Shown here in pieces: positions 1-23,030 of a stretch of 23,030 nt of DNA. Source of the stretch: a virus. The notes beneath the pieces were generated by a model. That model saw only the letters and a list, made by a program, of their open reading frames with translations. It ran no database searches and was not told the origin of the DNA. Location of the stretch: UHGV virus genome UHGV-0139916. One strand, written 5' to 3'. The position numbers were made by a program, and so were the translations under genes. How positions within the stretch are numbered: position 1 is the first letter of the stretch; each line of letters opens with the position of its first letter.

Positions 1-380
1 CATGGGCTGTTAATCATTACCGTGATAACGCCATCGCCTACAAAGAGCAGCGCGATAAGGCCGCATCCATTATCGCTGACATGCAGAAGCGTCAACGTGA
101 TGTAGCAGAACTCGATGCCAGATATACAAAGGAGCTTGCTGATGCTAACGCGACTATCGAAAGTCTCCGTGCTGATGTTTCTGCTGGGCGTAAGCGCCTG
201 CAAGTCGCCGCCACCTGTGCAAAGTCAACGACCGGAGCCAGCAGCATGGGCGATGGAGAAAGCCCCGGACTTACAGCAGATGCTGAACTCAATTATTACC
301 GTCTCCGAAGTGGAATCGACAAGATAACCGCGCAGGTTAACTACCTGCAGGAATACATCAGGACACAATGCCTTCGATGA
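1..380 (+). CDS. Rz: Rz i-spanin (lysis), 5'-partial; codons begin at nt 3
   Basis: Translation from nt 3 ([19 protein letters not shown]...[11 protein letters not shown]...TQCLR) resembles lambda Rz as recalled from memory. An Rz1-like lipoprotein ORF is embedded in the +1 frame. Stop codon at 378-380. Confidence 0.88.
142..327 (+). CDS. Rz1: Rz1 o-spanin lipoprotein, embedded in Rz in the +1 frame
   Basis: ORF inside Rz in another frame. Starting at ATG 142 gives [20 protein letters not shown] with a lipobox (LGVSAC) followed by a proline-rich segment. AAGGAG at 129-134 sits 7 nt upstream of the ATG. The track's longer start at 115 has no such RBS. Confidence 0.8.
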
Positions 381-631
381 TAGCGATAATTTTACTCATC
401 ATCCTTCACATCTGACTCTGTAGACAGGGTGGTGATCACTTCTGGAGTGAATCCAGATTAAACATCTCATTGCTGATGCTTGATGTTGAGCATCTGGCGC
501 GCGGTAAGGGGCTGCGTTGAGATAAGAGCCAGTTCATTACAAAGCTCTATCTAATGGAGCCTGAAATAATTTGTCATTGTCATGACAAGAAAATTCATTA
601 ATGATGAGCTCTCATTATACGGGAGGTAGAT

Positions 632-2800
<2,169 letters not shown>

Positions 2801-2806
2801 TCACAT
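2801..2806. repeat. target-site duplication TCACAT (right copy)
   Basis: Same 6-mer as at 841-846, immediately outside the right IS terminus (...CGTGACA|TCACAT). Confidence 0.7.
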
Positions 2807-2937
2807 CGAAGAATATGAAAAAGGTGAAGACTTAATCTAACCTCCTACGGATGTTTTTTTATTGCCATCACAAAAGCCATTCCTTACAGAGTGGCTTTGA
2901 TAATGGATATCCCCACAAGCGGATAAAGAGGCTCTCA

Positions 2938-3063
2938 ATGTCCGACATCTACCAAATCACGTTAACCACCCAAACAGGCGAAACCTTTACGGGCAAGACG
3001 TCACGACGTCAGCCTGAGCTGGTTAATGGCTTTATGCAGCTGGCTACCGAGACGGGCGAGTAA
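2938..3063 (+). CDS. small hypothetical protein (41 aa)
   Basis: ATG 2938 with AAGAGG 6 nt upstream; translation MSDIYQITLTTQTGETFTGKTSRRQPELVNGFMQLATETGE. The track's longer 70-aa version (2851) lacks an RBS. No family recognised. Confidence 0.3.
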   Translation: MSDIYQITLTTQTGETFTGKTSRRQPELVNGFMQLATETGE

Positions 3064-3151
3064 ATAACTCCATTAGGAGAATGTGGAACCATTACACTTT
3101 GAGCCGTTAACTGATATTGATAAAGGTAAATAATATCTTGGTTAAGGTTTT

Positions 3152-3424
3152 CTAATAGCCAGCCATTTGCAAAATCACAGTTGCAGCAGCAGCGAAAGCT
3201 GCATATGAGTTATATTTAGACTGTAACCGCGCAGTTAAGAAAAATTCGTGAAGATCTACATTTTTTTTGGGATCATCAAATGTAATTGCTACAACGGTGC
3301 TTCTACCTGTTTTGACTTTGGCTGTTGCTGATTTGATCCATAACCCAGCCGATAAAAACCCAAAGAAAATCGATAGTGCATGATGGTCAATTAACCAGTT
3401 TTTAATTAGTAATAAATCACTCAT
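3152..3424 (-). CDS. possible small membrane protein (about 90 aa) antisense to the late operon, in an AT-rich stretch
   Basis: Minus-strand ORF with an internal ATG at 3424 (MSDLLLIKNWLIDHHALSIFFGFLSAGLWI...) and one hydrophobic segment. The track start at 3469 is TTG and overlaps the terS start. Weak RBS. Could be spurious. Confidence 0.25.
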   Translation of the reverse strand: MSDLLLIKNWLIDHHALSIFFGFLSAGLWIKSATAKVKTGRSTVVAITFDDPKKNVDLHEFFLTARLQSKYNSYAAFAAAATVILQMAGY

Positions 3425-3448
3425 TTTCAATCCAATTGAGACTTTGTC

Positions 3449-3976
3449 ATGGCACTCACCGACAAACAAGAGATGTTCTGTCGCGAGTACCTCATCGATT
3501 TAAACGCCACGCAAGCGGCTATTCGGGCGGGGTACAGCGCAAAGACAGCTAACCGTACCGCATCCGAAAACCTGTCAAAACCTGACATCAAGTTAAGAAT
3601 CGCCGAACTGAAAGCGCAACGCAATGATCTTGTTGGTATTAATGCAGAATATGTACTTAATCGCCTTATTGAAATCGACCAGATGGATGTGCTTGACATT
3701 CTCCTGCAAAACGGTGAGCTAAAGCCCATTAAAGACTGGCCTAAGGTATGGCGCACAACGCTATCAGGAATGGATGTTGTGGAGATGGTATCCGCAGATA
3801 GTGCCGCACTTCTGAAGAAAATCAAATGGCCAGATAAGGTCAAAAACCTCGAACTTCTTGGTAAGCATGTTTCCGTTCAGGCATTTAAAGAACAAGCTTC
3901 TCATGAGCTAACCGGCAAAGACGGCGGCGCAATCCAGATTGAAACATCACCGATGAGCACTCTATTCGGAAAATGA
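3449..3976 (+). CDS. terminase small subunit (Terminase_2-type)
   Basis: N-terminus MALTDKQEMFCREYLIDLNATQAAIRAGYS is the characteristic HTH start of this terS family. Sits immediately upstream of and overlapping the large terminase (ATGA). Confidence 0.85.
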   Translation: MALTDKQEMFCREYLIDLNATQAAIRAGYSAKTANRTASENLSKPDIKLRIAELKAQRNDLVGINAEYVLNRLIEIDQMDVLDILLQNGELKPIKDWPKVWRTTLSGMDVVEMVSADSAALLKKIKWPDKVKNLELLGKHVSVQAFKEQASHELTGKDGGAIQIETSPMSTLFGK

Positions 3977-5388
3977 CCTCGATTAATCCTATCTTTGAAC
4001 CGTTCATTGAGGCGCATCGCTACAAAGTCGCCAAAGGCGGTCGAGGTAGCGGTAAGTCATGGGCAATTGCGAGGCTGCTTGTTGAAGCGGCGCGTCGGCA
4101 GCCTGTGCGCATCCTCTGTGCTCGTGAACTGCAAAACAGTATCAGCGATTCGGTAATCCGGTTGCTTGAAGACACCATAGAGCGGGAAGGGTATTCGGCC
4201 GAGTTTGAAATTCAGCGTTCCATGATTCGTCATCTCGGAACGAATGCTGAATTCATGTTCTACGGCATCAAAAACAACCCGACGAAGATTAAATCGCTCG
4301 AAGGCATTGATATCTGCTGGGTGGAAGAAGCGGAAGCGGTAACGAAGGAATCGTGGGATATCCTGATACCAACCATCCGTAAGCCGTTCTCTGAAATATG
4401 GGTAAGCTTCAACCCGAAAAACATACTCGACGATACCTATCAGCGGTTCGTCGTAAATCCTCCCGATGATATTTGCCTGCTGACGGTGAACTACACCGAC
4501 AACCCGCACTTTCCTGAAGTTCTCCGTCTGGAGATGGAAGAGTGCAAACGCAGAAATCCGACACTGTATCGTCACATCTGGCTTGGTGAGCCAGTGAGCG
4601 CAAGTGATATGGCAATTATCAAACGTGAATGGCTTGAAGCCGCAACCGATGCGCACAAGAAACTCGGATGGAAGGCGAAAGGCGCTGTTGTCTCTGCGCA
4701 TGACCCGTCAGATACAGGACCGGATGCTAAAGGTTATGCATCGCGCCACGGTTCGGTAGTTAAGCGCATTGCCGAAGGTCTGCTGATGGACATCAACGAG
4801 GGTGCTGACTGGGCTACTTCGCTGGCGATTGAAGACTGCGCTGACCATTACCTGTGGGATGGCGATGGTGTCGGTGCAGGGCTACGCAGACAGACAACGG
4901 AAGCATTCTCCGGCAAGAAAATTACCGCCACGATGTTCAAGGGCAGCGAATCGCCATTCGATGAAGATGCGCCTTATCAGGCCGGAGCATGGGCTGATGA
5001 AGTCGTGCAGGGAGACAACGTTCGCACTATTGGCGATGTTTTCCGCAATAAGCGAGCGCAATTCTATTACGCACTGGCTGACAGGCTGTATCTGACATAT
5101 CGGGCGGTTGTTCACGGTGAGTATGCAGACCCCGACGACATGCTGAGCTTCGACAAAGAAGCGATAGGCGAGAAGATGCTTGAGAAGCTGTTTGCAGAAT
5201 TGACGCAGATTCAGCGCAAATTCAATAACAACGGGAAGCTGGAGCTAATGACTAAGGTCGAAATGAAGCAGAAGCTCGGTATTCCATCTCCTAACCTGGC
5301 TGATGCGTTGATGATGTGTATGCATTGCCCGGAGTCGGCTGCGCAACCCGACTATTCCAGTTACTCAATTCCTTGTGGTGTAGGTTGA
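3973..5388 (+). CDS. terminase large subunit (471 aa)
   Basis: Walker A-like KGGRGSGKSWA near the N-terminus, then a nuclease-type C-terminal half. Position and size fit the large terminase of Sf6/P22-like phages. Confidence 0.93.
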   Translation: MTSINPIFEPFIEAHRYKVAKGGRGSGKSWAIARLLVEAARRQPVRILCARELQNSISDSVIRLLEDTIEREGYSAEFEIQRSMIRHLGTNAEFMFYGIKNNPTKIKSLEGIDICWVEEAEAVTKESWDILIPTIRKPFSEIWVSFNPKNILDDTYQRFVVNPPDDICLLTVNYTDNPHFPEVLRLEMEECKRRNPTLYRHIWLGEPVSASDMAIIKREWLEAATDAHKKLGWKAKGAVVSAHDPSDTGPDAKGYASRHGSVVKRIAEGLLMDINEGADWATSLAIEDCADHYLWDGDGVGAGLRRQTTEAFSGKKITATMFKGSESPFDEDAPYQAGAWADEVVQGDNVRTIGDVFRNKRAQFYYALADRLYLTYRAVVHGEYADPDDMLSFDKEAIGEKMLEKLFAELTQIQRKFNNNGKLELMTKVEMKQKLGIPSPNLADALMMCMHCPESAAQPDYSSYSIPCGVG

Positions 5389-5389
5389 T

Positions 5390-7588
5390 ATGGCAGAAAA
5401 AAAGATGACTGACTGGCATCGCAAGGTGCTGTGCAACTTTGATAATGCCTGGTCAGCAACGCAGGATATGCGTGAGCAGATTATTGAGGCTCAACGTTTC
5501 GTCCGGGTGTCCGGCGCACAGTGGGAAGGCAGCACAAACGCTGGTTACTCATTTGATGAAGGCAGGTTTGAGCATTATCCGCGTTTTGAACTGAATAAGA
5601 TTTCCCGTGAATGTGATCGCATCATTGGCGAGTATCGACAGAATCGCATCAGCGTTAAATTCAGGCCGAAGGATGACAAGGCATCGGAAGCTTTAGCCGA
5701 AAAAATGAACGGCAAATTCCGCGCTGACTATCAGGAAACATCCGGTGGCGAAGCGTGTGATAACGCATTTGATGATGCCGTAACGGGTGGATTCGGTTGT
5801 TTCCGCATGTGTGCCGATTACGAAGATGAAATGGATCCGAGTAACGAGCAGCGCCGCATCAGCCTTCTTCCTGTTTACGACCCAGCGACATGCGTCTTCT
5901 TTGATCAGGACAGCAAGCAATATGACCGCTCTGATGCTATGTGGGCTATGGAAATGTTCTCCATGACGCCTAAAGCGTTCGAGGCTGAATACCCTGATTC
6001 CATCGCGGCAAGCCTTTCTCGTGATGACACTGGCACTCAATATGACTGGTCAACGCCAGATGCCATCTATGTTGGACGTTACTACGAAGTCCGCATAGAG
6101 AAGGTGAAGCTCACGGCGTGGCGCAACCCTGTTAGCGGAGAAACGGCAATCTATGATGAAGATCAAATCAAAGATATTGTCGACGAGCTAACCGATGGCG
6201 CATTCGAACTGATTGGTGAGCGAACGGTGAAGAAACGCCGCGTTTATTGCGGCCTTCTGTCTGGCGCTGAATGGCTGGAAGAACCGAAGCGTATTCCGGG
6301 CGAACATATTCCACTCATCCCGGTATATGGGCGTCGCTCATTTGTTGATAATCAGGAGCGAATCGAAGGACACGCAGCAAAAGCGATGGATGCACAGCGT
6401 CTTGAGAACCTGATGGTTTCCATGATTGCAGATAACGCGACTCAGGCTGGCGGTGATGGCATTCCTGTAGTTGATGTTGACATGATTCCTGGTCCTCTCG
6501 CCAATCATTGGGCGGAGCGCAACAAAAAGCGCCCGGCGTTCCTGCCGATGGTAAGTCTGAAAAACAAAAACGGAGATATTACTGCGCAGGCTCAGGTCAG
6601 CAGTTATACACCTCCGACACAAATGCCTCCTGCTCTTGCCGGGTTATTGCAGTACACCGGAACGGCTATTCAGCAAATTACCGGGGCTTCGCAGCTTGAG
6701 AACATGCCGAGCAACGTCGCCACCGATACCGTTGATAGCATCTTTAACCGGATGGACACGCAGTCCTATATCTACATGGACAACATGGCTAAATCCATGC
6801 GTCGCGCTGGCGTTGTGTGGCTTTCTATGGCGCGTGAGGTCTATGGCAGTGATACGCCGATGCGTATCGTGAATGAGGACGGCAGCGATGACGTGGCGCT
6901 GATGACTGGTGAAGTGGTTGACCGTCAGACAGGGCAGGTTATCGCGCTTAACGACCTTTCGCAGGGTAACTATGAAGTGACTGTCGATGTCGGTCAGTCG
7001 TTCGCTACTCGCCGTGATGCAACGGTTAAGTCGTTACTTTCCATGCTGGCACTTATCCCACCAGGAACGCCGAAGCACGACCTTGTATCGTCGATGATTC
7101 TCGACAATATGGACGGCGAAGGGATGGACGACCTTAAAGAATACAACCGCAATCAGTTGCTTCTGTCTGGAGTTATCAAGCCGAGAACACCAGAAGAACA
7201 GCAGATGGTTGAGCAGGCGAAACAACAACAGGCCAGTCAGCCAGATCCGGCTATGGTTGCTGCGCAAGGTCAGCTTCTTGCTGGTCAGGCTGAATTGCAG
7301 AAAGCGCAGAACGAACAAGCAGCCATTCAGGTTAAAGCATTCCAGGCACAGACGGATGCTCAGGTTGCTGCGGCAAATGTTGTGAAAATCCTCGCATCTG
7401 CCGATAGCCAGCAAAAATCTGATATCCGTGAGGCGCTGAAACTGCTCGGACAGTTCCAGCAACAGCAAGGAGATAATGCCCGTGCTGATGCAGAGCTTGT
7501 CCTGAAAAGTCAGGCACAGGGCCATGCGCAGCGCATGGACATCAGCAGCATCCTGCAAAAATCAACTCAGCAACAACCACAGCAGTAA
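5390..7588 (+). CDS. portal protein, P22 gp1-like (732 aa) with Gln-rich C-terminal helical tail
   Basis: Shares motifs with P22 gp1 as recalled (FD.AW near the N-terminus, FRPKD..., DYEDE). The long Q/A-rich C-terminus is consistent with the P22 portal barrel. Gene order terL-portal-scaffold-coat. Confidence 0.92.
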   Translation: MAEKKMTDWHRKVLCNFDNAWSATQDMREQIIEAQRFVRVSGAQWEGSTNAGYSFDEGRFEHYPRFELNKISRECDRIIGEYRQNRISVKFRPKDDKASEALAEKMNGKFRADYQETSGGEACDNAFDDAVTGGFGCFRMCADYEDEMDPSNEQRRISLLPVYDPATCVFFDQDSKQYDRSDAMWAMEMFSMTPKAFEAEYPDSIAASLSRDDTGTQYDWSTPDAIYVGRYYEVRIEKVKLTAWRNPVSGETAIYDEDQIKDIVDELTDGAFELIGERTVKKRRVYCGLLSGAEWLEEPKRIPGEHIPLIPVYGRRSFVDNQERIEGHAAKAMDAQRLENLMVSMIADNATQAGGDGIPVVDVDMIPGPLANHWAERNKKRPAFLPMVSLKNKNGDITAQAQVSSYTPPTQMPPALAGLLQYTGTAIQQITGASQLENMPSNVATDTVDSIFNRMDTQSYIYMDNMAKSMRRAGVVWLSMAREVYGSDTPMRIVNEDGSDDVALMTGEVVDRQTGQVIALNDLSQGNYEVTVDVGQSFATRRDATVKSLLSMLALIPPGTPKHDLVSSMILDNMDGEGMDDLKEYNRNQLLLSGVIKPRTPEEQQMVEQAKQQQASQPDPAMVAAQGQLLAGQAELQKAQNEQAAIQVKAFQAQTDAQVAAANVVKILASADSQQKSDIREALKLLGQFQQQQGDNARADAELVLKSQAQGHAQRMDISSILQKSTQQQPQQ

Positions 7589-7678
7589 TTAACCCATAAC
7601 GTGCAATGGCTGTCTTTATGAGGCCTGGCACCCTATTGCCTTCCGATGGGCTGAACATCGAGTAAACAGGGGTAACAA

Positions 7679-8572
7679 ATGGACCAGATGGCAGAAAACA
7701 CACCAGAAGTTGAAATCGAAACCGATACATCAGAGCAGATTCCTGATGATGTCGAACTGGCTGAAGAAGTCGAAACAGAAGATGGCAGTGAGTCCTCCGG
7801 CAATGATGCAGAGGAAGCTACTGAAACTGATGACGACGAATCAGAACAGGAATTCTACTTTGGTGACGAAAAGCTGGATTCGCCAACCAGTGAAGATAGC
7901 GCAGAGCATGGGCTGGTAAAACACCTGCGCAAGACGATTAAAGAGAAAGACCGCGAGCTGAAAGAGCTGATGCGTCAGTCTCAGAAACCCGTCGAGCAGC
8001 AGCCGGTAATCACTCAACCACCGCGAATGCCAAAACTGGATGATGAGGACATCGGTTTCGATGAAGAAATCTATCAGCAACGCATGGCTAAGTGGGCAGA
8101 GGATAACGGAAAGTACCAGCAACAGGAGATGGCTCGCAAGCAGAAGGAGCAGGAGCTTCAGGCTGCCTATCAAGAGCGATTATCCAAATATCAGCAACGT
8201 GTTAAGGCTCTCAAAGTTCCTGGCTATCAGGAAGCTGAGCAGGCCGTACTCGAGGAAATTCCCATCGAGACACAAAACGCGATCCTGTTTGAGTCAGAGA
8301 AGCCGGAAATCGTTGTTCTGGCGCTCGGTCGCAACGCTGAACTGCGCAAGCAACTGGCAGAAGCTACCAACCCCGTAGCAATTGGTCGTCTGCTGGAACG
8401 TATCGAATCGAAGGCCAGAATCATGCCAAAAGCAAAAACCACGGCAGCCACAACCCCGACAGTTAAGGGGAGCAACGGCGCAGTAATCAATAACCTCGAC
8501 AAACTGAAAGCCAAGGCGCTGGAAACTGGTGACTGGACGCCGTATTTCGCCGCTAAAAAGGCAAAAAAATAA
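7679..8572 (+). CDS. scaffolding protein (297 aa), P22 gp8-like
   Basis: Highly acidic N-terminus and a charged helical body; located between portal and coat; size near P22 gp8. AGGGG RBS upstream. Confidence 0.8.
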   Translation: MDQMAENTPEVEIETDTSEQIPDDVELAEEVETEDGSESSGNDAEEATETDDDESEQEFYFGDEKLDSPTSEDSAEHGLVKHLRKTIKEKDRELKELMRQSQKPVEQQPVITQPPRMPKLDDEDIGFDEEIYQQRMAKWAEDNGKYQQQEMARKQKEQELQAAYQERLSKYQQRVKALKVPGYQEAEQAVLEEIPIETQNAILFESEKPEIVVLALGRNAELRKQLAEATNPVAIGRLLERIESKARIMPKAKTTAATTPTVKGSNGAVINNLDKLKAKALETGDWTPYFAAKKAKK

Positions 8573-8590
8573 CCTATCGGAGCATTAAGC

Positions 8591-9844
8591 ATGGCTAACC
8601 AATTAGCAAAAGACCTTGAAATCATGTTCGAAAACTACGTTGAAGGCTTTGAGGCCGCCTGCGTAGTTTCCCGTAACGCTAAAAAATTCCGTCCCGGTGA
8701 TACAGCAATGCAGCGAGCAGGTGATGTTCTGTATCGTCCGCAGCATTACCACATGAACATTGAGGAAGGCCTCGACCTCAGCAGCAAAACGCCAACAGCA
8801 CTGGTTCAGCGCCTTGTTCCTTCTGTGTTCAAGGAGCCGAAAAACATTCTGTACACTCTGGATGCGCGTGAAATGCGTGACCCTGAGCATAAAACTGAAG
8901 CTGGTCGCGCCGCAGGTATGCGCCTTGCTGCACAGATTGACTCTGACCTGATTTCCATGGTCACGCAGCGTGCTACTAACGTGATCACAATGGCTGACTC
9001 AACCACTGGTTCACAGGGCCGTGATTTGTGGAACTGTGCGGCAGGTATTGATGCCACCATGACGGCGATTGGTGTACCTCAGGGTATCAACCGTCGCTCT
9101 TTCTGGAACCCCTTCAACTACAAAGACCTTGCTGGCGAGCTTGGTCACCGTGCCTATGCTCAGGGCGCAACCCTGACAGCATACGAAAAAGCGCAGATCC
9201 CTCCGGTTGCGTCCTTCGATAGCTACAAGACCGATATTTCTGGTCGTGTTCCGAAGGGTACAGCAACTTCCCTGACGCTGGCGGCTGAACCTGCGCACAA
9301 GGTTGAAGCGAAAGATGCTAACGATATGCCAGTGGATAACCGACAGGGGACCATTACGGTATCTGCTGAAGGTTTGCAGGTTGGCGATGCGTTTACCATC
9401 GCAGGGGTGAATTCCGTACACCAGATCACCAAAGATACCACCGGGCAGCCGCAGGTATTCCGCGTTCTGGCAGTAAGCGGAACGACAGTAACTATCTCCC
9501 CGAAAATTCTGCCGCCTGACAACGCGGATGTCGCCAGCCGACCATATGCAAACGTTGATGCTAACGCGGCAAATGGTGCAGCAATTACCATTCTCAACAA
9601 AAATGCCGCACCGGCTAACCTGTTCTGGGCTGATGGTTCTGTTGAGCTGATGTACGGCAAACTGGCGTTCCCGACTGGTCAGGGTCCACAGGTAATGACA
9701 GCAACCACCGAGCAGGGCGCTACGCTGATCATGTCTTACGCCTTCGACCACATCAAAGGCGTAACCACTGCTCGTTTCACCACTCTGTATGGTTGCTCTG
9801 TACTTGTTCCTGAATATACGGGCATCGTTATTGCCGGGCAGTAA
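8591..9844 (+). CDS. major capsid (coat) protein, P22 gp5-like (417 aa)
   Basis: Position after the scaffold gene. Recalled P22 coat similarities (e.g. NLFWADGSVEL versus P22 NVFWADDAIRI). Followed directly by a strong intrinsic terminator. Confidence 0.9.
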   Translation: MANQLAKDLEIMFENYVEGFEAACVVSRNAKKFRPGDTAMQRAGDVLYRPQHYHMNIEEGLDLSSKTPTALVQRLVPSVFKEPKNILYTLDAREMRDPEHKTEAGRAAGMRLAAQIDSDLISMVTQRATNVITMADSTTGSQGRDLWNCAAGIDATMTAIGVPQGINRRSFWNPFNYKDLAGELGHRAYAQGATLTAYEKAQIPPVASFDSYKTDISGRVPKGTATSLTLAAEPAHKVEAKDANDMPVDNRQGTITVSAEGLQVGDAFTIAGVNSVHQITKDTTGQPQVFRVLAVSGTTVTISPKILPPDNADVASRPYANVDANAANGAAITILNKNAAPANLFWADGSVELMYGKLAFPTGQGPQVMTATTEQGATLIMSYAFDHIKGVTTARFTTLYGCSVLVPEYTGIVIAGQ

Positions 9845-9850
9845 TTTTGG

Positions 9851-9874
9851 TGGGGCTTCGGCCCCATTTTTATT
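9851..9874 (+). terminator. rho-independent terminator after the coat gene
   Basis: GGGGC-TTCG-GCCCC stem-loop (9852-9865) followed by ATTTTTATT, immediately 3' of the coat stop codon. Confidence 0.7.
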
Positions 9875-9885
9875 GGGAGAAGACA

Positions 9886-10074
9886 ATGGCACGAACAATG
9901 CTCTATAAGCCTGGCAACATGATCACCTGTGGTCAGTTTGCTGTCGATTACATCATTGTTGATGACGAAGAAGTTAAATCTCACCTGAAAAAAGGTTGGG
10001 TAAAAACTCCTGAAGAAACCGCAACGAAGCAAAAAGTGGCTAAGGCGGAAGAAGATGGTGAAAACGAAGGGTGA
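9886..10074 (+). CDS. small hypothetical protein (62 aa) between coat and gp4-like genes
   Basis: ATG 9886 preceded by GGGAGAAG; translation MARTMLYKPGNMITCGQFAVDYIIVDDEEV... Its 3' end overlaps the next gene by 20 nt. No counterpart recalled at this position in P22. Confidence 0.45.
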   Translation: MARTMLYKPGNMITCGQFAVDYIIVDDEEVKSHLKKGWVKTPEETATKQKVAKAEEDGENEG

Positions 10075-10516
10075 TCTCGTTCTAAAGGCTTTACGAAAAG
10101 CCGGGCTGTATTCCAATGCCACGTTGACAGATGCTGACCCTCAGGAAATTGAAGATGCAATTAATGACCTCGAAGACATGATGGCAGCATGGCAGGCGAA
10201 AGGTATCGAGCTTGGGTATCAGTTTGCTGATACAGAAAACGGCATCATGCCGTTACCTGACGATGATTCAGGCATCCCTGCATGGGCAAATGATGGCGTC
10301 GCTTTGAAACTCGCTGTGCAAGTGTGCATGGATAATGTCATTCAGCCGTCAGACGCTCTCCTTACCGCTGCTGACAGTGCATATCAAACAATCTGTATCG
10401 CTTTAACCAAAATACCACCACTTGAGCGGCGAAATGACATGCCTCGCGGTAGTGGTAACAAAAGCGCGTTTACGTGGAATCGGTTTTACATCGAGAAAGA
10501 TGATCCGAGTACGTGA
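10055..10516 (+). CDS. tail adaptor / head completion protein, P22 gp4-like (153 aa)
   Basis: N-terminus MVKTKGDLVLKALRKAGLYSNATLTD resembles P22 gp4 (MQIKTKGDLVRAALRKLGV...) as recalled; synteny. Confidence 0.85.
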   Translation: MVKTKGDLVLKALRKAGLYSNATLTDADPQEIEDAINDLEDMMAAWQAKGIELGYQFADTENGIMPLPDDDSGIPAWANDGVALKLAVQVCMDNVIQPSDALLTAADSAYQTICIALTKIPPLERRNDMPRGSGNKSAFTWNRFYIEKDDPST

Positions 10517-10525
10517 GGTGAATAA

Positions 10526-11944
10526 ATGCCGATTCAGCAACTTCCGCTCATGAAAGGCGTCGGCAAAGACTTTAGAAACGCCGACTATATCGACTATCTG
10601 CCAGTGAATATGTTGGCTACACCCAAAGAAATCCTGAACAGCAGCGGATATCTTCGCTCATTCCCTGGCATTGCCAAACGCTCTGATGTGAACGGTGTAT
10701 CTCGCGGCGTCGAGTACAACATGGCGCAGAATGCTGTTTATCGCGTGTGTGGTGGCAAGCTCTACAAAGGCGAAAGCGAAGTAGGTGACGTCGCCGGAAG
10801 TGGTCGCGTATCAATGGCGCATGGTCGAACATCTCAGGCGGTAGGTGTTAACGGTCAACTGGTCGAGTATCGCTATGATGGCACGGTTAAAACCGTCTCA
10901 AACTGGCCTACAGACAGCGGATTCACGCAGTATGAGTTAGGTTCGGTTCGTGACATTACACGCTTACGTGGGCGTTATGCGTGGTCAAAAGACGGTACTG
11001 ATTCATGGTTTATCACTGACCTTGAAGACGAATCACATCCTGACCGATACAGCGCACAATATCGTGCCGAGTCTCAGCCTGACGGTATTATCGGCATCGG
11101 AACATGGCGAGACTTCATCGTCTGCTTTGGTTCATCGACGATTGAATATTTCTCCCTGACTGGCGCAACCACTGTTGGTGCCGCTTTGTATGTCGCACAG
11201 ACATCGCTGATGGTGCAAAAAGGAATAGCCGGGACTTACTGCAAAACACCATTCGCTGATTCTTATGCGTTCATCAGCAATCCGGCAACAGGTGCGCCGT
11301 CTGTGTATATCATCGGCTCCGGGCAGGTGTCACCAATCGCCAGCGCGAGCATTGAGAAAATTCTCCGCTCCTACACTGCTGATGAACTGGCTGATGGCGT
11401 GATGGAATCGTTGCGGTTTGATGCGCATGAGTTGCTGATTATCCATCTTCCGCGTCACGTCCTCGTGTACGACGCATCTTCAAGCGCCAATGGCCCACAA
11501 TGGTGTGTACTGAAAACAGGCCTGTATGACGATGTGTACCGCGCTATCGACTTCATTTACGAAGGCAATCAGATAACGTGCGGCGATAAGCTGGAATCGG
11601 TGACCGGGAAATTGCAATTCGATATCAGCAGCCAGTACGACAAGCAACAGGAACACCTTCTGTTTACTCCGTTGTTCAAAGCGGATAACGCCAGATGCTT
11701 CGATCTGGAGGTGGAATCATCCACTGGCGTAGCTCAGTACGCCGACCGCCTGTTCCTCTCTGCAACCACTGACGGCATCAATTACGGGCGAGAGCAGATG
11801 ATTGAGCAGAATGAACCGTTCGTTTACGACAAAAGCGTTTTGTGGAAGCGAGTCGGGCGCATCAGGAAAAATGTCGGCTTCAAATTGCGCGTTATCACGA
11901 AGTCACCTGTCACTCTGTCTGGCTGCCAGATAAGGATCGAGTAA
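10526..11944 (+). CDS. tail hub protein, P22 gp10-like (472 aa)
   Basis: Synteny (after gp4-like, before the needle) and the same length as P22 gp10. Stop overlaps the needle start (TAATG). Confidence 0.85.
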
Positions 11945-12645
11945 TGGCTGATTCGAATCTCAACACCCCTGTTATTGTGCAGGCGACGCGGCTCGATACA
12001 TCAATCCTTCCACGCAATATATTCAGCCAGTCTTACCTGCTGTATGTCATTAATCAGGGGGCTGATGTCGGCGCAATTGCCGGGAAGGCAAATCAGGCTG
12101 GTCAGGGCGCTTACGATGCTCAGGTGAAAAACGATGAACAGGACGTCGAACTGGCTGATCACGACGCAAGAATCACCGCAAGCACAAAAGCGATAAATCT
12201 ACTTGAGGTCAGGTTAACAACTGCCGAAGGGAAGATAGTCGTACTGCGTAGCGATGTTGATTACTTGCTGGATGAGGTTATCGATATTCAGGCGCATCTG
12301 GTCACTGTTGACCAAAGACTGGATGACGTAGAAAACGATGTCTCTGGCATTAAGAGTGATTACGTATCGAAAACCGTAACCGAATTGCAGTCTCTTGAGT
12401 CACCGCTGGATGTAAAAACATCATATTCAGTTGATGGAATTCAGGTTGTTGGAGCAAGAAATACCGGATGGACTGCAGCCACAGGTACGCCACTTCTTGG
12501 CTCATTCAACGCTAACCAGTCATACACTGTCGGCACTACGTACACGCAATCCGAAGTCGCCGCTCTCGCTACAGGTTTGCAGCAGGCGCGGCAGCGTATT
12601 CTGGCGCTTGAAACGGCACTTAGATTACATGGGCTGATTGACTGA
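11944..12645 (+). CDS. tail needle, P22 gp26-like (233 aa)
   Basis: From ATG 11944: [77 protein letters not shown]... closely matches P22 gp26 as recalled, including the C-terminal ...LRLHGLID. The track's upstream extension (11842) is the 3' end of the gp10-like gene read in another frame. Confidence 0.9.
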
Positions 12646-13100
12646 TGATTACATTCAAACCAACGCGAAACATCGACCTGATCGAAGCAGTAGGAAATCA
12701 CCCTGACATCATCGCCGGGAGCAACAACGGTGATGGATACGACTACAAACCTGATTGCCGTTACTTTGAGGTGAACGTGCACGGTCAGTTTGGCGGCATT
12801 GTTTACTATCAGGAGATTCAGCCGCTGACATTCGATTGCCACGCCATGTACCTGCCAGAGGTTCGTGGATTCAGCAAGGAAATCGGGCTGGCGTTCTGGC
12901 GATACATTCTGACTAACACCACTGTTCAGTGTGTCACATCGTTCGCTGCACGCAAATTCCGCCACGGGCAGATGTACTGCGCAATGATTGGCCTTAATCG
13001 TGTAGGAACCATCAAGAAATACTTCAAAGGCGTGGATGACGTGACGTTTTACAGCGCCACACGCGAAGAACTAATCGACTTCCTGAATCACAGGAGATAG
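12645..13100 (+). CDS. P22 gp14-like protein (151 aa)
   Basis: Synteny between the needle and the gp7-like gene; start overlaps the needle stop (TGATG). Sequence not independently recognised. Confidence 0.65.
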   Translation: MITFKPTRNIDLIEAVGNHPDIIAGSNNGDGYDYKPDCRYFEVNVHGQFGGIVYYQEIQPLTFDCHAMYLPEVRGFSKEIGLAFWRYILTNTTVQCVTSFAARKFRHGQMYCAMIGLNRVGTIKKYFKGVDDVTFYSATREELIDFLNHRR

Positions 13101-13102
13101 CC

Positions 13103-13795
13103 ATGTTATATGCATTTAAGCTGGGCAGAAAACTGCGTGGCGAGGAACCTTATTGCCCTGAAAAAGGTGGGAAAGGTGGCAGTTCTGATAAAAGCGCAAA
13201 GTATGCAGCAGAAGCTCAGAAGTATGCCGCAGACCTGCAAAATCAGCAGTTCAACACCATCATGAATAACCTGAAGCCGTTTACTCCTCTGGCTGAGAAG
13301 TATGTCGGCAGCCTCGAGAACTTATCGTCTCTGGAGGGGCAAGGTCAGGCACTTAACCAGTATTACAACTCTCAGCAGTATAAAGACCTTGCAGGTCAGG
13401 CTCGCTATCAGAGTCTGGCGGCAGCGGAAGCAACAGGTGGATTGGGTTCCACCGCAACCAGTAATCAGTTAGCAACAATCGCACCAACGCTTGGTCAGCA
13501 ATGGCTATCTGGACAAATGAACAATTACAACAACCTGGCAAATATCGGTCTTGGCGCTCTTCAGGGGCAGGCAAACGCCGGGCAAACATATGCCAACAAC
13601 ATGAGTCAGATTTCACAGCAAAGCGCGGCGCTGGCTGCGGCAAACGCCAACCGACCGTCAGCATTGCAGCAGGGGGTTAGTGGTGCTGCATCCGGTGCGC
13701 TTTTGGGTGGTGGCATAGCCAGTGCTCTCGAGCTATCAACTCCGTGGGGTGCTGGTATCGGTGCTGGTCTTGGTCTGCTTGGCTCGTTGTTTTAA
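13103..13795 (+). CDS. ejection protein, P22 gp7-like (230 aa)
   Basis: Synteny and length (P22 gp7 about 229 aa); Gly/Ala/Gln-rich C-terminal half. Confidence 0.78.
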   Translation: MLYAFKLGRKLRGEEPYCPEKGGKGGSSDKSAKYAAEAQKYAADLQNQQFNTIMNNLKPFTPLAEKYVGSLENLSSLEGQGQALNQYYNSQQYKDLAGQARYQSLAAAEATGGLGSTATSNQLATIAPTLGQQWLSGQMNNYNNLANIGLGALQGQANAGQTYANNMSQISQQSAALAAANANRPSALQQGVSGAASGALLGGGIASALELSTPWGAGIGAGLGLLGSLF

Positions 13796-13805
13796 GGGGT
13801 AATCA

Positions 13806-15218
13806 ATGGCTACGTGGCAACAGGGTATTAATTCTGGTGGTTTTCTGGCTGGCATTGGTGCGCAAAACGAGAATGCGCCAAAGGCAAGCGACATTAACGC
13901 AACGCTTGGTCTGATCCGCGAAAACAATGAACTGGCTCGATCAGGTGCAAATAACGTTGGTCTGACCGCGTTACGTGGTCTGGCTGGAGTTGCTGATATT
14001 TATAAGCAGGAACAGCAACAGAAAGCTATTAGTGCGTTCAATAAGGTTCACGCTGATGCATGGGCTTCTGGTGATCCATCGGGACTATTTAAGTTTGCCC
14101 AGGAAAATCCAGCGTTTGTTGCACAGGCACAACAGGCGTTTTCCGGTCTTAATGAGCAGCAACGCAACGATATGGGCGATTTAGCCATGAGGGCTAACGT
14201 CGCTCTTTCTCAGGGACCGGAAGCCTACAGTAAATTCATTACTGACAACAAGGACAGGTTAAATCGCGTGGGTGCTAATGCTGACTGGATGATTCAGACA
14301 GGTATCCAGAATCCCGAGCAGCTATCACACATGCTGACTACTATGTCTCTCGGTGCACTTGGGCCAGAAAAGGCGTTTGCTGTTCAGGACAAGATAGCTG
14401 GTCGTGAGATTGACCGAGGCAGGCTGGCAGAGACAATCCGCAGCAATCAGGCTGGCGAGGCGCTAACAGCACGAGGCCAGAACATCACGATGCGCGGTCA
14501 GGACTTATCTGCTTCTACTACGCGACGCGGTCAGGATTTAGCGATGCAGAGAGCATCAATGAAAGGGGCGGTTGGGAATAATGAGCGCACAGTTCAACTA
14601 GCAGACGGAAGAACTGTAACCGTAGGCGGGAAACTTCATGGTGCTGGTGCTAACGCGTTCTACGAAGGTATAGACAATGAGGGGAACATGGTTCGCGTTC
14701 CTGCTGGCTCTATTGCTGCTCCGGCCACGTCGGCAGCAAGCGCGCAGAATTACGCAATGAAGAAAGATCTTGATGCAATTTCTGGTGCATCAATTGACGA
14801 TCTTGGCTTCATGACTGGCATTACAGGCTTTTCAGGTTCTCCTGCTCTTGGTGCAGATATTCGTAGCCGTGCATCTGGTGGTGATCAGAGGAAACTATAC
14901 AACGCTGCACAGCGAATCCAAGGAAAGATGCAGAATCAGGGCATTGCAGCAGCCAGAGACATGGGGGCATCCGGTATCAACACCGTTGCAGAAGCAAAGA
15001 TGTATTTTCAAGGTATGCCACAGGTTGATTTCTCAAGCCCTGAAGCACTGCAACAATCAATGCGCGACATTCAGCAATATACCGACAATTACAACCAGCA
15101 ATATAACGTTAATGTCGGTAATGGAGGGAAGAAATCATCAATGCAACAGCCGCCTACTCAGCAATCAGCAGGAGGTAGCTACACGTCAAAATCAGGCATT
15201 CAATTTACGGTGGAATGA
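13806..15218 (+). CDS. ejection protein, P22 gp20-like (470 aa)
   Basis: Synteny and length (P22 gp20 about 471 aa). Confidence 0.78.
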
Positions 15219-17056
15219 TGAAAGTAACTGCAAACGGTAAGACATTTACCTTTCCTGATGGTACGAGCACCGAAGATATTGGCACCGCCATTGATGAGTA
15301 TTTTGCTGGTCAGGCTGTTCAGCAACAAATAGTTAATCAGGCCAATAATGCACCAACACGGGAAGAACCATCATTGATGCAACAAGCTGGCGATTGGCTC
15401 ACTGGTGGTCAAAGTGCAGGGCAAATTGCAGAACAGGCTGGTCGTGGTCTGGTAAACATACCATTTGACGTATTACAGGGCGGCGCAAGTCTGATTAATG
15501 CAATCAGTCAGGGGCTTGGTGGCCCCAAGGTTTTGGATGATGTCTATCGTCCAGTCGATCGACCGACAGACCCCTACGCTCAAGCTGGAGAAACAATTGG
15601 CGGGTATTTAGTTCCAGGAGTTGGAACGGCAGGAAGCATGGCTATTGGATCACTGGCAGAAGCCGCGAACCAGAAAGGCGATTTCGCGCAAAATGCAGCC
15701 ATAAACGCCGGAGTTAACCTTGCCGCTCAGGGTGTTCTTTCCGCAGCAGCAAAGGGAATAGGGCGTGGAATAACTGCTATAAAAGGCGATATCGCGCCAG
15801 AAGTAGCGAAAAAAATTGCCACCTCAGAATCGATGGGCGTGACACCAATGACATCTGATGTTATCCCGCCGAAAAATGCTTTCACTCGCGGACTTACTCA
15901 GGATGCTGAGGGGGCTTTGCTCGGGACAGGCTCAAAGCGAGCGGAGCAATATGCAACGCGTAGTAAGCTGGTAAGCAATTATTTTGACCGTTTTGGTGAG
16001 TACAACCCTGATGATGTGGTGAAATCTCTGACCACCACGTTAAGGGGACGGAAGGAGGCCGCTGGCGCTGTTATCAATGACGTCACCAATAAAATGGGTA
16101 ATGCCGCAGTTGATACCACAAATACCATGAATGCTCTGAATACAGCGATCGCAAGACAGGAACGGCTTGGGACGTCTGCCAATCAAAGCCTGCTTACATC
16201 CTTGCGTAACCTACGTGAAGAATTAGCAAACCCTGCAACTGATTTGGATGTTACGTTTGATCTCCTACGTCAGCACAGAACAGCATTTAGATCTAATGTT
16301 CAGGGGGATGCTATGGTCTTCCCCAACCAGGCAAAAGCAGCTACCAATATGGTAGAGAATGCAATGTCAAAAGACCTTCGTAACGCAGTTGCAAAAAACC
16401 TCGGTGCATCAGACGCAGCAAAATACCTTAAAGCAAATTCCGATTATGCAAACGTTTATAATAAGGTGCTTAATAAAAACATTGCTAACAAGCTCAACAA
16501 GGCAAGCAGTGAAGCCAGTCCTGAACTTATAAATACTGTTGTATTAAGCAGAAAACCATCTGACGTGAAACGAATCTGGAGCGCATTGGATGATAAAGGG
16601 AAAGATGCTATGCGTGCAGCTTACGTCAGCAAAATAGCGGAAAAGGCCGGTGACTCTCCAGCCAAGTTCATCACGGAAGTTAATAAGCTGAAATCTCAGT
16701 CAGGCGGTGAAATTTACAACACTATTTTTTCTGGAAAGCACATGAAAGAACTTGATGCTCTTCATGAAGTTCTACAGCAAACAGCAAGATCAGACACCGC
16801 AAATGTAGTAACTCAGACGGGGCAATCGCAAGCCAACAGGATAAGGACGATTGGCGCAACTACGACTCTTGGCGTATCAATGGGGCTTGAGGCTGGTTTC
16901 GGTGCAATGATGCGCTTGTATGAATCCAAAGCAGCAAGGAATGCGCTCTTACGTCTGGCAAACACTAAAGCTGGAACGCCAGCTTATGAAAGAGCGCTAA
17001 ATCAGGCGGCTACTGCCGTGCGCCCGCTCTTAGTTAACGAAGCTACCCGGCAGTAG
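15215..17056 (+). CDS. ejection protein, P22 gp16-like (613 aa)
   Basis: Synteny and length (P22 gp16 about 609 aa); ATGA start/stop overlap with the preceding gene. Confidence 0.78.
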
Positions 17057-17078
17057 CACTGTAAGCCAAGGACGGCAT

Positions 17079-17573
17079 TTATTTTATAGTTTTTATGAAT
17101 TCTTTATTAAATCCCTTCGCTTCTCCGGGGTATCTTCCGAAGACAATTTTTATAAAAACAGAAAAAATAAAGATAGCAAAGCTTAACAACAATTGCAGTA
17201 TCATTGGAACCCAAAGAACTACAGGCTCTATATTCATGAAACCAAATATTCTTCCGGCGATCATGGCGAAGTACCACACTGTTATCAGCAAACTTAGTGG
17301 CATATGAATTACTGATATTACCAATCCAAGAGCATCAGTAATTCTGTTTTCAAATTTTTCAGGGGAAAACTTTTCTTTAAGGTAATTCAGTGCGCAGGCC
17401 TCATTCTCTGGATTTTCAGCATTTTTCCCTATAGCAATAGAAATCTCAGATATCCTTGATTCAATTCTTTTACGTTTAATAAAACTAGAAAAAAAGAACC
17501 ACGCAATCTGCAACCCTATCCCCAGAAATAGAGTTGCGGCAACTAGCACAGCGTAACTCATAGAATCAGACAC
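17079..17573 (-). CDS. AT-rich integral membrane protein (about 160-164 aa, 3 predicted TM helices); candidate superinfection-exclusion protein at the P22 sieA position
   Basis: Minus-strand ORF. AAGGAGG lies 5 nt upstream of an in-frame GTG (plus 17571-17573); ATG at 17561 is the alternative start. Three hydrophobic segments ([21 protein letters not shown]; [26 protein letters not shown]; [28 protein letters not shown]). The SieA analogy is positional only. Confidence 0.6.
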
Positions 17574-17603
17574 ACCAACCTCCTTAGTTTTGCGCAGGAT
17601 ACC

Positions 17604-17969
17604 ATGAAAAAAGTTAACATTGGAAACGTACCAAAGATGCTCGTTCCGCTCTTTGAGAGCGGTACAATTGTGTTTTGTAGAGACTTTCCAGAATGGCAAC
17701 GCCTGCATCAAAAACTTGGCGTTGACGTGCATGACTCGGACGCCAACGGAGCGTCTCATACAATGAGTAGCGAGAATGGTGTTTTGCATGTGATAGGCGT
17801 GTTCAATGGCAAACTATCTACTATTGCCCATGAGTGCGCTCACATGGCATTCGATATCTGCTCAAGGGTAGGTGTTGATGTTGAACCAGGAAGAGCCAAC
17901 GAGACTTACTGCTACTTAATGAGCAGGCTTGTTGAGTTCTGCGAGCGACATATCAAAAAGCCGGAGTGA
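17604..17969 (+). CDS. hypothetical protein (121 aa) with an HExxH motif ([11 protein letters not shown]); possible small zincin-like metalloprotein
   Basis: ORF divergent from the membrane protein, weak AGGA RBS. The single HECAH motif is followed by acidic residues. No family confidently recognised. Confidence 0.5.
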
Positions 17970-17974
17970 CCGGC
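17955..17974 (-). terminator. stem-loop between convergent genes; terminator for the minus-strand mnt/YjzC-like transcript
   Basis: GCCGG-AGTGA-CCGGC (17960-17974) with AAAAA on the plus strand just 5' (TTTTT on the minus strand after the stem). The stop codon of the plus-strand gene lies in the loop. Confidence 0.5.
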
Positions 17975-17981
17975 TTGATTA

Positions 17982-18161
17982 TTACTTTTTGCTGTCTGGA
18001 GTTCGCTTATCCAATACCCAGACATGACCTGGCTTTGTTGTTGGTGGAAGCCTTTCGTTGTCCTTGACGGTGGCAAAATTGTCTTTCTTACCGCCGCGTG
18101 GGCCAACTTCTTGGTATATTCCGCCGTTTTTTCCTGTGTTTTCACCTGGTTTTTTCGCCAT
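17982..18161 (-). CDS. small Gly/Lys-rich protein (59 aa), YjzC-like
   Basis: ATG at 18161 with GAGGT 5 nt upstream; MAKKPGENTGKNGGIYQEVGPRGGKKDNFATVKDNERLPPTTKPGHVWVLDKRTPDSKK. The family assignment is from memory of the YjzC pattern and is unverified. Confidence 0.5.
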   Translation of the reverse strand: MAKKPGENTGKNGGIYQEVGPRGGKKDNFATVKDNERLPPTTKPGHVWVLDKRTPDSKK

Positions 18162-18254
18162 GATATACCTCAACATACACCCGTTATTGGGCGATTAAAT
18201 ATTGATCTCATTTTATAAGTAGTCAATATGGCCCAAGTAAATGCAAAAATTAAC

Positions 18255-18275
18255 CCACCGTCAGGTGGTTTTTTT
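18255..18275 (+). terminator. plus-strand intrinsic terminator embedded in the 3' codons of mnt
   Basis: CCACC-GTCA-GGTGG followed by seven T on the plus strand. The same bases encode ...KKTT-stop of Mnt on the minus strand. Confidence 0.45.
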
Positions 18276-18512
18276 GTACAAATCCTTCAGCGTATCAAAC
18301 ACCATCTTCTTAACAAGTTCGGACTGCTCATCAGCGATGCGTTCTGCATCGTCTCGATAGCCTGAAATTTTGGATGGCCTTGATACAGCATCAGTCACTA
18401 TCTGAACTAATTCTGAATTAAGAGAGCAGCCATTGGATTTGGCTCGCTGTTTTAGTTTTTCCTTTAATTCGTAAGGTAGCCGCAGATTAAATTGCGGGTC
18501 ATCTCTTCCCAT
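18261..18512 (-). CDS. mnt: Mnt repressor (ribbon-helix-helix, Arc/MetJ fold), 83 aa
   Basis: MGRDDPQFNLRLPYELKEKLKQRAKSNGCSLNSELVQIVTDAVSRPSKISGYRDDAERIADEQSELVKKMVFDTLKDLYKKTT is near-identical in length and sequence to P22 Mnt as recalled (same C-terminal AERLADEQSELVKKMVFDTLKDLYKKTT). Confidence 0.9.
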   Translation of the reverse strand: MGRDDPQFNLRLPYELKEKLKQRAKSNGCSLNSELVQIVTDAVSRPSKISGYRDDAERIADEQSELVKKMVFDTLKDLYKKTT

Positions 18513-18577
18513 TCTTGATGCCTCGCTCTTGTGAGTGGATCGGCATCTTATTATCTGCTGGTTGCATCCTCAATAAT

Positions 18578-18588
18578 ACCACGGTGGT
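18578..18588. promoter_or_regulatory. Mnt-operator-like palindrome ACCAC-G-GTGGT in the mnt/tailspike intergenic region
   Basis: An 11-bp sequence with perfect 5-bp inverted arms, about 70 bp upstream of the mnt start. Its CCACGGTGG core matches what I recall of the P22 mnt operator. Confidence 0.4.
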
Positions 18589-18931
18589 CGTATTTTTTGA
18601 TTGATAATGAATCACTGCGGCGATTCCTTGTATTTGGAGCAAATTAAATGACAGATATTATAAATAGGAATTGTTATTTAATAATGTTTGAAAATAAAAA
18701 TCATGGACGATAGGAATAAAGGTAGTACTTGTTTTTATTTTTGTAAGTGACGCATTAAGCGCATAAATAATATGCCTGTTGATCAAGATTCTTGAGTATT
18801 GTAAAATAATCGTTTTGTTCATGTTGCATGGTTTTTAAATGAATAGAAGGTTATTTTTCAAAACAATTGCATCTTTGTCTGCAGTCATTCCGTTTTCTTC
18901 AATATCTAAATCTTCAAACAGGATGACTAAT

Positions 18932-21430
18932 ATGCCTAATATAACTCCAAATGTTGTGATAGGTATGCCGTCGCAACTCTTCACAATGGCTAGTTCTTTT
19001 AAAACCGTAGCAAATGGAAAAATTTATATCGGTAAGATTGACACAGATCCGCTAAATCCAGAAAACCAGATTCCAGTATATCTGGAACGAGAAGATGGTA
19101 CTTATGTTCAGGTGCCACAGCCAATCGTTATCAATGCTGCTGGATACCCGGTATACAACGGACAGATTTCCAAGTTCGTAACTGTGCAAGGTCATTCTAT
19201 GGCTGTTTATGATGCGTATGGAGCGCAGCAGTTCTATTTTCCTAACGTACTGAAGTATGACCCGGATCAGCTACGGCAGCAATTAGAAGACCCGGATGGT
19301 GCTAAAAAATATTCCGAATTGCAGATTGCACGATGGCGTGATGAAACAGATCCACGTGGCTGGGGAGCAAAAGGTGATGGCATTGCGGATGATACACAGG
19401 CATTTGAACAACTGGAAGATTATGTTACGTCTATGGTTGTTGATATGCGAGGTAAAACTTATTTTACCTCCAGAACGTTTTTCAGGAATACCTATATTAA
19501 CGGGAAATGGTTGGTTGGAGGGAAAGTCATTCCTGTTAATGGTGAACTAGTTACAAGCAAGCGACCTGCATGGGACATTAATGCCATTGGACATGAGTCT
19601 AATGCCGCTATACGGTTTATACCAATTGCTAATGGTCGCGGACAGATAAGAACATTGCAAACTTTTGCATATGATCCTGTAAGCAGAGCTTATTATTCCA
19701 ATCACAATACAGAAATAGATGGAAACCCTACTACTGTTTCTGTCTGGAATAAATATTCTGCTGATTCAAAAATTAAAAATACATCTTCTGATTTTATGCT
19801 TCCTGAGGACAGGCTGGGTCATCAGGGAATAGCGGTACAGAATATAGATAATACGATTAAGTTATGGACTACAGCACCAGATACACCGGCAGGCTCTACT
19901 GCCCATACTGACTTTGATTTTTCTGTAGGTGGTTCACATGGGGTTGTTAGATTTTCCTGGAGGAGCAACTCCGAGGGGGAAATAGATTCTCCTGAAATGT
20001 TTAGGGTTGTAGAAGGAAATCGTACAGCGGGTAGTTCAACTACTCCGACTATTACATTAGACGGAAAATGGATGATTATCCGTTTCACCGACAATGGCGA
20101 ATACAATAAGCAAACGTTTCGTGTATTTTCCACTGATATTTTTGATAAACCCGGTGATTATTCCGCCCTGTGTACTCATGAGTTTACTCTTCAACTTTCA
20201 CAAGTCGGTGGTGATGAAACAACATCACTTAATGGATTTTGTTCTGATGGAGCACATCTGTATATGTATTGTGGAAATACTAAGTTTGGGCAGACTCAAT
20301 ATTTATCAAGTTGTGATCTGTTGGGGAATGATGTGCAGAAAGCCATTTCTAATTTGGGTGATACGGATTTACCTAGAATTATTGGCTCTACCCCTACCTT
20401 CCGCGAGTCAGAAGGGATGCATTTTGTTGATTACGATGGCGTTCTTTATCCATCGGTAACAATAGTATCTGAACATTCTGATGTTATGGGGGCAACCAGA
20501 CGTACCATTCTGATTTATGCGCTTGGTGCAGGAGATAAAAGAACGCTATCTCTACCATCTAAAGAAATATGTATCTCTGATAATCCAGAGGCGGTTCCTC
20601 ATGTAATTTATTCAGATAATACAACCTGGGAACAAAACTCACCTATAAAAGCACTAAAGTTCAACAACGAGCAAGGAACCGGTTTGCTTTATGAATGGCA
20701 GAGAAAAGGCGTTGGTTATTTTCAGATGTATATGAGTACCTCTAATGTAGCATTAATGGCTGCGAATGGGGCTGATTTACATCTAGGAAGTAATAATGTC
20801 TGGAGATGGAAAGTAAGTCCAAATGGTCACTGGCATCCTTATCTGGATAATTCTTACAGTGTTGGTGTACCAGATAACAGGCCAACTCAGATTTATGCTG
20901 TTTCAGGCTCAATAAACACCTCAGATGGTAGGGAAAAAAGCGACCCGCTAACAACGAGTGAACTCAGTCTGAATATGTCCCCTGGTTATGAAGGTGATGC
21001 AATTTTGGATGCATGGGGAGATATCAGGATCGTAGCTTTTCGCTGGCTTGAGGCTATCAGGGAAAAGGGAGATGGTGCCCGCTGGCATTTTGGTGTCATA
21101 GCACAACAGGTGCGAGATGCTTTCCTCGCTCATGGGATTGATGGGACCCGGTTTGGCCTTCTCTGTTACGATGAATGGGATGATAAATACGAGCCAGTGA
21201 TGGCGGTCAGGACGATTACTGAAGTTGTGGATGGTGTCGAAATTGAGAAGGAAGAAGAATACGAAACAGAAGAGCGAACTCTGGTACGCAAGGCCGGAAA
21301 TAGGTGGGGTATCCGTGCTGACCAGTGCTTATGGCTTGAGTCTGCTTATTTGCGTAGAAGAATCGAAAAAATAGAGTCACGTCTTGCAGCGATTGAAAAA
21401 AAACTTTTTGACAATGAATGCAAATTATAA
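18932..21430 (+). CDS. tailspike (832 aa): P22 gp9-type head-binding N-terminus, AT-rich beta-helix-type receptor-binding/glycanase domain, C-terminal intramolecular chaperone (S74-type) domain
   Basis: From ATG 18932, [50 protein letters not shown]...[13 protein letters not shown]...NVLKYDPDQ aligns with the P22 gp9 head-binding domain as recalled. [15 protein letters not shown] motif typical of pectate-lyase-like beta-helix proteins follows. SDGREK at 20921-20938 matches the endosialidase-type autocleavage motif. Confidence 0.9.
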
Positions 21431-21573
21431 TTCACAGGCAGGGGCGCATATATGTTAAAATATGGTTTGTAACTTGATTTGTTAGATAAGATATGGCTAT
21501 TGATAGTTTTAATTATATCCCATATGGGATGACTACTTTTTACTTTTAATACGAGTGTTTTATCTCTGTATGA

Positions 21574-21615
21574 ACATCGCCATGTTGGATAGTTGATCGT
21601 TCAACATGGCGATGT
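21574..21615. terminator. 14-bp perfect inverted repeat between convergent tailspike and glycosyltransferase genes (candidate bidirectional terminator)
   Basis: ACATCGCCATGTTG (21574-21587), a 14-nt loop, then CAACATGGCGATGT (21602-21615), lying between the two convergent stop codons. Confidence 0.45.
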
Positions 21616-21659
21616 ATAGTAAAAATGTTTTTATAAGAGGATTGATTGTTTTTTATTTA

Positions 21660-22793
21660 TTATTTGTTAAGAGCTAAGACATCTTTTCTGAAATTTTCAT
21701 GATCTCCATCCAGAAGAAATTGTGCAAGGGATTTGAATTTGTTATAAATCAAGTCAAAATTAATAAGGTCTGAATGTGCAGCTAATGACTTATACATCAT
21801 TTTGAAAAAAAATCTTTTATCATTGTCTGGCACTTTTTTGTTTTTTTCAATGGCAGCTAGATGTTCAATGCAAATAACAACCCAAGCACTAAACATCTTT
21901 ACTTTTTCATTGGTTTGTTTTTTGGATATTAAAATGTAATTTAATCCGCATTGTAAAACAAAAATTCTATTTTCTACTGGGAAACTAACTTTAGAAAGAT
22001 GTTGTTGATCGTGCCCGTTAAGAATATAATACTCCTTATCTGATAAAACTGAAACTGTATTAGATACGGTTAATGCATGACATGAAAAAATCATGTCTTC
22101 GTAAACAGGTATTGATGGGTTGAATAAAACCCCATTATTAATAAGCAATTCTCGCTTAAATAACTTGAAAATTTTCAGTGATCTGAATAAATGATTTTTG
22201 ATAATATCTGCTTTGTTAGCATTTTTTCTGAATGCCCGCACGGGTACTCCTCGCCCTGTAGATGATGCTTGCTTAAAATATACAATATCGCTATTATTTT
22301 TATCTGCAATATGCAGCCCATCATAAAGTAACTCTGAATGAATTGCATCATCTGAATCTAGAAAGAAAACATAACGTCCTTTGGCTGCTTTTATTCCTTC
22401 ATTGCGTGGAGCTGAAGCATTTCCGGAGGGGATTTCCCTGCGAATTACACGCCGGTTTATATCCGGTGCAATAAAATACTCAATTGCTGCAACACTTTTA
22501 TCTGTTGAACCATCATCAATAAAAATCACTTCAAATCTGTTTTTATCTAGCGTTTGTGAATTAATAGACTTAATACATTCAATAATTAAGTTTTCTCTGT
22601 TATGAACAGGTATTATAATTGAAATGTCAAACTTATTATTTGAATCAATAGTATGTATAACATTTTTTATTTTATATAAGGCTGAATGGATGGCTATATC
22701 TAAAATAGCTTCAGATATAATGTTTTCTTTTTTAATGTTGCCTTTTATGTTAAAATATAAACAATTAGTACGAAGAACAAAATCCACGCTCAT
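21660..22793 (-). CDS. family-2 (GT-A) glycosyltransferase (377 aa from ATG 22793), AT-rich
   Basis: Motifs SIIIPVHNRENLIIECIKSINSQT, FIDDGSTDKS and FFLDSDD (DXD-type). No C-terminal TM segments, so not GtrB-like. The ATG abuts a tetranucleotide repeat and there is no Shine-Dalgarno sequence. Confidence 0.85.
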   Translation of the reverse strand: MSVDFVLRTNCLYFNIKGNIKKENIISEAILDIAIHSALYKIKNVIHTIDSNNKFDISIIIPVHNRENLIIECIKSINSQTLDKNRFEVIFIDDGSTDKSVAAIEYFIAPDINRRVIRREIPSGNASAPRNEGIKAAKGRYVFFLDSDDAIHSELLYDGLHIADKNNSDIVYFKQASSTGRGVPVRAFRKNANKADIIKNHLFRSLKIFKLFKRELLINNGVLFNPSIPVYEDMIFSCHALTVSNTVSVLSDKEYYILNGHDQQHLSKVSFPVENRIFVLQCGLNYILISKKQTNEKVKMFSAWVVICIEHLAAIEKNKKVPDNDKRFFFKMMYKSLAAHSDLINFDLIYNKFKSLAQFLLDGDHENFRKDVLALNK

Positions 22794-22980
22794 GGCTGGC
22801 TGGCTGGCTGGCTGGCCGGCTGGCTGTGAAATCTAATGCAAATTTTACCCCTTTATATTCGAAGTCAATAACGAAGCAGTTCTCATTGTATAACCATGTT
22901 TTTTTTATGTGATCACGCAGTGTTGTTTTCTCAAAGAACTCAACTATATTTTCAGAAATAGCAGTAATATCAGTTTTCAT
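22765..22980 (-). CDS. 5' reading-frame segment (71 aa) that runs through the repeat tract and stops 9 codons later; probable out-of-frame N-terminal part of the glycosyltransferase gene
   Basis: ATG at 22980 with GAGGT 6 nt upstream. Translation ...DFTASRPASQPASHERGFCSSY, where ASRPASQPAS is encoded by the repeat. Its frame is offset from the glycosyltransferase ORF so that removing one 4-nt unit would fuse them. Confidence 0.4.
   Translation of the reverse strand: MKTDITAISENIVEFFEKTTLRDHIKKTWLYNENCFVIDFEYKGVKFALDFTASRPASQPASHERGFCSSY
22794..22825. repeat. tetranucleotide repeat tract (GGCT)5-GGCC-(GGCT)2 on the plus strand, i.e. (AGCC)n on the coding strand
   Basis: Direct reading of 22794-22825: eight tandem 4-nt units, one of them a GGCC variant, ending immediately 5' of the glycosyltransferase ATG on the minus strand. 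Confidence 0.95.
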
Positions 22981-23030
22981 TGTACAACCTCTATTGTTAG
23001 CAATGTTTATTGGTATTCAAAAATAAGGCG

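What the first reader, a model, noticed from the sequence alone, without database searches (positions are those of the whole stretch)
3449..17056. Mosaic morphogenesis module: P22-like portal-to-ejection genes with a different terminase pair
Portal, scaffold, coat, gp4, gp10, gp26, gp14, gp7, gp20 and gp16 equivalents follow P22 order and nearly P22 lengths. The 175-aa small terminase has a different N-terminal HTH type (Terminase_2-like) from what I recall for P22 gp3, and the large terminase is the size of Sf6 gp2 (about 470 aa) rather than P22 gp2 (about 499 aa). That would indicate modular exchange of the packaging genes and possibly a different packaging site.
Basis: partly seen in the sequence, partly recalled or inferred. 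Interest (0 to 1): 0.2.

Follow-up and report, generated by a model that had tools for sequence, protein, structure and literature searches.

The report
CUS-3-like prophage with chimeric small terminase
This is the virion-assembly operon of an ordinary P22-like (CUS-3-type) E. coli prophage; its one unusual gene is a small terminase that joins an SPP1/SF6-type DNA-recognition body to the short Sf6/CUS-3 tail, a kind of domain swap already described for this phage group.

Summary
Window 3449-17056 carries 13 intact genes in P22 order with near-P22 lengths.

- **Backbone.** It is not P22-type. TerL, portal, scaffold, coat and gp4 are 95-100% identical to phage CUS-3. To P22, portal, scaffold, coat and gp4 are only 26-44% identical, and TerL has no significant BLASTP match.
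- **TerL.** It is native to this lineage, at 99.8% identity to Sf6 gp2 (PDB 4IDH). It was not swapped in.
- **What was exchanged.** Only the first ~147 codons of terS. A sharp breakpoint lies at nt 3891/3892. Upstream (2907-3891) is 97% identical to a non-P22-like E. coli prophage. Downstream (3892-14404) is 96% identical to CUS-3.
- **The chimeric TerS.** It has a Terminase_2 body like Bacillus phage SF6 G1P. Its last 24 residues are identical to the CUS-3 TerS tail.
- **Frequency.** The same fusion occurs in 30 of 5,426 complete E. coli genomes, but in no deposited phage.
- **Related proteins.** Related TerS bodies carry 9 different tails, and the five tail classes checked sit beside five different TerL types.
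- **Ejection genes.** gp20, gp16 and sieA are P22-related rather than CUS-3-like.

Segmental terS exchange in P22-like phages is published (Leavitt et al. 2013). A different pac site is likely but untested. This is an ordinary new member of a known kind.

The parts
2907..3448 (.). Segment upstream of terS that came with the terS body. It holds a small minus-strand ORF (3152-3469, phrog_14357, unknown function).
   Evidence: 97% nt identity to the E. coli 300709 prophage over 2907-3891. PHROG hit. It is not a Pid homologue.
3449..3891 (+). terS, 5' part (codons 1-147): Terminase_2-type body, with an N-terminal HTH DNA-binding domain and a helical oligomerisation core.
   Evidence: Pfam PF03592, 9e-40. 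Residues 3-76 match Bacillus phage SF6 G1P (PDB 3ZQP, 2e-11). 97% nt identity to a non-P22-like prophage. The AF2 model is confident only for residues 1-60.
3892..3976 (+). terS, 3' part (codons 148-175): C-terminal tail of Sf6/CUS-3 type, inferred to dock TerL.
   Evidence: CUS-3 DNA homology begins at 3892. The last 24 aa are identical to the CUS-3 TerS and 22/24 to Sf6 gp1. Residues 143-175 match Sf6 gp1 108-140 (PDB 4DYC/3HEF, 4e-8). The tail is predicted disordered.
3973..5388 (+). terL, large terminase of Sf6 gp2 type (471 aa).
   Evidence: 99.6% identical to CUS-3 and 99.8% to Sf6 gp2 over residues 1-453. PDB 4IDH at E=0. Pfam Terminase_3.
5390..7588 (+). Portal protein, CUS-3 type (732 aa).
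   Evidence: Pfam P22_portal, 2e-170. 99% identical to CUS-3, 55% to Sf6, 36% to P22.
7679..8572 (+). Scaffolding protein, CUS-3 type.
   Evidence: phrog_648, head scaffolding. 99% to CUS-3, 26% to P22.
8591..9844 (+). Coat protein, CUS-3 type.
   Evidence: Pfam P22_CoatProtein, 6e-75. 95% to CUS-3, 30% to P22.
9886..10074 (+). Small ORF (62 aa) in the position of P22 ORF69 / HK620 hkbT.
   Evidence: 98-100% identical to the CUS-3 and phiv205-1 ORFs. phrog_1175.
10055..10516 (+). gp4 homologue (tail accessory / head completion).
   Evidence: Pfam P22_Tail-4. 99% to CUS-3, 44% to P22.
10526..11944 (+). gp10 homologue.
   Evidence: Pfam Phage_stabilise, 5e-300. 99% to CUS-3/Sf6, 93% to P22.
11944..12645 (+). 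gp26 tail needle.
   Evidence: phrog_1219, tail needle. 96% to CUS-3, 67% to P22.
12645..13100 (+). gp14 homologue.
   Evidence: Pfam DUF2824. 98% to CUS-3, 90% to P22.
13103..13795 (+). gp7 ejection protein.
   Evidence: Pfam P22_gp7, 3e-132. 98% to CUS-3, 86% to P22.
13806..15218 (+). gp20 ejection protein. It is mosaic: CUS-3 homology ends at about 14404.
   Evidence: Pfam Inj_translocase. 94% to phiv205-1, 85% to P22, 58% to CUS-3. Identity profile.
15215..17056 (+). gp16 ejection protein, a divergent P22-type.
   Evidence: phrog_770, DNA transfer protein. 76% to P22, 54% to phiv205-1, 41% to CUS-3.

Best explanation
The region is the late (packaging, head, tail-hub, ejection) operon of a CUS-3-type member of the P22-like phages (genus Lederbergvirus), present as a prophage.

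**The packaging motor.** It pairs the Sf6/CUS-3-type large terminase with a chimeric small terminase. Codons 1-147 encode a Terminase_2 body (SPP1/SF6 G1P-like): a helix-turn-helix DNA-binding domain plus an oligomerisation core. Nearly the same DNA is found in a non-P22-like lambdoid prophage of E. coli. Codons 148-175 encode the same short C-terminal tail carried by the otherwise unrelated TerS proteins of CUS-3 and Sf6.

**How it arose.** The gene was made by recombination at nt 3891/3892, just upstream of a short motif, E-x-T-G-x-(D/N)-G-G, that several of the tail classes share. The direction of the exchange is not known.

**How it works (inferred).** The tail docks the TerS ring onto the Sf6-type TerL. 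The foreign body decides which DNA is recognised. The phage should therefore package by the headful mechanism, starting from a pac site unlike those of P22, Sf6 and CUS-3. That site most probably lies inside the exchanged terS coding segment.

**Downstream.** The ejection genes gp20 (C-terminal part) and gp16, and sieA, come from a P22-related source. The operon is a patchwork of at least three sources.
For: **Shown here**
- One CUS-3 homology block covers 3892-14404 at 96.2% nt. Homology to the E. coli 300709 prophage covers 2907-3891 at 97%. The two abut exactly.
- That donor-type prophage has an unrelated 540-aa TerL and a DUF1073 portal.
- The last 24 aa of TerS are identical to CUS-3, and 22/24 to Sf6/HK620, while the bodies do not align.
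- PDB matches split the protein the same way: residues 3-76 to Bacillus SF6 G1P, and 143-175 to Shigella Sf6 gp1 108-140.
- TerL matches Sf6 gp2 (PDB 4IDH) at E=0.
- The fusion is intact and recurs in 30 of 5,426 complete E. coli genomes. It occurs in both CUS-3-type and Sf6-type procapsid backgrounds.
- Among 22 representative homologues, the body (aa 1-146) averages 84% identity while the tails fall into 9 classes.
- The five tail classes whose neighbours I checked sit next to five TerL types that share at most about 35% identity over part of their length, or no match at all.
- In E. coli A11, Cronobacter phage ES2 and the P22 relic, homology to the window starts at the terS start codon. The coding segment is therefore the only DNA that always travels with the body.

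**From the literature**
- The TerS C-terminus binds TerL and the N-terminus binds DNA (PMC4669245 introduction).
[quoted passage not shown] 2013).
Against: - No experiment or read-mapping shows where packaging starts, so the pac claim is inference only.
- The structure model is confident only for residues 1-60 (mean pLDDT 62), so the oligomerisation core is assigned by family membership.
- An IS100 sits in the late operon upstream of terS (847-2800). It could reduce late transcription in this particular copy.
- The direction of exchange, and which parent was ancestral, cannot be decided. A decayed Terminase_2 terS relic in P22 shows this TerS type is old in the group.
- Tail and TerL pairing was checked in only five tail classes.
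Confidence: 0.85

Rival explanations
1. One reading: a P22-type portal-to-ejection module into which a foreign terminase pair (terS and terL together) was exchanged as one unit.
For: Gene order and lengths match P22. Both terminase subunits belong to Pfam families different from P22 gp3/gp2.
Against: Portal, scaffold, coat and gp4 are 26-44% identical to P22 but 95-99% to CUS-3. terL lies inside the same uninterrupted 96% CUS-3 block as those genes, and the breakpoint is inside terS, not after terL.
Confidence: 0.04
2. The direction is reversed. The Terminase_2-bodied terS is the older state in P22-like phages. The CUS-3, Sf6 and P22 TerS bodies are later replacements, and the non-P22-like prophage acquired its body from a P22-like phage.
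For: P22 and about 30 Salmonella relatives keep a decayed relic of the first ~89 codons of this terS type just upstream of ORF80 and gene 3. The fusion is found in both CUS-3-type and Sf6-type backgrounds.
Against: The Terminase_2 body is far more widespread outside P22-like phages, across Enterobacteriaceae and with many TerL types. The upstream 540 bp also matches the non-P22-like prophage.
Confidence: 0.25
3. The chimeric terS is a dead by-product in a decaying, non-inducible prophage and has no packaging function.
For: IS100 is inserted in the late operon 650 bp upstream of terS and interrupts a small gene. No deposited phage isolate carries this TerS at 80% identity or more.
Against: All 13 structural ORFs are full length. 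The same in-frame fusion is conserved at 96-98% nt in 30 complete genomes and two procapsid backgrounds. Its protein cluster has 224 member sequences. The IS100 is a simple recent insertion with a target duplication and does not touch terS.
Confidence: 0.08
4. The junction is an assembly artefact that joins two different prophages.
For: The breakpoint is very sharp and both flanks have 96-97% matches elsewhere.
Against: The identical junction is present in 30 independently finished E. coli genomes and in several draft assemblies. The reading frame is preserved.
Confidence: 0.01

Closest known systems
Enterobacteria phage CUS-3 (CP000711) and Escherichia phage phiv205-1 (MN340231)
   Same: terL through gp7 are 95-100% identical in protein and about 96% in DNA. 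Gene order is the same, the portal, scaffold and coat are of the same CUS-3 type, and the last 24 TerS residues are the same.
   Different: The CUS-3 TerS is 146 aa with an unrelated body and no Pfam family. hkbM, which lies upstream of terS in CUS-3, is absent here. gp20 (C-terminal part) and gp16 are 58% and 41% identical. The tailspike receptor domain differs.
Shigella phage Sf6 terminase (gp1, PDB 3HEF/4DYC; gp2, PDB 4IDH)
   Same: TerL is 99.8% identical over residues 1-453. The TerS tail, residues 143-175, matches gp1 108-140.
   Different: Sf6 gp1 has a Pfam Sf6_terminase body with no similarity to this body. The last ~18 TerL residues, the portal (55%), the scaffold and the coat (22%) are of another type.
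Bacillus phage SF6 / SPP1 G1P small terminase (Pfam Terminase_2, PDB 3ZQP/3ZQQ, 2CMP, 4ZC3)
   Same: The N-terminal HTH DNA-binding domain and part of the core align (residues 3-76, E=2e-11). They belong to the same Pfam family.
   Different: The relationship is distant. The C-terminal TerL-binding segment differs and the partner TerL is different.
Salmonella phage P22 gp3/gp2
   Same: The position in the operon and the overall role in pac/headful packaging (role inferred). P22 also retains a decayed relic of this window's terS type.
   Different: gp3 is GP3_package and gp2 is Terminase_6N/6C. BLASTP finds no significant match to the window proteins.
Segmental horizontal exchange of terS in P22-like phages (Leavitt, Gilcrease, Wilson & Casjens 2013, Virology 440:117; summarised in PMC4669245)
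   Same: [quoted passage not shown]
   Different: I could not read the 2013 paper. I therefore cannot say whether this exact Terminase_2-bodied variant is among the types it lists.

Membership tests
P22-like phages (Lederbergvirus) virion assembly operon | Gene order terS-terL-portal-scaffold-coat-small ORF-gp4-gp10-gp26-gp14-gp7-gp20-gp16 | tested here: met
   ORF map compared with the annotated P22, CUS-3, HK620 and Sf6 operons.
P22-like phages (Lederbergvirus) virion assembly operon | P22-family portal, coat, gp4, gp10, gp7 and gp20 domains | tested here: met
   Pfam P22_portal, P22_CoatProtein, P22_Tail-4, Phage_stabilise, P22_gp7 and Inj_translocase, all far above their cut-offs.
CUS-3-type procapsid gene set (as opposed to P22-type or Sf6-type) | Portal, scaffold and coat sequences of the CUS-3 type | tested here: met
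   99/99/95% identical to CUS-3, 55/34/22% to Sf6 and 36/26/30% to P22.
Terminase_2 small terminases (SPP1/SF6 G1P-like, PF03592) | Profile match above the curated cut-off over the body | tested here: met
   137 bits against a cut-off of 26.1, residues 3-151.
Terminase_2 small terminases (SPP1/SF6 G1P-like, PF03592) | N-terminal helix-turn-helix DNA-binding domain like G1P | tested here: met
   Residues 3-76 align to PDB 3ZQP, 4ZC3 and 2CMP (2e-11 to 1e-9). The AF2 model shows helices 5-17, 20-26 and 34-43 at pLDDT 79-89.
Terminase_2 small terminases (SPP1/SF6 G1P-like, PF03592) | Ring oligomer that binds pac DNA | not testable with these tools
   The monomer model has low confidence beyond residue 60. 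No binding data are available.
P22 gp3-type small terminase (GP3_package, PF16677) | Sequence or profile similarity to gp3 | tested here: not met
   No Pfam hit and no significant BLASTP match to P22 gp3.
Sf6 gp1-type small terminase (Sf6_terminase, PF20901) | Sf6-type DNA-binding and oligomerisation body (gp1 residues 13-118) | tested here: not met
   No Pfam hit to PF20901. Only residues 140-175 align to gp1 105-140.
Sf6 gp2-type large terminase (Terminase_3; PDB 4IDH) | Full-length similarity to gp2, covering the ATPase and nuclease domains | tested here: met
   99.8% identity over 453 aa. PDB 4IDH at 1047 bits, and the nuclease domain 5C12.
P22 gp2-type large terminase (Terminase_6N/6C) | Terminase_6N and Terminase_6C profile matches above the cut-offs | tested here: not met
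   Terminase_6N scores 21.7 bits, below its cut-off of 22. There is no Terminase_6C hit and no significant BLASTP match.

The most novel reading that the evidence does not exclude
The Terminase_2 body of enterobacterial phages acts as a portable pac-recognition cassette with fixed joints, at the terS start codon on the left and around codon 147 on the right. Swapping only a 24-49-residue C-terminal adaptor has plugged it into at least five unrelated large terminases. P22 itself once carried this cassette: its decayed relic lies directly upstream of, and divergent from, the pid ORFan gene, inside the 'moron' locus. Part of the pid control region may therefore be derived from a dead terS.
Probability: 0.35. 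Interest if true: 0.35.

Novelty: new member of a known kind. Interest (0 to 1): 0.15.

Why it matters
The practical value is modest.

- **Annotation.** This prophage group should be labelled CUS-3-type with an Sf6-type TerL, not 'P22 with new terminases'.
- **A natural domain swap.** It marks where the TerL-specific part of TerS begins, at about residue 148 of 175. That gives a ready-made design rule for engineering packaging specificity or transducing particles in P22-like vectors.
- **Transduction.** It predicts a pac specificity not represented among studied P22-like phages. This bears on which host DNA such prophages would transduce.

The concept itself, segmental terS exchange, is already published.

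Tried and rejected
- **Primary papers.** I tried to read Leavitt et al. 2013, Casjens & Thuman-Commike 2011 and Casjens & Grose 2016. None is held. I relied on a citing paper and on my own recollection of the 2013 abstract.
- **pac-like repeats.** A repeat search over 2800-4100 found only short two-copy matches. These are not distinguishable from chance, so I propose no pac site.
- **Pid.** The minus-strand ORF upstream of terS (3152-3469) is not a Pid homologue; BLASTP found no alignment.
- **Structure model.** AlphaFold2 on a 22-sequence alignment gave mean pLDDT 62, with only residues 1-60 confident. I ran no fold search, because sequence matches to solved TerS structures were already significant.
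- **RNA genes.** Rfam and tRNA scans of the window found nothing.
- **Source genome.** No complete RefSeq E. coli genome holds the terS-terL segment at 99% or more; the best is 98.3%. The source strain was not identified.


Full report
**What is in the window.**
The ORF list shows an uninterrupted plus-strand series from 3449 to 17056.
- Pfam assigns the products to Terminase_2, Terminase_3, P22_portal, P22_CoatProtein, P22_Tail-4, Phage_stabilise, DUF2824 (gp14), P22_gp7 and Inj_translocase (gp20).
- PHROGs assigns the scaffold, the tail needle (gp26) and the DNA transfer protein (gp16).
- Megablast of the whole window against deposited phages finds 378 records, nearly all P22-like phages (Lederbergvirus). 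The best are phiv205-1 and CUS-3 at about 96% identity.
This is the late operon of a P22-like prophage, in P22 gene order and with near-P22 protein lengths.

**Which P22-like type it is.**
I extracted the 13 proteins and aligned each to its counterpart in CUS-3, phiv205-1, HK620, Sf6 and P22.
- TerL, portal, scaffold, coat, the 62-aa ORF and gp4 are 95-100% identical to CUS-3.
- Against P22, the portal, scaffold, coat and gp4 are only 36, 26, 30 and 44% identical. Against Sf6 they are 55, 34, 22 and 42%.
- gp10, gp14 and gp7 are conserved in all five phages.
- gp20 is 94% identical to phiv205-1, 85% to P22 and 58% to CUS-3.
- gp16 is 76% identical to P22 and 41% to CUS-3.
- The backbone is therefore CUS-3-type, not P22-type, with P22-related ejection genes.

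**The large terminase.**
- TerL (471 aa) is 99.6% identical to CUS-3 TerL and 99.8% identical to Sf6 gp2 over residues 1-453.
- It matches the solved Sf6 gp2 structures (4IDH, 5C12) at E=0.
- It has no significant BLASTP match to P22 gp2, which belongs to Terminase_6N/6C rather than Terminase_3.
- However, terL lies inside a single 10.5-kb block (3892-14404) that is 96.2% identical in DNA to CUS-3. It is native to this lineage and was not imported.

**The small terminase is a chimera.**
- TerS (175 aa) is Pfam Terminase_2 (137 bits). P22 gp3 is GP3_package, Sf6 gp1 is Sf6_terminase, and the CUS-3 TerS has no Pfam family.
- By BLASTP, only the C-terminal end resembles the CUS-3, Sf6 and HK620 TerS proteins.
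- In a multiple alignment the last 24 residues (HELTGKDGGAIQIETSPMSTLFGK) are identical to CUS-3. They differ at two positions from Sf6 and HK620. The bodies do not align.
- A search of solved structures divides the protein the same way. Residues 3-76 match Bacillus phage SF6 G1P (3ZQP, 2e-11; also 4ZC3 and 2CMP). Residues 143-175 match Shigella phage Sf6 gp1 residues 108-140 (4e-8).
- At the DNA level the joint is exact. Window 2907-3891 is 97% identical to a prophage of E. coli 300709, and CUS-3 homology begins at 3892.
- The 300709 prophage is not P22-like. Its terS is followed by an unrelated 540-aa TerL, a DUF1073 portal and DUF2184-type head genes.
- The breakpoint falls at terS codon 148. 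It lies just before a short motif, E-x-T-G-x-(D/N)-G-G, that several of the tail classes share. That motif could have provided the homology for the crossover; this is inference.

**Is the fusion real and functional?**
- The same in-frame terS-terL junction is present at 96-98% identity in 30 of 5,426 complete E. coli genomes.
- In E. coli A11 it sits in a complete P22-like prophage of the Sf6 procapsid type: portal 708 aa, coat 423 aa.
- A variant with a different N-terminal 70 residues but the same tail sits in CUS-3-type prophages in three further assemblies.
- The protein's 90% cluster has 224 member sequences.
- No deposited phage genome encodes a TerS 80% or more identical. The best are Cronobacter phage ES2 (77%) and Erwinia phage Midgardsormr38 (79%).
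- Recurrence in two backgrounds with an intact frame argues for function and against an assembly artefact.

**Body and tail behave as separate modules.**
- Among 22 representative homologues, residues 1-146 average 84% pairwise identity, and the invariant columns stop at F146.
- The remaining 24-49 residues average 32% identity and fall into nine classes.
- For the five tail classes whose neighbours I examined, the adjacent TerL differs each time:
  - Sf6-type, 471 aa, Terminase_3 (window).
  - A 540-aa TerL (E. coli 300709).
  - A 506-aa TerL with Terminase_6C (phage ES2).
  - A 490-aa TerL (Klebsiella).
  - A 417-aa TerL with Terminase_3/3C (Enterobacter).
- These TerLs share at most about 35% identity over part of their length, or nothing detectable.
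- This fits the established domain plan of TerS: N-terminal DNA binding, central oligomerisation, C-terminal TerL binding (PMC4669245 introduction).
- The AlphaFold2 model adds little. Only the helix-turn-helix region (1-60) is confident, and the tail (149-175) is predicted disordered.

**Mechanism.**
- Shown: the domain composition, the breakpoint, its recurrence, and the pairing of tails with TerL types.
- Inferred: the tail docks the TerS ring on the Sf6-type TerL. The foreign body selects the packaging start. The phage therefore packages by the headful mechanism from a pac site unlike those of P22, Sf6 or CUS-3.
- In E. coli A11, phage ES2 and a relic in P22, homology to the window begins at the terS start codon. 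The only DNA that always accompanies the body is thus its own coding sequence.
- That is where pac lies in P22 and Sf6, according to my recollection of Wu et al. 2002 and Leavitt et al. 2013, which I could not read here. I therefore expect pac within 3449-3891.
- A repeat search gave nothing convincing.

**Comparison with what is known.**
- Segmental horizontal transfer of terS among P22-like phages, and between them and outside phages, has been described by Leavitt et al. 2013. [quoted passage not shown]
- The divergence of TerS between Sf6 and P22 is also noted in a review.
- The window is a further example, possibly of a type not yet represented by an isolated phage.
- I file it as a new member of a known kind, with low interest.

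- The picture of a P22 module with a swapped terminase pair is wrong in two respects. The head genes are CUS-3-type, and terL was not exchanged.
- Relative to the closest relatives, the exchanged units are five-sixths of terS plus 540 bp upstream, and the gp20(C-terminal part)-gp16-sieA stretch.

**Other things seen.**
1. P22 and about 30 Salmonella relatives carry a frameshifted, stop-containing relic of the first ~89 codons of this terS type. It lies between pid and ORF80, about 450 bp upstream of gene 3. The pid papers do not mention it.
2. An IS100 copy (847-2800) is a simple insertion with a TCACAT target duplication, inside a small gene between Rz and terS. Its istB carries a nonsense change.
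3. A sieA homologue (17079-17573, minus strand) and its surroundings are 94-99% identical in DNA to P22.
4. The tailspike joins a P22-type head-binding domain to a receptor domain 81% identical to that of phage Pollock, and ends in a Peptidase_S74 chaperone.
5. A low-GC family-2 glycosyltransferase gene follows the tailspike on the minus strand.

Noticed in passing
L002:3697-3960 (phage P22 AF217253 nt ~22495-22758; NC_002371.2 ~40744-41007); homologous to window 3450-3699: P22 itself holds a decayed relic (frameshift plus in-frame stops) of the first ~89 codons of a Terminase_2-type terS. The relic is 74% nt identical to the window's terS. It lies head-to-head with the pid ORFan gene, just upstream of ORF80 and gene 3, and inside the published 'pid moron locus' (40357-40998). 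About 30 Salmonella P22-like phages, including BTP1, carry it at 99% identity or more. The two pid papers never mention terminase.
   Followed up: partly
window 847-2800 (minus strand): A complete 1,954-bp IS100 (IS21 family) lies between Rz and terS. It has a TCACAT target duplication and interrupts an 82-aa gene of unknown function (phrog_35226; ORF 632-862). It differs from a reference copy at 3 positions. One of these (1409) creates a stop codon in istB, so this copy probably cannot transpose without help. It may also affect late-operon read-through.
   Followed up: yes
window 17079-17573 (minus strand) and 17000-18250: A SieA-like superinfection exclusion gene (phrog_7745) and the DNA beyond it are 94-99% identical in DNA to Salmonella phage P22, although the head genes are E. 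coli CUS-3-type. Part of this stretch (17566-18291) is also 98% identical to HK620. gp16 next to it is also P22-related, so gp16 and sieA may travel together.
   Followed up: partly
window 18839-21430 (+): The 863-aa tailspike has a P22-type head-binding domain (residues 32-144). Residues 145-837 are 81% identical to the tailspike of Escherichia phage Pollock, a 68-kb phage with no other reported match to the window. A C-terminal Peptidase_S74 intramolecular chaperone follows. The same tailspike is present at 98.5% nt in E. coli AST215. Receptor specificity is unknown.
   Followed up: partly
window 21660-22793 (minus strand); low-GC stretch 21500-23030: A 377-aa family-2 glycosyltransferase gene lies in 32-36% GC DNA directly after the tailspike. 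This is where P22-like prophages carry O-antigen-modifying conversion genes. It is 82% nt identical to one E. coli gene and about 75% to a GT2 gene of E. coli B REL606.
   Followed up: no
window 5332-5388 (TerL C-terminus): TerL is 99.8% identical in protein to Sf6 gp2 up to residue 453, although the DNA is only about 88% identical. It then diverges over the last ~18 residues, where it matches CUS-3. This end may be matched to the portal type (inference). The near-identical protein with many DNA differences points to strong purifying selection on TerL.
   Followed up: no
L011-L013:6001-6531 (protein P0012): A second Terminase_2 variant occurs in CUS-3-type prophages. It has the same core and the same Sf6/CUS-3 tail but a different first ~70 residues (the HTH domain). 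This suggests a further exchange joint between the DNA-binding domain and the oligomerisation core.
   Followed up: no

Follow-up and report, generated by a model that had tools for sequence, protein, structure and literature searches.

In phage P22, the slot between genes 16 and 9 holds immunity region I; this highly variable region changes quickly and has been termed the 'ant moron', and hkcC and 59a are listed as genes without known function (Villafane et al. 2008, PMC2629481). The same slot carries sieA, the gene for superinfection exclusion, in all sieA-carrying prophages that were closely examined by Leavitt et al. (2024, PMC10883804). SieA types differ from each other by about 75%, and the motif FxRYPxEAxxFNK is conserved in all of them (PMC10883804). 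The P22 protein (Hofer 1995), which is of type A, has three transmembrane (TM) segments according to published TMHMM predictions and was found exclusively in the inner membrane, and mutations escaping it map to gp16 and gp20, among them gp16 P546S/G532W with gp20 G350D (PMC10883804). A fragment with sieA and 85 bp of upstream DNA suffices to lower P22 plating by at least 10^7-fold, and P22 SieA expressed in E. coli excludes CUS-3 to 10^-8 or below and HK620 only to 0.33 (PMC10883804).

Here, we analysed the accessory block at this position in the virus genome UHGV-0139916. The whole stretch of 23,030 nucleotides is called the window, and all coordinates refer to it. The features discussed below are as follows.

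17079..17573, minus strand: sieA, type A superinfection-exclusion protein of 164 aa (phrog_7745, P22 identity, TM segments and motif)
17604..17634, minus strand: promoter PsieA, within the first 31 nt of hkcC (position-for-position homology with P22-pbi)
17604..17969, plus strand: hkcC, 121-aa cytoplasmic protein, gene oriented like the late operon (P22/HK620 identity; phrog_1365)
17958..17976, both strands: bidirectional hairpin terminator (t-mnt / tORF59A) between the convergent hkcC and orf59a
17982..18161, minus strand: orf59a, 59-aa basic all-β YjzC-type protein (P22 identity 57/59; phrog_3202)
18198..18226, minus strand: putative orf59a promoter, TTGACT, 17 nt, AATATT (consensus scan)
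18255..18268, both strands: terminator-like hairpin overlapping the mnt stop codon, with seven T after it on the plus strand (terminator scan)
18261..18512, minus strand: mnt, 83-aa ribbon-helix-helix repressor (Pfam Arc and Repressor_Mnt)
18545..18573, minus strand: weak Pmnt-like promoter (TTGAGG, 17 nt, TAAGAT) where P22 has Pmnt (TTGAGA, 17 nt, TATCAT)
18576..18590, no strand assigned: candidate Mnt operator variant, ATACCAC-G-GTGGTCG, adjoining the Pmnt-like site

Results

The accessory block is a previously described P22 locus

The block is flanked by gene 16 (15215-17056) and by a tailspike gene with the P22 head-binding domain (18839-21430). Both gp16 and gp20 of the prophage are of P22 type, with 76% and 85% identity, respectively. 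Between 17000 and 18359 the window was 96.4% identical to phage P22 at the DNA level, and the P22 homology stopped at 18359. The encoded proteins shared 152/164 (SieA), 120/121 (HkcC), 57/59 (Orf59a) and 62/83 (Mnt) residues with their P22 counterparts. The 96% DNA identity to P22 and the presence of the ORFs in hundreds of prophages mark them as genuine genes rather than chance reading frames. An earlier note on this DNA had correctly placed the block in the variable accessory slot of P22-like phages, and had gone on to propose that its genes differ from P22 sieA-hkcC-mnt. They are the same genes, and the homology searches suggested in that note placed them as ordinary P22 sieA/hkcC homologues.

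With the order sieA, hkcC, orf59a and mnt, the interval very probably represents the P22 'ant moron' minus arc-ant-sar, in a P22-like prophage of E. coli type. It shares with P22 immunity I the slot, the gene order and the terminators, but lacks arc, ant and sar, has a degraded Pant, carries a Mnt N-terminus and an operator of the other specificity type, and has roughly 190 bp of AT-rich sequence separating the remnant of a gene 9 start from the tailspike gene now present. When P22 Arc and Ant were used as tblastn queries, the sole match was Arc cross-matching Mnt itself, and Rfam gave zero matches across the whole window, so neither a sar-like RNA nor another known RNA was detected there. The accessory block is an ordinary, already known locus rather than a new defence cluster; its analysis re-identifies a textbook region, which as a finding matters little. 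The interpretation in the earlier note was partly supported and wrong on this main point.

The membrane protein has the sequence features of type A SieA

Counted from the furthest ATG, the minus-strand ORF at 17079 encodes 236 aa. We rejected this reading because the phrog_7745 (SieA-like) profile (E 9e-108) spans only the last 164 residues (73-236, the full 164 positions of the profile), because a GTG at 17573, the start annotated in P22, lies 5 nt after a strong Shine-Dalgarno sequence, AAGGAGG, and because 85 bp of upstream DNA is all that the published, fully active sieA fragment contains. The 164-aa protein, without the N-terminal extension seen in types B and C, showed three hydrophobic segments in a Kyte-Doolittle plot (about residues 5-29, 78-106 and 115-140), which agrees with the three-TM membrane protein seen in the earlier note once its length is corrected, and the FxRYPxEAxxFNK motif was present at residues 145-157. 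By its P22 kinship, three TM segments, motif and gene 16-gene 9 position, the protein is a type A SieA on sequence criteria, and the suggestion that this membrane gene serves superinfection exclusion was borne out at that level.

The allele resembles P22 sieA in its GTG start, Shine-Dalgarno sequence, three hydrophobic segments, cytoplasmic motif, position after gene 16 and PsieA sequence, and the gp16 and gp20 accompanying it are of P22 type. Twelve substitutions, mostly in the loop joining TM1 and TM2, separate it from P22 SieA. Its host is apparently E. coli and not Salmonella, and the allele is closer to a protein of an E. coli prophage annotated 'superinfection exclusion protein A' (162/164 identical). 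In the P22-pbi record (AF527608), the homologous 31 nt carry the label 'P sieA'; all of them are identical here, and the surrounding DNA (17574-17640) matches P22 at 66 of 67 positions. PsieA scored no match in a generic sigma-70 consensus scan.

In the lysogen, sieA would be transcribed from its own weak promoter PsieA, and the product would reside in the inner membrane with its three TM segments, where it would stop the DNA of incoming P22-like phages from crossing by interfering with the gp20-gp16 ejection-protein conduit. This exclusion mechanism is established for P22 SieA; for the window allele, we infer it from 93% identity and the conserved regulatory DNA. The prophage should protect its host from most P22-like phages at the injection step, a point of relevance to phage typing or therapy of such E. 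coli. The earlier note had called both of its candidate genes uncharacterised. That description still fits hkcC, which has no known role (PMC2629481), but not SieA: where it resides, which phages it targets, which mutants escape it and that it acts in E. coli have all been published (PMC10883804). The plasmid challenge proposed in the note has already been carried out for a 93% identical sieA allele.

mnt is retained with a variant operator

The minus-strand mnt followed by a YjzC-like small gene, as read previously, was recovered in the scans. Mnt matched Pfam Arc (PF03869; E 8e-20, 70.9 bits) and Repressor_Mnt (PF11423; E 2e-18, 66 bits), both above the cut-off. Compared with P22 Mnt, the C-terminal tetramerisation part was identical, while the DNA-binding N-terminus had diverged and was of the E. 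coli 'Gln6' type. The candidate operator is an imperfect palindrome centred on G18583; related E. coli prophages have a perfect one, AAGACCAC-G-GTGGTCTT, from which each half-site here departs at a single position. Across 20 loci and the window, Gln6-type Mnt always occurred with AGACCAC/ATACCAC half-sites and His6-type Mnt, as in P22, with GGTCCAC, and there were no mixed cases. The pairing of Gln6 with AGACCAC versus His6 with GGTCCAC offers a clean example from nature of a repressor and its operator varying together. A literature search on the His6 specificity of Mnt yielded nothing useful.

The Pmnt-like site was read from the sequence and the P22 alignment; it agrees with the consensus at 8/12 positions and lies under the scan threshold. 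In the same reading, the plus-strand Pant hexamers of P22 were not conserved. The mnt product would be a ribbon-helix-helix repressor with variant operator specificity, and because ant is gone, the role left to it could only be autoregulation, perhaps together with modulating how much transcription runs on into the tailspike gene.

This copy of mnt may be decaying. Position 29, in the conserved G-R-S turn, is Arg in P22 and two E. coli relatives, and also in 34/35 sequences read from other loci; Cys was found only in the window and in one other locus (L025). Because of Cys29 and the two half-site mismatches in the operator, the mnt part is possibly non-functional. It is quite conceivable, though we put it at somewhat under an even chance, that the whole mnt end is what remains of a decaying immunity region I, which has lost ant, arc and sar and in which Mnt, left without a target, is drifting. 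The absence of arc and ant, the eroded Pant hexamers, the Cys29 substitution and the operator mismatches are all consistent with such decay, and HK620, with mnt and ant remnants only, would represent its end state. However, the mnt ORF is intact with well-scoring Pfam domains, the Pmnt-like promoter and the operator remain in place, and the mnt-only arrangement is widespread (ST64T, L, ST160), which suggests a retained use such as control of gene 9 read-through (PMC2629481). Decay at the mnt end is compatible with the exclusion role proposed above for sieA.

HkcC is probably a minimal zincin

The divergent 121-aa HExxH protein noticed earlier proved to be HkcC, which is encoded on the plus strand, just 30 bp away from the divergent sieA, and carries H76-E77-C-A-H80 and E100. 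It is 120/121 identical to the hkcC ORF of both P22 and HK620 and belongs to the unknown-function profile phrog_1365; the divergent placement beside the sieA/hkcB slot and the bidirectional terminator are also shared, with no notable difference. Scans of HkcC itself against Pfam, NCBIfam and PADLOC assigned no family, a PDB sequence search gave matches only at E values of 0.09 or above, and a literature search found no functional study of hkcC, orf59a or YjzC.

The HkcC family comprises 517 clusters, and among 94 diverse homologues (23-73% identity), H76, E77, H80 and E100 were the sole invariant columns. An AF2 model (pLDDT 89) predicted the HExxH motif on a long helix and the Glu on the next helix, with the helices packed on a small β sheet. 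Structural neighbours in BFVD include proteins named SprT-like, and SprT-like was reached at E <= 1e-4 by 3/94 of the HkcC relatives. HkcC has the HExxH motif, on a predicted helix, in common with zincins (thermolysin-type gluzincins and SprT-like PF10263), and its invariant Glu lies 20 residues past the second His; H146 and E166 of thermolysin have the same His-Glu spacing. HkcC is probably a minimal zincin metallopeptidase of the gluzincin type, judging from these residues. Lying in the sense of the late operon, hkcC is predicted from its orientation, motifs and models to make a small zinc metallopeptidase in lytic growth. The invariant zincin site gives a sharper description of a protein annotated for more than 20 years without a function. 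For the proposal that this protein is a defence candidate, we found no supporting evidence, with no match among the PADLOC models.

orf59a is a putative independent transcription unit

Orf59a resembles the YjzC family (PF14168) in its length of about 59 aa and in the motifs GGIYxExGPRGG and LPPT, but scored 20.8 bits against the Pfam profile, under the 25-bit gathering cut-off. We collected 119 homologues with 59-97% identity, several of which (60-80% identical) are named 'YjzC family protein' in their source, a name used by both NCBI and UniRef. The label explains nothing, because the family has no known function. The AF2 model (pLDDT 86.5) contains three β strands, and a profile built from the Orf59a alignment found no match in the PDB.

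A Klebsiella oxytoca prophage carries TTGAGA-17-AATATT upstream of its orf59a homologue, in the same layout with a different spacer sequence, which points to 18198..18226 as a candidate orf59a promoter. At the other end of the gene, the hairpin at 17958..17976 has a folding energy of -12.3 kcal/mol on the minus strand, where UUUUU follows, and of -11.4 kcal/mol on the plus strand (z-scores -3.2 and -2.6); the hkcC stop codon sits in its loop, and a one-base loop difference separates it from the P22 hairpin. The earlier note was right that a shared terminator lies here, although it had been annotated before: P22-pbi lists it as t-mnt, HK620 as the bidirectional tORF59A. The second hairpin, at the mnt stop codon, reached -12.9 kcal/mol on the plus strand (z -3.4), and the homologous site is annotated tMNT in HK620. 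On the strand opposite the late operon, orf59a would form an independent promoter-gene-terminator unit that probably makes a small β protein in the lysogen. Orf59a, which has likewise been annotated for more than 20 years without a function, can now be described as a widespread and very conserved small β protein with its own putative promoter and terminator.

Convergent linkage of hkcC and orf59a

The convergent pair of hkcC on the plus strand and the 59-aa gene on the minus strand is kept in varied settings, with 43-65% identity for HkcC and 61-80% for Orf59a where checked. It lies just upstream of the tape-measure gene in siphovirus tail clusters of Klebsiella oxytoca, Xenorhabdus and two metagenome contigs (L009, L093, L190 and L192; the Xenorhabdus tape measure was inferred from a 948-aa ORF), next to a mnt-like gene in Proteus penneri (L094), and, in a Pasteurellaceae prophage (L095), after putative early genes and before a 510-aa putative large terminase, both guessed from the ORF map without family scans. 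A further metagenome contig (L006) and a P22-like locus (L191) also contain it. In the loci compared, hkcC invariably ran in the direction of the adjacent structural genes, and the 59-aa gene invariably against it. When an alignment headed by the Klebsiella homologue was used for a second IMG/VR scan, aimed at non-P22 contexts, the same P22-type loci were recovered.

This conservation is what could be expected if the two genes formed one cassette, in which the orf59a promoter supplies Orf59a in the lysogen and the HkcC zincin, made only under late read-through, targets Orf59a itself or a host factor on which both act; convergent transcription would also silence orf59a in lytic growth. We consider such a cassette unlikely. 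Orf59a homologues often occur without hkcC (Yersinia prophages, Salmonella bongori, Rhizobium, Sphingopyxis), and HkcC relatives in Arsenophonus and Moraxella, as well as Orf129-type paralogues (<=42% identity), have no such partner. Moreover, hkcC of HK620 adjoins an orf59a with an in-frame stop, and the adjacency could merely reflect joint horizontal transfer. The stronger idea that orf59a always requires hkcC was rejected, as orf59a stands alone in several contexts. It is slightly less likely still that the two genes make up a mobile module in phage-host or phage-phage conflict, possibly with a lysogen factor that is removed or counteracted by a lytic-phase protease. The convergent linkage is a modest new lead rather than a finding, and it is testable.

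Composition and distribution of the slot

The GC content was 35.4% for sieA, 46.2% for hkcC, 46.7% for orf59a, 42.1% for mnt and 32.5% for the mnt-to-tailspike spacer, compared with 49.8% for positions 1-15214 of the window. The lower GC described in the earlier note is genuine, but the dip is strong only in sieA and the spacer. None of the five scanned proteins matched PADLOC-DB 2.0 at E <= 0.1; SieA evidently has no model in that database. The low GC, the known quick exchange of genes in this slot, and the other genes found at the sieA position in relatives (hkcB in HK620 and E. coli ZH063, a Rap1a-domain gene in L191) might suggest that the prophage swapped sieA-hkcC for a new exclusion or defence cluster, yet this is highly improbable, being ruled out by the 93-99% identity of the proteins to the P22 sieA, hkcC and orf59a products and the matching DNA, and the zero matches to PADLOC defence models speak against it as well. 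Many other P22-like phages also lack arc, ant and sar. Six complete E. coli genomes contain the four-gene layout itself, about 98% identical, and it was present in about six of 80 IMG/VR loci.

Identity of the accessory block with the P22 locus

Between the gene 16 homologue and the tailspike gene, the prophage carries four small genes with the following layout.

15215-17056: gene 16 homologue
ending at 17079, minus strand: membrane-protein gene (sieA), a 236-aa ORF with the gene proper of 164 aa
17604-17969, plus strand: hkcC, 121 aa
17604-17634: PsieA promoter (31 nt), by homology with the P22-pbi annotation
17958-17976, both strands: bidirectional terminator hairpin, by terminator scan and folding
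17982-18161, minus strand: orf59a, 59 aa
18261-18512, minus strand: mnt, 83 aa
18839-21430: tailspike gene

A megablast search of window 17000-18900 against phage records matched 17000-18359 to phage P22 (AB426868 13194-14554) at 96.4% identity, and dozens of P22 relatives matched the same DNA. The P22 features under it are annotated as sieA, hypothetical proteins and mnt, and protein identities to P22 were 152/164 for SieA, 120/121 for the hkcC ORF, 57/59 for Orf59a and 62/83 for Mnt. The earlier note set the block against P22's sieA-hkcC-mnt-arc-ant and proposed the membrane protein and the HExxH protein as uncharacterised exclusion or defence candidates. The contrast was wrong for these four genes, as all four are P22 homologues, and the two candidates are ordinary SieA and HkcC relatives, the outcome that the note itself had named as counting against its idea. 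What it described was accurate and its reading held only in part: hydropathy analysis gave three hydrophobic segments in the sieA product, HkcC carries the motif H76-E-C-A-H80, and GC was low (35.4% in sieA and 42-47% in the other three genes, against 49.8% in the structural genes). The shared terminator that it placed at 17955-17974 was also confirmed, since the 17958-17976 hairpin scored as a terminator on both strands; it is t-mnt in the P22-pbi record and the bidirectional terminator tORF59A in HK620, and differs from P22 by a single loop base. The window is identical to P22 across the 31 nt annotated as PsieA in P22-pbi. An Rfam scan of the window gave no family match, and tblastn with P22 Arc and Ant returned only a cross-match of Arc to Mnt. 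The P22 block genes missing from the window are only arc, ant and sar. The locus is already known, being the mosaic previously described as the "ant moron"; what the analysis adds is a somewhat sharper description of hkcC, of orf59a and of a possible link between the two.

The structural genes had their best matches in the E. coli P22-like phages phiv205-1 and CUS-3 (about 96%). Six complete E. coli genomes carry the four-gene block with about 98% identity; the first gene is annotated there as "superinfection exclusion protein A", and its product is identical to the window SieA at 162 of 164 residues. When 80 IMG/VR loci carrying this hkcC were classified by layout, about six were window-like and 13 had a type A sieA, the others having hkcB or nothing at the sieA slot; mnt was of either P22 type or window type, and ant was variably present or absent. 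The sieA slot is exchangeable: it holds hkcB (109 aa) in some relatives (E. coli ZH063, HK620) and a Rap1a-domain gene in one, the P22-like locus L191. Rap1a is a type VI immunity-like fold. Where the slot differed, hkcC, orf59a and mnt were retained, with the break point in the 30-bp sieA/hkcC gap.

SieA is predicted to block DNA injection

The 236-aa ORF was rejected as sieA because phrog_7745 (E 9e-108) spans only its last 164 residues, a GTG at 17573 comes 5 nt after AAGGAGG, and the 495-nt version is annotated in both P22 and RefSeq. The mechanism of SieA has been published, so the membrane protein is not an uncharacterised candidate (PMC10883804). A single copy of sieA, together with the 85 bp preceding it, lowered P22 plating at least 10^7-fold; SieA is located exclusively in the inner membrane, with three predicted TM segments, and its exclusion resembles loss of ejection proteins (PMC10883804). 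For escape, phages needed three substitutions, located towards the C-termini of gp16 (P546S, G532W) and gp20 (residues 338-350), and P22 SieA in E. coli excluded CUS-3 to 10^-8 or below and HK620 poorly (0.33) (PMC10883804). The window SieA has the motif FxRYPxEAxxFNK, common to all SieA types (PMC10883804), together with P22 topology and the P22 promoter, and these shared features argue strongly that it would keep P22-like phages from injecting their DNA across the inner membrane.

The gp16 and gp20 that the prophage itself encodes belong to the P22 type (76% and 85% identical). A Thr in its gp16 (window 16835-16845, residue about 550) aligns with P22 gp16 Pro546, which was changed to Ser in each of the eight SieA escape mutants described (PMC10883804); gp16 G532 and gp20 T338, T341, A348 and G350 are unchanged. 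The Thr might slightly lower self-exclusion.

HkcC resembles a minimal zincin

HkcC is the one genuine unknown that the earlier note had flagged, and no evidence was found that it is a defence gene. It had no match in Pfam, NCBIfam or PADLOC. An exhaustive profile search placed it in a family of 517 clusters, mostly of 110-130 aa proteins, and in an alignment of 94 relatives (23-73% identity) only H76, E77, H80 and E100 were invariant. The signature is therefore HExxH plus a Glu 20 residues past the second His, spaced as in thermolysin. The AF2 model (pLDDT 89) places the two motifs on successive long helices, which pack against a small β sheet. Similarity to thermolysin by sequence was weak (E 0.09), as was the top Foldseek match, the SPRTN protease domain (E 0.2), and three relatives touched Pfam SprT-like, but all pointed in one direction. 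In the viral structure library, many uncharacterised phage proteins share the fold (E down to 1e-9), and a small number of them bear the label SprT-like or metalloprotease. On the invariant residues, the model and these weak matches, HkcC is probably a minimal cytoplasmic zincin.

orf59a and its recurrence beside hkcC

Orf59a is modelled as a small three-stranded β domain (pLDDT 86.5) and scores just under the Pfam YjzC threshold. Its 119 homologues (59-97% identity) come from enterobacteria, Rhizobium, Sphingopyxis, Maricaulis and others, several named "YjzC family protein", and the literature searched reported no function for this family. A promoter-like site, TTGACT-17-AATATT (18226-18198), lies upstream, its layout retained with a different spacer sequence in a Klebsiella oxytoca prophage, and the 3' end of the gene is the bidirectional terminator. 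With its own putative promoter and terminator, orf59a would have a classic moron structure.

HkcC relatives at 43-65% identity are followed directly by a convergent 59-aa gene in varied phage settings; where the two were compared, this gene is an Orf59a homologue (61-80% identity). In siphovirus-type tail clusters the pair immediately precedes the tape-measure gene, as in K. oxytoca (L009), in Xenorhabdus (L093, where a 948-aa ORF is taken for the tape measure) and on the metagenome contigs L190 and L192. In Proteus penneri (L094) it adjoins an mnt-like gene, and it is also present on metagenome contig L006 and in L191. It also occurs in a Pasteurellaceae prophage (L095), whose upstream ORFs read as early genes and downstream 510-aa ORF as large terminase, labels guessed from the ORF map with no family scans. 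In all eight loci, hkcC shares the orientation of the adjacent structural genes and orf59a has the opposite one. Against an obligatory partnership speak the frequent occurrence of orf59a on its own, the lack of such a neighbour beside the HkcC relatives of Arsenophonus and Moraxella and the Orf129-type paralogues in phages L and ST64T, and the in-frame stop codon of HK620 orf59a. The recurrence is a lead rather than a result, and a linkage of the two genes is possible.

Stand-alone orf59a/YjzC homologues (L104-L108) often lay on the opposite strand, in prophage accessory slots or beside defence-type genes. Yersinia prophages, for example, have one between the lysis genes and terminase; in Salmonella bongori GmrSD_N and HEPN genes are close by, in Rhizobium the neighbour is DndB, and in Sphingopyxis it is an HTH and Peptidase_M78 pair.

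Mnt and its operator

The mnt gene is intact and matched both Pfam domains. Mnt agrees with P22 over its entire last 25 residues; the differences cluster in the N-terminal part that binds DNA and include Gln for P22 His at residue 6, reportedly base-contacting and specificity-determining from the work of Sauer and Susskind. Operator half-sites are ATACCAC/AGACCAC in the window type versus GGTCCAC in P22. Wherever both were readable (20 loci and the window), Gln6 accompanied AGACCAC-type (AGACCAC/ATACCAC) and His6 GGTCCAC-type operators without exception. Mnt and operator thus co-vary naturally (18261-18512 and 18576-18590; 20 related loci).

The near-universal Arg of the G-R-S turn is replaced by Cys in the window (Arg29-to-Cys), shared only with IMG/VR locus L025, while the other 35 Mnt sequences read have Arg. 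The P22 Pant hexamers are not conserved, and the operator has one mismatch per half-site relative to related prophages; a weak Pmnt-like site, TTGAGG-17-TAAGAT, is still present at 18545-18573. The lost Pant hexamers, the Cys and the operator mismatches suggest that the mnt end of the prophage is decaying.

Other features of the window

Within 18636-18838, what is left of the canonical gene 9 start (GGAG, then ATGACAGATATTA at 18648) opens just a 21-codon ORF and is separated by about 180 bp of 30% GC DNA from the present tailspike ORF. The same junction occurs in E. coli ST131-type prophages (ZH063) and phage JEP4, and looks like the result of an exchange in which the incoming tailspike module carried its upstream DNA along. 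The tailspike ORF could start 28 codons upstream of a conserved 12-residue sequence, and this extension (18839-18922) resembles a twin-arginine signal peptide. The long start is annotated in JEP4 and the short one by PGAP (ZH063); no Shine-Dalgarno sequence precedes the long start, and the extension, though odd, is probably not translated. In the 863-aa tailspike, residues 32-144 form a P22 head-binding domain and the C-terminus is an intramolecular chaperone domain (Peptidase_S74); the stretch in the middle gave weak endosialidase-like and β-propeller matches. The receptor-binding part is therefore not related to its P22 counterpart.

The prophage contains an IS21-family element upstream of its packaging genes (913-2714, minus strand), with an IstA-like transposase at 1692-2714 (rve and HTH domains). 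Its IstB-like ATPase appears split, as 913-1356 matches only profile positions 103-238 and a further ORF spans 1408-1695. Downstream of the tailspike, 21431-23030 has a very low GC content (28-36%) and carries a minus-strand family 2 glycosyltransferase at 21660-22793 (E 7e-31); this segment may represent cargo for serotype conversion, or it may mark where the prophage ends beside a host polysaccharide cluster.

What the first reader, a model, noticed from the sequence alone, without database searches (positions are those of the whole stretch)
17604..17969. Small HExxH protein of unknown family
The 121-aa ORF has a single HECAH motif in the context [11 protein letters not shown], followed by acidic residues that could supply a third zinc ligand. 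This is too small for a classical peptidase but resembles minimal zincin-like domains. It is divergently paired with the membrane protein across a gap of only about 30 bp, so the two promoters must overlap coding sequence or one start is misassigned.
Basis: inference. Interest (0 to 1): 0.45.

Follow-up and report, generated by a model that had tools for sequence, protein, structure and literature searches.

The report
Small phage zinc-protease-like gene hkcC
The 121-codon ORF is the real, strongly conserved phage gene hkcC of P22/HK620-type phages, long listed as "function unknown"; it belongs to a large, uncurated phage family whose only invariant residues are a zinc-protease signature, but what it cuts is still not known.

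Summary
The ORF at 17604-17969 (+) exists as described. It is gene hkcC of phage HK620 (99% identical) and is present but unannotated in the P22 reference record. The window is a P22-like E. coli prophage. One HExxH in 23 kb is no more than chance gives, so the evidence lies in conservation. Across 37 alleles, 26 of 28 variable sites fall at third codon positions. A profile search finds 514 clusters of stand-alone ~120-aa relatives. In 120 diverse members only H76, E77, H80 and E100 are invariant, which is HExxH plus a Glu 20 residues downstream, the thermolysin spacing. AlphaFold (pLDDT 89-93) gives a zincin-type topology. No Pfam, NCBIfam or PADLOC model matches, and no solved structure matches significantly. 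I read it as a minimal cytoplasmic gluzincin metallopeptidase. It has no conserved promoter of its own, so it is probably read as part of the late operon. It is not SieA's partner: the sieA slot is a swappable cargo position, and published work shows sieA acts alone. It often travels with the convergent small gene orf59a, but each also occurs without the other. The substrate is unknown; a host or rival-phage protein is my inference. This is a new member of a known kind, of moderate interest.

The parts
17604..17969 (+). hkcC coding sequence (121 aa, 13.6 kDa, pI 6.4, no hydrophobic segment)
   Evidence: ORF. It is 99.2% identical to HK620 HkcC and to the unannotated P22 ORF. Of 28 variable sites among 37 alleles, 26 are at third codon positions, and 25 variable codons are synonymous against 3 with amino-acid changes. 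PHROG 1365. Physical properties.
17596..17599 (+). Shine-Dalgarno-like AGGA, 4 nt before the ATG of hkcC
   Evidence: Read from the sequence. Purine-rich SDs sit at the same place in five other loci, while nothing further upstream is conserved.
17829..17843 (+). codons for H76-E77-C78-A79-H80 (HExxH: two proposed zinc ligands and the catalytic base)
   Evidence: H76, E77 and H80 are invariant in 120 diverse family members. They lie on predicted helix 71-88.
17898..17915 (+). codons for N99-E100-T-Y-C103-Y104 (NExxCY motif; E100 is the proposed third zinc ligand)
   Evidence: E100 is 100% conserved, N99 77%, C103 81% and Y104 93%. E100 sits at the start of predicted helix 100-116, 20 residues after H80.
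17958..17976 (.). G+C-rich hairpin spanning the hkcC stop codon: a bidirectional terminator shared with orf59a
   Evidence: Terminator scan on both strands. The homologous positions are annotated as the mnt/orf59a terminator in P22 and as bidirectional tORF59A in HK620.
17604..17634 (-). position homologous to the annotated P22 sieA promoter, lying inside the first 31 nt of hkcC
   Evidence: NC_002371.2 annotates this promoter at 13861-13891 on the minus strand, which equals hkcC nt 1-31. It was not recovered by the simple consensus scan. It is functional within 85 bp upstream of sieA (PMC10883804).
17079..17573 (-). sieA (superinfection exclusion, 164 aa from GTG 17573): a neighbour, not a functional partner
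   Evidence: PHROG 7745, E = 1e-105. P22 annotation. The start codon is supported by the cargo-swap junction and by an ATG variant at the same codon.
17982..18161 (-). orf59a (59 aa, pI 9.9, YjzC-like): convergent gene that frequently travels with hkcC
   Evidence: PHROG 3202. Pfam YjzC below threshold. Homologues 75-81% identical lie convergent to hkcC in five non-P22 loci and in Morganella-type prophages.
18198..18226 (-). conserved sigma-70-type promoter of orf59a (TTGACT-17-AATATT)
   Evidence: Promoter scan. TTGA and AATATTT are invariant across six loci whose further upstream DNA is unrelated.

Best explanation
hkcC encodes a stand-alone, soluble, cytoplasmic, minimal zinc metallopeptidase of the gluzincin type. 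H76 and H80 on one helix and E100 on the next would hold the zinc, and E77 would activate the water. In this P22-like prophage the gene has no conserved promoter of its own. It lies in the sense direction inside the late operon, between ejection-protein gene 16 and the tailspike gene, so it is most likely made by read-through during lytic growth. It is a dispensable accessory gene. I infer that it cuts one or a few specific proteins of the host or of a competing phage (host takeover or counter-defence) rather than maturing the virion. Shown here: the gene is real and under purifying selection, the catalytic signature is invariant, and the predicted fold is zincin-like. Inferred: metal binding, peptidase activity, late timing and the class of target.
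For: Coding: 26 of 28 variable sites are at third codon positions, and 25 variable codons are synonymous against 3 with amino-acid changes. Family: 514 clusters at 50% identity with E <= 1e-3, almost all 100-140 aa single-domain proteins. Signature: only H76, E77, H80 and E100 are invariant in 120 sequences with 22% mean column identity, and no conserved third His exists. The H80-to-E100 spacing of 20 equals the thermolysin H146-E166 spacing (spacing from my own knowledge), and the profile aligns residues 69-115 to thermolysin 134-180, weakly at E = 0.64. Fold: AlphaFold pLDDT 89.3 and 93.4 with identical topology b-b-a-b-b-a(HExxH)-a(E). This matches the published definition of the zincin MPTase core (PMC5512222). 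Structure search among viral models finds many phage proteins, a few named SprT-like or metalloprotease, with E down to 9e-10 and TM 0.7-0.8. The Pfam SprT-like model is touched below threshold by 31 of 120 relatives. Location: no signal peptide or transmembrane segment. Timing: it is co-oriented with late genes in P22-like, lambdoid and siphovirus prophages, and nothing upstream of its SD is conserved. Accessory status: it occurs in 131 of 5426 complete E. coli genomes and occupies different slots in different phages. In N4-like and phiKMV-like lytic phages, relatives sit among early or middle genes. That argues against a virion-maturation role and for a host-directed one.
Confidence: 0.6

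Rival explanations
1. HkcC and Orf59a form a two-gene mobile module. The small basic protein Orf59a is made from its own constitutive promoter in the lysogen. The late-made protease HkcC acts on it, or on its target, for example to switch a prophage function off after induction.
For: Convergent hkcC-orf59a pairs sharing one hairpin occur in P22-like podoviruses (about 70 of 80 loci). They also occur in siphovirus-type prophages of Klebsiella, Rosenbergiella, Xenorhabdus and Proteus, one metagenome and Morganella. The flanks there are unrelated, and the module boundaries fall exactly at the hkcC SD and the orf59a -35 box. In the phage database the 52 enterobacterial phage copies of orf59a lie next to hkcC wherever coordinates could be compared.
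Against: Each gene occurs without the other. Ten or so P22-like loci and all distant HkcC relatives lack orf59a. Orf59a homologues of 68-73% identity occur with no hkcC (S. bongori-type prophages and other elements) or with only a decayed hkcC remnant. Linkage could simply reflect a shared terminator and co-inheritance. A complex prediction could not be run.
Confidence: 0.12
2. HkcC is an ImmA/IrrE-type anti-repressor protease that cleaves a phage repressor (Mnt, Arc or C2) to control the immI region.
For: It is a small HExxH protein lying about 300 bp from the mnt repressor gene in the immunity I region. There are weak structural hits to phage 'IrrE protein' models, E = 0.03-0.04.
Against: There is no Pfam Peptidase_M78 hit. 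hkcC is retained at 99% identity in loci that lack mnt, arc and ant, and in HK620, where only remnants remain. Relatives sit near terminase, portal or tape-measure genes with no repressor nearby. It faces away from the regulatory genes and has no promoter of its own.
Confidence: 0.05
3. HkcC is a SprT/Spartan/Wss1-like protease, or another zincin-fold hydrolase, that works on DNA-bound proteins or on a non-protein substrate such as a nucleotide signal.
For: SprT-like is the only recurring Pfam hit among relatives (31 of 120, best E = 1e-4). The best plausible PDB hit is SPRTN. Some relatives carry long Lys-rich C-terminal tails that could bind nucleic acid.
Against: The query itself does not hit SprT-like. 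The third ligand is Glu, not the His of SprT, Wss1 and Spartan (ligand set from my own knowledge). HkcC is slightly acidic and has no DNA-binding extension or zinc ribbon. hhalign against E. coli SprT/YggI gave nothing (a weak test).
Confidence: 0.08
4. HkcC is a virion maturation or processing protease, or a packaged protein, acting on the neighbouring ejection, head or tail proteins.
For: It lies directly after the ejection-protein genes here. In other phages it lies next to terminase, portal, tail-chaperone and tape-measure genes, on the same strand.
Against: Its distribution among otherwise near-identical P22-like phages is sporadic (131 of 5426 E. coli genomes), and the slots vary. Relatives lie in early or middle regions of N4-like and phiKMV-like phages. 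From my own recollection, not checked here: P22 assembles without a phage protease, the one known processing event (gp7) is attributed to host oligopeptidase A, and the immI region is deletable.
Confidence: 0.07
5. The ORF is conserved only as DNA (sieA promoter, terminator, recombination linker), and its product has no enzymatic role.
For: A promoter and a terminator overlap its two ends. It is a constant segment flanked by swappable genes. The P22 reference record does not annotate it.
Against: The third-position bias of substitutions runs across the whole ORF. Homologues down to about 25% identity in unrelated phages keep length, fold and the four catalytic residues.
Confidence: 0.03

Closest known systems
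Minigluzincins (proabylysin / projannalysin; about 100-110-residue minimal gluzincin catalytic domains)
   Same: A stand-alone domain of about 105-120 residues. HExxH sits on one helix and the third ligand, Glu, on the following helix, with a small beta-sheet plus backing helix in front. This shows that 121 aa is enough for an active zincin (the properties of the family are from my own knowledge; the term appears in PMC4559962).
SprT-like / Wss1 / Spartan zincins (Pfam PF10263)
   Same: Small HExxH domains. It is the only Pfam model that relatives of HkcC touch repeatedly. SPRTN is the best plausible PDB hit, and some structural neighbours among phage proteins carry this name.
   Different: The query does not match the model. 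The third ligand is Glu instead of His. There is no zinc ribbon or DNA-binding part.
Zincin-like MPTase domains of phage and plasmid polyvalent proteins (Iyer et al. 2017, PMC5512222)
   Same: The same core definition applies (three-stranded sheet, N-terminal helix, HExxH helix, Glu helix). They too are phage-borne and are proposed to process or attack proteins during conflict with the host.
   Different: Those are domains inside giant multidomain, often packaged, proteins. HkcC is a free 121-aa protein and does not hit the corresponding Pfam models.
ImmA/IrrE (peptidase M78) anti-repressor proteases
   Same: Small HExxH proteases of mobile elements that lie near repressor genes.
   Different: No model match. 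Linkage to a repressor gene is not conserved.
Thermolysin-type gluzincins (M4)
   Same: Identical HExxH-to-Glu spacing and an N-E-x-x motif at the third ligand. A weak profile alignment covers both motifs.
   Different: Thermolysin is a 316-aa secreted two-domain enzyme. The similarity is limited to the active-site helices and is not significant (E = 0.64).

Membership tests
Zincin (clan MA) metallopeptidase superfamily, gluzincin type | HExxH motif on an alpha-helix | tested here: met
   H76, E77 and H80 are 100% conserved in 120 sequences. They lie on predicted helix 71-88.
Zincin (clan MA) metallopeptidase superfamily, gluzincin type | Third zinc ligand Glu on the next helix, about 20 or more residues downstream | tested here: met
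   E100 is 100% conserved, 20 residues after H80, at the start of helix 100-116.
Zincin (clan MA) metallopeptidase superfamily, gluzincin type | Core fold: small beta-sheet with a backing helix before the two active-site helices | tested here: met
   Two AlphaFold models (pLDDT 89 and 93) give E11-13, E21-25, H28-37, E49-56, E59-66, H71-88 and H100-116. This fits the definition quoted from PMC5512222. It is a prediction, not an experimental structure.
Zincin (clan MA) metallopeptidase superfamily, gluzincin type | Significant similarity to a solved or curated zincin | tested here: inconclusive
Zincin (clan MA) metallopeptidase superfamily, gluzincin type | Binds zinc and hydrolyses peptide bonds | not testable with these tools
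   Needs purified protein.
SprT-like (PF10263) | Match to the family model above its curated cut-off | tested here: not met
   The query has no hit even at E <= 10. Thirty-one of 120 relatives hit weakly, best E = 1e-4, and ten further relatives gave none.
SprT-like (PF10263) | Third ligand His shortly after HExxH (feature from my own knowledge of SprT, Wss1 and Spartan) | tested here: not met
   No column after H80 has more than 18% His.
ImmA/IrrE (M78) | Model match and conserved adjacency to the repressor it cleaves | tested here: not met
   No Pfam match. hkcC persists without mnt, arc or ant, and relatives lie far from any repressor.
Minigluzincins | Catalytic domain of about 100-110 residues with HExxH plus Glu | tested here: met
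   121 aa as a single domain, with the motifs as above.
Minigluzincins | Structural superposition on proabylysin or projannalysin | tested here: inconclusive
Known anti-phage defence proteins (PADLOC) | Match to any defence-system model | tested here: not met
   No hit for HkcC, SieA or Orf59a.

The most novel reading that the evidence does not exclude
hkcC and orf59a together are a compact mobile conflict module that hops between late operons of unrelated temperate phages. A constitutively expressed small basic protein would act in the lysogen. A protease made only in late lytic growth would remove it, or the host factor it engages. That would be a timing switch giving the prophage 'self-immunity' to its own lysogenic-conversion function.
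Probability: 0.1. Interest if true: 0.65.

Novelty: new member of a known kind. Interest (0 to 1): 0.35.

Why it matters
P22 and HK620 are model phages, yet this gene is still labelled 'unknown' and is missing from the P22 reference annotation. Assigning it to a large phage-only family of minimal zinc proteases (over 500 sequence clusters, found in podo-, sipho-, N4-like, T7-like and jumbo phages) gives a concrete and easily testable hypothesis. Few phage-encoded proteases that target host proteins are known to me. A 121-residue enzyme in a genetically tractable phage would be a convenient entry point. It also corrects the impression that the gene is tied to SieA exclusion.

Tried and rejected
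- **Curated family models:** Pfam, NCBIfam and PADLOC scans of the protein returned nothing except a spurious lantibiotic hit from the 'HEC' string.
- **Comparison with E. coli SprT:** hhalign of the family alignment against the single E. coli SprT (YggI) sequence was uninformative, with template Neff 1.
- **SprT-like hits among relatives:** I guessed that relatives with HE[LIV]GH motifs would be the ones hitting SprT-like. None did.
- **Loci scans:** the scan with the deep alignment failed for lack of a conserved stretch. The viral scan with the shallow alignment returned only loci >=99% identical, which was useful for the neighbourhood but not for diversity. The genome scan returned only 3 loci.
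- **'Always a late gene':** rejected for the wider family after looking at N4-like and phiKMV-like phages.
- **'Obligate partner of Orf59a':** rejected after finding orf59a without hkcC.
- **Second paralogue in the window:** none found.
- **Literature:** searches for hkcC, its accession numbers, phage HExxH anti-defence proteins and YjzC found no functional data.

Full report
**What the window is.** The 23-kb window is the late region of a P22-like (Lederbergvirus-type) prophage of Escherichia coli. The plus strand carries Rz, small and large terminase, portal and the other virion genes up to ejection-protein gene 16 (15215-17056). A tailspike gene follows at 18839-21430. Between gene 16 and the tailspike lies what the P22 literature calls the 'ant moron' or immunity I region (PMC2629481). 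Here it holds four genes. They are sieA (17079-17573, minus), the finding's ORF (17604-17969, plus), orf59a (17982-18161, minus) and mnt (18261-18512, minus). arc and ant are absent.

**The observation.** The ORF, its ATG and TGA, its 121 codons and the single HECAH in [11 protein letters not shown] are all as described. One HExxH is what chance gives in this much sequence: one is observed in six frames, and shuffles give 1.3 +/- 1.2. The motif alone therefore proves nothing.

**The ORF is a known gene.** It is hkcC of phage HK620, annotated 'unknown', at 99.2% amino-acid identity. The same ORF is present in P22. The P22 reference record NC_002371.2 and AB426868 do not annotate it. The literature lists it only as a gene of unknown function (PMC2629481, PMC4837284). 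PGAP calls it 'hypothetical protein' in the 131 of 5426 complete E. coli genomes that carry it. It falls in PHROG 1365, function unknown.

**It is a real protein-coding gene.** The window and P22 differ at six sites, all at third codon positions. Among 83 copies (37 distinct DNA alleles), 26 of 28 variable sites are third positions. There are 25 synonymous variable codons against 3 with amino-acid changes. A profile search of 1.84 billion cluster representatives finds 514 relatives with E <= 1e-3. Almost all are 100-140 aa stand-alone proteins. The family profile and the N-terminal conservation (…LPKM.VPLF…) begin at the first ATG, which supports 17604 as the start.

**The catalytic signature.** In a 120-sequence alignment with 22% mean column identity, exactly four columns are invariant: H76, E77, H80 and E100.
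- Next in conservation are G49, Y104, G90 and C103. No position after H80 holds more than 18% His.
- HExxH plus a Glu 20 residues later, inside an N-E-x-x-C-Y motif, is the gluzincin arrangement. The spacing equals that of thermolysin (my own knowledge). The profile weakly aligns both motifs to thermolysin residues 134-180, E = 0.64.
- Two AlphaFold runs, one with 19 and one with 120 aligned sequences, gave pLDDT 89.3 and 93.4. Both have the same topology: strands 11-13, 21-25, 49-56 and 59-66, a backing helix 28-37, the HExxH helix 71-88 and the Glu helix 100-116.
- This is the zincin core as defined by Iyer et al. (PMC5512222).
- The protein is slightly acidic (pI 6.4) and has no signal peptide or membrane segment.

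**Limits of the family assignment.**
- The query matches no Pfam, NCBIfam or PADLOC model.
- Profile-to-PDB sequence hits are all zincins but marginal: myroilysin 0.02, BMP1 0.25, thermolysin 0.64.
- Thirty-one of 120 relatives touch Pfam SprT-like below threshold.
- Among predicted viral structures there are many confident neighbours (E down to 9e-10, TM 0.7-0.8). Most are uncharacterized and a few are named SprT-like or metalloprotease.
- I therefore place HkcC in the zincin superfamily as an uncurated family of minimal gluzincins. It is not in SprT-like proper, because the third ligand differs, and not in ImmA/IrrE.

**Transcription and the '30-bp gap'.**
- *The gap.* With sieA starting at GTG 17573, the gap to hkcC is 30 bp. 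It contains only the two ribosome-binding sites, back to back. In the P22 record the sieA promoter is annotated on the first 31 nt of hkcC. The mnt/orf59a terminator lies over hkcC's last codons. HK620 calls the latter a bidirectional terminator. The hairpin is at 17958-17976 here.
- *No promoter for hkcC.* Nothing upstream of the hkcC SD is conserved between P22-like and siphovirus loci. The gene points the same way as the late operon. Textbook knowledge of P22 (gene 9 is transcribed from the late promoter through immI; from memory, not checked here) implies that hkcC is read as part of the late message.
The 236-aa 'SieA' used in some records is an over-extension.

**It is not SieA's partner.** In 80 viral contigs carrying hkcC at >=99% identity, the minus-strand slot next to it holds at least 12 unrelated small proteins. 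These include SieA, HkcB, lipoproteins and one- or two-helix membrane proteins. All are joined at the same start codon to the same leader. HK620 has hkcB there. Leavitt et al. showed that sieA with only 85 bp of upstream DNA gives full exclusion (PMC10883804).

**Linkage to orf59a.**
- *Together.* The convergent 59-codon gene orf59a (YjzC-like, pI 9.9) accompanies hkcC in about 70 of the 80 P22-like loci. The pair recurs in siphovirus-type prophages of Klebsiella, Rosenbergiella, Xenorhabdus and Proteus and in one metagenome. In at least four of these it sits between tail genes and the tape-measure gene. It also recurs in Morganella-type P22-like prophages.
- *Module boundaries.* orf59a has its own promoter, TTGACT-17-AATATT, conserved in all six loci compared. 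The DNA beyond it is unrelated. The mobile unit is therefore SD-hkcC, hairpin, orf59a and its promoter.
- *Apart.* Some P22-like loci and all distant HkcC relatives lack orf59a. Orf59a homologues occur with no hkcC, or with only a decayed remnant.
- I treat a functional partnership as a minority hypothesis.

**Where relatives sit.**
- In temperate phages the gene lies co-directionally in late operons. It is found between the lysis genes and terminase (ST64T, L, epsilon34, mEp phages). It is also found just upstream of the terminase genes or between terminase and portal, and before the tape measure.
- In lytic N4-like phages it lies at the start of the block of small early genes.
- In a phiKMV-like phage it lies between ligase and RNA polymerase.
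- One relative is on a contig that encodes chimallin.
- Variable timing and sporadic presence argue against virion maturation. They favour an accessory, host-directed role.

**Mechanism I commit to.** HkcC is a cytoplasmic, minimal zinc endopeptidase made during lytic growth. It cleaves a specific host or rival-phage protein (confidence 0.6 for the enzyme class; the target class is inference only). The rivals, in order, are:
1. a module-specific role with Orf59a;
2. SprT/Spartan-like or non-peptide hydrolysis;
3. virion protein processing;
4. ImmA-like repressor cleavage;
5. conservation as DNA only, which effectively exclude.

**Verdict.** The gene itself is already known by name. This is a new member of a known kind and moderately interesting. 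The main reasons for interest are that it sits in model phages, represents a large uncharacterized phage family, and is easy to test.

Noticed in passing
window 17079-17603 (minus strand); loci L011-L090: The slot between gene 16 and hkcC is a hypervariable cargo position. At least 12 unrelated small proteins (SieA, HkcB, lipoproteins, small membrane or secreted proteins) are joined at exactly the same start codon to an identical leader, AAGGAGG SD and promoter that lie in or next to hkcC. It behaves as a fixed 'expression socket' with swappable coding cargo.
   Followed up: partly
window 17571-17573: The published SieA start is 'uncertain (162 or 164 aa)' (PMC10883804). The cargo-swap junction falls exactly at GTG 17573, five nt after AAGGAGG. 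In locus L053 the same codon is ATG. Both observations support the 164-aa start.
   Followed up: partly
window 17982-18226 (minus strand); L006, L093-L096, L102-L105, L112: orf59a (YjzC-like, 59 aa, very basic) has its own conserved sigma-70-type promoter and is more conserved across genera (75-81%) than hkcC (55-63%). It is widespread, with 108 clusters at 90% identity. In L112/L113 it sits next to a decayed hkcC remnant. Its function is unknown.
   Followed up: partly
window 913-2714 (minus strand): An IS21-family insertion sequence lies between the Rz lysis gene (81-380) and the small terminase gene (3449). It consists of an istA-like transposase (1692-2714) and an istB split into two ORFs (1408-1695 and 913-1356). 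It interrupts the late operon upstream of all virion genes and of hkcC. The prophage may be crippled, or late transcription may be polar.
   Followed up: no
window 18261-21430: mnt is present, but arc and ant, which Mnt controls in P22, are missing, leaving an orphan repressor. The tailspike has a P22 head-binding domain joined to endosialidase-like pieces and a Peptidase_S74 intramolecular chaperone domain, unlike the P22 endorhamnosidase.
   Followed up: no
P22 records NC_002371.2 13861-14226 and AB426868.1 13798-14163 (loci L004, L001): The P22 reference genome does not annotate hkcC, although the ORF is intact and under purifying selection. The first P22 sequence, AF217253, matches at only 72%, presumably from sequencing errors.
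   Followed up: yes
window 17955-17976: The last codons of hkcC (K-K-P-E-stop) form one arm of the bidirectional terminator hairpin. A K-K-P-E/A ending is kept even in homologues of 43-65% identity, so the C-terminus may be constrained by RNA structure as well as by the protein.
   Followed up: no
family members P0065, P0072, P0136, P0156, P0097; mEp044_72 in L003 3501-4085: Some relatives carry 40-70-residue Lys/Glu-rich, probably disordered, C-terminal tails. One has a 160-residue N-terminal extension. This hints at tethering to nucleic acid or to another partner.
   Followed up: no
window 21660-22793 (minus strand): A family-2 glycosyltransferase gene lies just beyond the tailspike gene. 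It is probably a lysogenic-conversion (surface polysaccharide modification) gene at the prophage end.
   Followed up: no

Follow-up and report, generated by a model that had tools for sequence, protein, structure and literature searches.

The stretch of DNA studied here, a viral genome of 23,030 nucleotides (UHGV-0139916; hereafter the window), carries between its mnt gene and its tailspike gene an interval that is probably a mosaic junction, set in the late operon of a P22-like phage or prophage (Lederbergvirus). There, the control sequences of an mnt-only module adjoin the relic start of an ancestral gene 9 and an imported tailspike 5′ end, and Mnt would combine autoregulation in cis with action in trans.

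The mnt gene and its product

The interval is bordered on its left by mnt, for which the following features were recognized together with those of its control region.

18255–18268, both strands: bidirectional terminator-like hairpin at the mnt 3′ end, CCACCGTCAGGTGG followed by a T run
18261–18512, minus strand: mnt, an 83-aa ORF of the Gln6 class (MGRDDPQFNLR...)
18521–18524, minus strand (complement): Shine–Dalgarno sequence of mnt, GAGG
18545–18573, minus strand: predicted Pmnt, with −35 TTGAGG (complement of 18568–18573), a 17-bp spacer and −10 TAAGAT (complement of 18545–18550)
18576–18590, no strand assigned: predicted Mnt operator ATACCACGGTGGTCG, with a perfect core at 18578–18588 centred at 18583, aligned to P22 Omnt

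The initial annotation regarded the product as an essentially P22-like Mnt, and the comparisons bear this out. Window Mnt and P22 Mnt show 75% amino-acid identity; the N-terminal ribbon-helix-helix, typical of the Arc/MetJ superfamily, matches Pfam PF03869 (Arc) at 7.8e-20 over residues 3–50, the C-terminal tetramerisation helix matches PF11423 (Repressor_Mnt) at 2.3e-18 over residues 53–80 as well as PDB 1qey, and PDB 1mnt aligns to the window protein at 7.5e-33. P22 Mnt contacts the bases of its operator through the strand residues Arg2, His6, Asn8 and Arg10. In window Mnt the corresponding residues are Arg, Gln, Asn and Arg (GRDDPQFNLR), and the replacement of His6 by Gln is found throughout the Gln6 class, alongside an altered operator half-site. 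Judging by its contact residues, window Mnt is a specificity variant and not P22 Mnt proper.

Between two mnt-only lineages, both lacking arc and ant, the dN/dS of mnt is 0.10 at a dS of 0.48, and the variable columns are distributed over the three codon positions as 15/7/32. These patterns indicate that mnt stays under purifying selection without ant. The window copy itself carries a Cys within the NGRS motif at an otherwise invariant Arg (codon 29, corresponding to Arg28 in P22 numbering), the result of a CGC to TGC change that is common only to copies of the same IMG/VR contig. This position marks the start of helix B, where Mnt Arg28 aligns with Arc Arg31, and the Arg is kept by Arc and by every other Mnt class. 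Given this conservation and the biochemistry of Arc Arg31, which gives reason to expect harm from the change, the Arg28Cys protein looks weakened. As for the hairpin at the mnt 3′ end, the corresponding region of HK620 bears an annotated bidirectional terminator, tORF59A, and a tMNT terminator.

Operator and promoters of the control region

An operator-like palindrome had been described upstream of mnt, and alignment with P22 places its core ACCACGGTGGT (18578–18588) exactly on P22 Omnt (AGGTCCACGGTGGACCT). A single copy of ACCACNGTGGT is present in the window, where shuffles lead one to expect 0.04. No further Mnt operator was found in the window, and the complete Gally genome contains one operator-like site only, even at up to 3 mismatches.

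For Mnt of the Gln6 class the predicted family operator is AAGACCAC-N-GTGGTCTT (AGACCAC-N-GTGGTCT), instead of which the His6 Mnt of P22 has AGGTCCAC-N-GTGGACCT; the published best half-site of P22 Mnt is GTGGACC (PMC2726951). The consensus of the Gln6 family can also be written AAGACCACGGTGGTCTT. Over 70 loci the sequence of the operator arms is maintained, while any base (G, C, A or T) is found at the centre. Gln6 and the half-site GTGGTCT go together in Mnt proteins that are 57–100% identical to that of the window, complete immI regions included. The window operator departs from the family consensus at 2 positions, of which the left-arm change of G to T is unique to this contig and the right-arm G is common to about 17 loci. 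Arg28Cys, taken together with the two departures from the operator consensus, one of which occurs in this contig only, makes the mnt/operator copy of the window look weakened.

The predicted Pmnt sits where Pmnt of P22 (TTGAGA-17-TATCAT) sits; it matches the consensus at 8/12 positions, and its −10 hexamer retains both A2 and T6. Its position is fixed in every Gln6 mnt-only locus, the Salmonella type being TTGTGG-17-TATGAT. The single operator directly abuts its −35, and both the operator arms and the key bases of Pmnt are conserved even where Mnt is 63–71% identical to that of the window.

The situation with the rightward promoter is different. Pant scores 11/12 in P22 (TTGACA-17-TATATT) and 10/12 in the Gln6-type complete immI of locus L256, whereas the homologous position in the window reads TCGGCA-17-TGCATC, without A2 and T6 of the −10. 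A rightward match of at least 9/12 with both key −10 bases was found in no mnt-only locus, and the promoter scan revealed no rightward site near the operator. The best rightward match in the window, TTATTA-18-AATAAT, is weak (8/12) and overlaps the operator; its AATAAT arises from the operator-arm change of G to T and is seen in this window only. The rightward ant promoter is thus lost here. Since the Pant hexamers are lost in mnt-only loci, direct Mnt control of a tailspike promoter, one of two possibilities raised in the initial annotation, is not supported; the other one, an orphan regulator, fits the sequence better.

Absence of arc and ant

The interval (18513–18931) comprises 419 bp and is AT-rich, with a GC content of 0.285–0.35 vs. 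0.42–0.49 in the flanks. The earlier observation that it contains no Arc- or Ant-like ORF holds: in tblastn searches P22 Arc matched the mnt gene itself only, and P22 Ant matched nothing in the 23-kb window. Nor did blastn-short against the immI regions of P22, L256 and E4 detect any arc or ant DNA remnant; the interval matched these regions at the operator, at the gene-9 leader and, in E4 only, at the AT-rich element described below. The rightward promoter is missing as well, and the Arc operator is absent from the window.

The gene order (a gene 16 homologue at 15215–17056 as the last ejection-protein gene, small ORFs, mnt, tailspike) follows the layout of ST160 and Gally, and mnt lies directly beside the tailspike gene in SE1, ST160, Gally and 720R6. 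The proposed alignment with the P22 immI region did locate the endpoints, one just right of the operator and the other 33 nt before gene 9, between which about 24 nt stand in place of about 1.3 kb of P22 sequence comprising arc, ant and the ant terminator. In our survey, arc and ant were missing from 70/70 loci with Gln6 Mnt of this kind, while His6-Mnt loci had arc in 19/19 cases and ant too in 18/19. The tailspike start lies 135–148 nt from mnt in Gln6 mnt-only loci and 419–431 nt from it in those with the AT-rich element. Among about 45 operator-bearing phage loci sampled, only 3 (L205, L256 and L267) carry ant. In the literature, the ant morons of ST64T, ST104 and Para1 are described as having only mnt and one gene of unknown function (PMC2629481), and phage L as lacking arc, ant and sieA but still having an mnt-like gene (PMC8022706). 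Taken together, the comparisons indicate that the mnt-only arrangement is an old, widespread and published form that did not arise by a recent deletion from an immI of the P22 type, and that the window, by its gene content, belongs to the mnt-only ant morons (ST64T/L/ST160 type) and not to the complete immI regions. As originally stated, the finding adds one more example to a published class, and its value is modest.

A relic gene-9 start and an imported AT-rich element

Of the interval, no more than about 100 bp derives from immI. About three quarters of it is unrelated to immI and consists of a relic gene-9 start and an imported element, with the following features.

18615–18660, plus strand: leader relic of the ancestral gene 9, with Shine–Dalgarno GGAG at 18636–18639 and start ATGACAGATATTA at 18648–18660
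From the relic start to the stop TAG at 18711–18713, plus strand: upstream ORF of 21 codons
18661–18931, plus strand: AT-rich element of 271 bp, imported with the tailspike 5′ end
18779–18807, plus strand: candidate sigma-70 promoter TTGATC-17-TAAAAT (9/12)

The first reading of the interval was right about arc and ant but missed the relic start, the imported element and the 31-codon coding extension described in the next section. The relic leader shares 91% identity with the 33 nt that immediately precede P22 gene 9, and the element interrupts the old gene 9 behind its first 13 nt, bringing a second tailspike start. It was found in 44/5426 E. coli genomes and in phage JEP4, always accompanied by a tailspike N-terminus of the form M[PT][ND]ITPNVVI. 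The element is also present in prophages that still have arc and ant (L008 and L371), thus indicating that it is independent of arc/ant loss. Its right part is homologous to the spacer between gene 16 and the tailspike gene in L111, L169 and L175.

The −35 of the candidate promoter lies inside the TTGATCAA palindrome with a GATC site. Its hexamers are invariant in all window-type versions and the centre of the spacer varies; in the distant element type the −10 is not kept (TAATGC). Matches of the 9/12 type are no more frequent in the region than in shuffles.

Several other candidates in this region were rejected. The 21-codon upstream ORF does not encode a conserved peptide, being interrupted by a stop at codon 17 in the versions of two lineages, ZH063 and MSHS472, and a minus-strand 54-aa ORF (18658–18822) is put out of frame by a 5-bp indel that distinguishes relatives. 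The direct repeats TAATATGCCT (at 18768 and at 18928) might have marked an insertion, but AT-rich DNA can be expected to contain such repeats by chance.

An in-frame extension of the tailspike

The right end of the element and the tailspike gene share one reading frame.

18839–18931, plus strand: in-frame tailspike extension of 31 codons (MNRRLFFK..., twin-arginine-like)
18932–21430, plus strand: canonical tailspike of 832 aa, with Shine–Dalgarno AGGA at 18920–18923

The canonical start, ATG at 18932, coincides with the point where the Pfam Head_binding profile begins (9e-61, from residue 32 of the long ORF), and the C-terminal S74 chaperone domain is recognized by Peptidase_S74 (7.4e-11). The head-binding domain is of the P22 type, its N-terminus being 68% identical to P22 gp9. 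Upstream of this start, the extension is open in 52/52 loci. Its dN/dS is 0.24 in frame and 4.45 and 1.17 in the other two frames, and 18/29 differences fall on codon position 3 (p = 0.0014). By this mode of evolution, the extension is evidently translated and under purifying selection.

The Tat-like motif N/D-R-R-L/S-F-F-K is present in 13/13 sequence versions and was counted as agreeing with the consensus S/T-R-R-x-F-L-K, the residue before RR being N or D here and not S/T. It is followed by an uncharged, mildly hydrophobic stretch of 15 residues, or 16 (SIASFVALTPLSSLSN), where at least 12 were looked for. An A-x-A signal-peptidase site was not found in the extension, in which a conserved S-[IL]-S is the sole candidate. 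The Tat-signal profiles gave no match (Pfam TAT_signal at E up to 1, NCBIfam TIGR01409 at E up to 10), these models being very short and the HMMER filters dropping weak matches. In metagenomes, about 40 unrelated N-termini that look like signals begin with M[ND]RRxFFKxIA; the same motif scan yielded no tailspike versions more divergent than those in hand. When a protein database was queried with the extended N-terminus, most of the sequences retrieved were short partial proteins beginning at the canonical Met; just one (E. albertii, P0001) included the extension, so that little diversity was gained. Among 10 element-carrying E. coli prophages examined, 5 have lost virion genes with the tailspike ORF intact.

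Discussion

In this work, we provide evidence that the interval between mnt and the tailspike gene is composite. From 18513 to about 18600 it represents the control region of the mnt-only version of the ant moron, 18615–18660 is the stranded leader and start codon of an ancestral gene 9, and 18661–18931 arrived with a different tailspike 5′ end. With Pant gone, operator-bound Mnt would regulate only its own promoter in cis, and this autoregulation could be of either sign, the operator being upstream of the −35. The tailspike gene would be transcribed by late-operon read-through, as in other P22-like phages. Action in trans is most likely what keeps mnt under selection: Mnt of a prophage would silence the ant promoter of incoming relatives with the same operator, thereby shielding the resident prophage from antirepressor-driven induction. 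Purifying selection without ant, together with the existence of ant-carrying phages with the same operator, favors autoregulation plus trans action; with ant in so few of the sampled loci (3 of about 45), the pool of trans targets may be small.

In P22, immI has the order mnt – Omnt/Pant/Pmnt – arc – sar – ant and lies upstream of gene 9. The window resembles it in having, between gene 16 and the tailspike gene, a homologous mnt with both domains and an operator at the homologous site beside the −35 of the leftward Pmnt. Unlike P22 immI, it is devoid of arc, ant, the sar-encoding arc–ant region, the Pant hexamers and the Arc operator, and it has Gln6 for His6 (QFNLR, as in Arc) and the half-site GTGGTCT for GTGGACC. 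The ant morons of ST64T, ST104, L, SE1, ST160 and Gally, like the window, combine mnt with small genes of unknown function (PMC2629481, PMC8022706). The mnt-only morons also share with it the Gln6 contact strand, the operator family, Pmnt and the loss of Pant, Mnt being 68–96% identical overall; they differ in that their tailspike lies 135–148 nt from mnt, whereas the window has the 271-bp insert, the second tailspike start and Arg28Cys. The interval between genes 16 and 9 of HK620 has hkcB/hkcC/orf59a-type neighbors and a gene-9 leader, as in the window, but only terminator remnants of mnt and ant, in contrast to the full-length mnt ORF and operator seen here.

What mnt does in such loci could be explained otherwise. 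Mnt might directly control the tailspike, by repressing a rightward promoter that overlaps the operator or by roadblocking transcripts that enter the tailspike gene. Mnt-only loci that lack the AT-rich element do all have the operator 60–75 nt upstream of the tailspike start, the window has the weak 8/12 rightward match, mnt is selected yet the genome has no other operator, so that some target is needed, and Villafane et al. raise the possibility of an effect of Mnt and Arc on PLate read-through into gene 9 (PMC2629481). We consider direct control distinctly unlikely. No mnt-only locus has kept the Pant hexamers, which score 10/12 and 11/12 in complete immI regions, and the scan showed no rightward site near the operator; in the ZH063 type, moreover, Mnt and operator are intact even though the 271-bp element puts about 350 nt between the operator and the tailspike start, so that close spacing to the tailspike is not required, and the adjacency is explained by gene order alone. 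It is also unlikely that Mnt is a decaying leftover of a lost immI with no present function, a possibility considered by the authors of the phage L study (PMC8022706). It would account for the Cys at the invariant Arg28 and the unique operator-arm change in this copy, for truncated mnt in L077 and L082, for operator point mutations in L049, L058, L065 and L077, for the remnants of mnt and ant in HK620 and for the complete loss of mnt in E. coli H1827/12. However, the class dN/dS of 0.10 between two lineages lacking arc and ant, and the conservation of operator arms and Pmnt key bases at 63–71% Mnt identity, argue against it; decay may be true of this one copy, not of the module.

Two further explanations concern the AT-rich part. 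That it serves as a structured RNA leader, or as a sar-like small-RNA locus controlling tailspike translation, is highly improbable. An inverted repeat (18883–18895/18916–18928) can pair over the Shine–Dalgarno sequence and appears in minimum-free-energy folds, and the immI of P22 has an antisense RNA of its own (PMC2629481), but the folding energy is no better than that of shuffled sequences (z = 0.06 and −1.47), Rfam gave no match below E 0.8 (only a chance microRNA match at E = 0.8), a single stem substitution in the ZH063 type is uncompensated, and evolution is coding-like from 18839 onward.

The other explanation treats the element as an expression unit of its own, in which the promoter at 18779–18807 and the start at 18839 would give a long tailspike with a Tat export signal. 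The Tat pathway exports folded and oligomeric proteins; the assembled tailspike would reach the periplasm and there remodel the O-antigen or capsule receptor of the cell that made it, the short isoform (from 18932) would build virions, and Mnt would be uninvolved. The exporting cell would be a lysogen or even one with a defective prophage, and the tailspike a polysaccharide-cutting or -binding protein. This reading is doubtful, even though it is in keeping with an extension that is open in all 52 loci and evolves in a coding-like way, with promoter hexamers invariant around a variable spacer, with the retention of an intact tailspike ORF by defective prophages and with the existence of bacterial tailspike-fold proteins bearing Tat signals. 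WceF, from Pantoea stewartii, is such a protein: it bears a Tat signal and forms a trimeric beta-helix with the fold of a tailspike (PMC7949094). Both WceF and the window have a twin-arginine-type N-terminal peptide ahead of a tailspike-type protein; WceF differs as an enzyme of a chromosomal exopolysaccharide cluster without a head-binding domain (PMC7949094), whereas the predicted signal of the window precedes a P22-type virion tailspike with its own internal start and a good Shine–Dalgarno sequence.

Returning to the mosaic junction with an autoregulated, trans-acting Mnt, an mnt-only module that is selectively maintained needs a function other than cis control of ant. The more useful by-products of the analysis are the pairing of residue 6 with the operator and the export-signal-like tailspike extension. 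The engineering of Mnt specificity is classic work; natural Mnt variants extend it by a clean pairing of a DNA-contacting residue with an operator base, His6 with GTGGACC and Gln6 with GTGGTCT, across very different backbones. The extension, if functional, would make the protein a prophage-encoded exported tailspike, and thus a new route by which lysogens may alter their own phage receptor.

The mnt Gene Is Retained Without arc and ant in a Composite Interval

The window is a portion of a P22-like (Lederbergvirus) phage genome, and the IMG/VR contig UViG_3300045988_095810 is identical to it across the mnt-tailspike region. The initial annotation held that a P22-like mnt had been kept here without arc and ant, and this was borne out: the mnt product is 75% identical to P22 Mnt and carries the Arc-type ribbon-helix-helix domain and the Mnt tetramerisation helix, the search of the window with P22 Arc returned mnt itself as the sole match, that with P22 Ant returned no match, and no arc/ant remnants were found in the interval at the DNA level. 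Alignment with the P22 immI region (mnt-arc-ant upstream of gene 9) shows that a stretch of ~1.3 kb with arc, ant and the ant terminator has given way to ~24 nt, which in the window separate the operator's right edge from the gene-9 leader. The operator-like palindrome noticed upstream of mnt was confirmed as well; ACCACGGTGGT at 18578-18588, a pattern with a chance expectation of 0.04 in the window, aligns column for column with Omnt, the Mnt operator of P22. The interval (419 bp, GC 0.285-0.35) is a composite of three parts, namely a Pmnt/Omnt-like region, a gene-9 leader relic and an AT-rich element.

Features of the mnt-tailspike region
18261-18512, minus strand: mnt, 83-codon ORF
18513 to ~18600: Pmnt/Omnt-like region, layout homologous to that of P22
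Complement of 18521-18524, minus strand: mnt Shine-Dalgarno
Complement of 18568-18573 and 18545-18550, minus strand: leftward mnt promoter Pmnt, TTGAGG-17-TAAGAT
18576-18590: operator ATACCACGGTGGTCG, two bases past the Pmnt -35
18615-18660: leader, Shine-Dalgarno and first 13 nt (ATGACAGATATTA) of an ordinary P22-type gene 9
18661-18931: AT-rich element, terminating in a second tailspike start, ATGCCTAATATAACTCCAAATGTTGTG
18779-18784 and 18802-18807: candidate promoter TTGATC-17-TAAAAT, 9/12 in the scan
18839-18931, plus strand: tailspike N-terminal extension, in frame, 31 codons, MNRRLFFK..., twin-arginine-like motif
18932, plus strand: canonical tailspike ATG, exactly where the Pfam head-binding profile starts

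The leader relic is 91% identical to the 33 nt immediately preceding P22 gene 9, and in it the stranded ancestral gene-9 Shine-Dalgarno and start codon ATGACAGATATTA open a 21-codon upstream ORF (18648-18713), whose peptide is not conserved and is truncated in some relatives. The ancestral tailspike start reads ATGACAGATATTACAGCAAATGTTGTA vs. ATGCCTAATATAACTCCAAATGTTGTG at the second start. Relatives have a further 11 nt (TAGCCACGCTG-like) in the gene-9 leader; their absence from the window, at ~18614-18617, takes away one half of a short hairpin, CCGTAGC-CAT-GCTGCGG, that P22, ST160, Gally and JEP4 all conserve upstream of gene 9.

At its C-terminus, the tailspike has an intramolecular chaperone domain of the Peptidase_S74 family (20921-21136, long-ORF residues 695-766), preceded by weak endosialidase-like and beta-propeller matches, which together indicate a receptor-binding part unrelated to that of P22 gp9. 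Just downstream, 24-33% GC DNA encodes a family-2 glycosyltransferase (21660-22793, minus strand; Pfam 7.2e-31), probably a surface-polysaccharide modification (lysogenic conversion) gene. On the other side of the interval, a 121-aa ORF (17604-17969, plus strand), a homologue of HK620 hkcC and ST160 orf64, has an HExxH motif (IAHECAHM) and no Pfam family, and a 236-aa ORF (17079-17789, minus strand) that has hydrophobic segments and lies in DNA of low GC (0.32-0.39) occupies the P22 sieA position and has no significant family match.

The mnt-Only Layout Belongs to an Old Lineage

The finding is real, but the arrangement has already been published. Villafane et al. named the gene16-gene9 interval the "ant moron" and described ST64T, ST104 and Para1 as having mnt and one gene of unknown function, nothing more (PMC2629481). 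In phage L, an mnt-like gene is found without arc, ant and sieA, and the genome paper asked if it is a remnant or serves some new function (PMC8022706). In SE1, ST160, Gally and vB_EcoP-720R6, mnt directly adjoins the tailspike gene; the region was matched in 263 of 5426 complete E. coli genomes. Since the sequence left of the operator is common to all mnt-only forms, unlike both complete-immI kinds, the layout goes back to an old lineage; the window phage did not acquire it through a recent deletion.

Residue 6 of Mnt Covaries with the Operator

Mnt loci were gathered from GenBank phages, E. coli genomes, GTDB genomes and IMG/VR. Both arc and ant are absent from all 70 loci of the Gln6 class, which has the window N-terminus MGRDDPQFNLR, with the strand QFNLR the same as in Arc; mnt lies 135-148 nt from the tailspike start, or 419-431 nt where the AT-rich element is present. 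The P22 N-terminus (MARDDPHFNFR) is accompanied by arc in 19/19 loci and by ant in 18/19. The Gln6-class operator is AAGACCAC-N-GTGGTC(T/G), with conserved arms and G, C, A or T at the centre depending on the locus, as expected for a functional symmetric site. Its half-site is GTGGTCT vs. GTGGACC, the best half-site of P22 Mnt (PMC2726951). A third class (MYSKYDEAQFHLR; JEP4, ET729) has the operator TACC(G/A)-TTT-CGGTA.

The IMG/VR scan found the Gln6 operator also in the ST64T/L type and in three complete immI regions (L205, L256, L267), where Mnt starts MARDDPQFNLRM, Arc and Ant are 60-64% and 54-66% identical to those of P22, and a strong ant promoter, TTGACA-17-CATCAT, is present. Other mnt-only loci share this operator with Mnt just 63-71% identical to that of the window, so that residue 6 and the half-site pair consistently across diverse backgrounds. 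Six loci with His6-type Mnt and ant (L084, L085, L087, L089, L130, L173) lack a recognisable Omnt palindrome where it usually lies, and unrelated sequence replaces the region upstream of mnt; arc was found in the first four and not detected in L130 and L173.

Mnt Is Under Selection, Most Likely for a Target Elsewhere

The proposal that tailspike transcription is directly under Mnt control was not supported, as there is no promoter for such control to act on. The rightward ant promoter of complete immI regions scores 11/12 in P22 and 10/12 in L256; the homologous hexamers are degenerate in every mnt-only locus (TCGGCA and TGCATC in the window), mnt-only loci have no rightward match of at least 9/12 with both key -10 bases (A at position 2, T at position 6), and the scan of the window gave no rightward site near the operator. 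An operator G to T change unique to the window creates AATAAT and hence a weak rightward match overlapping the operator (TTATTA-18-AATAAT, 8/12), which we regard as within chance. In all Gln6 mnt-only loci, Pmnt is retained at a fixed position with both key bases in its -10, which is TAAGAT for the E. coli type and TATGAT for the Salmonella type. It is possible that operator-bound Mnt acts as a roadblock hindering late transcription into the tailspike gene; an effect of Mnt and Arc on late-transcript read-through into this gene has been suggested (PMC2629481).

Comparison of the ST160 and Gally lineages, both mnt-only, gave an mnt dN/dS of 0.10 at dS 0.48, and variable columns among 25 unique Gln6 mnt genes are distributed 15/7/32 by codon position. 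The complete Gally genome contains a single operator-like site, even with three mismatches allowed. Because the repressor is under selection and the single operator lies beside its own promoter, mnt is most simply an autoregulated gene with a useful target elsewhere. In P22, prophage Mnt silences ant on superinfecting genomes; since ant-bearing phages sharing the Gln6 operator exist, the selected role is most likely protection in trans, whereby prophage Mnt would guard against an incoming antirepressor.

The module is selected as a class, though single copies erode, and the window copy may be impaired. In its NGRS motif, Cys replaces the Arg found in every other Mnt class and in Arc (Mnt Arg28, aligned with Arc Arg31), and in its left operator arm, uniquely for the window contig, AATACCAC stands in place of AAGACCAC; the right-arm G is common to ~17 loci. 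Elsewhere, Mnt is truncated in L077 and L082, and the operator has point changes in L049, L058, L065 and L077; mnt is gone from HK620 and E. coli H1827/12.

The AT-Rich Element Encodes a Conserved Tailspike Extension

Of the 5426 E. coli genomes, 44 have the AT-rich element, as does phage JEP4 (87-100% identity), and it always lies directly upstream of a tailspike gene. Among 80 loci with related head-binding domains, the tailspike begins M[PT][ND]ITPNVVI in every element-bearing locus, and none of those with MTDITANVV tailspikes has the element. It is unrelated to the loss of arc/ant, since the E4 and MLI121 prophages of E. coli carry it alongside full mnt-arc-ant. Three phages that are more distant (L111, L169, L175) have neither ant moron nor relic start, and their gene 16-tailspike spacer is formed by the right-hand part of the element, probably as in the donor. 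Window-type versions all share the two hexamers of the candidate promoter and differ in the central bases of the 17-bp spacer. It is still just a candidate, as the scan gave no more hits overall than expected by chance and the distant type does not retain the -10. The -35 lies inside a palindrome, TTGATCAA, with a Dam (GATC) site.

The tailspike ORF is open upstream as far as ATG 18839. All 52 loci with this extension keep it open and in frame with the tailspike (13 distinct sequences of two types, 69% identical to each other). Codon position 3 holds 18 of the 29 differences between the types (p = 0.0014), and dN/dS is 0.24 in frame vs. 4.45 and 1.17 in the other two frames, both with stop codons; its dS (1.06) is as high as that of the adjacent head-binding domain (0.73). 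The extension has thus been translated. Since a good AGGA is retained before the internal start at 18932, two tailspike isoforms are plausible. The JEP4 annotation includes the extension in the tailspike gene; PGAP leaves it out.

Its N/D-R-R-x-F-F-K, with 15-16 uncharged residues behind it, is similar to a twin-arginine signal, and M[ND]RRxFFKxIA starts ~40 unrelated signal-like N-termini in metagenomes; speaking against such a signal, the extension has no A-x-A cleavage site, no Shine-Dalgarno before 18839 and no match to Pfam and NCBIfam Tat-signal models. Among bacterial proteins, WceF combines a Tat signal with a tailspike fold (PMC7949094). Five of the ten element-bearing E. coli prophages examined, a set with no matched extension-less tailspikes, are defective, having lost head or other virion genes with the tailspike ORF intact (L006, L010, L011, L370, L372; E. 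coli H1827/12, ET729, MSHS472, AST19, VE-T2). In VE-T2, an IS3 element lies between ant and the AT-rich element.

That residue 6 covaries naturally with the operator, and that mnt-only modules show evidence of selection, are modest additions to what was known. The most interesting lead, and a testable one, is the conserved signal-like extension within a supposedly empty spacer.

What the first reader, a model, noticed from the sequence alone, without database searches (positions are those of the whole stretch)
18932..21430. Three-part mosaic tailspike with self-cleaving chaperone domain
Only the first 110 or so residues match the P22 gp9 head-binding domain, ending at the conserved KYDPDQ (19250-19270). 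Base composition then turns visibly AT-rich and the sequence carries a [14 protein letters not shown] motif typical of pectate-lyase-like beta-helix depolymerases. The last 169 residues begin with SDGREK (20921-20938), the autocleavage motif of endosialidase-type intramolecular chaperone domains. The receptor-binding module looks horizontally acquired and its glycan target is unknown. It is adjacent to a possibly phase-variable glycosyltransferase, which suggests a coupled receptor/modification cassette.
Basis: partly seen in the sequence, partly recalled or inferred. Interest (0 to 1): 0.6.

Follow-up and report, generated by a model that had tools for sequence, protein, structure and literature searches.

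The report
Propeller tailspike with switchable sugar-transferase partner
This E. coli prophage tailspike is a three-part mosaic as first described, but its receptor-binding core is a five-bladed propeller related to the teichoic-acid-binding proteins of Staphylococcus phages, not a beta-helix, and it sits beside an on/off-switchable sugar transferase, so the pair probably reads and rewrites one surface polysaccharide.

Summary
CDS 18932-21430 (832 aa) has a P22-type head-binding domain (residues 1-113), a foreign central module, and a Peptidase_S74 self-cleaving chaperone domain starting at S664 (SDGREK).

The beta-helix reading does not hold. A high-confidence AlphaFold model shows a five-bladed beta-propeller. 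Its closest solved structures, by fold and by sequence profile, are the wall-teichoic-acid-binding proteins of S. aureus phages phi11, 80alpha and P68. The GAKGDG motif is only a shared N-terminal cap.

The module is rare and mobile. About eight protein clusters carry it, on four different anchor types.

The downstream GT2 resembles S. aureus TarS/TarP (34-36% identity). An (AGCC)8 tract splits it from its own 52-codon leader. The same tract has 5 to 70 units in relatives and is recorded as hypervariable in E. coli B.

The layout copies prophage CUS-3 (endosialidase tailspike plus phase-variable neuO).

The one complete E. coli genome with this tailspike carries a rare capsule locus with a TagF-like polymerase, a CDP-ribitol synthase and a repeat-free copy of this GT. 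I therefore propose a ribitol-phosphate, teichoic-acid-like capsule as the target (about 45% likely). Two counter-examples keep this a hypothesis.

This is a new variant of a known kind.

The parts
18932..21430 (+). Tailspike CDS, 832 aa plus stop. The ORF is open from 18839, and an alternative ATG lies at 18923.
   Evidence: The start was chosen by alignment to Sf6 and P22 tailspike N-termini and the position of the ribosome-binding site.
18932..19270 (+). P22-type head-binding (virion-anchor) domain, residues 1-113, ending in KYDPDQ
   Evidence: Pfam PF09008, E 8e-61, 1-113/113. Sf6 gp14 E 1e-57 and P22 gp9 E 1e-45.
19271..19408 (+). Neck or linker, residues 114-159, containing [14 protein letters not shown] (19364-19405). 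This is a generic N-terminal cap shared with beta-helix spikes and endosialidases.
   Evidence: Profile hits to Sf6 and CBA120 spikes, polygalacturonase and endosialidase N-termini cover this stretch only. Pfam End_N_terminal matches 146-180 weakly.
19409..19588 (+). Small N-terminal beta subdomain before the propeller, residues 160-219
   Evidence: AlphaFold model mbcb1ecfbdade, model residues 1-60, pLDDT 88-97.
19604..20524 (+). Five-bladed beta-propeller receptor-binding module, residues about 225-531, of the Phage_RBD_prop type. Family-invariant residues include Q243, H297-Q298 (GHQG), D439, E492 and E494.
20546..20677 (+). Low-confidence linker, residues 539-582
   Evidence: pLDDT below 50 in the model.
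20678..20920 (+). Beta-rich stalk, residues 583-663, leading up to the cleavage site
   Evidence: Model strands. Pfam End_tail_spike C-terminal end matches 631-663. Matches to T5 pb1 and endoNF stalks.
20921..21427 (+). Intramolecular chaperone / self-cleaving domain (Peptidase_S74), residues 664-832. Predicted cleavage is at S664 (20921-20923), with K669 (20936-20938) as the partner residue.
   Evidence: Pfam PF13884, 42.8 bits. 3gw6 E 4e-36, with S664 and K669 aligned to positions 911 and 916. The DNA exchange boundary lies at nt 1975 of the gene.
21574..21615 (.). Perfect 14-nt inverted repeat between the convergent tailspike and GT genes, likely a two-way terminator hairpin
   Evidence: A further terminator-like hairpin lies at 21516-21531.
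21660..22793 (-). GT2 glycosyltransferase body (377 aa), TarS/TarP-like, GC about 29%
   Evidence: Pfam PF00535, E 7e-31. TarS (5tze) E 2e-38 and TarP (6h1j) E 1e-33, at 34-36% identity.
22794..22825 (-). Tetranucleotide tract (AGCC)2 GGCC (AGCC)5, 8 units, between the leader and the GT body. This count puts the leader out of frame with the body.
   Evidence: The tract has 5-70 units in relatives and is called hypervariable in REL606.
22826..22980 (-). 52-codon N-terminal leader of the GT (ATG at 22980). It joins the body only with 7 or 10 repeat units.
   Evidence: Frame simulation. In the repeat-free homologue of strain AF16, leader and body form one 442-aa protein.

Best explanation
The window is the late end of a CUS-3-like, P22-family prophage of E. 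coli. Its tailspike is assembled from three exchangeable modules.

1. Residues 1-113 dock the trimer onto the virion.
2. Residues about 160-535 form a five-bladed beta-propeller, presented three times per spike, that recognises the host surface polymer. This module is homologous to the platform domain with which Staphylococcus phages phi11, 80alpha and P68 bind glycosylated ribitol-phosphate wall teichoic acid.
3. Residues 664-832 are an endosialidase-type intramolecular chaperone. It folds the stalk and then cuts itself off at S664, using K669.

Directly downstream and convergent lies a cytoplasmic TarS/TarP-like GT2. Its reading frame is set by an (AGCC)n tract between a 52-codon leader and the catalytic body. 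The present 8 units give the OFF frame, and 7 or 10 units give a 438-442 aa ON protein.

My inference is that the two genes form a cassette of the CUS-3 siaK1/neuO kind: the spike reads a surface polysaccharide and the GT reversibly alters the same polysaccharide in lysogens. The most likely substrate is a teichoic-acid-like, ribitol-phosphate group 2 (kps) capsule.

Shown here: domain identities, the fold, the mosaic boundaries, the frame logic and the repeat variability. Inferred: autocleavage, trimer geometry, the target polymer, and whether the propeller only binds or also cleaves.

The confidence of 0.6 is for the whole statement. The architecture and the repeat switch alone are about 0.9, the functional coupling of the two genes about 0.6, and the ribitol-phosphate capsule target about 0.45.
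For: Architecture:
- Pfam and PDB sequence hits identify the head-binding and S74 domains.
- The model has pLDDT 85.8 and pTM 0.81 and shows five blades.
- The top fold hits are phi11 Gp45, 80alpha RBP, P68 fibre and NF5 RBP. Generic propellers score clearly lower.
- The family profile reaches the same proteins at E 2e-15 to 8e-10, and 50 of 65 relatives match PF21311.
- Among predicted viral structures the top hit is the Bacillus phage GA-1 neck appendage.

Mobility of the module:
- It is 80% identical in DNA to Pollock gp76, and it occurs behind four kinds of anchor.

Cassette:
- Virion genes are 96% identical to CUS-3 and phiv205-1.
- CUS-3 has an endosialidase spike followed by neuO with 19 copies of AAGACTC.
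- The frame simulation gives the ON and OFF states.
- The tract has 5, 7, 8, 34, 45, 47 and 70 units in near-identical loci, and the gene is annotated as fused or split accordingly.
- The Lenski long-term evolution experiment (LTEE) excludes this tract in REL606 as 'hypervariable'.
- All three prophage types that carry this GT (the window, the P22-like prophage of strain C and GMF054, and the P2-like prophage of E. coli B) have propeller-family receptor-binding proteins ending in S74 domains.
- Strain C and GMF054 share the same GT2 protein next to their tailspikes, in prophages at two different chromosomal sites.

Target:
- The GT is closest to TarS and TarP.
- Only 1 of 5426 complete E. coli genomes (AST215) carries this spike.
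- AST215 also has one of only two kps loci that encode a TagF-like protein, a CDP-ribitol synthase and a homologue of this GT. That homologue is 82% identical in DNA (AST215) and 77% in protein (the intact AF16 copy), and it has no repeat tract.
- E. coli B and strain C also have a kps locus with TagF-like and CDP-ribitol synthase genes.
- At least 19 of the 30 genomes with the GT leader have that kps type, against 51 of 5426 overall.
Against: - No experiment on this protein exists, and cleavage and binding are inferred from homology.
- The host of the window is unknown, so its capsule type cannot be checked.
- The 19/30 association is dominated by E. coli B derivatives and perhaps one clade, so it is not phylogenetically independent.
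- Two genomes with related GT cassettes have non-ribitol kps loci. GMF054 has a Kdo-type locus. FDAARGOS_1276 has a locus with GT2s, a sugar dehydrogenase, a pyruvyl transferase and a sulfotransferase.
- A distant propeller tailspike (P0011 type, 44 genomes) shows almost no association with the ribitol-type locus, with 3 of 44 overlapping. The fold alone therefore does not fix the target.
- Most P22-family spikes target O-antigen.
- Pfam PF21311 scores 20-21.7 bits on this protein alone, below the 23.7-bit cut-off.
- The 8-unit tract carries one GGCC interruption and may come from a short-read assembly.
Confidence: 0.6

Rival explanations
1. One reading: the central module is a pectate-lyase-like right-handed beta-helix depolymerase, signalled by the GAKGDG..DDT motif.
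For: The motif and about 40 flanking residues match the N-terminal caps of beta-helix proteins such as the Sf6 and CBA120 spikes, polygalacturonases and the phi29 appendage. Some proteins that share only this stretch carry PF12708.
Against: The same stretch matches endosialidase N-termini, which precede a propeller. No beta-helix family covers residues 180-630. The model is a five-bladed propeller at pLDDT above 90. All top fold matches are propellers.
Confidence: 0.03
2. The architecture is the same, but the target is the O-antigen of LPS rather than a capsule. The GT2 would add a side-branch to the lipid-linked O-unit in the cytoplasm. This is classic lysogenic O-antigen conversion, as in P22, Sf6 and HK620-type phages.
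For: Most P22-family spikes cut O-antigen (own knowledge). Cytoplasmic GT2 enzymes commonly build O-unit side branches. GMF054 and FDAARGOS_1276 carry related cassettes without a ribitol-type kps locus. The P0011-type propeller spike is spread over hosts with other kps types.
Against: A repeat-free homologue of the GT is built into kps region 2 in two unrelated isolates, beside a tail-fibre-assembly gene fragment. The only complete genome with this spike has that rare kps type. The closest relatives of both proteins act on ribitol-phosphate polymers. The closest phage relative, CUS-3, is capsule-specific.
Confidence: 0.3
3. The propeller is an enzyme, either a phosphodiesterase or a glycosidase, that depolymerises the polymer as the endosialidase propeller does, and not a pure binding module like phi11 Gp45.
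Against: No activity has been shown for any member. The closest solved relatives are described as binders.
Confidence: 0.35
4. The adjacency is incidental. The GT is a decaying, frameshifted moron with no functional link to the spike.
For: In the window the leader and body are out of frame. The AST215 prophage has the same spike with no GT beside it. The kps copy in AST215 has a stop at codon 18.
Against: The body ORF is intact, and restoring the frame needs only one unit fewer or two units more. In-frame copies are annotated in several strains. The same leader and tract accompany three different GT bodies, each next to a propeller-type receptor-binding protein, in P22-like and P2-like prophages.
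Confidence: 0.1

Closest known systems
Prophage CUS-3 of E. coli K1 (endosialidase tailspike siaK1 plus phase-variable O-acetyltransferase neuO)
   Same: Both are P22-family prophages, and the virion genes are 96% identical. Both spikes combine a head-binding domain, a propeller-type capsule module and an S74 chaperone. In both, the next gene is a surface-polysaccharide-modifying enzyme with a simple-sequence repeat in its 5' coding region, lying between the spike and the integrase end.
   Different: The propeller here has five blades and is of the Phage_RBD_prop type, not the six-bladed endosialidase type. The modifier is a GT2, not an acetyltransferase. The repeat unit is AGCC (4 nt), not AAGACTC (7 nt). 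The GT is convergent with the spike. The target is not polysialic acid.
S. aureus phage phi11 receptor-binding protein Gp45 (PDB 5efv), with 80alpha gp61 and the P68 tail fibre
   Different: Only about 16% of residues are identical. The Staphylococcus proteins have a coiled-coil stem and 'tower' domains and no S74 domain. They belong to Gram-positive sipho- and podoviruses. Ligand binding by the E. coli protein is untested.
S. aureus wall-teichoic-acid glycosyltransferases TarS and prophage-encoded TarP
   Same: They are the best solved relatives of the neighbouring GT2, at E 2e-38 and 1e-33 and 34-36% identity over about 205 residues. They are cytoplasmic enzymes that decorate a polyol-phosphate polymer before it is exported by an ABC transporter. 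TarP, like this gene, is carried on a prophage (own knowledge).
   Different: The C-terminal parts differ. This gene has a 52-residue leader and a repeat switch that TarS and TarP lack. Neither donor nor acceptor is known here.
Endosialidase intramolecular chaperone domain (endoNF, PDB 3gw6; Pfam Peptidase_S74)
   Same: E 4e-36 over residues 635-824. S664 and K669 align with the cleavage serine and lysine, and the preceding stalk motif is shared.
   Different: The domain is attached to a different receptor module. Cleavage was not tested.
Tailspike gp76 of the N4-like Escherichia phage Pollock
   Same: The propeller, stalk and chaperone are the same, at 80% DNA identity over nt 350-2454 and 74% protein identity over the shared region.
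   Different: The N-terminal anchor is N4-type, making the protein 1085 aa. The phage is lytic, no neighbouring GT is present, and the protein is also uncharacterised.

Membership tests
P22-type tailspike (Pfam Head_binding PF09008) | N-terminal head-binding domain of about 110 residues ending in the KYDPDQ region | tested here: met
   Residues 1-113 match positions 1-113 of 113, 203.7 bits against a cut-off of 24. Sf6 and P22 structures align over residues 1-117/128.
Peptidase_S74 / intramolecular chaperone auto-processing domain | Sequence match to the domain above the curated threshold | tested here: met
   42.8 bits against a cut-off of 22, starting at residue 664. 3gw6 E 4e-36 and GA-1 3gud E 3.5e-20.
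Peptidase_S74 / intramolecular chaperone auto-processing domain | Cleavage serine with a lysine five residues downstream (S911/K916 in endoNF) | tested here: met
   'tSDGREKs' aligns with 'tANGERKt' of 3gw6. The alanine in that crystal form stands at the serine position (own knowledge that 3gw6 is the S911A mutant).
Peptidase_S74 / intramolecular chaperone auto-processing domain | Autocatalytic release of the C-terminal domain after trimer folding | not testable with these tools
   Needs protein expression and SDS-PAGE or mass spectrometry.
Pectate-lyase-like beta-helix depolymerase (PF12708 / PF13229) | Right-handed parallel beta-helix body | tested here: not met
   No such Pfam hit. Only the cap of about 40 residues matches. 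The model is a propeller.
Phage_RBD_prop (PF21311), five-bladed propeller receptor-binding platform | Pfam match above the gathering score | tested here: inconclusive
   20.0-21.7 bits against a cut-off of 23.7 for this protein alone. 50 of 65 relatives found by exhaustive HMMER match at E up to 7e-17.
Phage_RBD_prop (PF21311), five-bladed propeller receptor-binding platform | Five four-stranded blades, and closest structural neighbours within the family | tested here: met
Phage_RBD_prop (PF21311), five-bladed propeller receptor-binding platform | Binding of a glycosylated teichoic-acid-type polymer | not testable with these tools
   Indirect only: the kps type of the one host genome.
Endosialidase (GH58) | Six-bladed sialidase propeller with an inserted beta-barrel (PF12217 / PF12195) | tested here: not met
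   Only the N-terminal extension and the stalk end match weakly. Sialidases rank far below phi11 Gp45 in the fold searches.
CUS-3-type mobile contingency locus | P22-family prophage with the spike gene followed by a polysaccharide-modifying gene that carries a repeat in its 5' coding region | tested here: met
CUS-3-type mobile contingency locus | Repeat number varies between closely related strains and changes the reading frame | tested here: met
   5-70 units, with fused and split annotations among E. coli B derivatives. Recorded as hypervariable in the LTEE.
CUS-3-type mobile contingency locus | The modifier acts on the polymer that the spike recognises | not testable with these tools
   Circumstantial only, with counter-examples.
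TarS/TarP-like teichoic-acid glycosyltransferase | GT2 (GT-A) catalytic domain closest to TarS/TarP | tested here: met
   PF00535 E 7e-31. TarS 2e-38 and TarP 1e-33, with the next unrelated GT2 enzymes at 1e-15.
TarS/TarP-like teichoic-acid glycosyltransferase | Polyol-phosphate polymer as acceptor | not testable with these tools
   Needs biochemistry.

The most novel reading that the evidence does not exclude
E. coli prophages carry a Gram-negative counterpart of the staphylococcal teichoic-acid system.

- A spike with a phi11-Gp45-type propeller recognises, and perhaps cleaves, a ribitol-phosphate, teichoic-acid-like K capsule.
- A TarS/TarP-like transferase, switched on and off by a hypermutable (AGCC)n tract, glycosylates that capsule in lysogens.
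- The switch would toggle K serotype and phage susceptibility. It would also explain some K-type differences that have been attributed to genes outside the kps locus.
Probability: 0.4. Interest if true: 0.75.

Novelty: new variant of a known kind. Interest (0 to 1): 0.55.

Why it matters
Modular tailspikes and self-cleaving chaperone domains are routine. Three things here are not.

1. A receptor module thought of as Gram-positive, the phi11/P68-type propeller, turns up on P22-like, T7-like, N4-like and P2-like coliphages. This gives a testable lead on phage receptors for the teichoic-acid-like E. coli capsules. I found no phage depolymerase or receptor-binding protein listed for those capsules.

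2. The partner GT is a clear simple-repeat contingency gene in E. coli, a species where this mechanism is considered rare. The same tract is present in the laboratory strain E. coli B, where it has been treated only as a sequencing nuisance.

3. A repeat-free copy of the GT, fixed inside a capsule locus next to a phage gene fragment, suggests that capsule loci pick up phage-borne modifiers. That is relevant to in-silico K typing, which currently cannot explain some serotype pairs.

Tried and rejected
- The first structure prediction used only 9 close homologues and gave pLDDT 46.9, which was unusable. It was replaced by a 65-sequence alignment drawn from the exhaustive search.
- Single-sequence and shallow-profile searches of PDB sequences found nothing for residues 180-620.
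- The GT region has no match in the phage collection, even in distant mode.
- I tested whether every host of the GT cassette has a ribitol-type kps locus. That was rejected as a universal rule, because GMF054 and FDAARGOS_1276 do not.
- I tested whether a distant propeller spike family (P0011 type) tracks the same kps type. It does not, so I do not claim that the fold predicts the target.
- The neighbourhood of P0002, a 92% identical module on a different phage, has no GT.
- Literature searches found no description of this spike family, of phage receptors for E. coli ribitol- or glycerol-phosphate capsules, or of this GT switch.
- The upstream extension of the ORF (18839) was rejected as the start, because homologues begin at the MPNIT/MTDIT position.
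Full report
**Observation**

The region holds one long ORF (18839-21430). The biologically sensible start is ATG 18932. From there the product (832 aa) begins [20 protein letters not shown], which aligns residue for residue with the N-termini of the Sf6 and P22 tailspikes, and an AGGA lies 9 nt upstream.

- KYDPDQ at 19253-19270
- [14 protein letters not shown] at 19364-19405
- SDGREK at 20921-20938, followed by the last 169 residues

Pfam gives Head_binding over residues 1-113 (E 8e-61) and Peptidase_S74 starting at residue 664 (42.8 bits against a cut-off of 22).

The composition shift exists but is small. GC is 41.9%, 39.8% and 46.5% for the three parts, and GC3 is 37%, 29% and 40%.

DNA comparisons draw the same three-part picture independently. 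The first 339-465 nt are 90-94% identical to other E. coli P22-like spikes. Nt 350-2454 are 80% identical to gp76 of the N4-like phage Pollock. Nt 1975-2467 are about 90% identical to tail-fibre genes of some 400 E. coli genomes. Only one of 5426 complete E. coli genomes, AST215, has the whole gene, at 98.7%.

**The central module is not a beta-helix**

No beta-helix or pectate-lyase family matches the protein. Its weak Pfam hits pointed elsewhere: End_N_terminal (146-180), Phage_RBD_prop (337-497) and the end of End_tail_spike (631-663).

A profile of close homologues matched solved structures only in the GAKGDG stretch. There it matched beta-helix proteins and endosialidases equally. The motif is therefore a generic N-terminal cap and does not identify a fold.

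Close homologues of the module are few. About eight 90%-identity clusters cover it fully, and they carry different N-terminal anchors: P22 head-binding, T7-type Tail_spike_N, N4-type, and a prophage fibre N-terminus.

A first AlphaFold run on that shallow alignment failed, with pLDDT 46.9. An exhaustive HMMER scan of 1.84 billion representatives then found 90 distant relatives at 20-40% identity. Fifty of the 65 that I aligned match Pfam PF21311, the 'phage 5-bladed beta-propeller receptor binding platform'.

With that alignment the model reached pLDDT 85.8 and pTM 0.81. It contains:
- a small beta subdomain (residues 160-219)
- five four-stranded blades (about 225-531)
- a disordered linker (539-582)
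- a beta stalk (583-663)

The family profile reaches the same proteins by sequence alone: P68 2e-15, Gp45 4.5e-12, 80alpha 2e-11, NF5 8e-10. Among predicted viral structures the best match is the neck appendage of Bacillus phage GA-1.

In phi11 this propeller is the platform proposed to hold the GlcNAc of ribitol-phosphate wall teichoic acid (PMC4901313).

**The C-terminal domain**

Residues 635-824 match the endoNF chaperone domain at E 4e-36. 'SDGREK' aligns with the cleavage-site segment, S664 and K669 falling at positions 911 and 916. The same domain in the T5 pb1 fibre, GA-1 and other spikes also matches. Self-cleavage is therefore the expected behaviour, but it has not been shown.

**Context**

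The virion genes upstream are 96% identical to the K1-specific P22-like phages CUS-3 and phiv205-1. Between gp16 and the spike lie a SieA-family ORF and mnt.

Downstream and convergent lies a GT2 gene (21660-22793) with only about 29% GC. A perfect 14-nt inverted repeat separates it from the spike gene.

**The glycosyltransferase switch**

Immediately 5' of the GT's ATG is the tract (AGCC)2 GGCC (AGCC)5. Beyond it lies a 52-codon ORF starting at 22980, which reads through the tract out of frame with the GT. Removing one unit or adding two fuses the two ORFs into a 438 or 442 aa protein.

The leader is a genuine part of the enzyme. In strain AF16 a homologue with no tract encodes leader and body as one 442-aa protein, 77% identical to the fused form here.

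The tract length differs widely among near-identical loci:

| Locus | AGCC units |
|---|---|
| Metagenome contig carrying the identical spike | 5 |
| REL606 | 7 |
| This window | 8 |
| B-RalR (E. coli B derivative) | 34 |
| B-DolR (E. coli B derivative) | 45 |
| Strain C (CP029371) | 47 |
| GMF054 | 70 |

The gene is annotated as fused or split accordingly. An LTEE preprint (10.1101/249110) explicitly ignores 'the hypervariable 7xCCAG repeat at 2103891-2103918' of REL606, which is this same tract. The phase-variation suggestion is therefore well supported. The window copy is in the OFF frame.

**Coupling of spike and transferase**

CUS-3 has the same layout: an endosialidase spike, then neuO with 19 copies of a heptanucleotide in its 5' end, then the integrase.

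An HMM built from the propeller family also hits the receptor-binding proteins next to the other GT loci of this type:
- the P22-like spike of strain C, E 1e-79
- the P2-like fibre of E. coli B, E 9e-19
- the second Pollock spike, gp75, E 1e-17

The strain C spike and the E. coli B fibre, which sit beside GT loci, also end in an S74 domain. Strain C and GMF054 share the same GT2 protein beside their tailspikes, in prophages at two different chromosomal sites. The leader and tract are 99% conserved between the window and strain C, although the GT bodies differ.

**What the pair acts on**

This part is inference. The evidence in favour of a capsule is as follows.

- The GT's best solved relatives, by a wide margin, are S. 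aureus TarS (2e-38) and the prophage-encoded TarP (1e-33), at 34-36% identity over about 205 residues. Both enzymes glycosylate poly-ribitol-phosphate.
- AST215, the single complete genome with this spike, has a group 2 capsule locus whose variable region encodes a CDP-ribitol synthase (IspD plus SDR), two proteins without Pfam hits, and a homologue of this GT next to a tail-fibre-assembly gene fragment. One of the two unassigned proteins is annotated as TagF-like in AF16.
- That kps type occurs in only 2 of 5426 genomes.
- E. coli B has a kps locus with a TagF-like gene and a CDP-ribitol synthase split by IS1.
- The E. coli B kps type is found in 51 of 5426 genomes, including strain C. At least 19 of the 30 genomes that carry the GT leader are among those 51.

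Two kinds of evidence count against this.

- Many of those 19 genomes are E. coli B derivatives, so the count is not independent. GMF054 and FDAARGOS_1276 carry related cassettes but have quite different kps loci. A distant propeller spike present in 44 genomes overlaps with the ribitol type in only 3.
- The host of the window is unknown.

I therefore give the teichoic-acid-like capsule about 45% and an O-antigen target about 30%. I leave open whether the propeller only binds or also cleaves.

**Comparison with what is known, and verdict**

The spike is a member of the P22 head-binding and S74 families by tested criteria. It is not a beta-helix depolymerase and not an endosialidase. By profile and fold it belongs to the Phage_RBD_prop family, although its single-sequence Pfam score falls just short of the cut-off.

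The system works like the CUS-3 siaK1/neuO contingency locus, with a different receptor module, a different modifier and a different repeat. I found no paper that describes this spike family, this GT switch, or phage receptor proteins for E. coli polyol-phosphate capsules.

The mosaic itself is ordinary. The propeller's kinship with Gram-positive phage receptor proteins and the repeat-switched TarS-like partner make it a new variant of a known kind, of moderate interest.

Noticed in passing
window 22794-22825 (minus strand); also L003 9742-9769, L005, L006, L007, L011, L016: An (AGCC)n tract lies inside the 5' coding region of a prophage GT2 and ranges from 5 to 70 units across E. coli loci. 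It is the 'hypervariable 7xCCAG repeat' that LTEE analyses of REL606 discard. AGCC is also the repeat unit of the Haemophilus and Neisseria modA switches. In-frame tracts would encode (SQPA)n.
   Followed up: yes
L008 6570-7898 (AF16) and L004 7946-9142 (AST215): A repeat-free homologue of the GT sits inside kps region 2, next to a 100-130 nt tail-fibre-assembly gene fragment, as if a phage-borne modifier had been captured by the capsule locus. The AST215 copy has a stop at codon 18, and the AF16 copy is intact (442 aa).
   Followed up: partly
window 17079-17789 (minus strand): A low-GC (about 35%) 236-aa membrane-protein ORF between gp16 and mnt. The identical gene on metagenome contigs is tagged PF26849 (SieA, superinfection exclusion). 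My Pfam copy gave no hit.
   Followed up: partly
window 18261-18931: mnt (Arc/Mnt family, minus strand) is present, but there is no arc or ant gene before the spike, unlike CUS-3, strain C and AST215. A 419-nt AT-rich spacer with one promoter-like site (18779-18807) precedes the spike.
   Followed up: no
window 21574-21587 / 21602-21615: A perfect 14-nt inverted repeat in the gap between the convergent spike and GT genes. A second terminator-like hairpin lies at 21516-21531.
   Followed up: no
L016-L021 (metagenome and Logan contigs with the identical spike): About 20 short-read contigs carry sieA-mnt-spike-GT, and most end inside or just before the GT leader. This is what a long or heterogeneous repeat would do to an assembly. 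The window itself ends 50 nt beyond the leader ATG.
   Followed up: partly
L002 3886-7143 and 7205-10045 (phage Pollock): Both Pollock tailspikes, gp76 and gp75, contain propeller-family modules, so this lytic N4-like phage carries two different receptor modules of the same fold.
   Followed up: partly
L009 35552-41779 (REL606 kps region 2): E. coli B carries a ribitol-type group 2 capsule locus whose CDP-ribitol synthase is split by IS1. Intact versions, 99.9-100% identical, occur in about 18 non-B genomes, for example O7:H4 strain MIN14.
   Followed up: partly
L010 7001-9400 (CP088722) and 44 complete genomes: A distant propeller-type P22-like spike (799 aa, no S74 domain) is fairly common in E. 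coli, including LF82, NRG857C and the probiotic strain A0 34/86. Its target is unknown and does not track the ribitol-type kps locus.
   Followed up: partly

What the first reader, a model, noticed from the sequence alone, without database searches (positions are those of the whole stretch)
21660..22980. Candidate slipped-strand phase-variable glycosyltransferase next to the tailspike gene
A (GGCT)5-GGCC-(GGCT)2 tract at 22794-22825 separates a well-initiated 5' ORF (ATG 22980, GAGGT RBS) from a family-2 glycosyltransferase ORF whose ATG (22793) touches the repeat and has no RBS. The two frames are offset so that losing one 4-nt unit, or gaining two, gives a single ORF of about 438 aa; with eight units the 5' ORF stops nine codons past the repeat. 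This is the architecture of repeat-mediated contingency genes known from Haemophilus and Neisseria glycosyltransferases. It is not how enterobacterial phage glycan-modification operons are known to switch (the gtr operons use Dam/OxyR). The gene sits where P22 carries its O-antigen conversion genes.
Basis: partly seen in the sequence, partly recalled or inferred. Interest (0 to 1): 0.85.

Follow-up and report, generated by a model that had tools for sequence, protein, structure and literature searches.

The report
Phage-borne repeat-switched sugar transferase gene
A prophage of E. coli carries, next to its tailspike gene, a sugar-adding enzyme gene split by a run of four-letter DNA repeats whose copy number changes very easily, so that the enzyme is switched on and off at random, much like the known neuO capsule-modifying gene of the related phage CUS-3.

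Summary
On the minus strand, (AGCC)2-GGCC-(AGCC)5 at 22794-22825 separates a 5' ORF (ATG 22980) from a family-2 glycosyltransferase ORF (22793-21660). Seven or ten units would give one 438- or 442-aa protein.

Homologues without repeats are 425-455 aa and contain the 5' ORF as their N-terminal domain. In 38 related loci the tract has 3-81 units and 9 are in frame. Contigs encoding the identical enzyme carry 5-81 units. E. coli B derivatives carry 7, 10, 21, 34, 35 or 45. Published >2000x sequencing of E. coli B REL1206 cultures found a 4-nt indel in this tract (ECB_01992) at 19-21%. Both halves are under purifying selection.

The novelty claim is overstated. CUS-3, this phage's close relative, carries the repeat-switched neuO in the same tailspike-att slot.

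New here:
- The enzyme resembles TarS/TarP.
- A conserved 5' "switch" module is joined to three divergent enzyme bodies.
- The module occurs in P22-like and P2-like prophages, with a degenerate copy in a rare capsule locus.

The window's allele is OFF, with a short, interrupted tract. The sugar acceptor is unproven.

The parts
22987..22991 (-). Shine-Dalgarno-like GAGGT, 6 nt upstream of ATG 22980
   Evidence: Read directly from the sequence. The same upstream sequence is present in all window-type loci.
22826..22980 (-). Conserved 5' module. It comprises codons 1-52 of the enzyme and forms the first part of a small N-terminal beta domain (helix plus strands 1-3).
   Evidence: It is 82-99.5% identical between alleles whose enzyme bodies are only 62-69% identical. 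dN/dS is 0.04-0.08. It aligns with the N-termini of repeat-free homologues. Secondary structure comes from the AF2 model of the 77%-identical P0002.
22794..22825 (-). Tetranucleotide tract (AGCC)2-GGCC-(AGCC)5: 8 units with a longest pure run of 5. In all three sense frames it encodes the cyclic peptide SQPA/ASQP/PASQ and contains no stop codon.
   Evidence: The homologous position holds 3-81 units in related loci. The GGCC interruption is private to this window, since locus L038 has a pure (AGCC)8.
22765..22980 (-). 5' ORF as it reads in the present (OFF, +1) phase: 71 aa, ending eight codons past the tract.
21660..22793 (-). Glycosyltransferase body. It comprises the rest of the N-terminal domain, the GT-A catalytic domain and a C-terminal helical region. 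It is 377 aa if read from ATG 22793.
   Evidence: PF00535 E 7e-31. The closest solved relatives are TarS, TarP and RmlT. There is no transmembrane segment (maximum Kyte-Doolittle-19 score 1.41). dN/dS is 0.08-0.2. GC content is 31.7% against 48.6% for the rest of the phage.
22236..22622 (-). Match to the Pfam Glycos_transf_2 domain (residues 58-186 of the 377-aa ORF). It includes the DSDD (DXD) motif at 22347-22358.
   Evidence: D207, S208, D209 and D210 are invariant in alignment A2.
21574..21615 (.). 14-bp inverted repeat (ACATCGCCATGTTG / CAACATGGCGATGT) with a 14-nt loop, lying between the convergent tailspike and glycosyltransferase genes. It is a candidate bidirectional terminator.
   Evidence: The simple terminator scan did not call it, so this role is inferred.
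18932..21430 (+). Tailspike gene, with a P22-type head-binding domain and a C-terminal S74 chaperone domain. The ORF is open from 18839, but most gene calls start at 18932. It is always linked to this enzyme allele.
   Evidence: Pfam PF09008 and PF13884. The protein is 99.5-100% identical in all contigs that carry the identical enzyme.

Best explanation
This is a phage-borne contingency gene. A single gene encodes a soluble glycosyltransferase of about 440 aa. It has a small N-terminal beta domain, a GT-A catalytic domain related to TarS/TarP/RmlT, and a helical C-terminal region.

An (AGCC)n tract is inserted at the codons for a beta-hairpin turn of the N-terminal domain. Slipped-strand mispairing during replication adds or removes 4-nt units. 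One copy-number class in three (n = 7, 10, 13, 16... in this allele) puts ATG 22980 in frame with the enzyme body. That phase gives the full-length enzyme carrying a variable (ASQP)n loop. The other two classes end translation at or just after the tract.

The window's copy has 8 units and is in an OFF phase. Its tract is short and interrupted, so it should switch more slowly than the 15-80-unit alleles seen elsewhere.

What is shown:
- the anatomy of the locus;
- the copy-number polymorphism;
- within-culture instability of the homologous E. coli B locus;
- purifying selection on both halves of the gene;
- the existence of full-length in-frame alleles.

What is inferred:
- The enzyme decorates a cytoplasmically assembled surface polymer before export. 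For this allele the likely target is a ribitol-phosphate-containing group 2 capsule, which would also be the receptor of the linked tailspike.
- Switching therefore varies phage receptor and antigen structure within a lysogen population, as neuO does for the K1 capsule.
For: Anatomy.

The N-terminal domain is part of the enzyme.
- Repeat-free homologues of 425-455 aa cover 92-98% of the fused protein.
- They share the motif W.Y..C.V.DF.Y..V.FA.DF before the position of the tract and V.R after it.
- In the AF2 model of the 77%-identical P0002 (pLDDT 92.5), the degenerate tract remnant ANQT (residues 46-49) sits at the turn between strands 38-47 and 50-57.

Hypervariability.
- 38 complete related loci have 23 different copy numbers from 3 to 81, and 9 are in frame at 429-513 aa.
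- Among contigs with the identical enzyme, n is 5, 6, 8, 8, 14, 16 (ON, 450 aa), 17, 20, 21 and 81, with 11 in a partial contig.
- Isolates CFSAN061763 and CFSAN061768, from the same source with near-identical chromosome sizes, have 8 and 7 units.
- The E. coli B lineage has 7, 10, 21, 34, 35 and 45 units.

Within-culture variation. A 4-nt indel in ECB_01992 was found at 19-21% in two control cultures sequenced at >2000x, and at 32-34% in 8 of 26 populations (PMC7750951). The tag ECB_01992 maps to ECB_RS23820, the 5' ORF annotated (PMC12147273).

Selection. dN/dS is 0.04-0.08 for the 5' module and 0.08-0.2 for the body. The body ORF is intact at 373-378 codons in every complete locus.

Precedent. 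CUS-3 has int, then a neuO repeat region with 19 copies of AAGACTC, then the tailspike. The window is 95.8% identical to CUS-3 over 51% of its length. neuO rules are taken.

Enzyme class. TarS E 3e-38 and TarP E 1.5e-33 by sequence. By fold, E is about 1e-24 and TM-score 0.79-0.85 normalised to the target. No transmembrane segment was found.

Target inference.
- Among 5426 complete genomes, the window's tailspike occurs only in AST215.
- AST215 is one of only two genomes with a kps region 2 encoding an IspD+SDR enzyme (CDP-ribitol-synthase type), a protein annotated as TagF-like in OZ547176.1, and an enzyme whose intact form (P0002) is 77% identical to the fused protein.
Against: - No phenotype, protein or glycan data exist for any allele, and the acceptor is unknown.
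- E. coli B and C carry related alleles but were not found to have that capsule locus.
- The window's tract has only 8 units with a GGCC interruption, so its own switching rate may be low.
- ON alleles are a minority: 9 of 38 overall, 1 of 10 for the window type and 0 of 4 for the C type. This also fits a gene that is mostly dispensable.
- Many copy numbers come from assemblies. Some are short-read, two had N gaps in the tract, and one has a 1-nt insertion. Individual values may therefore be wrong. The E. coli B entries are not independent of each other.
- The promoter lies outside the window and is only a consensus match in a related locus.
- An internal start could give some truncated enzyme in OFF phases. 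Candidates are ATG 22793 here and a GTG preceded by AGGTG in the B-type allele.
Confidence: 0.78

Rival explanations
1. The enzyme is translated on its own from ATG 22793 in every phase. The tract and 5' ORF act only as a leader, or modulate translation by coupling. The repeat would then tune expression or add an optional N-terminal extension rather than switch the gene on and off.
For: - The ATG abuts the tract in this allele, and annotation pipelines call two genes.
- In the n%3==0 phase of this allele the 5' ORF ends in a TGA that overlaps the ATG (ATGA), a classic coupling arrangement.
- The B-type linker AGGTGTGAATGTG contains an SD-like AGGTG 5 nt before a GTG.
- Most natural alleles are out of frame.
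Against: - There is no Shine-Dalgarno sequence before ATG 22793.
- The product would lack the helix and the first three strands of a five-stranded domain that is conserved in repeat-free homologues.
- The 5' module is under strong purifying selection as protein (dN/dS 0.04-0.08). That is unexpected for a mere leader.
- In the window's own phase the 5' ORF runs 26 nt past the ATG before its stop codon, so there is no ATGA overlap.
Confidence: 0.12
2. The locus is a decaying moron. It is a frameshifted pseudogene that contains a neutral, unstable microsatellite, with no adaptive switching.
For: - 29 of 38 alleles are out of frame.
- The capsule-locus copy in AST215 has a degenerate tract and a premature TAG at codon 18.
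- Experimental-evolution papers treat the REL606 indel as non-adaptive noise.
Against: - Apart from tract phase, no complete locus has a second disabling mutation. The body ORF is intact at 373-378 codons in three divergent lineages.
- dN/dS is well below 1 for both parts.
- The 24% of alleles in frame is close to the 33% expected for a freely switching tract and to the 34% reported for neuO.
- Tracts of 45-81 units are maintained, rather than collapsing or accumulating interruptions.
Confidence: 0.08
3. The copy-number differences are sequencing or assembly artefacts and the tract is stable in vivo.
For: - Two contigs have N gaps inside the tract.
- One nanopore-era assembly has a 1-nt insertion in the tract.
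- Long tracts exceed short-read length.
Against: - The differences are exact multiples of 4 nt in otherwise identical flanks.
- They are seen across Sanger-era, PacBio and hybrid complete genomes and span 3-81 units.
- Independent laboratories report the 4-nt indel at intermediate frequency at >2000x depth and in single evolved clones.
Confidence: 0.02

Closest known systems
neuO of prophage CUS-3 (E. coli K1), the 'mobile contingency locus' (Deszo et al. 2005, cited in PMC13001214 and PMC3046976)
   Same: - It is carried by a P22-like prophage that is 95.8% identical to this window over half its length.
- It occupies the same cargo slot between the tailspike and the att/int end.
- It has a repeat in the 5' coding region whose unit length is not divisible by 3.
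- It is ON at every third copy number, and 2-93 copies are seen in nature, against 3-81 here.
- In-frame repeats are translated into a variable peptide that the enzyme tolerates.
- The enzyme acts in the cytoplasm on a group 2 capsule polymer that is also the receptor of the phage's tailspike.
   Different: - The unit is 7 nt (AAGACTC) rather than 4 nt (AGCC).
- The enzyme is a left-handed beta-helix O-acetyltransferase rather than a GT2 glycosyltransferase.
- The neuO repeat starts 2 nt after the start codon. Here it follows 52 conserved codons and falls inside a folded domain, at a hairpin turn.
- neuO is co-directional with the tailspike, whereas this gene is convergent with it.
- A dependence of activity on repeat number is proven for NeuO and untested here.
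Tetranucleotide-repeat LOS glycosyltransferase genes of Haemophilus influenzae (lic2A, lgtC, lex2A) and homopolymer-switched lgt genes of Neisseria (own knowledge; review PMC2651432 appeared in the searches)
   Same: A tetranucleotide tract in the 5' coding region of a surface-glycan glycosyltransferase, with translational ON/OFF switching by slipped-strand mispairing. AGCC itself is a known contingency unit in Neisseria mod genes (PMC2667262).
   Different: - Those genes are chromosomal genes of small-genome mucosal pathogens, not phage cargo in E. coli.
- They belong to other glycosyltransferase families.
- Several of them have alternative start codons giving two expressing phases. Here only one frame enters the tract.
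ECB_01992 / ECB_RS23820 of E. coli B REL606
   Same: It is the same gene family (the B-type allele), with the same 5' module and the same tract position. It is already reported as a hypermutable 'seven-copy four-base repeat'.
   Different: - It lies in a P2-like prophage remnant beside the tail-fibre gene rather than in a P22-like prophage.
- Its enzyme body is about 67% identical at the DNA level.
- The literature calls it a gene of unknown function. In the papers I could search it has not been linked to a split glycosyltransferase or to phase variation.
TarP, TarS (Staphylococcus aureus) and RmlT (Listeria)
   Same: These are the closest solved relatives of the catalytic part, by sequence (E 3e-38 to 3e-24) and by fold. 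They are soluble cytoplasmic GT-A enzymes that decorate poly-ribitol-phosphate polymers before export. TarP is also prophage-encoded and alters phage and immune recognition (own knowledge).
   Different: - They are Gram-positive wall teichoic acid enzymes.
- None is known to be switched by a repeat tract.
- Their oligomerisation domains are C-terminal, whereas this family has a small N-terminal beta domain.
- Identity is only about 25-27%.
gtrABC O-antigen glucosylation operons of P22, SfV and similar phages, with Dam/OxyR phase variation (own knowledge; PMC3688519 appeared in the searches)
   Same: They are phage cargo in the tailspike-att slot that modifies the phage's own receptor glycan, and they are phase-variable.
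   Different: - They are three-gene systems that act in the periplasm through a bactoprenol-linked sugar and membrane proteins.
- The switch is epigenetic and acts on the promoter.
- Here there is one soluble enzyme and a genetic, translational switch.

Membership tests
Simple-sequence-repeat contingency locus (translational slipped-strand phase variation) | Perfect or near-perfect tandem repeat, with a unit length not divisible by 3, inside the 5' coding region | tested here: met
   There are 8 units of 4 nt at 22794-22825, after codon 52.
Simple-sequence-repeat contingency locus (translational slipped-strand phase variation) | Copy number differs among otherwise near-identical sequences | tested here: met
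   Copy number is 5-81 units among contigs with the identical enzyme and tailspike. It is 7-45 within the E. coli B lineage. Overall it is 3-81 in 38 loci.
Simple-sequence-repeat contingency locus (translational slipped-strand phase variation) | Length heterogeneity within a single culture of the strain that carries it | not testable with these tools
   No reads are available for the window's source. For the homologous REL606-lineage locus, the literature reports a 4-nt indel at 19-21% in cultures sequenced at >2000x (locus mapping).
Simple-sequence-repeat contingency locus (translational slipped-strand phase variation) | One phase gives a full-length protein collinear with repeat-free relatives, and the other phases truncate | tested here: met
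   Seven or ten units give 438 or 442 aa. This protein is collinear with 425-455-aa homologues. Only one upstream frame enters the tract. Natural ON alleles are 429-513 aa.
Simple-sequence-repeat contingency locus (translational slipped-strand phase variation) | Reversible, heritable switching of a phenotype | not testable with these tools
   This needs wet-lab work.
Mobile contingency locus of the neuO/CUS-3 type | Carried as cargo of a temperate phage next to the receptor-binding protein gene | tested here: met
   The gene lies between the tailspike and the prophage end at lambda attB. CUS-3 has neuO in the same slot. The B-type allele lies beside a P2-like tail-fibre gene.
Mobile contingency locus of the neuO/CUS-3 type | Enzyme homologous to NeuO (hexapeptide-repeat O-acetyltransferase) | tested here: not met
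   The Pfam hits are GT2 families only. The closest structures are TarS, TarP and RmlT. The gene works like neuO but is not a member of its protein family.
Mobile contingency locus of the neuO/CUS-3 type | Modifies the surface polysaccharide that the phage's own tailspike recognises | not testable with these tools
   The evidence is circumstantial only. The tailspike and a rare ribitol-phosphate-type capsule locus that carries a homologous enzyme co-occur in strain AST215.
Glycosyltransferase family 2, GT-A fold, TarS/TarP-like polymer decorators | PF00535 domain above the gathering score, with a DXD motif | tested here: met
   The score is 107.8 bits against a cut-off of 23.3. DSDD is invariant in the alignment.
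Glycosyltransferase family 2, GT-A fold, TarS/TarP-like polymer decorators | Fold superposes on TarS/TarP beyond the nucleotide-binding core | tested here: met
   The model of the 77%-identical P0002 gives Foldseek E about 1e-24 and a target-normalised TM-score of 0.79-0.85 over about 330 columns. The model is of a homologue, not of the window protein itself.
Glycosyltransferase family 2, GT-A fold, TarS/TarP-like polymer decorators | Acceptor is a polyol-phosphate polymer | not testable with these tools
   This is inferred only. A homologue sits in a kps region 2 with an IspD+SDR enzyme and a TagF-like annotation.
GtrABC O-antigen conversion operon with Dam/OxyR switch | Three genes: gtrA flippase, gtrB with C-terminal membrane helices, and gtrC | tested here: not met
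   A single ORF lies between the tailspike and the window end. No hydrophobic 19-mer scores above 1.41. PHROG hits named 'GtrB-like' cover only the GT-A core.
GtrABC O-antigen conversion operon with Dam/OxyR switch | GATC pairs and OxyR sites in the promoter region | not tested
   The promoter region lies beyond the end of the window.

The most novel reading that the evidence does not exclude
The conserved 5' module plus the AGCC tract may be a portable switch cassette. Recombination at or beside the tract would have joined it to at least three divergent TarS/TarP-like enzyme bodies. It would have carried them between P22-like prophages, P2-like prophages and a chromosomal capsule locus, always beside the receptor-binding protein gene.

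On this reading E. coli has a family of tetranucleotide-switched surface-glycan decorators that set phage receptor and antigen state stochastically. E. coli B (ECB_01992) would be an unnoticed laboratory model of it.

As in NeuO, the very long in-frame tracts (45-66 units, or 60-88 extra residues in a hairpin loop) might also tune enzyme activity rather than only switch it.
Probability: 0.4. Interest if true: 0.75.

Novelty: new member of a known kind. Interest (0 to 1): 0.6.

Why it matters
Repeat-driven contingency genes are regarded as a speciality of small-genome mucosal pathogens. In E. coli, neuO is the only such case that turned up in my searches.

This locus would be a second, independent case, with three differences:
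- It involves a different enzyme class, a glycosyltransferase.
- It occurs in two unrelated phage types.
- It occurs in common laboratory strains, E. coli B and C.

It would also explain a recurrent "hypermutable gene of unknown function" in REL606 evolution experiments.

It gives a testable route to stochastic variation of capsule or LPS structure, and so of phage sensitivity and antigenicity. Finally, it shows that phages can move a ready-made switch together with their receptor-binding gene.

Tried and rejected
- **Phage records.** Megablast of 21400-23030 against 50,697 phage records found nothing. tblastn found only distant GT-A cores in Listeria and Staphylococcus phages, including tarP. 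The gene is therefore absent from deposited phage genomes and seen only in prophages.
- **Reference genomes.** An exact 22-nt flank-plus-tract pattern found no match in one-genome-per-species references. I did not use the second scan.
- **Literature.** Searches for tetranucleotide, AGCC, prophage and glycosyltransferase terms in E. coli found no description of this gene as phase-variable. Tenaillon et al. 2016 is not held, and PMC7750951 has no supplement held.
- **Phase bias.** I first suspected one, because the first three window-type alleles and the first three C-type alleles all had n%3==2. With more loci the window type shows all three phases, so I dropped the idea. The C type (0 of 4 ON) remains too small a sample to judge.
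- **Circular permutation.** The small beta domain may sit at the C-terminus in Campylobacter and Psychrobacter homologues. This rests on weak matches only (E 0.015-0.09) and is left as a note.
- **AST215 dN/dS.** The values for the 5' module in AST215 are unreliable, because that copy has an in-frame stop and aligned badly. I ignored them.
- **Promoters and terminators.** The scan inside the window gave nothing above shuffled expectation. The real promoter must lie beyond base 23030.
Full report
**What is in the sequence**

On the minus strand the region reads as follows:
- GAGGT at 22991-22987, then a 6-nt spacer, then ATG 22980;
- 52 codons of 5' ORF;
- the tract AGCC AGCC GGCC AGCC AGCC AGCC AGCC AGCC at 22825-22794;
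- ATG 22793, followed by an open frame of 377 codons to a stop at 21660-21662.

The 377-aa product matches Pfam Glycos_transf_2 (E 7e-31). The tract is the only tetranucleotide array in the window. Its expected count in shuffled sequence is zero.

The two ATGs are 187 nt apart, so the frames are offset by one. Deleting one unit gives a 438-aa ORF and adding two gives 442 aa. Only the ATG 22980 frame enters the tract from an upstream start. The other two frames are closed 7 and 27 nt upstream of the tract. In every sense frame the tract encodes the same cyclic peptide (SQPA/ASQP/PASQ) and has no stop codon.

**Setting**

The window is the late region of a P22-like (Lederbergvirus) prophage of Escherichia. 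It is 95.8% identical to CUS-3 and phiv205-1 over about half its length. The similarity ends inside the tailspike gene.

The tailspike has a P22 head-binding domain and an S74 chaperone domain. The glycosyltransferase gene is convergent with it, and a 14-bp inverted repeat lies between them. The gene has 31.7% GC against 48.6% for the rest of the phage.

Contigs carrying the identical enzyme show the prophage end about 770 bp beyond the 5' ORF, at the lambda attB core beside ybhB-bioA. The gene therefore occupies the cargo slot between the tailspike and att.

**Is the 5' ORF part of the enzyme?**

Yes.
- A search with the virtual 438-aa protein found full-length relatives of 425-455 aa covering 92-98% of it. 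They include proteins of Leclercia sp. W6 and many metagenomic sequences that have no repeat.
- In the alignment these share W.Y..C.V.DF.Y..V.FA.DF before the tract position and V.R after it.
- An AlphaFold2 model was made of the closest full-length relative, P0002 (77% identical). It has pLDDT 92.5.
- The model shows a helix and five strands, then a long helix, then the GT-A domain from residue 101.
- The remnant of the tract (ANQT, residues 46-49) is the turn between strands 38-47 and 50-57.

The repeat is therefore an insertion in a hairpin loop of a real domain. The present two-ORF state is a frameshift.

**Does the tract vary?**

The 5' module plus AGCC tract recurs in E. coli genomes, viral contigs and metagenomes.

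- In 38 complete loci there are 23 different copy numbers, from 3 to 81. Nine loci are in frame and encode 429-513 aa.
- Contigs that encode the very same 377-aa enzyme next to the very same tailspike carry 5, 6, 8, 14, 16 (in frame, 450 aa), 17, 20, 21 and 81 units. A partial contig carries 11.
- One of these contigs has a pure (AGCC)8, so the GGCC in the window is a private change.
- CFSAN061763 and CFSAN061768, two isolates from the same source with near-identical chromosome sizes, differ by one unit (8 and 7).
- Within the E. coli B lineage the numbers are 7 (REL606), 10 (AS19), 21 (ATCC 11303) and 35 (B).
- Six drug-resistant derivatives of that B stock have 35, 35, 35, 34, 34 and 45. The 21- and 45-unit alleles are annotated as single 1362- and 1458-bp genes.

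- Two REL1206 control cultures sequenced at >2000x carried a 4-nt indel in ECB_01992 at 19% and 21%. Eight of 26 evolved populations carried it at 32-34%. The authors ascribed this to "seven four-nucleotide repeats" (PMC7750951; preprint).
- PMC12147273 equates ECB_01992 with ECB_RS23820. That is the 5' ORF annotated.
- Another paper calls the gene's function unknown.

**Is it a decaying pseudogene?**

This is unlikely.
- Apart from tract phase, every complete locus has an intact body of 373-378 codons.
- Between alleles, dN/dS is 0.04-0.08 for the 51 codons before the tract and 0.08-0.2 for the body.
- The share of in-frame alleles (24%) is near the one-third expected for free switching. It is also near the 34% reported for neuO.

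**A mosaic switch**

The 205 nt upstream of the tract are 82-99.5% identical between alleles whose bodies are only 62-69% identical. Window against E. coli C is 99.5% for the upstream part and 62% for the body. The drop in identity begins at the tract.

The module occurs in three settings:
- in P22-like prophages, namely this window and E. coli C and GMF054 at argW;
- in a P2-like prophage beside the tail-fibre gene in E. coli B and many other strains;
- in degenerate, in-frame form (TANQTVLN) in region 2 of a group 2 capsule locus in strains AST215 and OZ547176.1.

In AST215 a 129-nt fragment annotated as a tail-fibre assembly protein gene lies about 900 bp from the enzyme gene. That AST215 copy also has a TAG at codon 18.

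**What the enzyme probably does**

- The catalytic part is closest to S. aureus TarS (E 3e-38), to the prophage enzyme TarP (E 1.5e-33) and to Listeria RmlT (RmlT identified through).
- The model superposes on these with Foldseek E about 1e-24.
- These are soluble cytoplasmic enzymes that add a sugar to poly-ribitol-phosphate before export. The window protein has no membrane segment.
- The capsule locus that holds the homologue encodes an IspD+SDR fusion of the CDP-ribitol-synthase type. It also encodes a protein annotated as a CDP-glycerol glycerophosphotransferase family member in OZ547176.1.
- That region 2 occurs in only 2 of 5426 complete genomes.
- The window's tailspike occurs in only one of them, AST215. 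There it is on a prophage that has no glycosyltransferase.

I infer that this phage infects hosts with that rare teichoic-acid-like capsule, and that its enzyme decorates the same polymer. This rests on a single co-occurrence and is unproven. The acceptors of the B-type and C-type enzymes are unknown.

**Comparison with what is known**

The mechanism is that of classical repeat contingency genes. The closest precedent is neuO of CUS-3.
- The CUS-3 record shows int, then a neuO repeat region with 19 copies of AAGACTC, then the tailspike.
- neuO is ON at multiples of three, has 2-93 copies in nature, and translates its repeats into a tolerated variable peptide.

The differences from neuO are:
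- a 4-nt unit;
- a glycosyltransferase rather than an acetyltransferase;
- a repeat inside a folded domain, after 52 conserved codons;
- spread over two phage types and several enzyme bodies.

It is not a gtr operon: it is a single soluble protein with no gtrA or gtrC.

**Verdict**

It is a new member of a known kind, not a new kind.

The window's own copy is OFF. Its short, interrupted tract should switch less often than the long tracts seen elsewhere.

Interest is moderate to high, for two reasons. It adds a second type of phage-borne repeat switch in E. coli. It also assigns a likely role to a well-known hypermutable locus of E. coli B.

Noticed in passing
window 913-2714 (minus strand): An IS21-family element lies between the Rz lysis gene (81-380) and the terminase genes. 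It has istA (1692-2714) and an istB that is split into two ORFs (1408-1695 and 913-1356), so istB looks interrupted.
   Followed up: partly
L035 about 1998-2012, and the flanks of L031-L040: The prophage carrying the identical enzyme ends at the lambda attB core (ttagtataaaaaagc) beside ybhB-bioA-bioB. This P22-like phage therefore uses the lambda attachment site.
   Followed up: partly
L035 2585-2625 (beyond the window's end, about 150-190 nt upstream of ATG 22980): About three tandem copies of AACAATAACCAGCGA lie upstream of the 5' ORF, downstream of a strong promoter-like site (TTCACA-17-TATAAT at L035 2499-2527). They might be a regulatory element.
   Followed up: no
L041 (AST215 2671327-2673816) and L002 (AST215 kps locus): AST215 is the only one of 5426 complete E. 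coli genomes with this tailspike (98.3% aa identity). It is one of only two with a rare capsule region 2 containing the homologous enzyme. The AST215 prophage itself has no glycosyltransferase between its tailspike and intS.
   Followed up: partly
L002 10057-10185: A 129-nt fragment annotated as a tail-fibre assembly protein gene lies about 900 bp from the capsule-locus glycosyltransferase. This suggests the enzyme gene entered the capsule locus from a phage.
   Followed up: no
L003 9844-10044, L029 3752-4234, L042 1446-1688: Long tracts produce spurious annotations. These are antisense 'hypothetical proteins' made of GWLA repeats, and a sense 'PT domain-containing protein'.
   Followed up: yes
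L045 (NZ_OZ001727.1): The tract reads (AGCC)13-C-(AGCC)20. The single extra C is either a sequencing error or a real phase-changing interruption.
   Followed up: no
window 22790-22793, with L031, L034 and L037: In this allele, copy numbers divisible by 3 make the 5' ORF end in a TGA that overlaps the enzyme's ATG (ATGA). This could allow termination-reinitiation and a third, intermediate expression state.
   Followed up: no
proteins P0028, P0054, P0065 (Psychrobacter, Campylobacter): More distant homologues lack the N-terminal beta domain. They have a C-terminal extension with a similar motif (W.F....V.DF......AFD). This may be a domain permutation, but the similarity is weak (E 0.015).
   Followed up: partly
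window 17079-17789 (minus strand): A 236-aa ORF with no Pfam match lies between the DNA-injection genes and the tailspike region, on the opposite strand.
   Followed up: no
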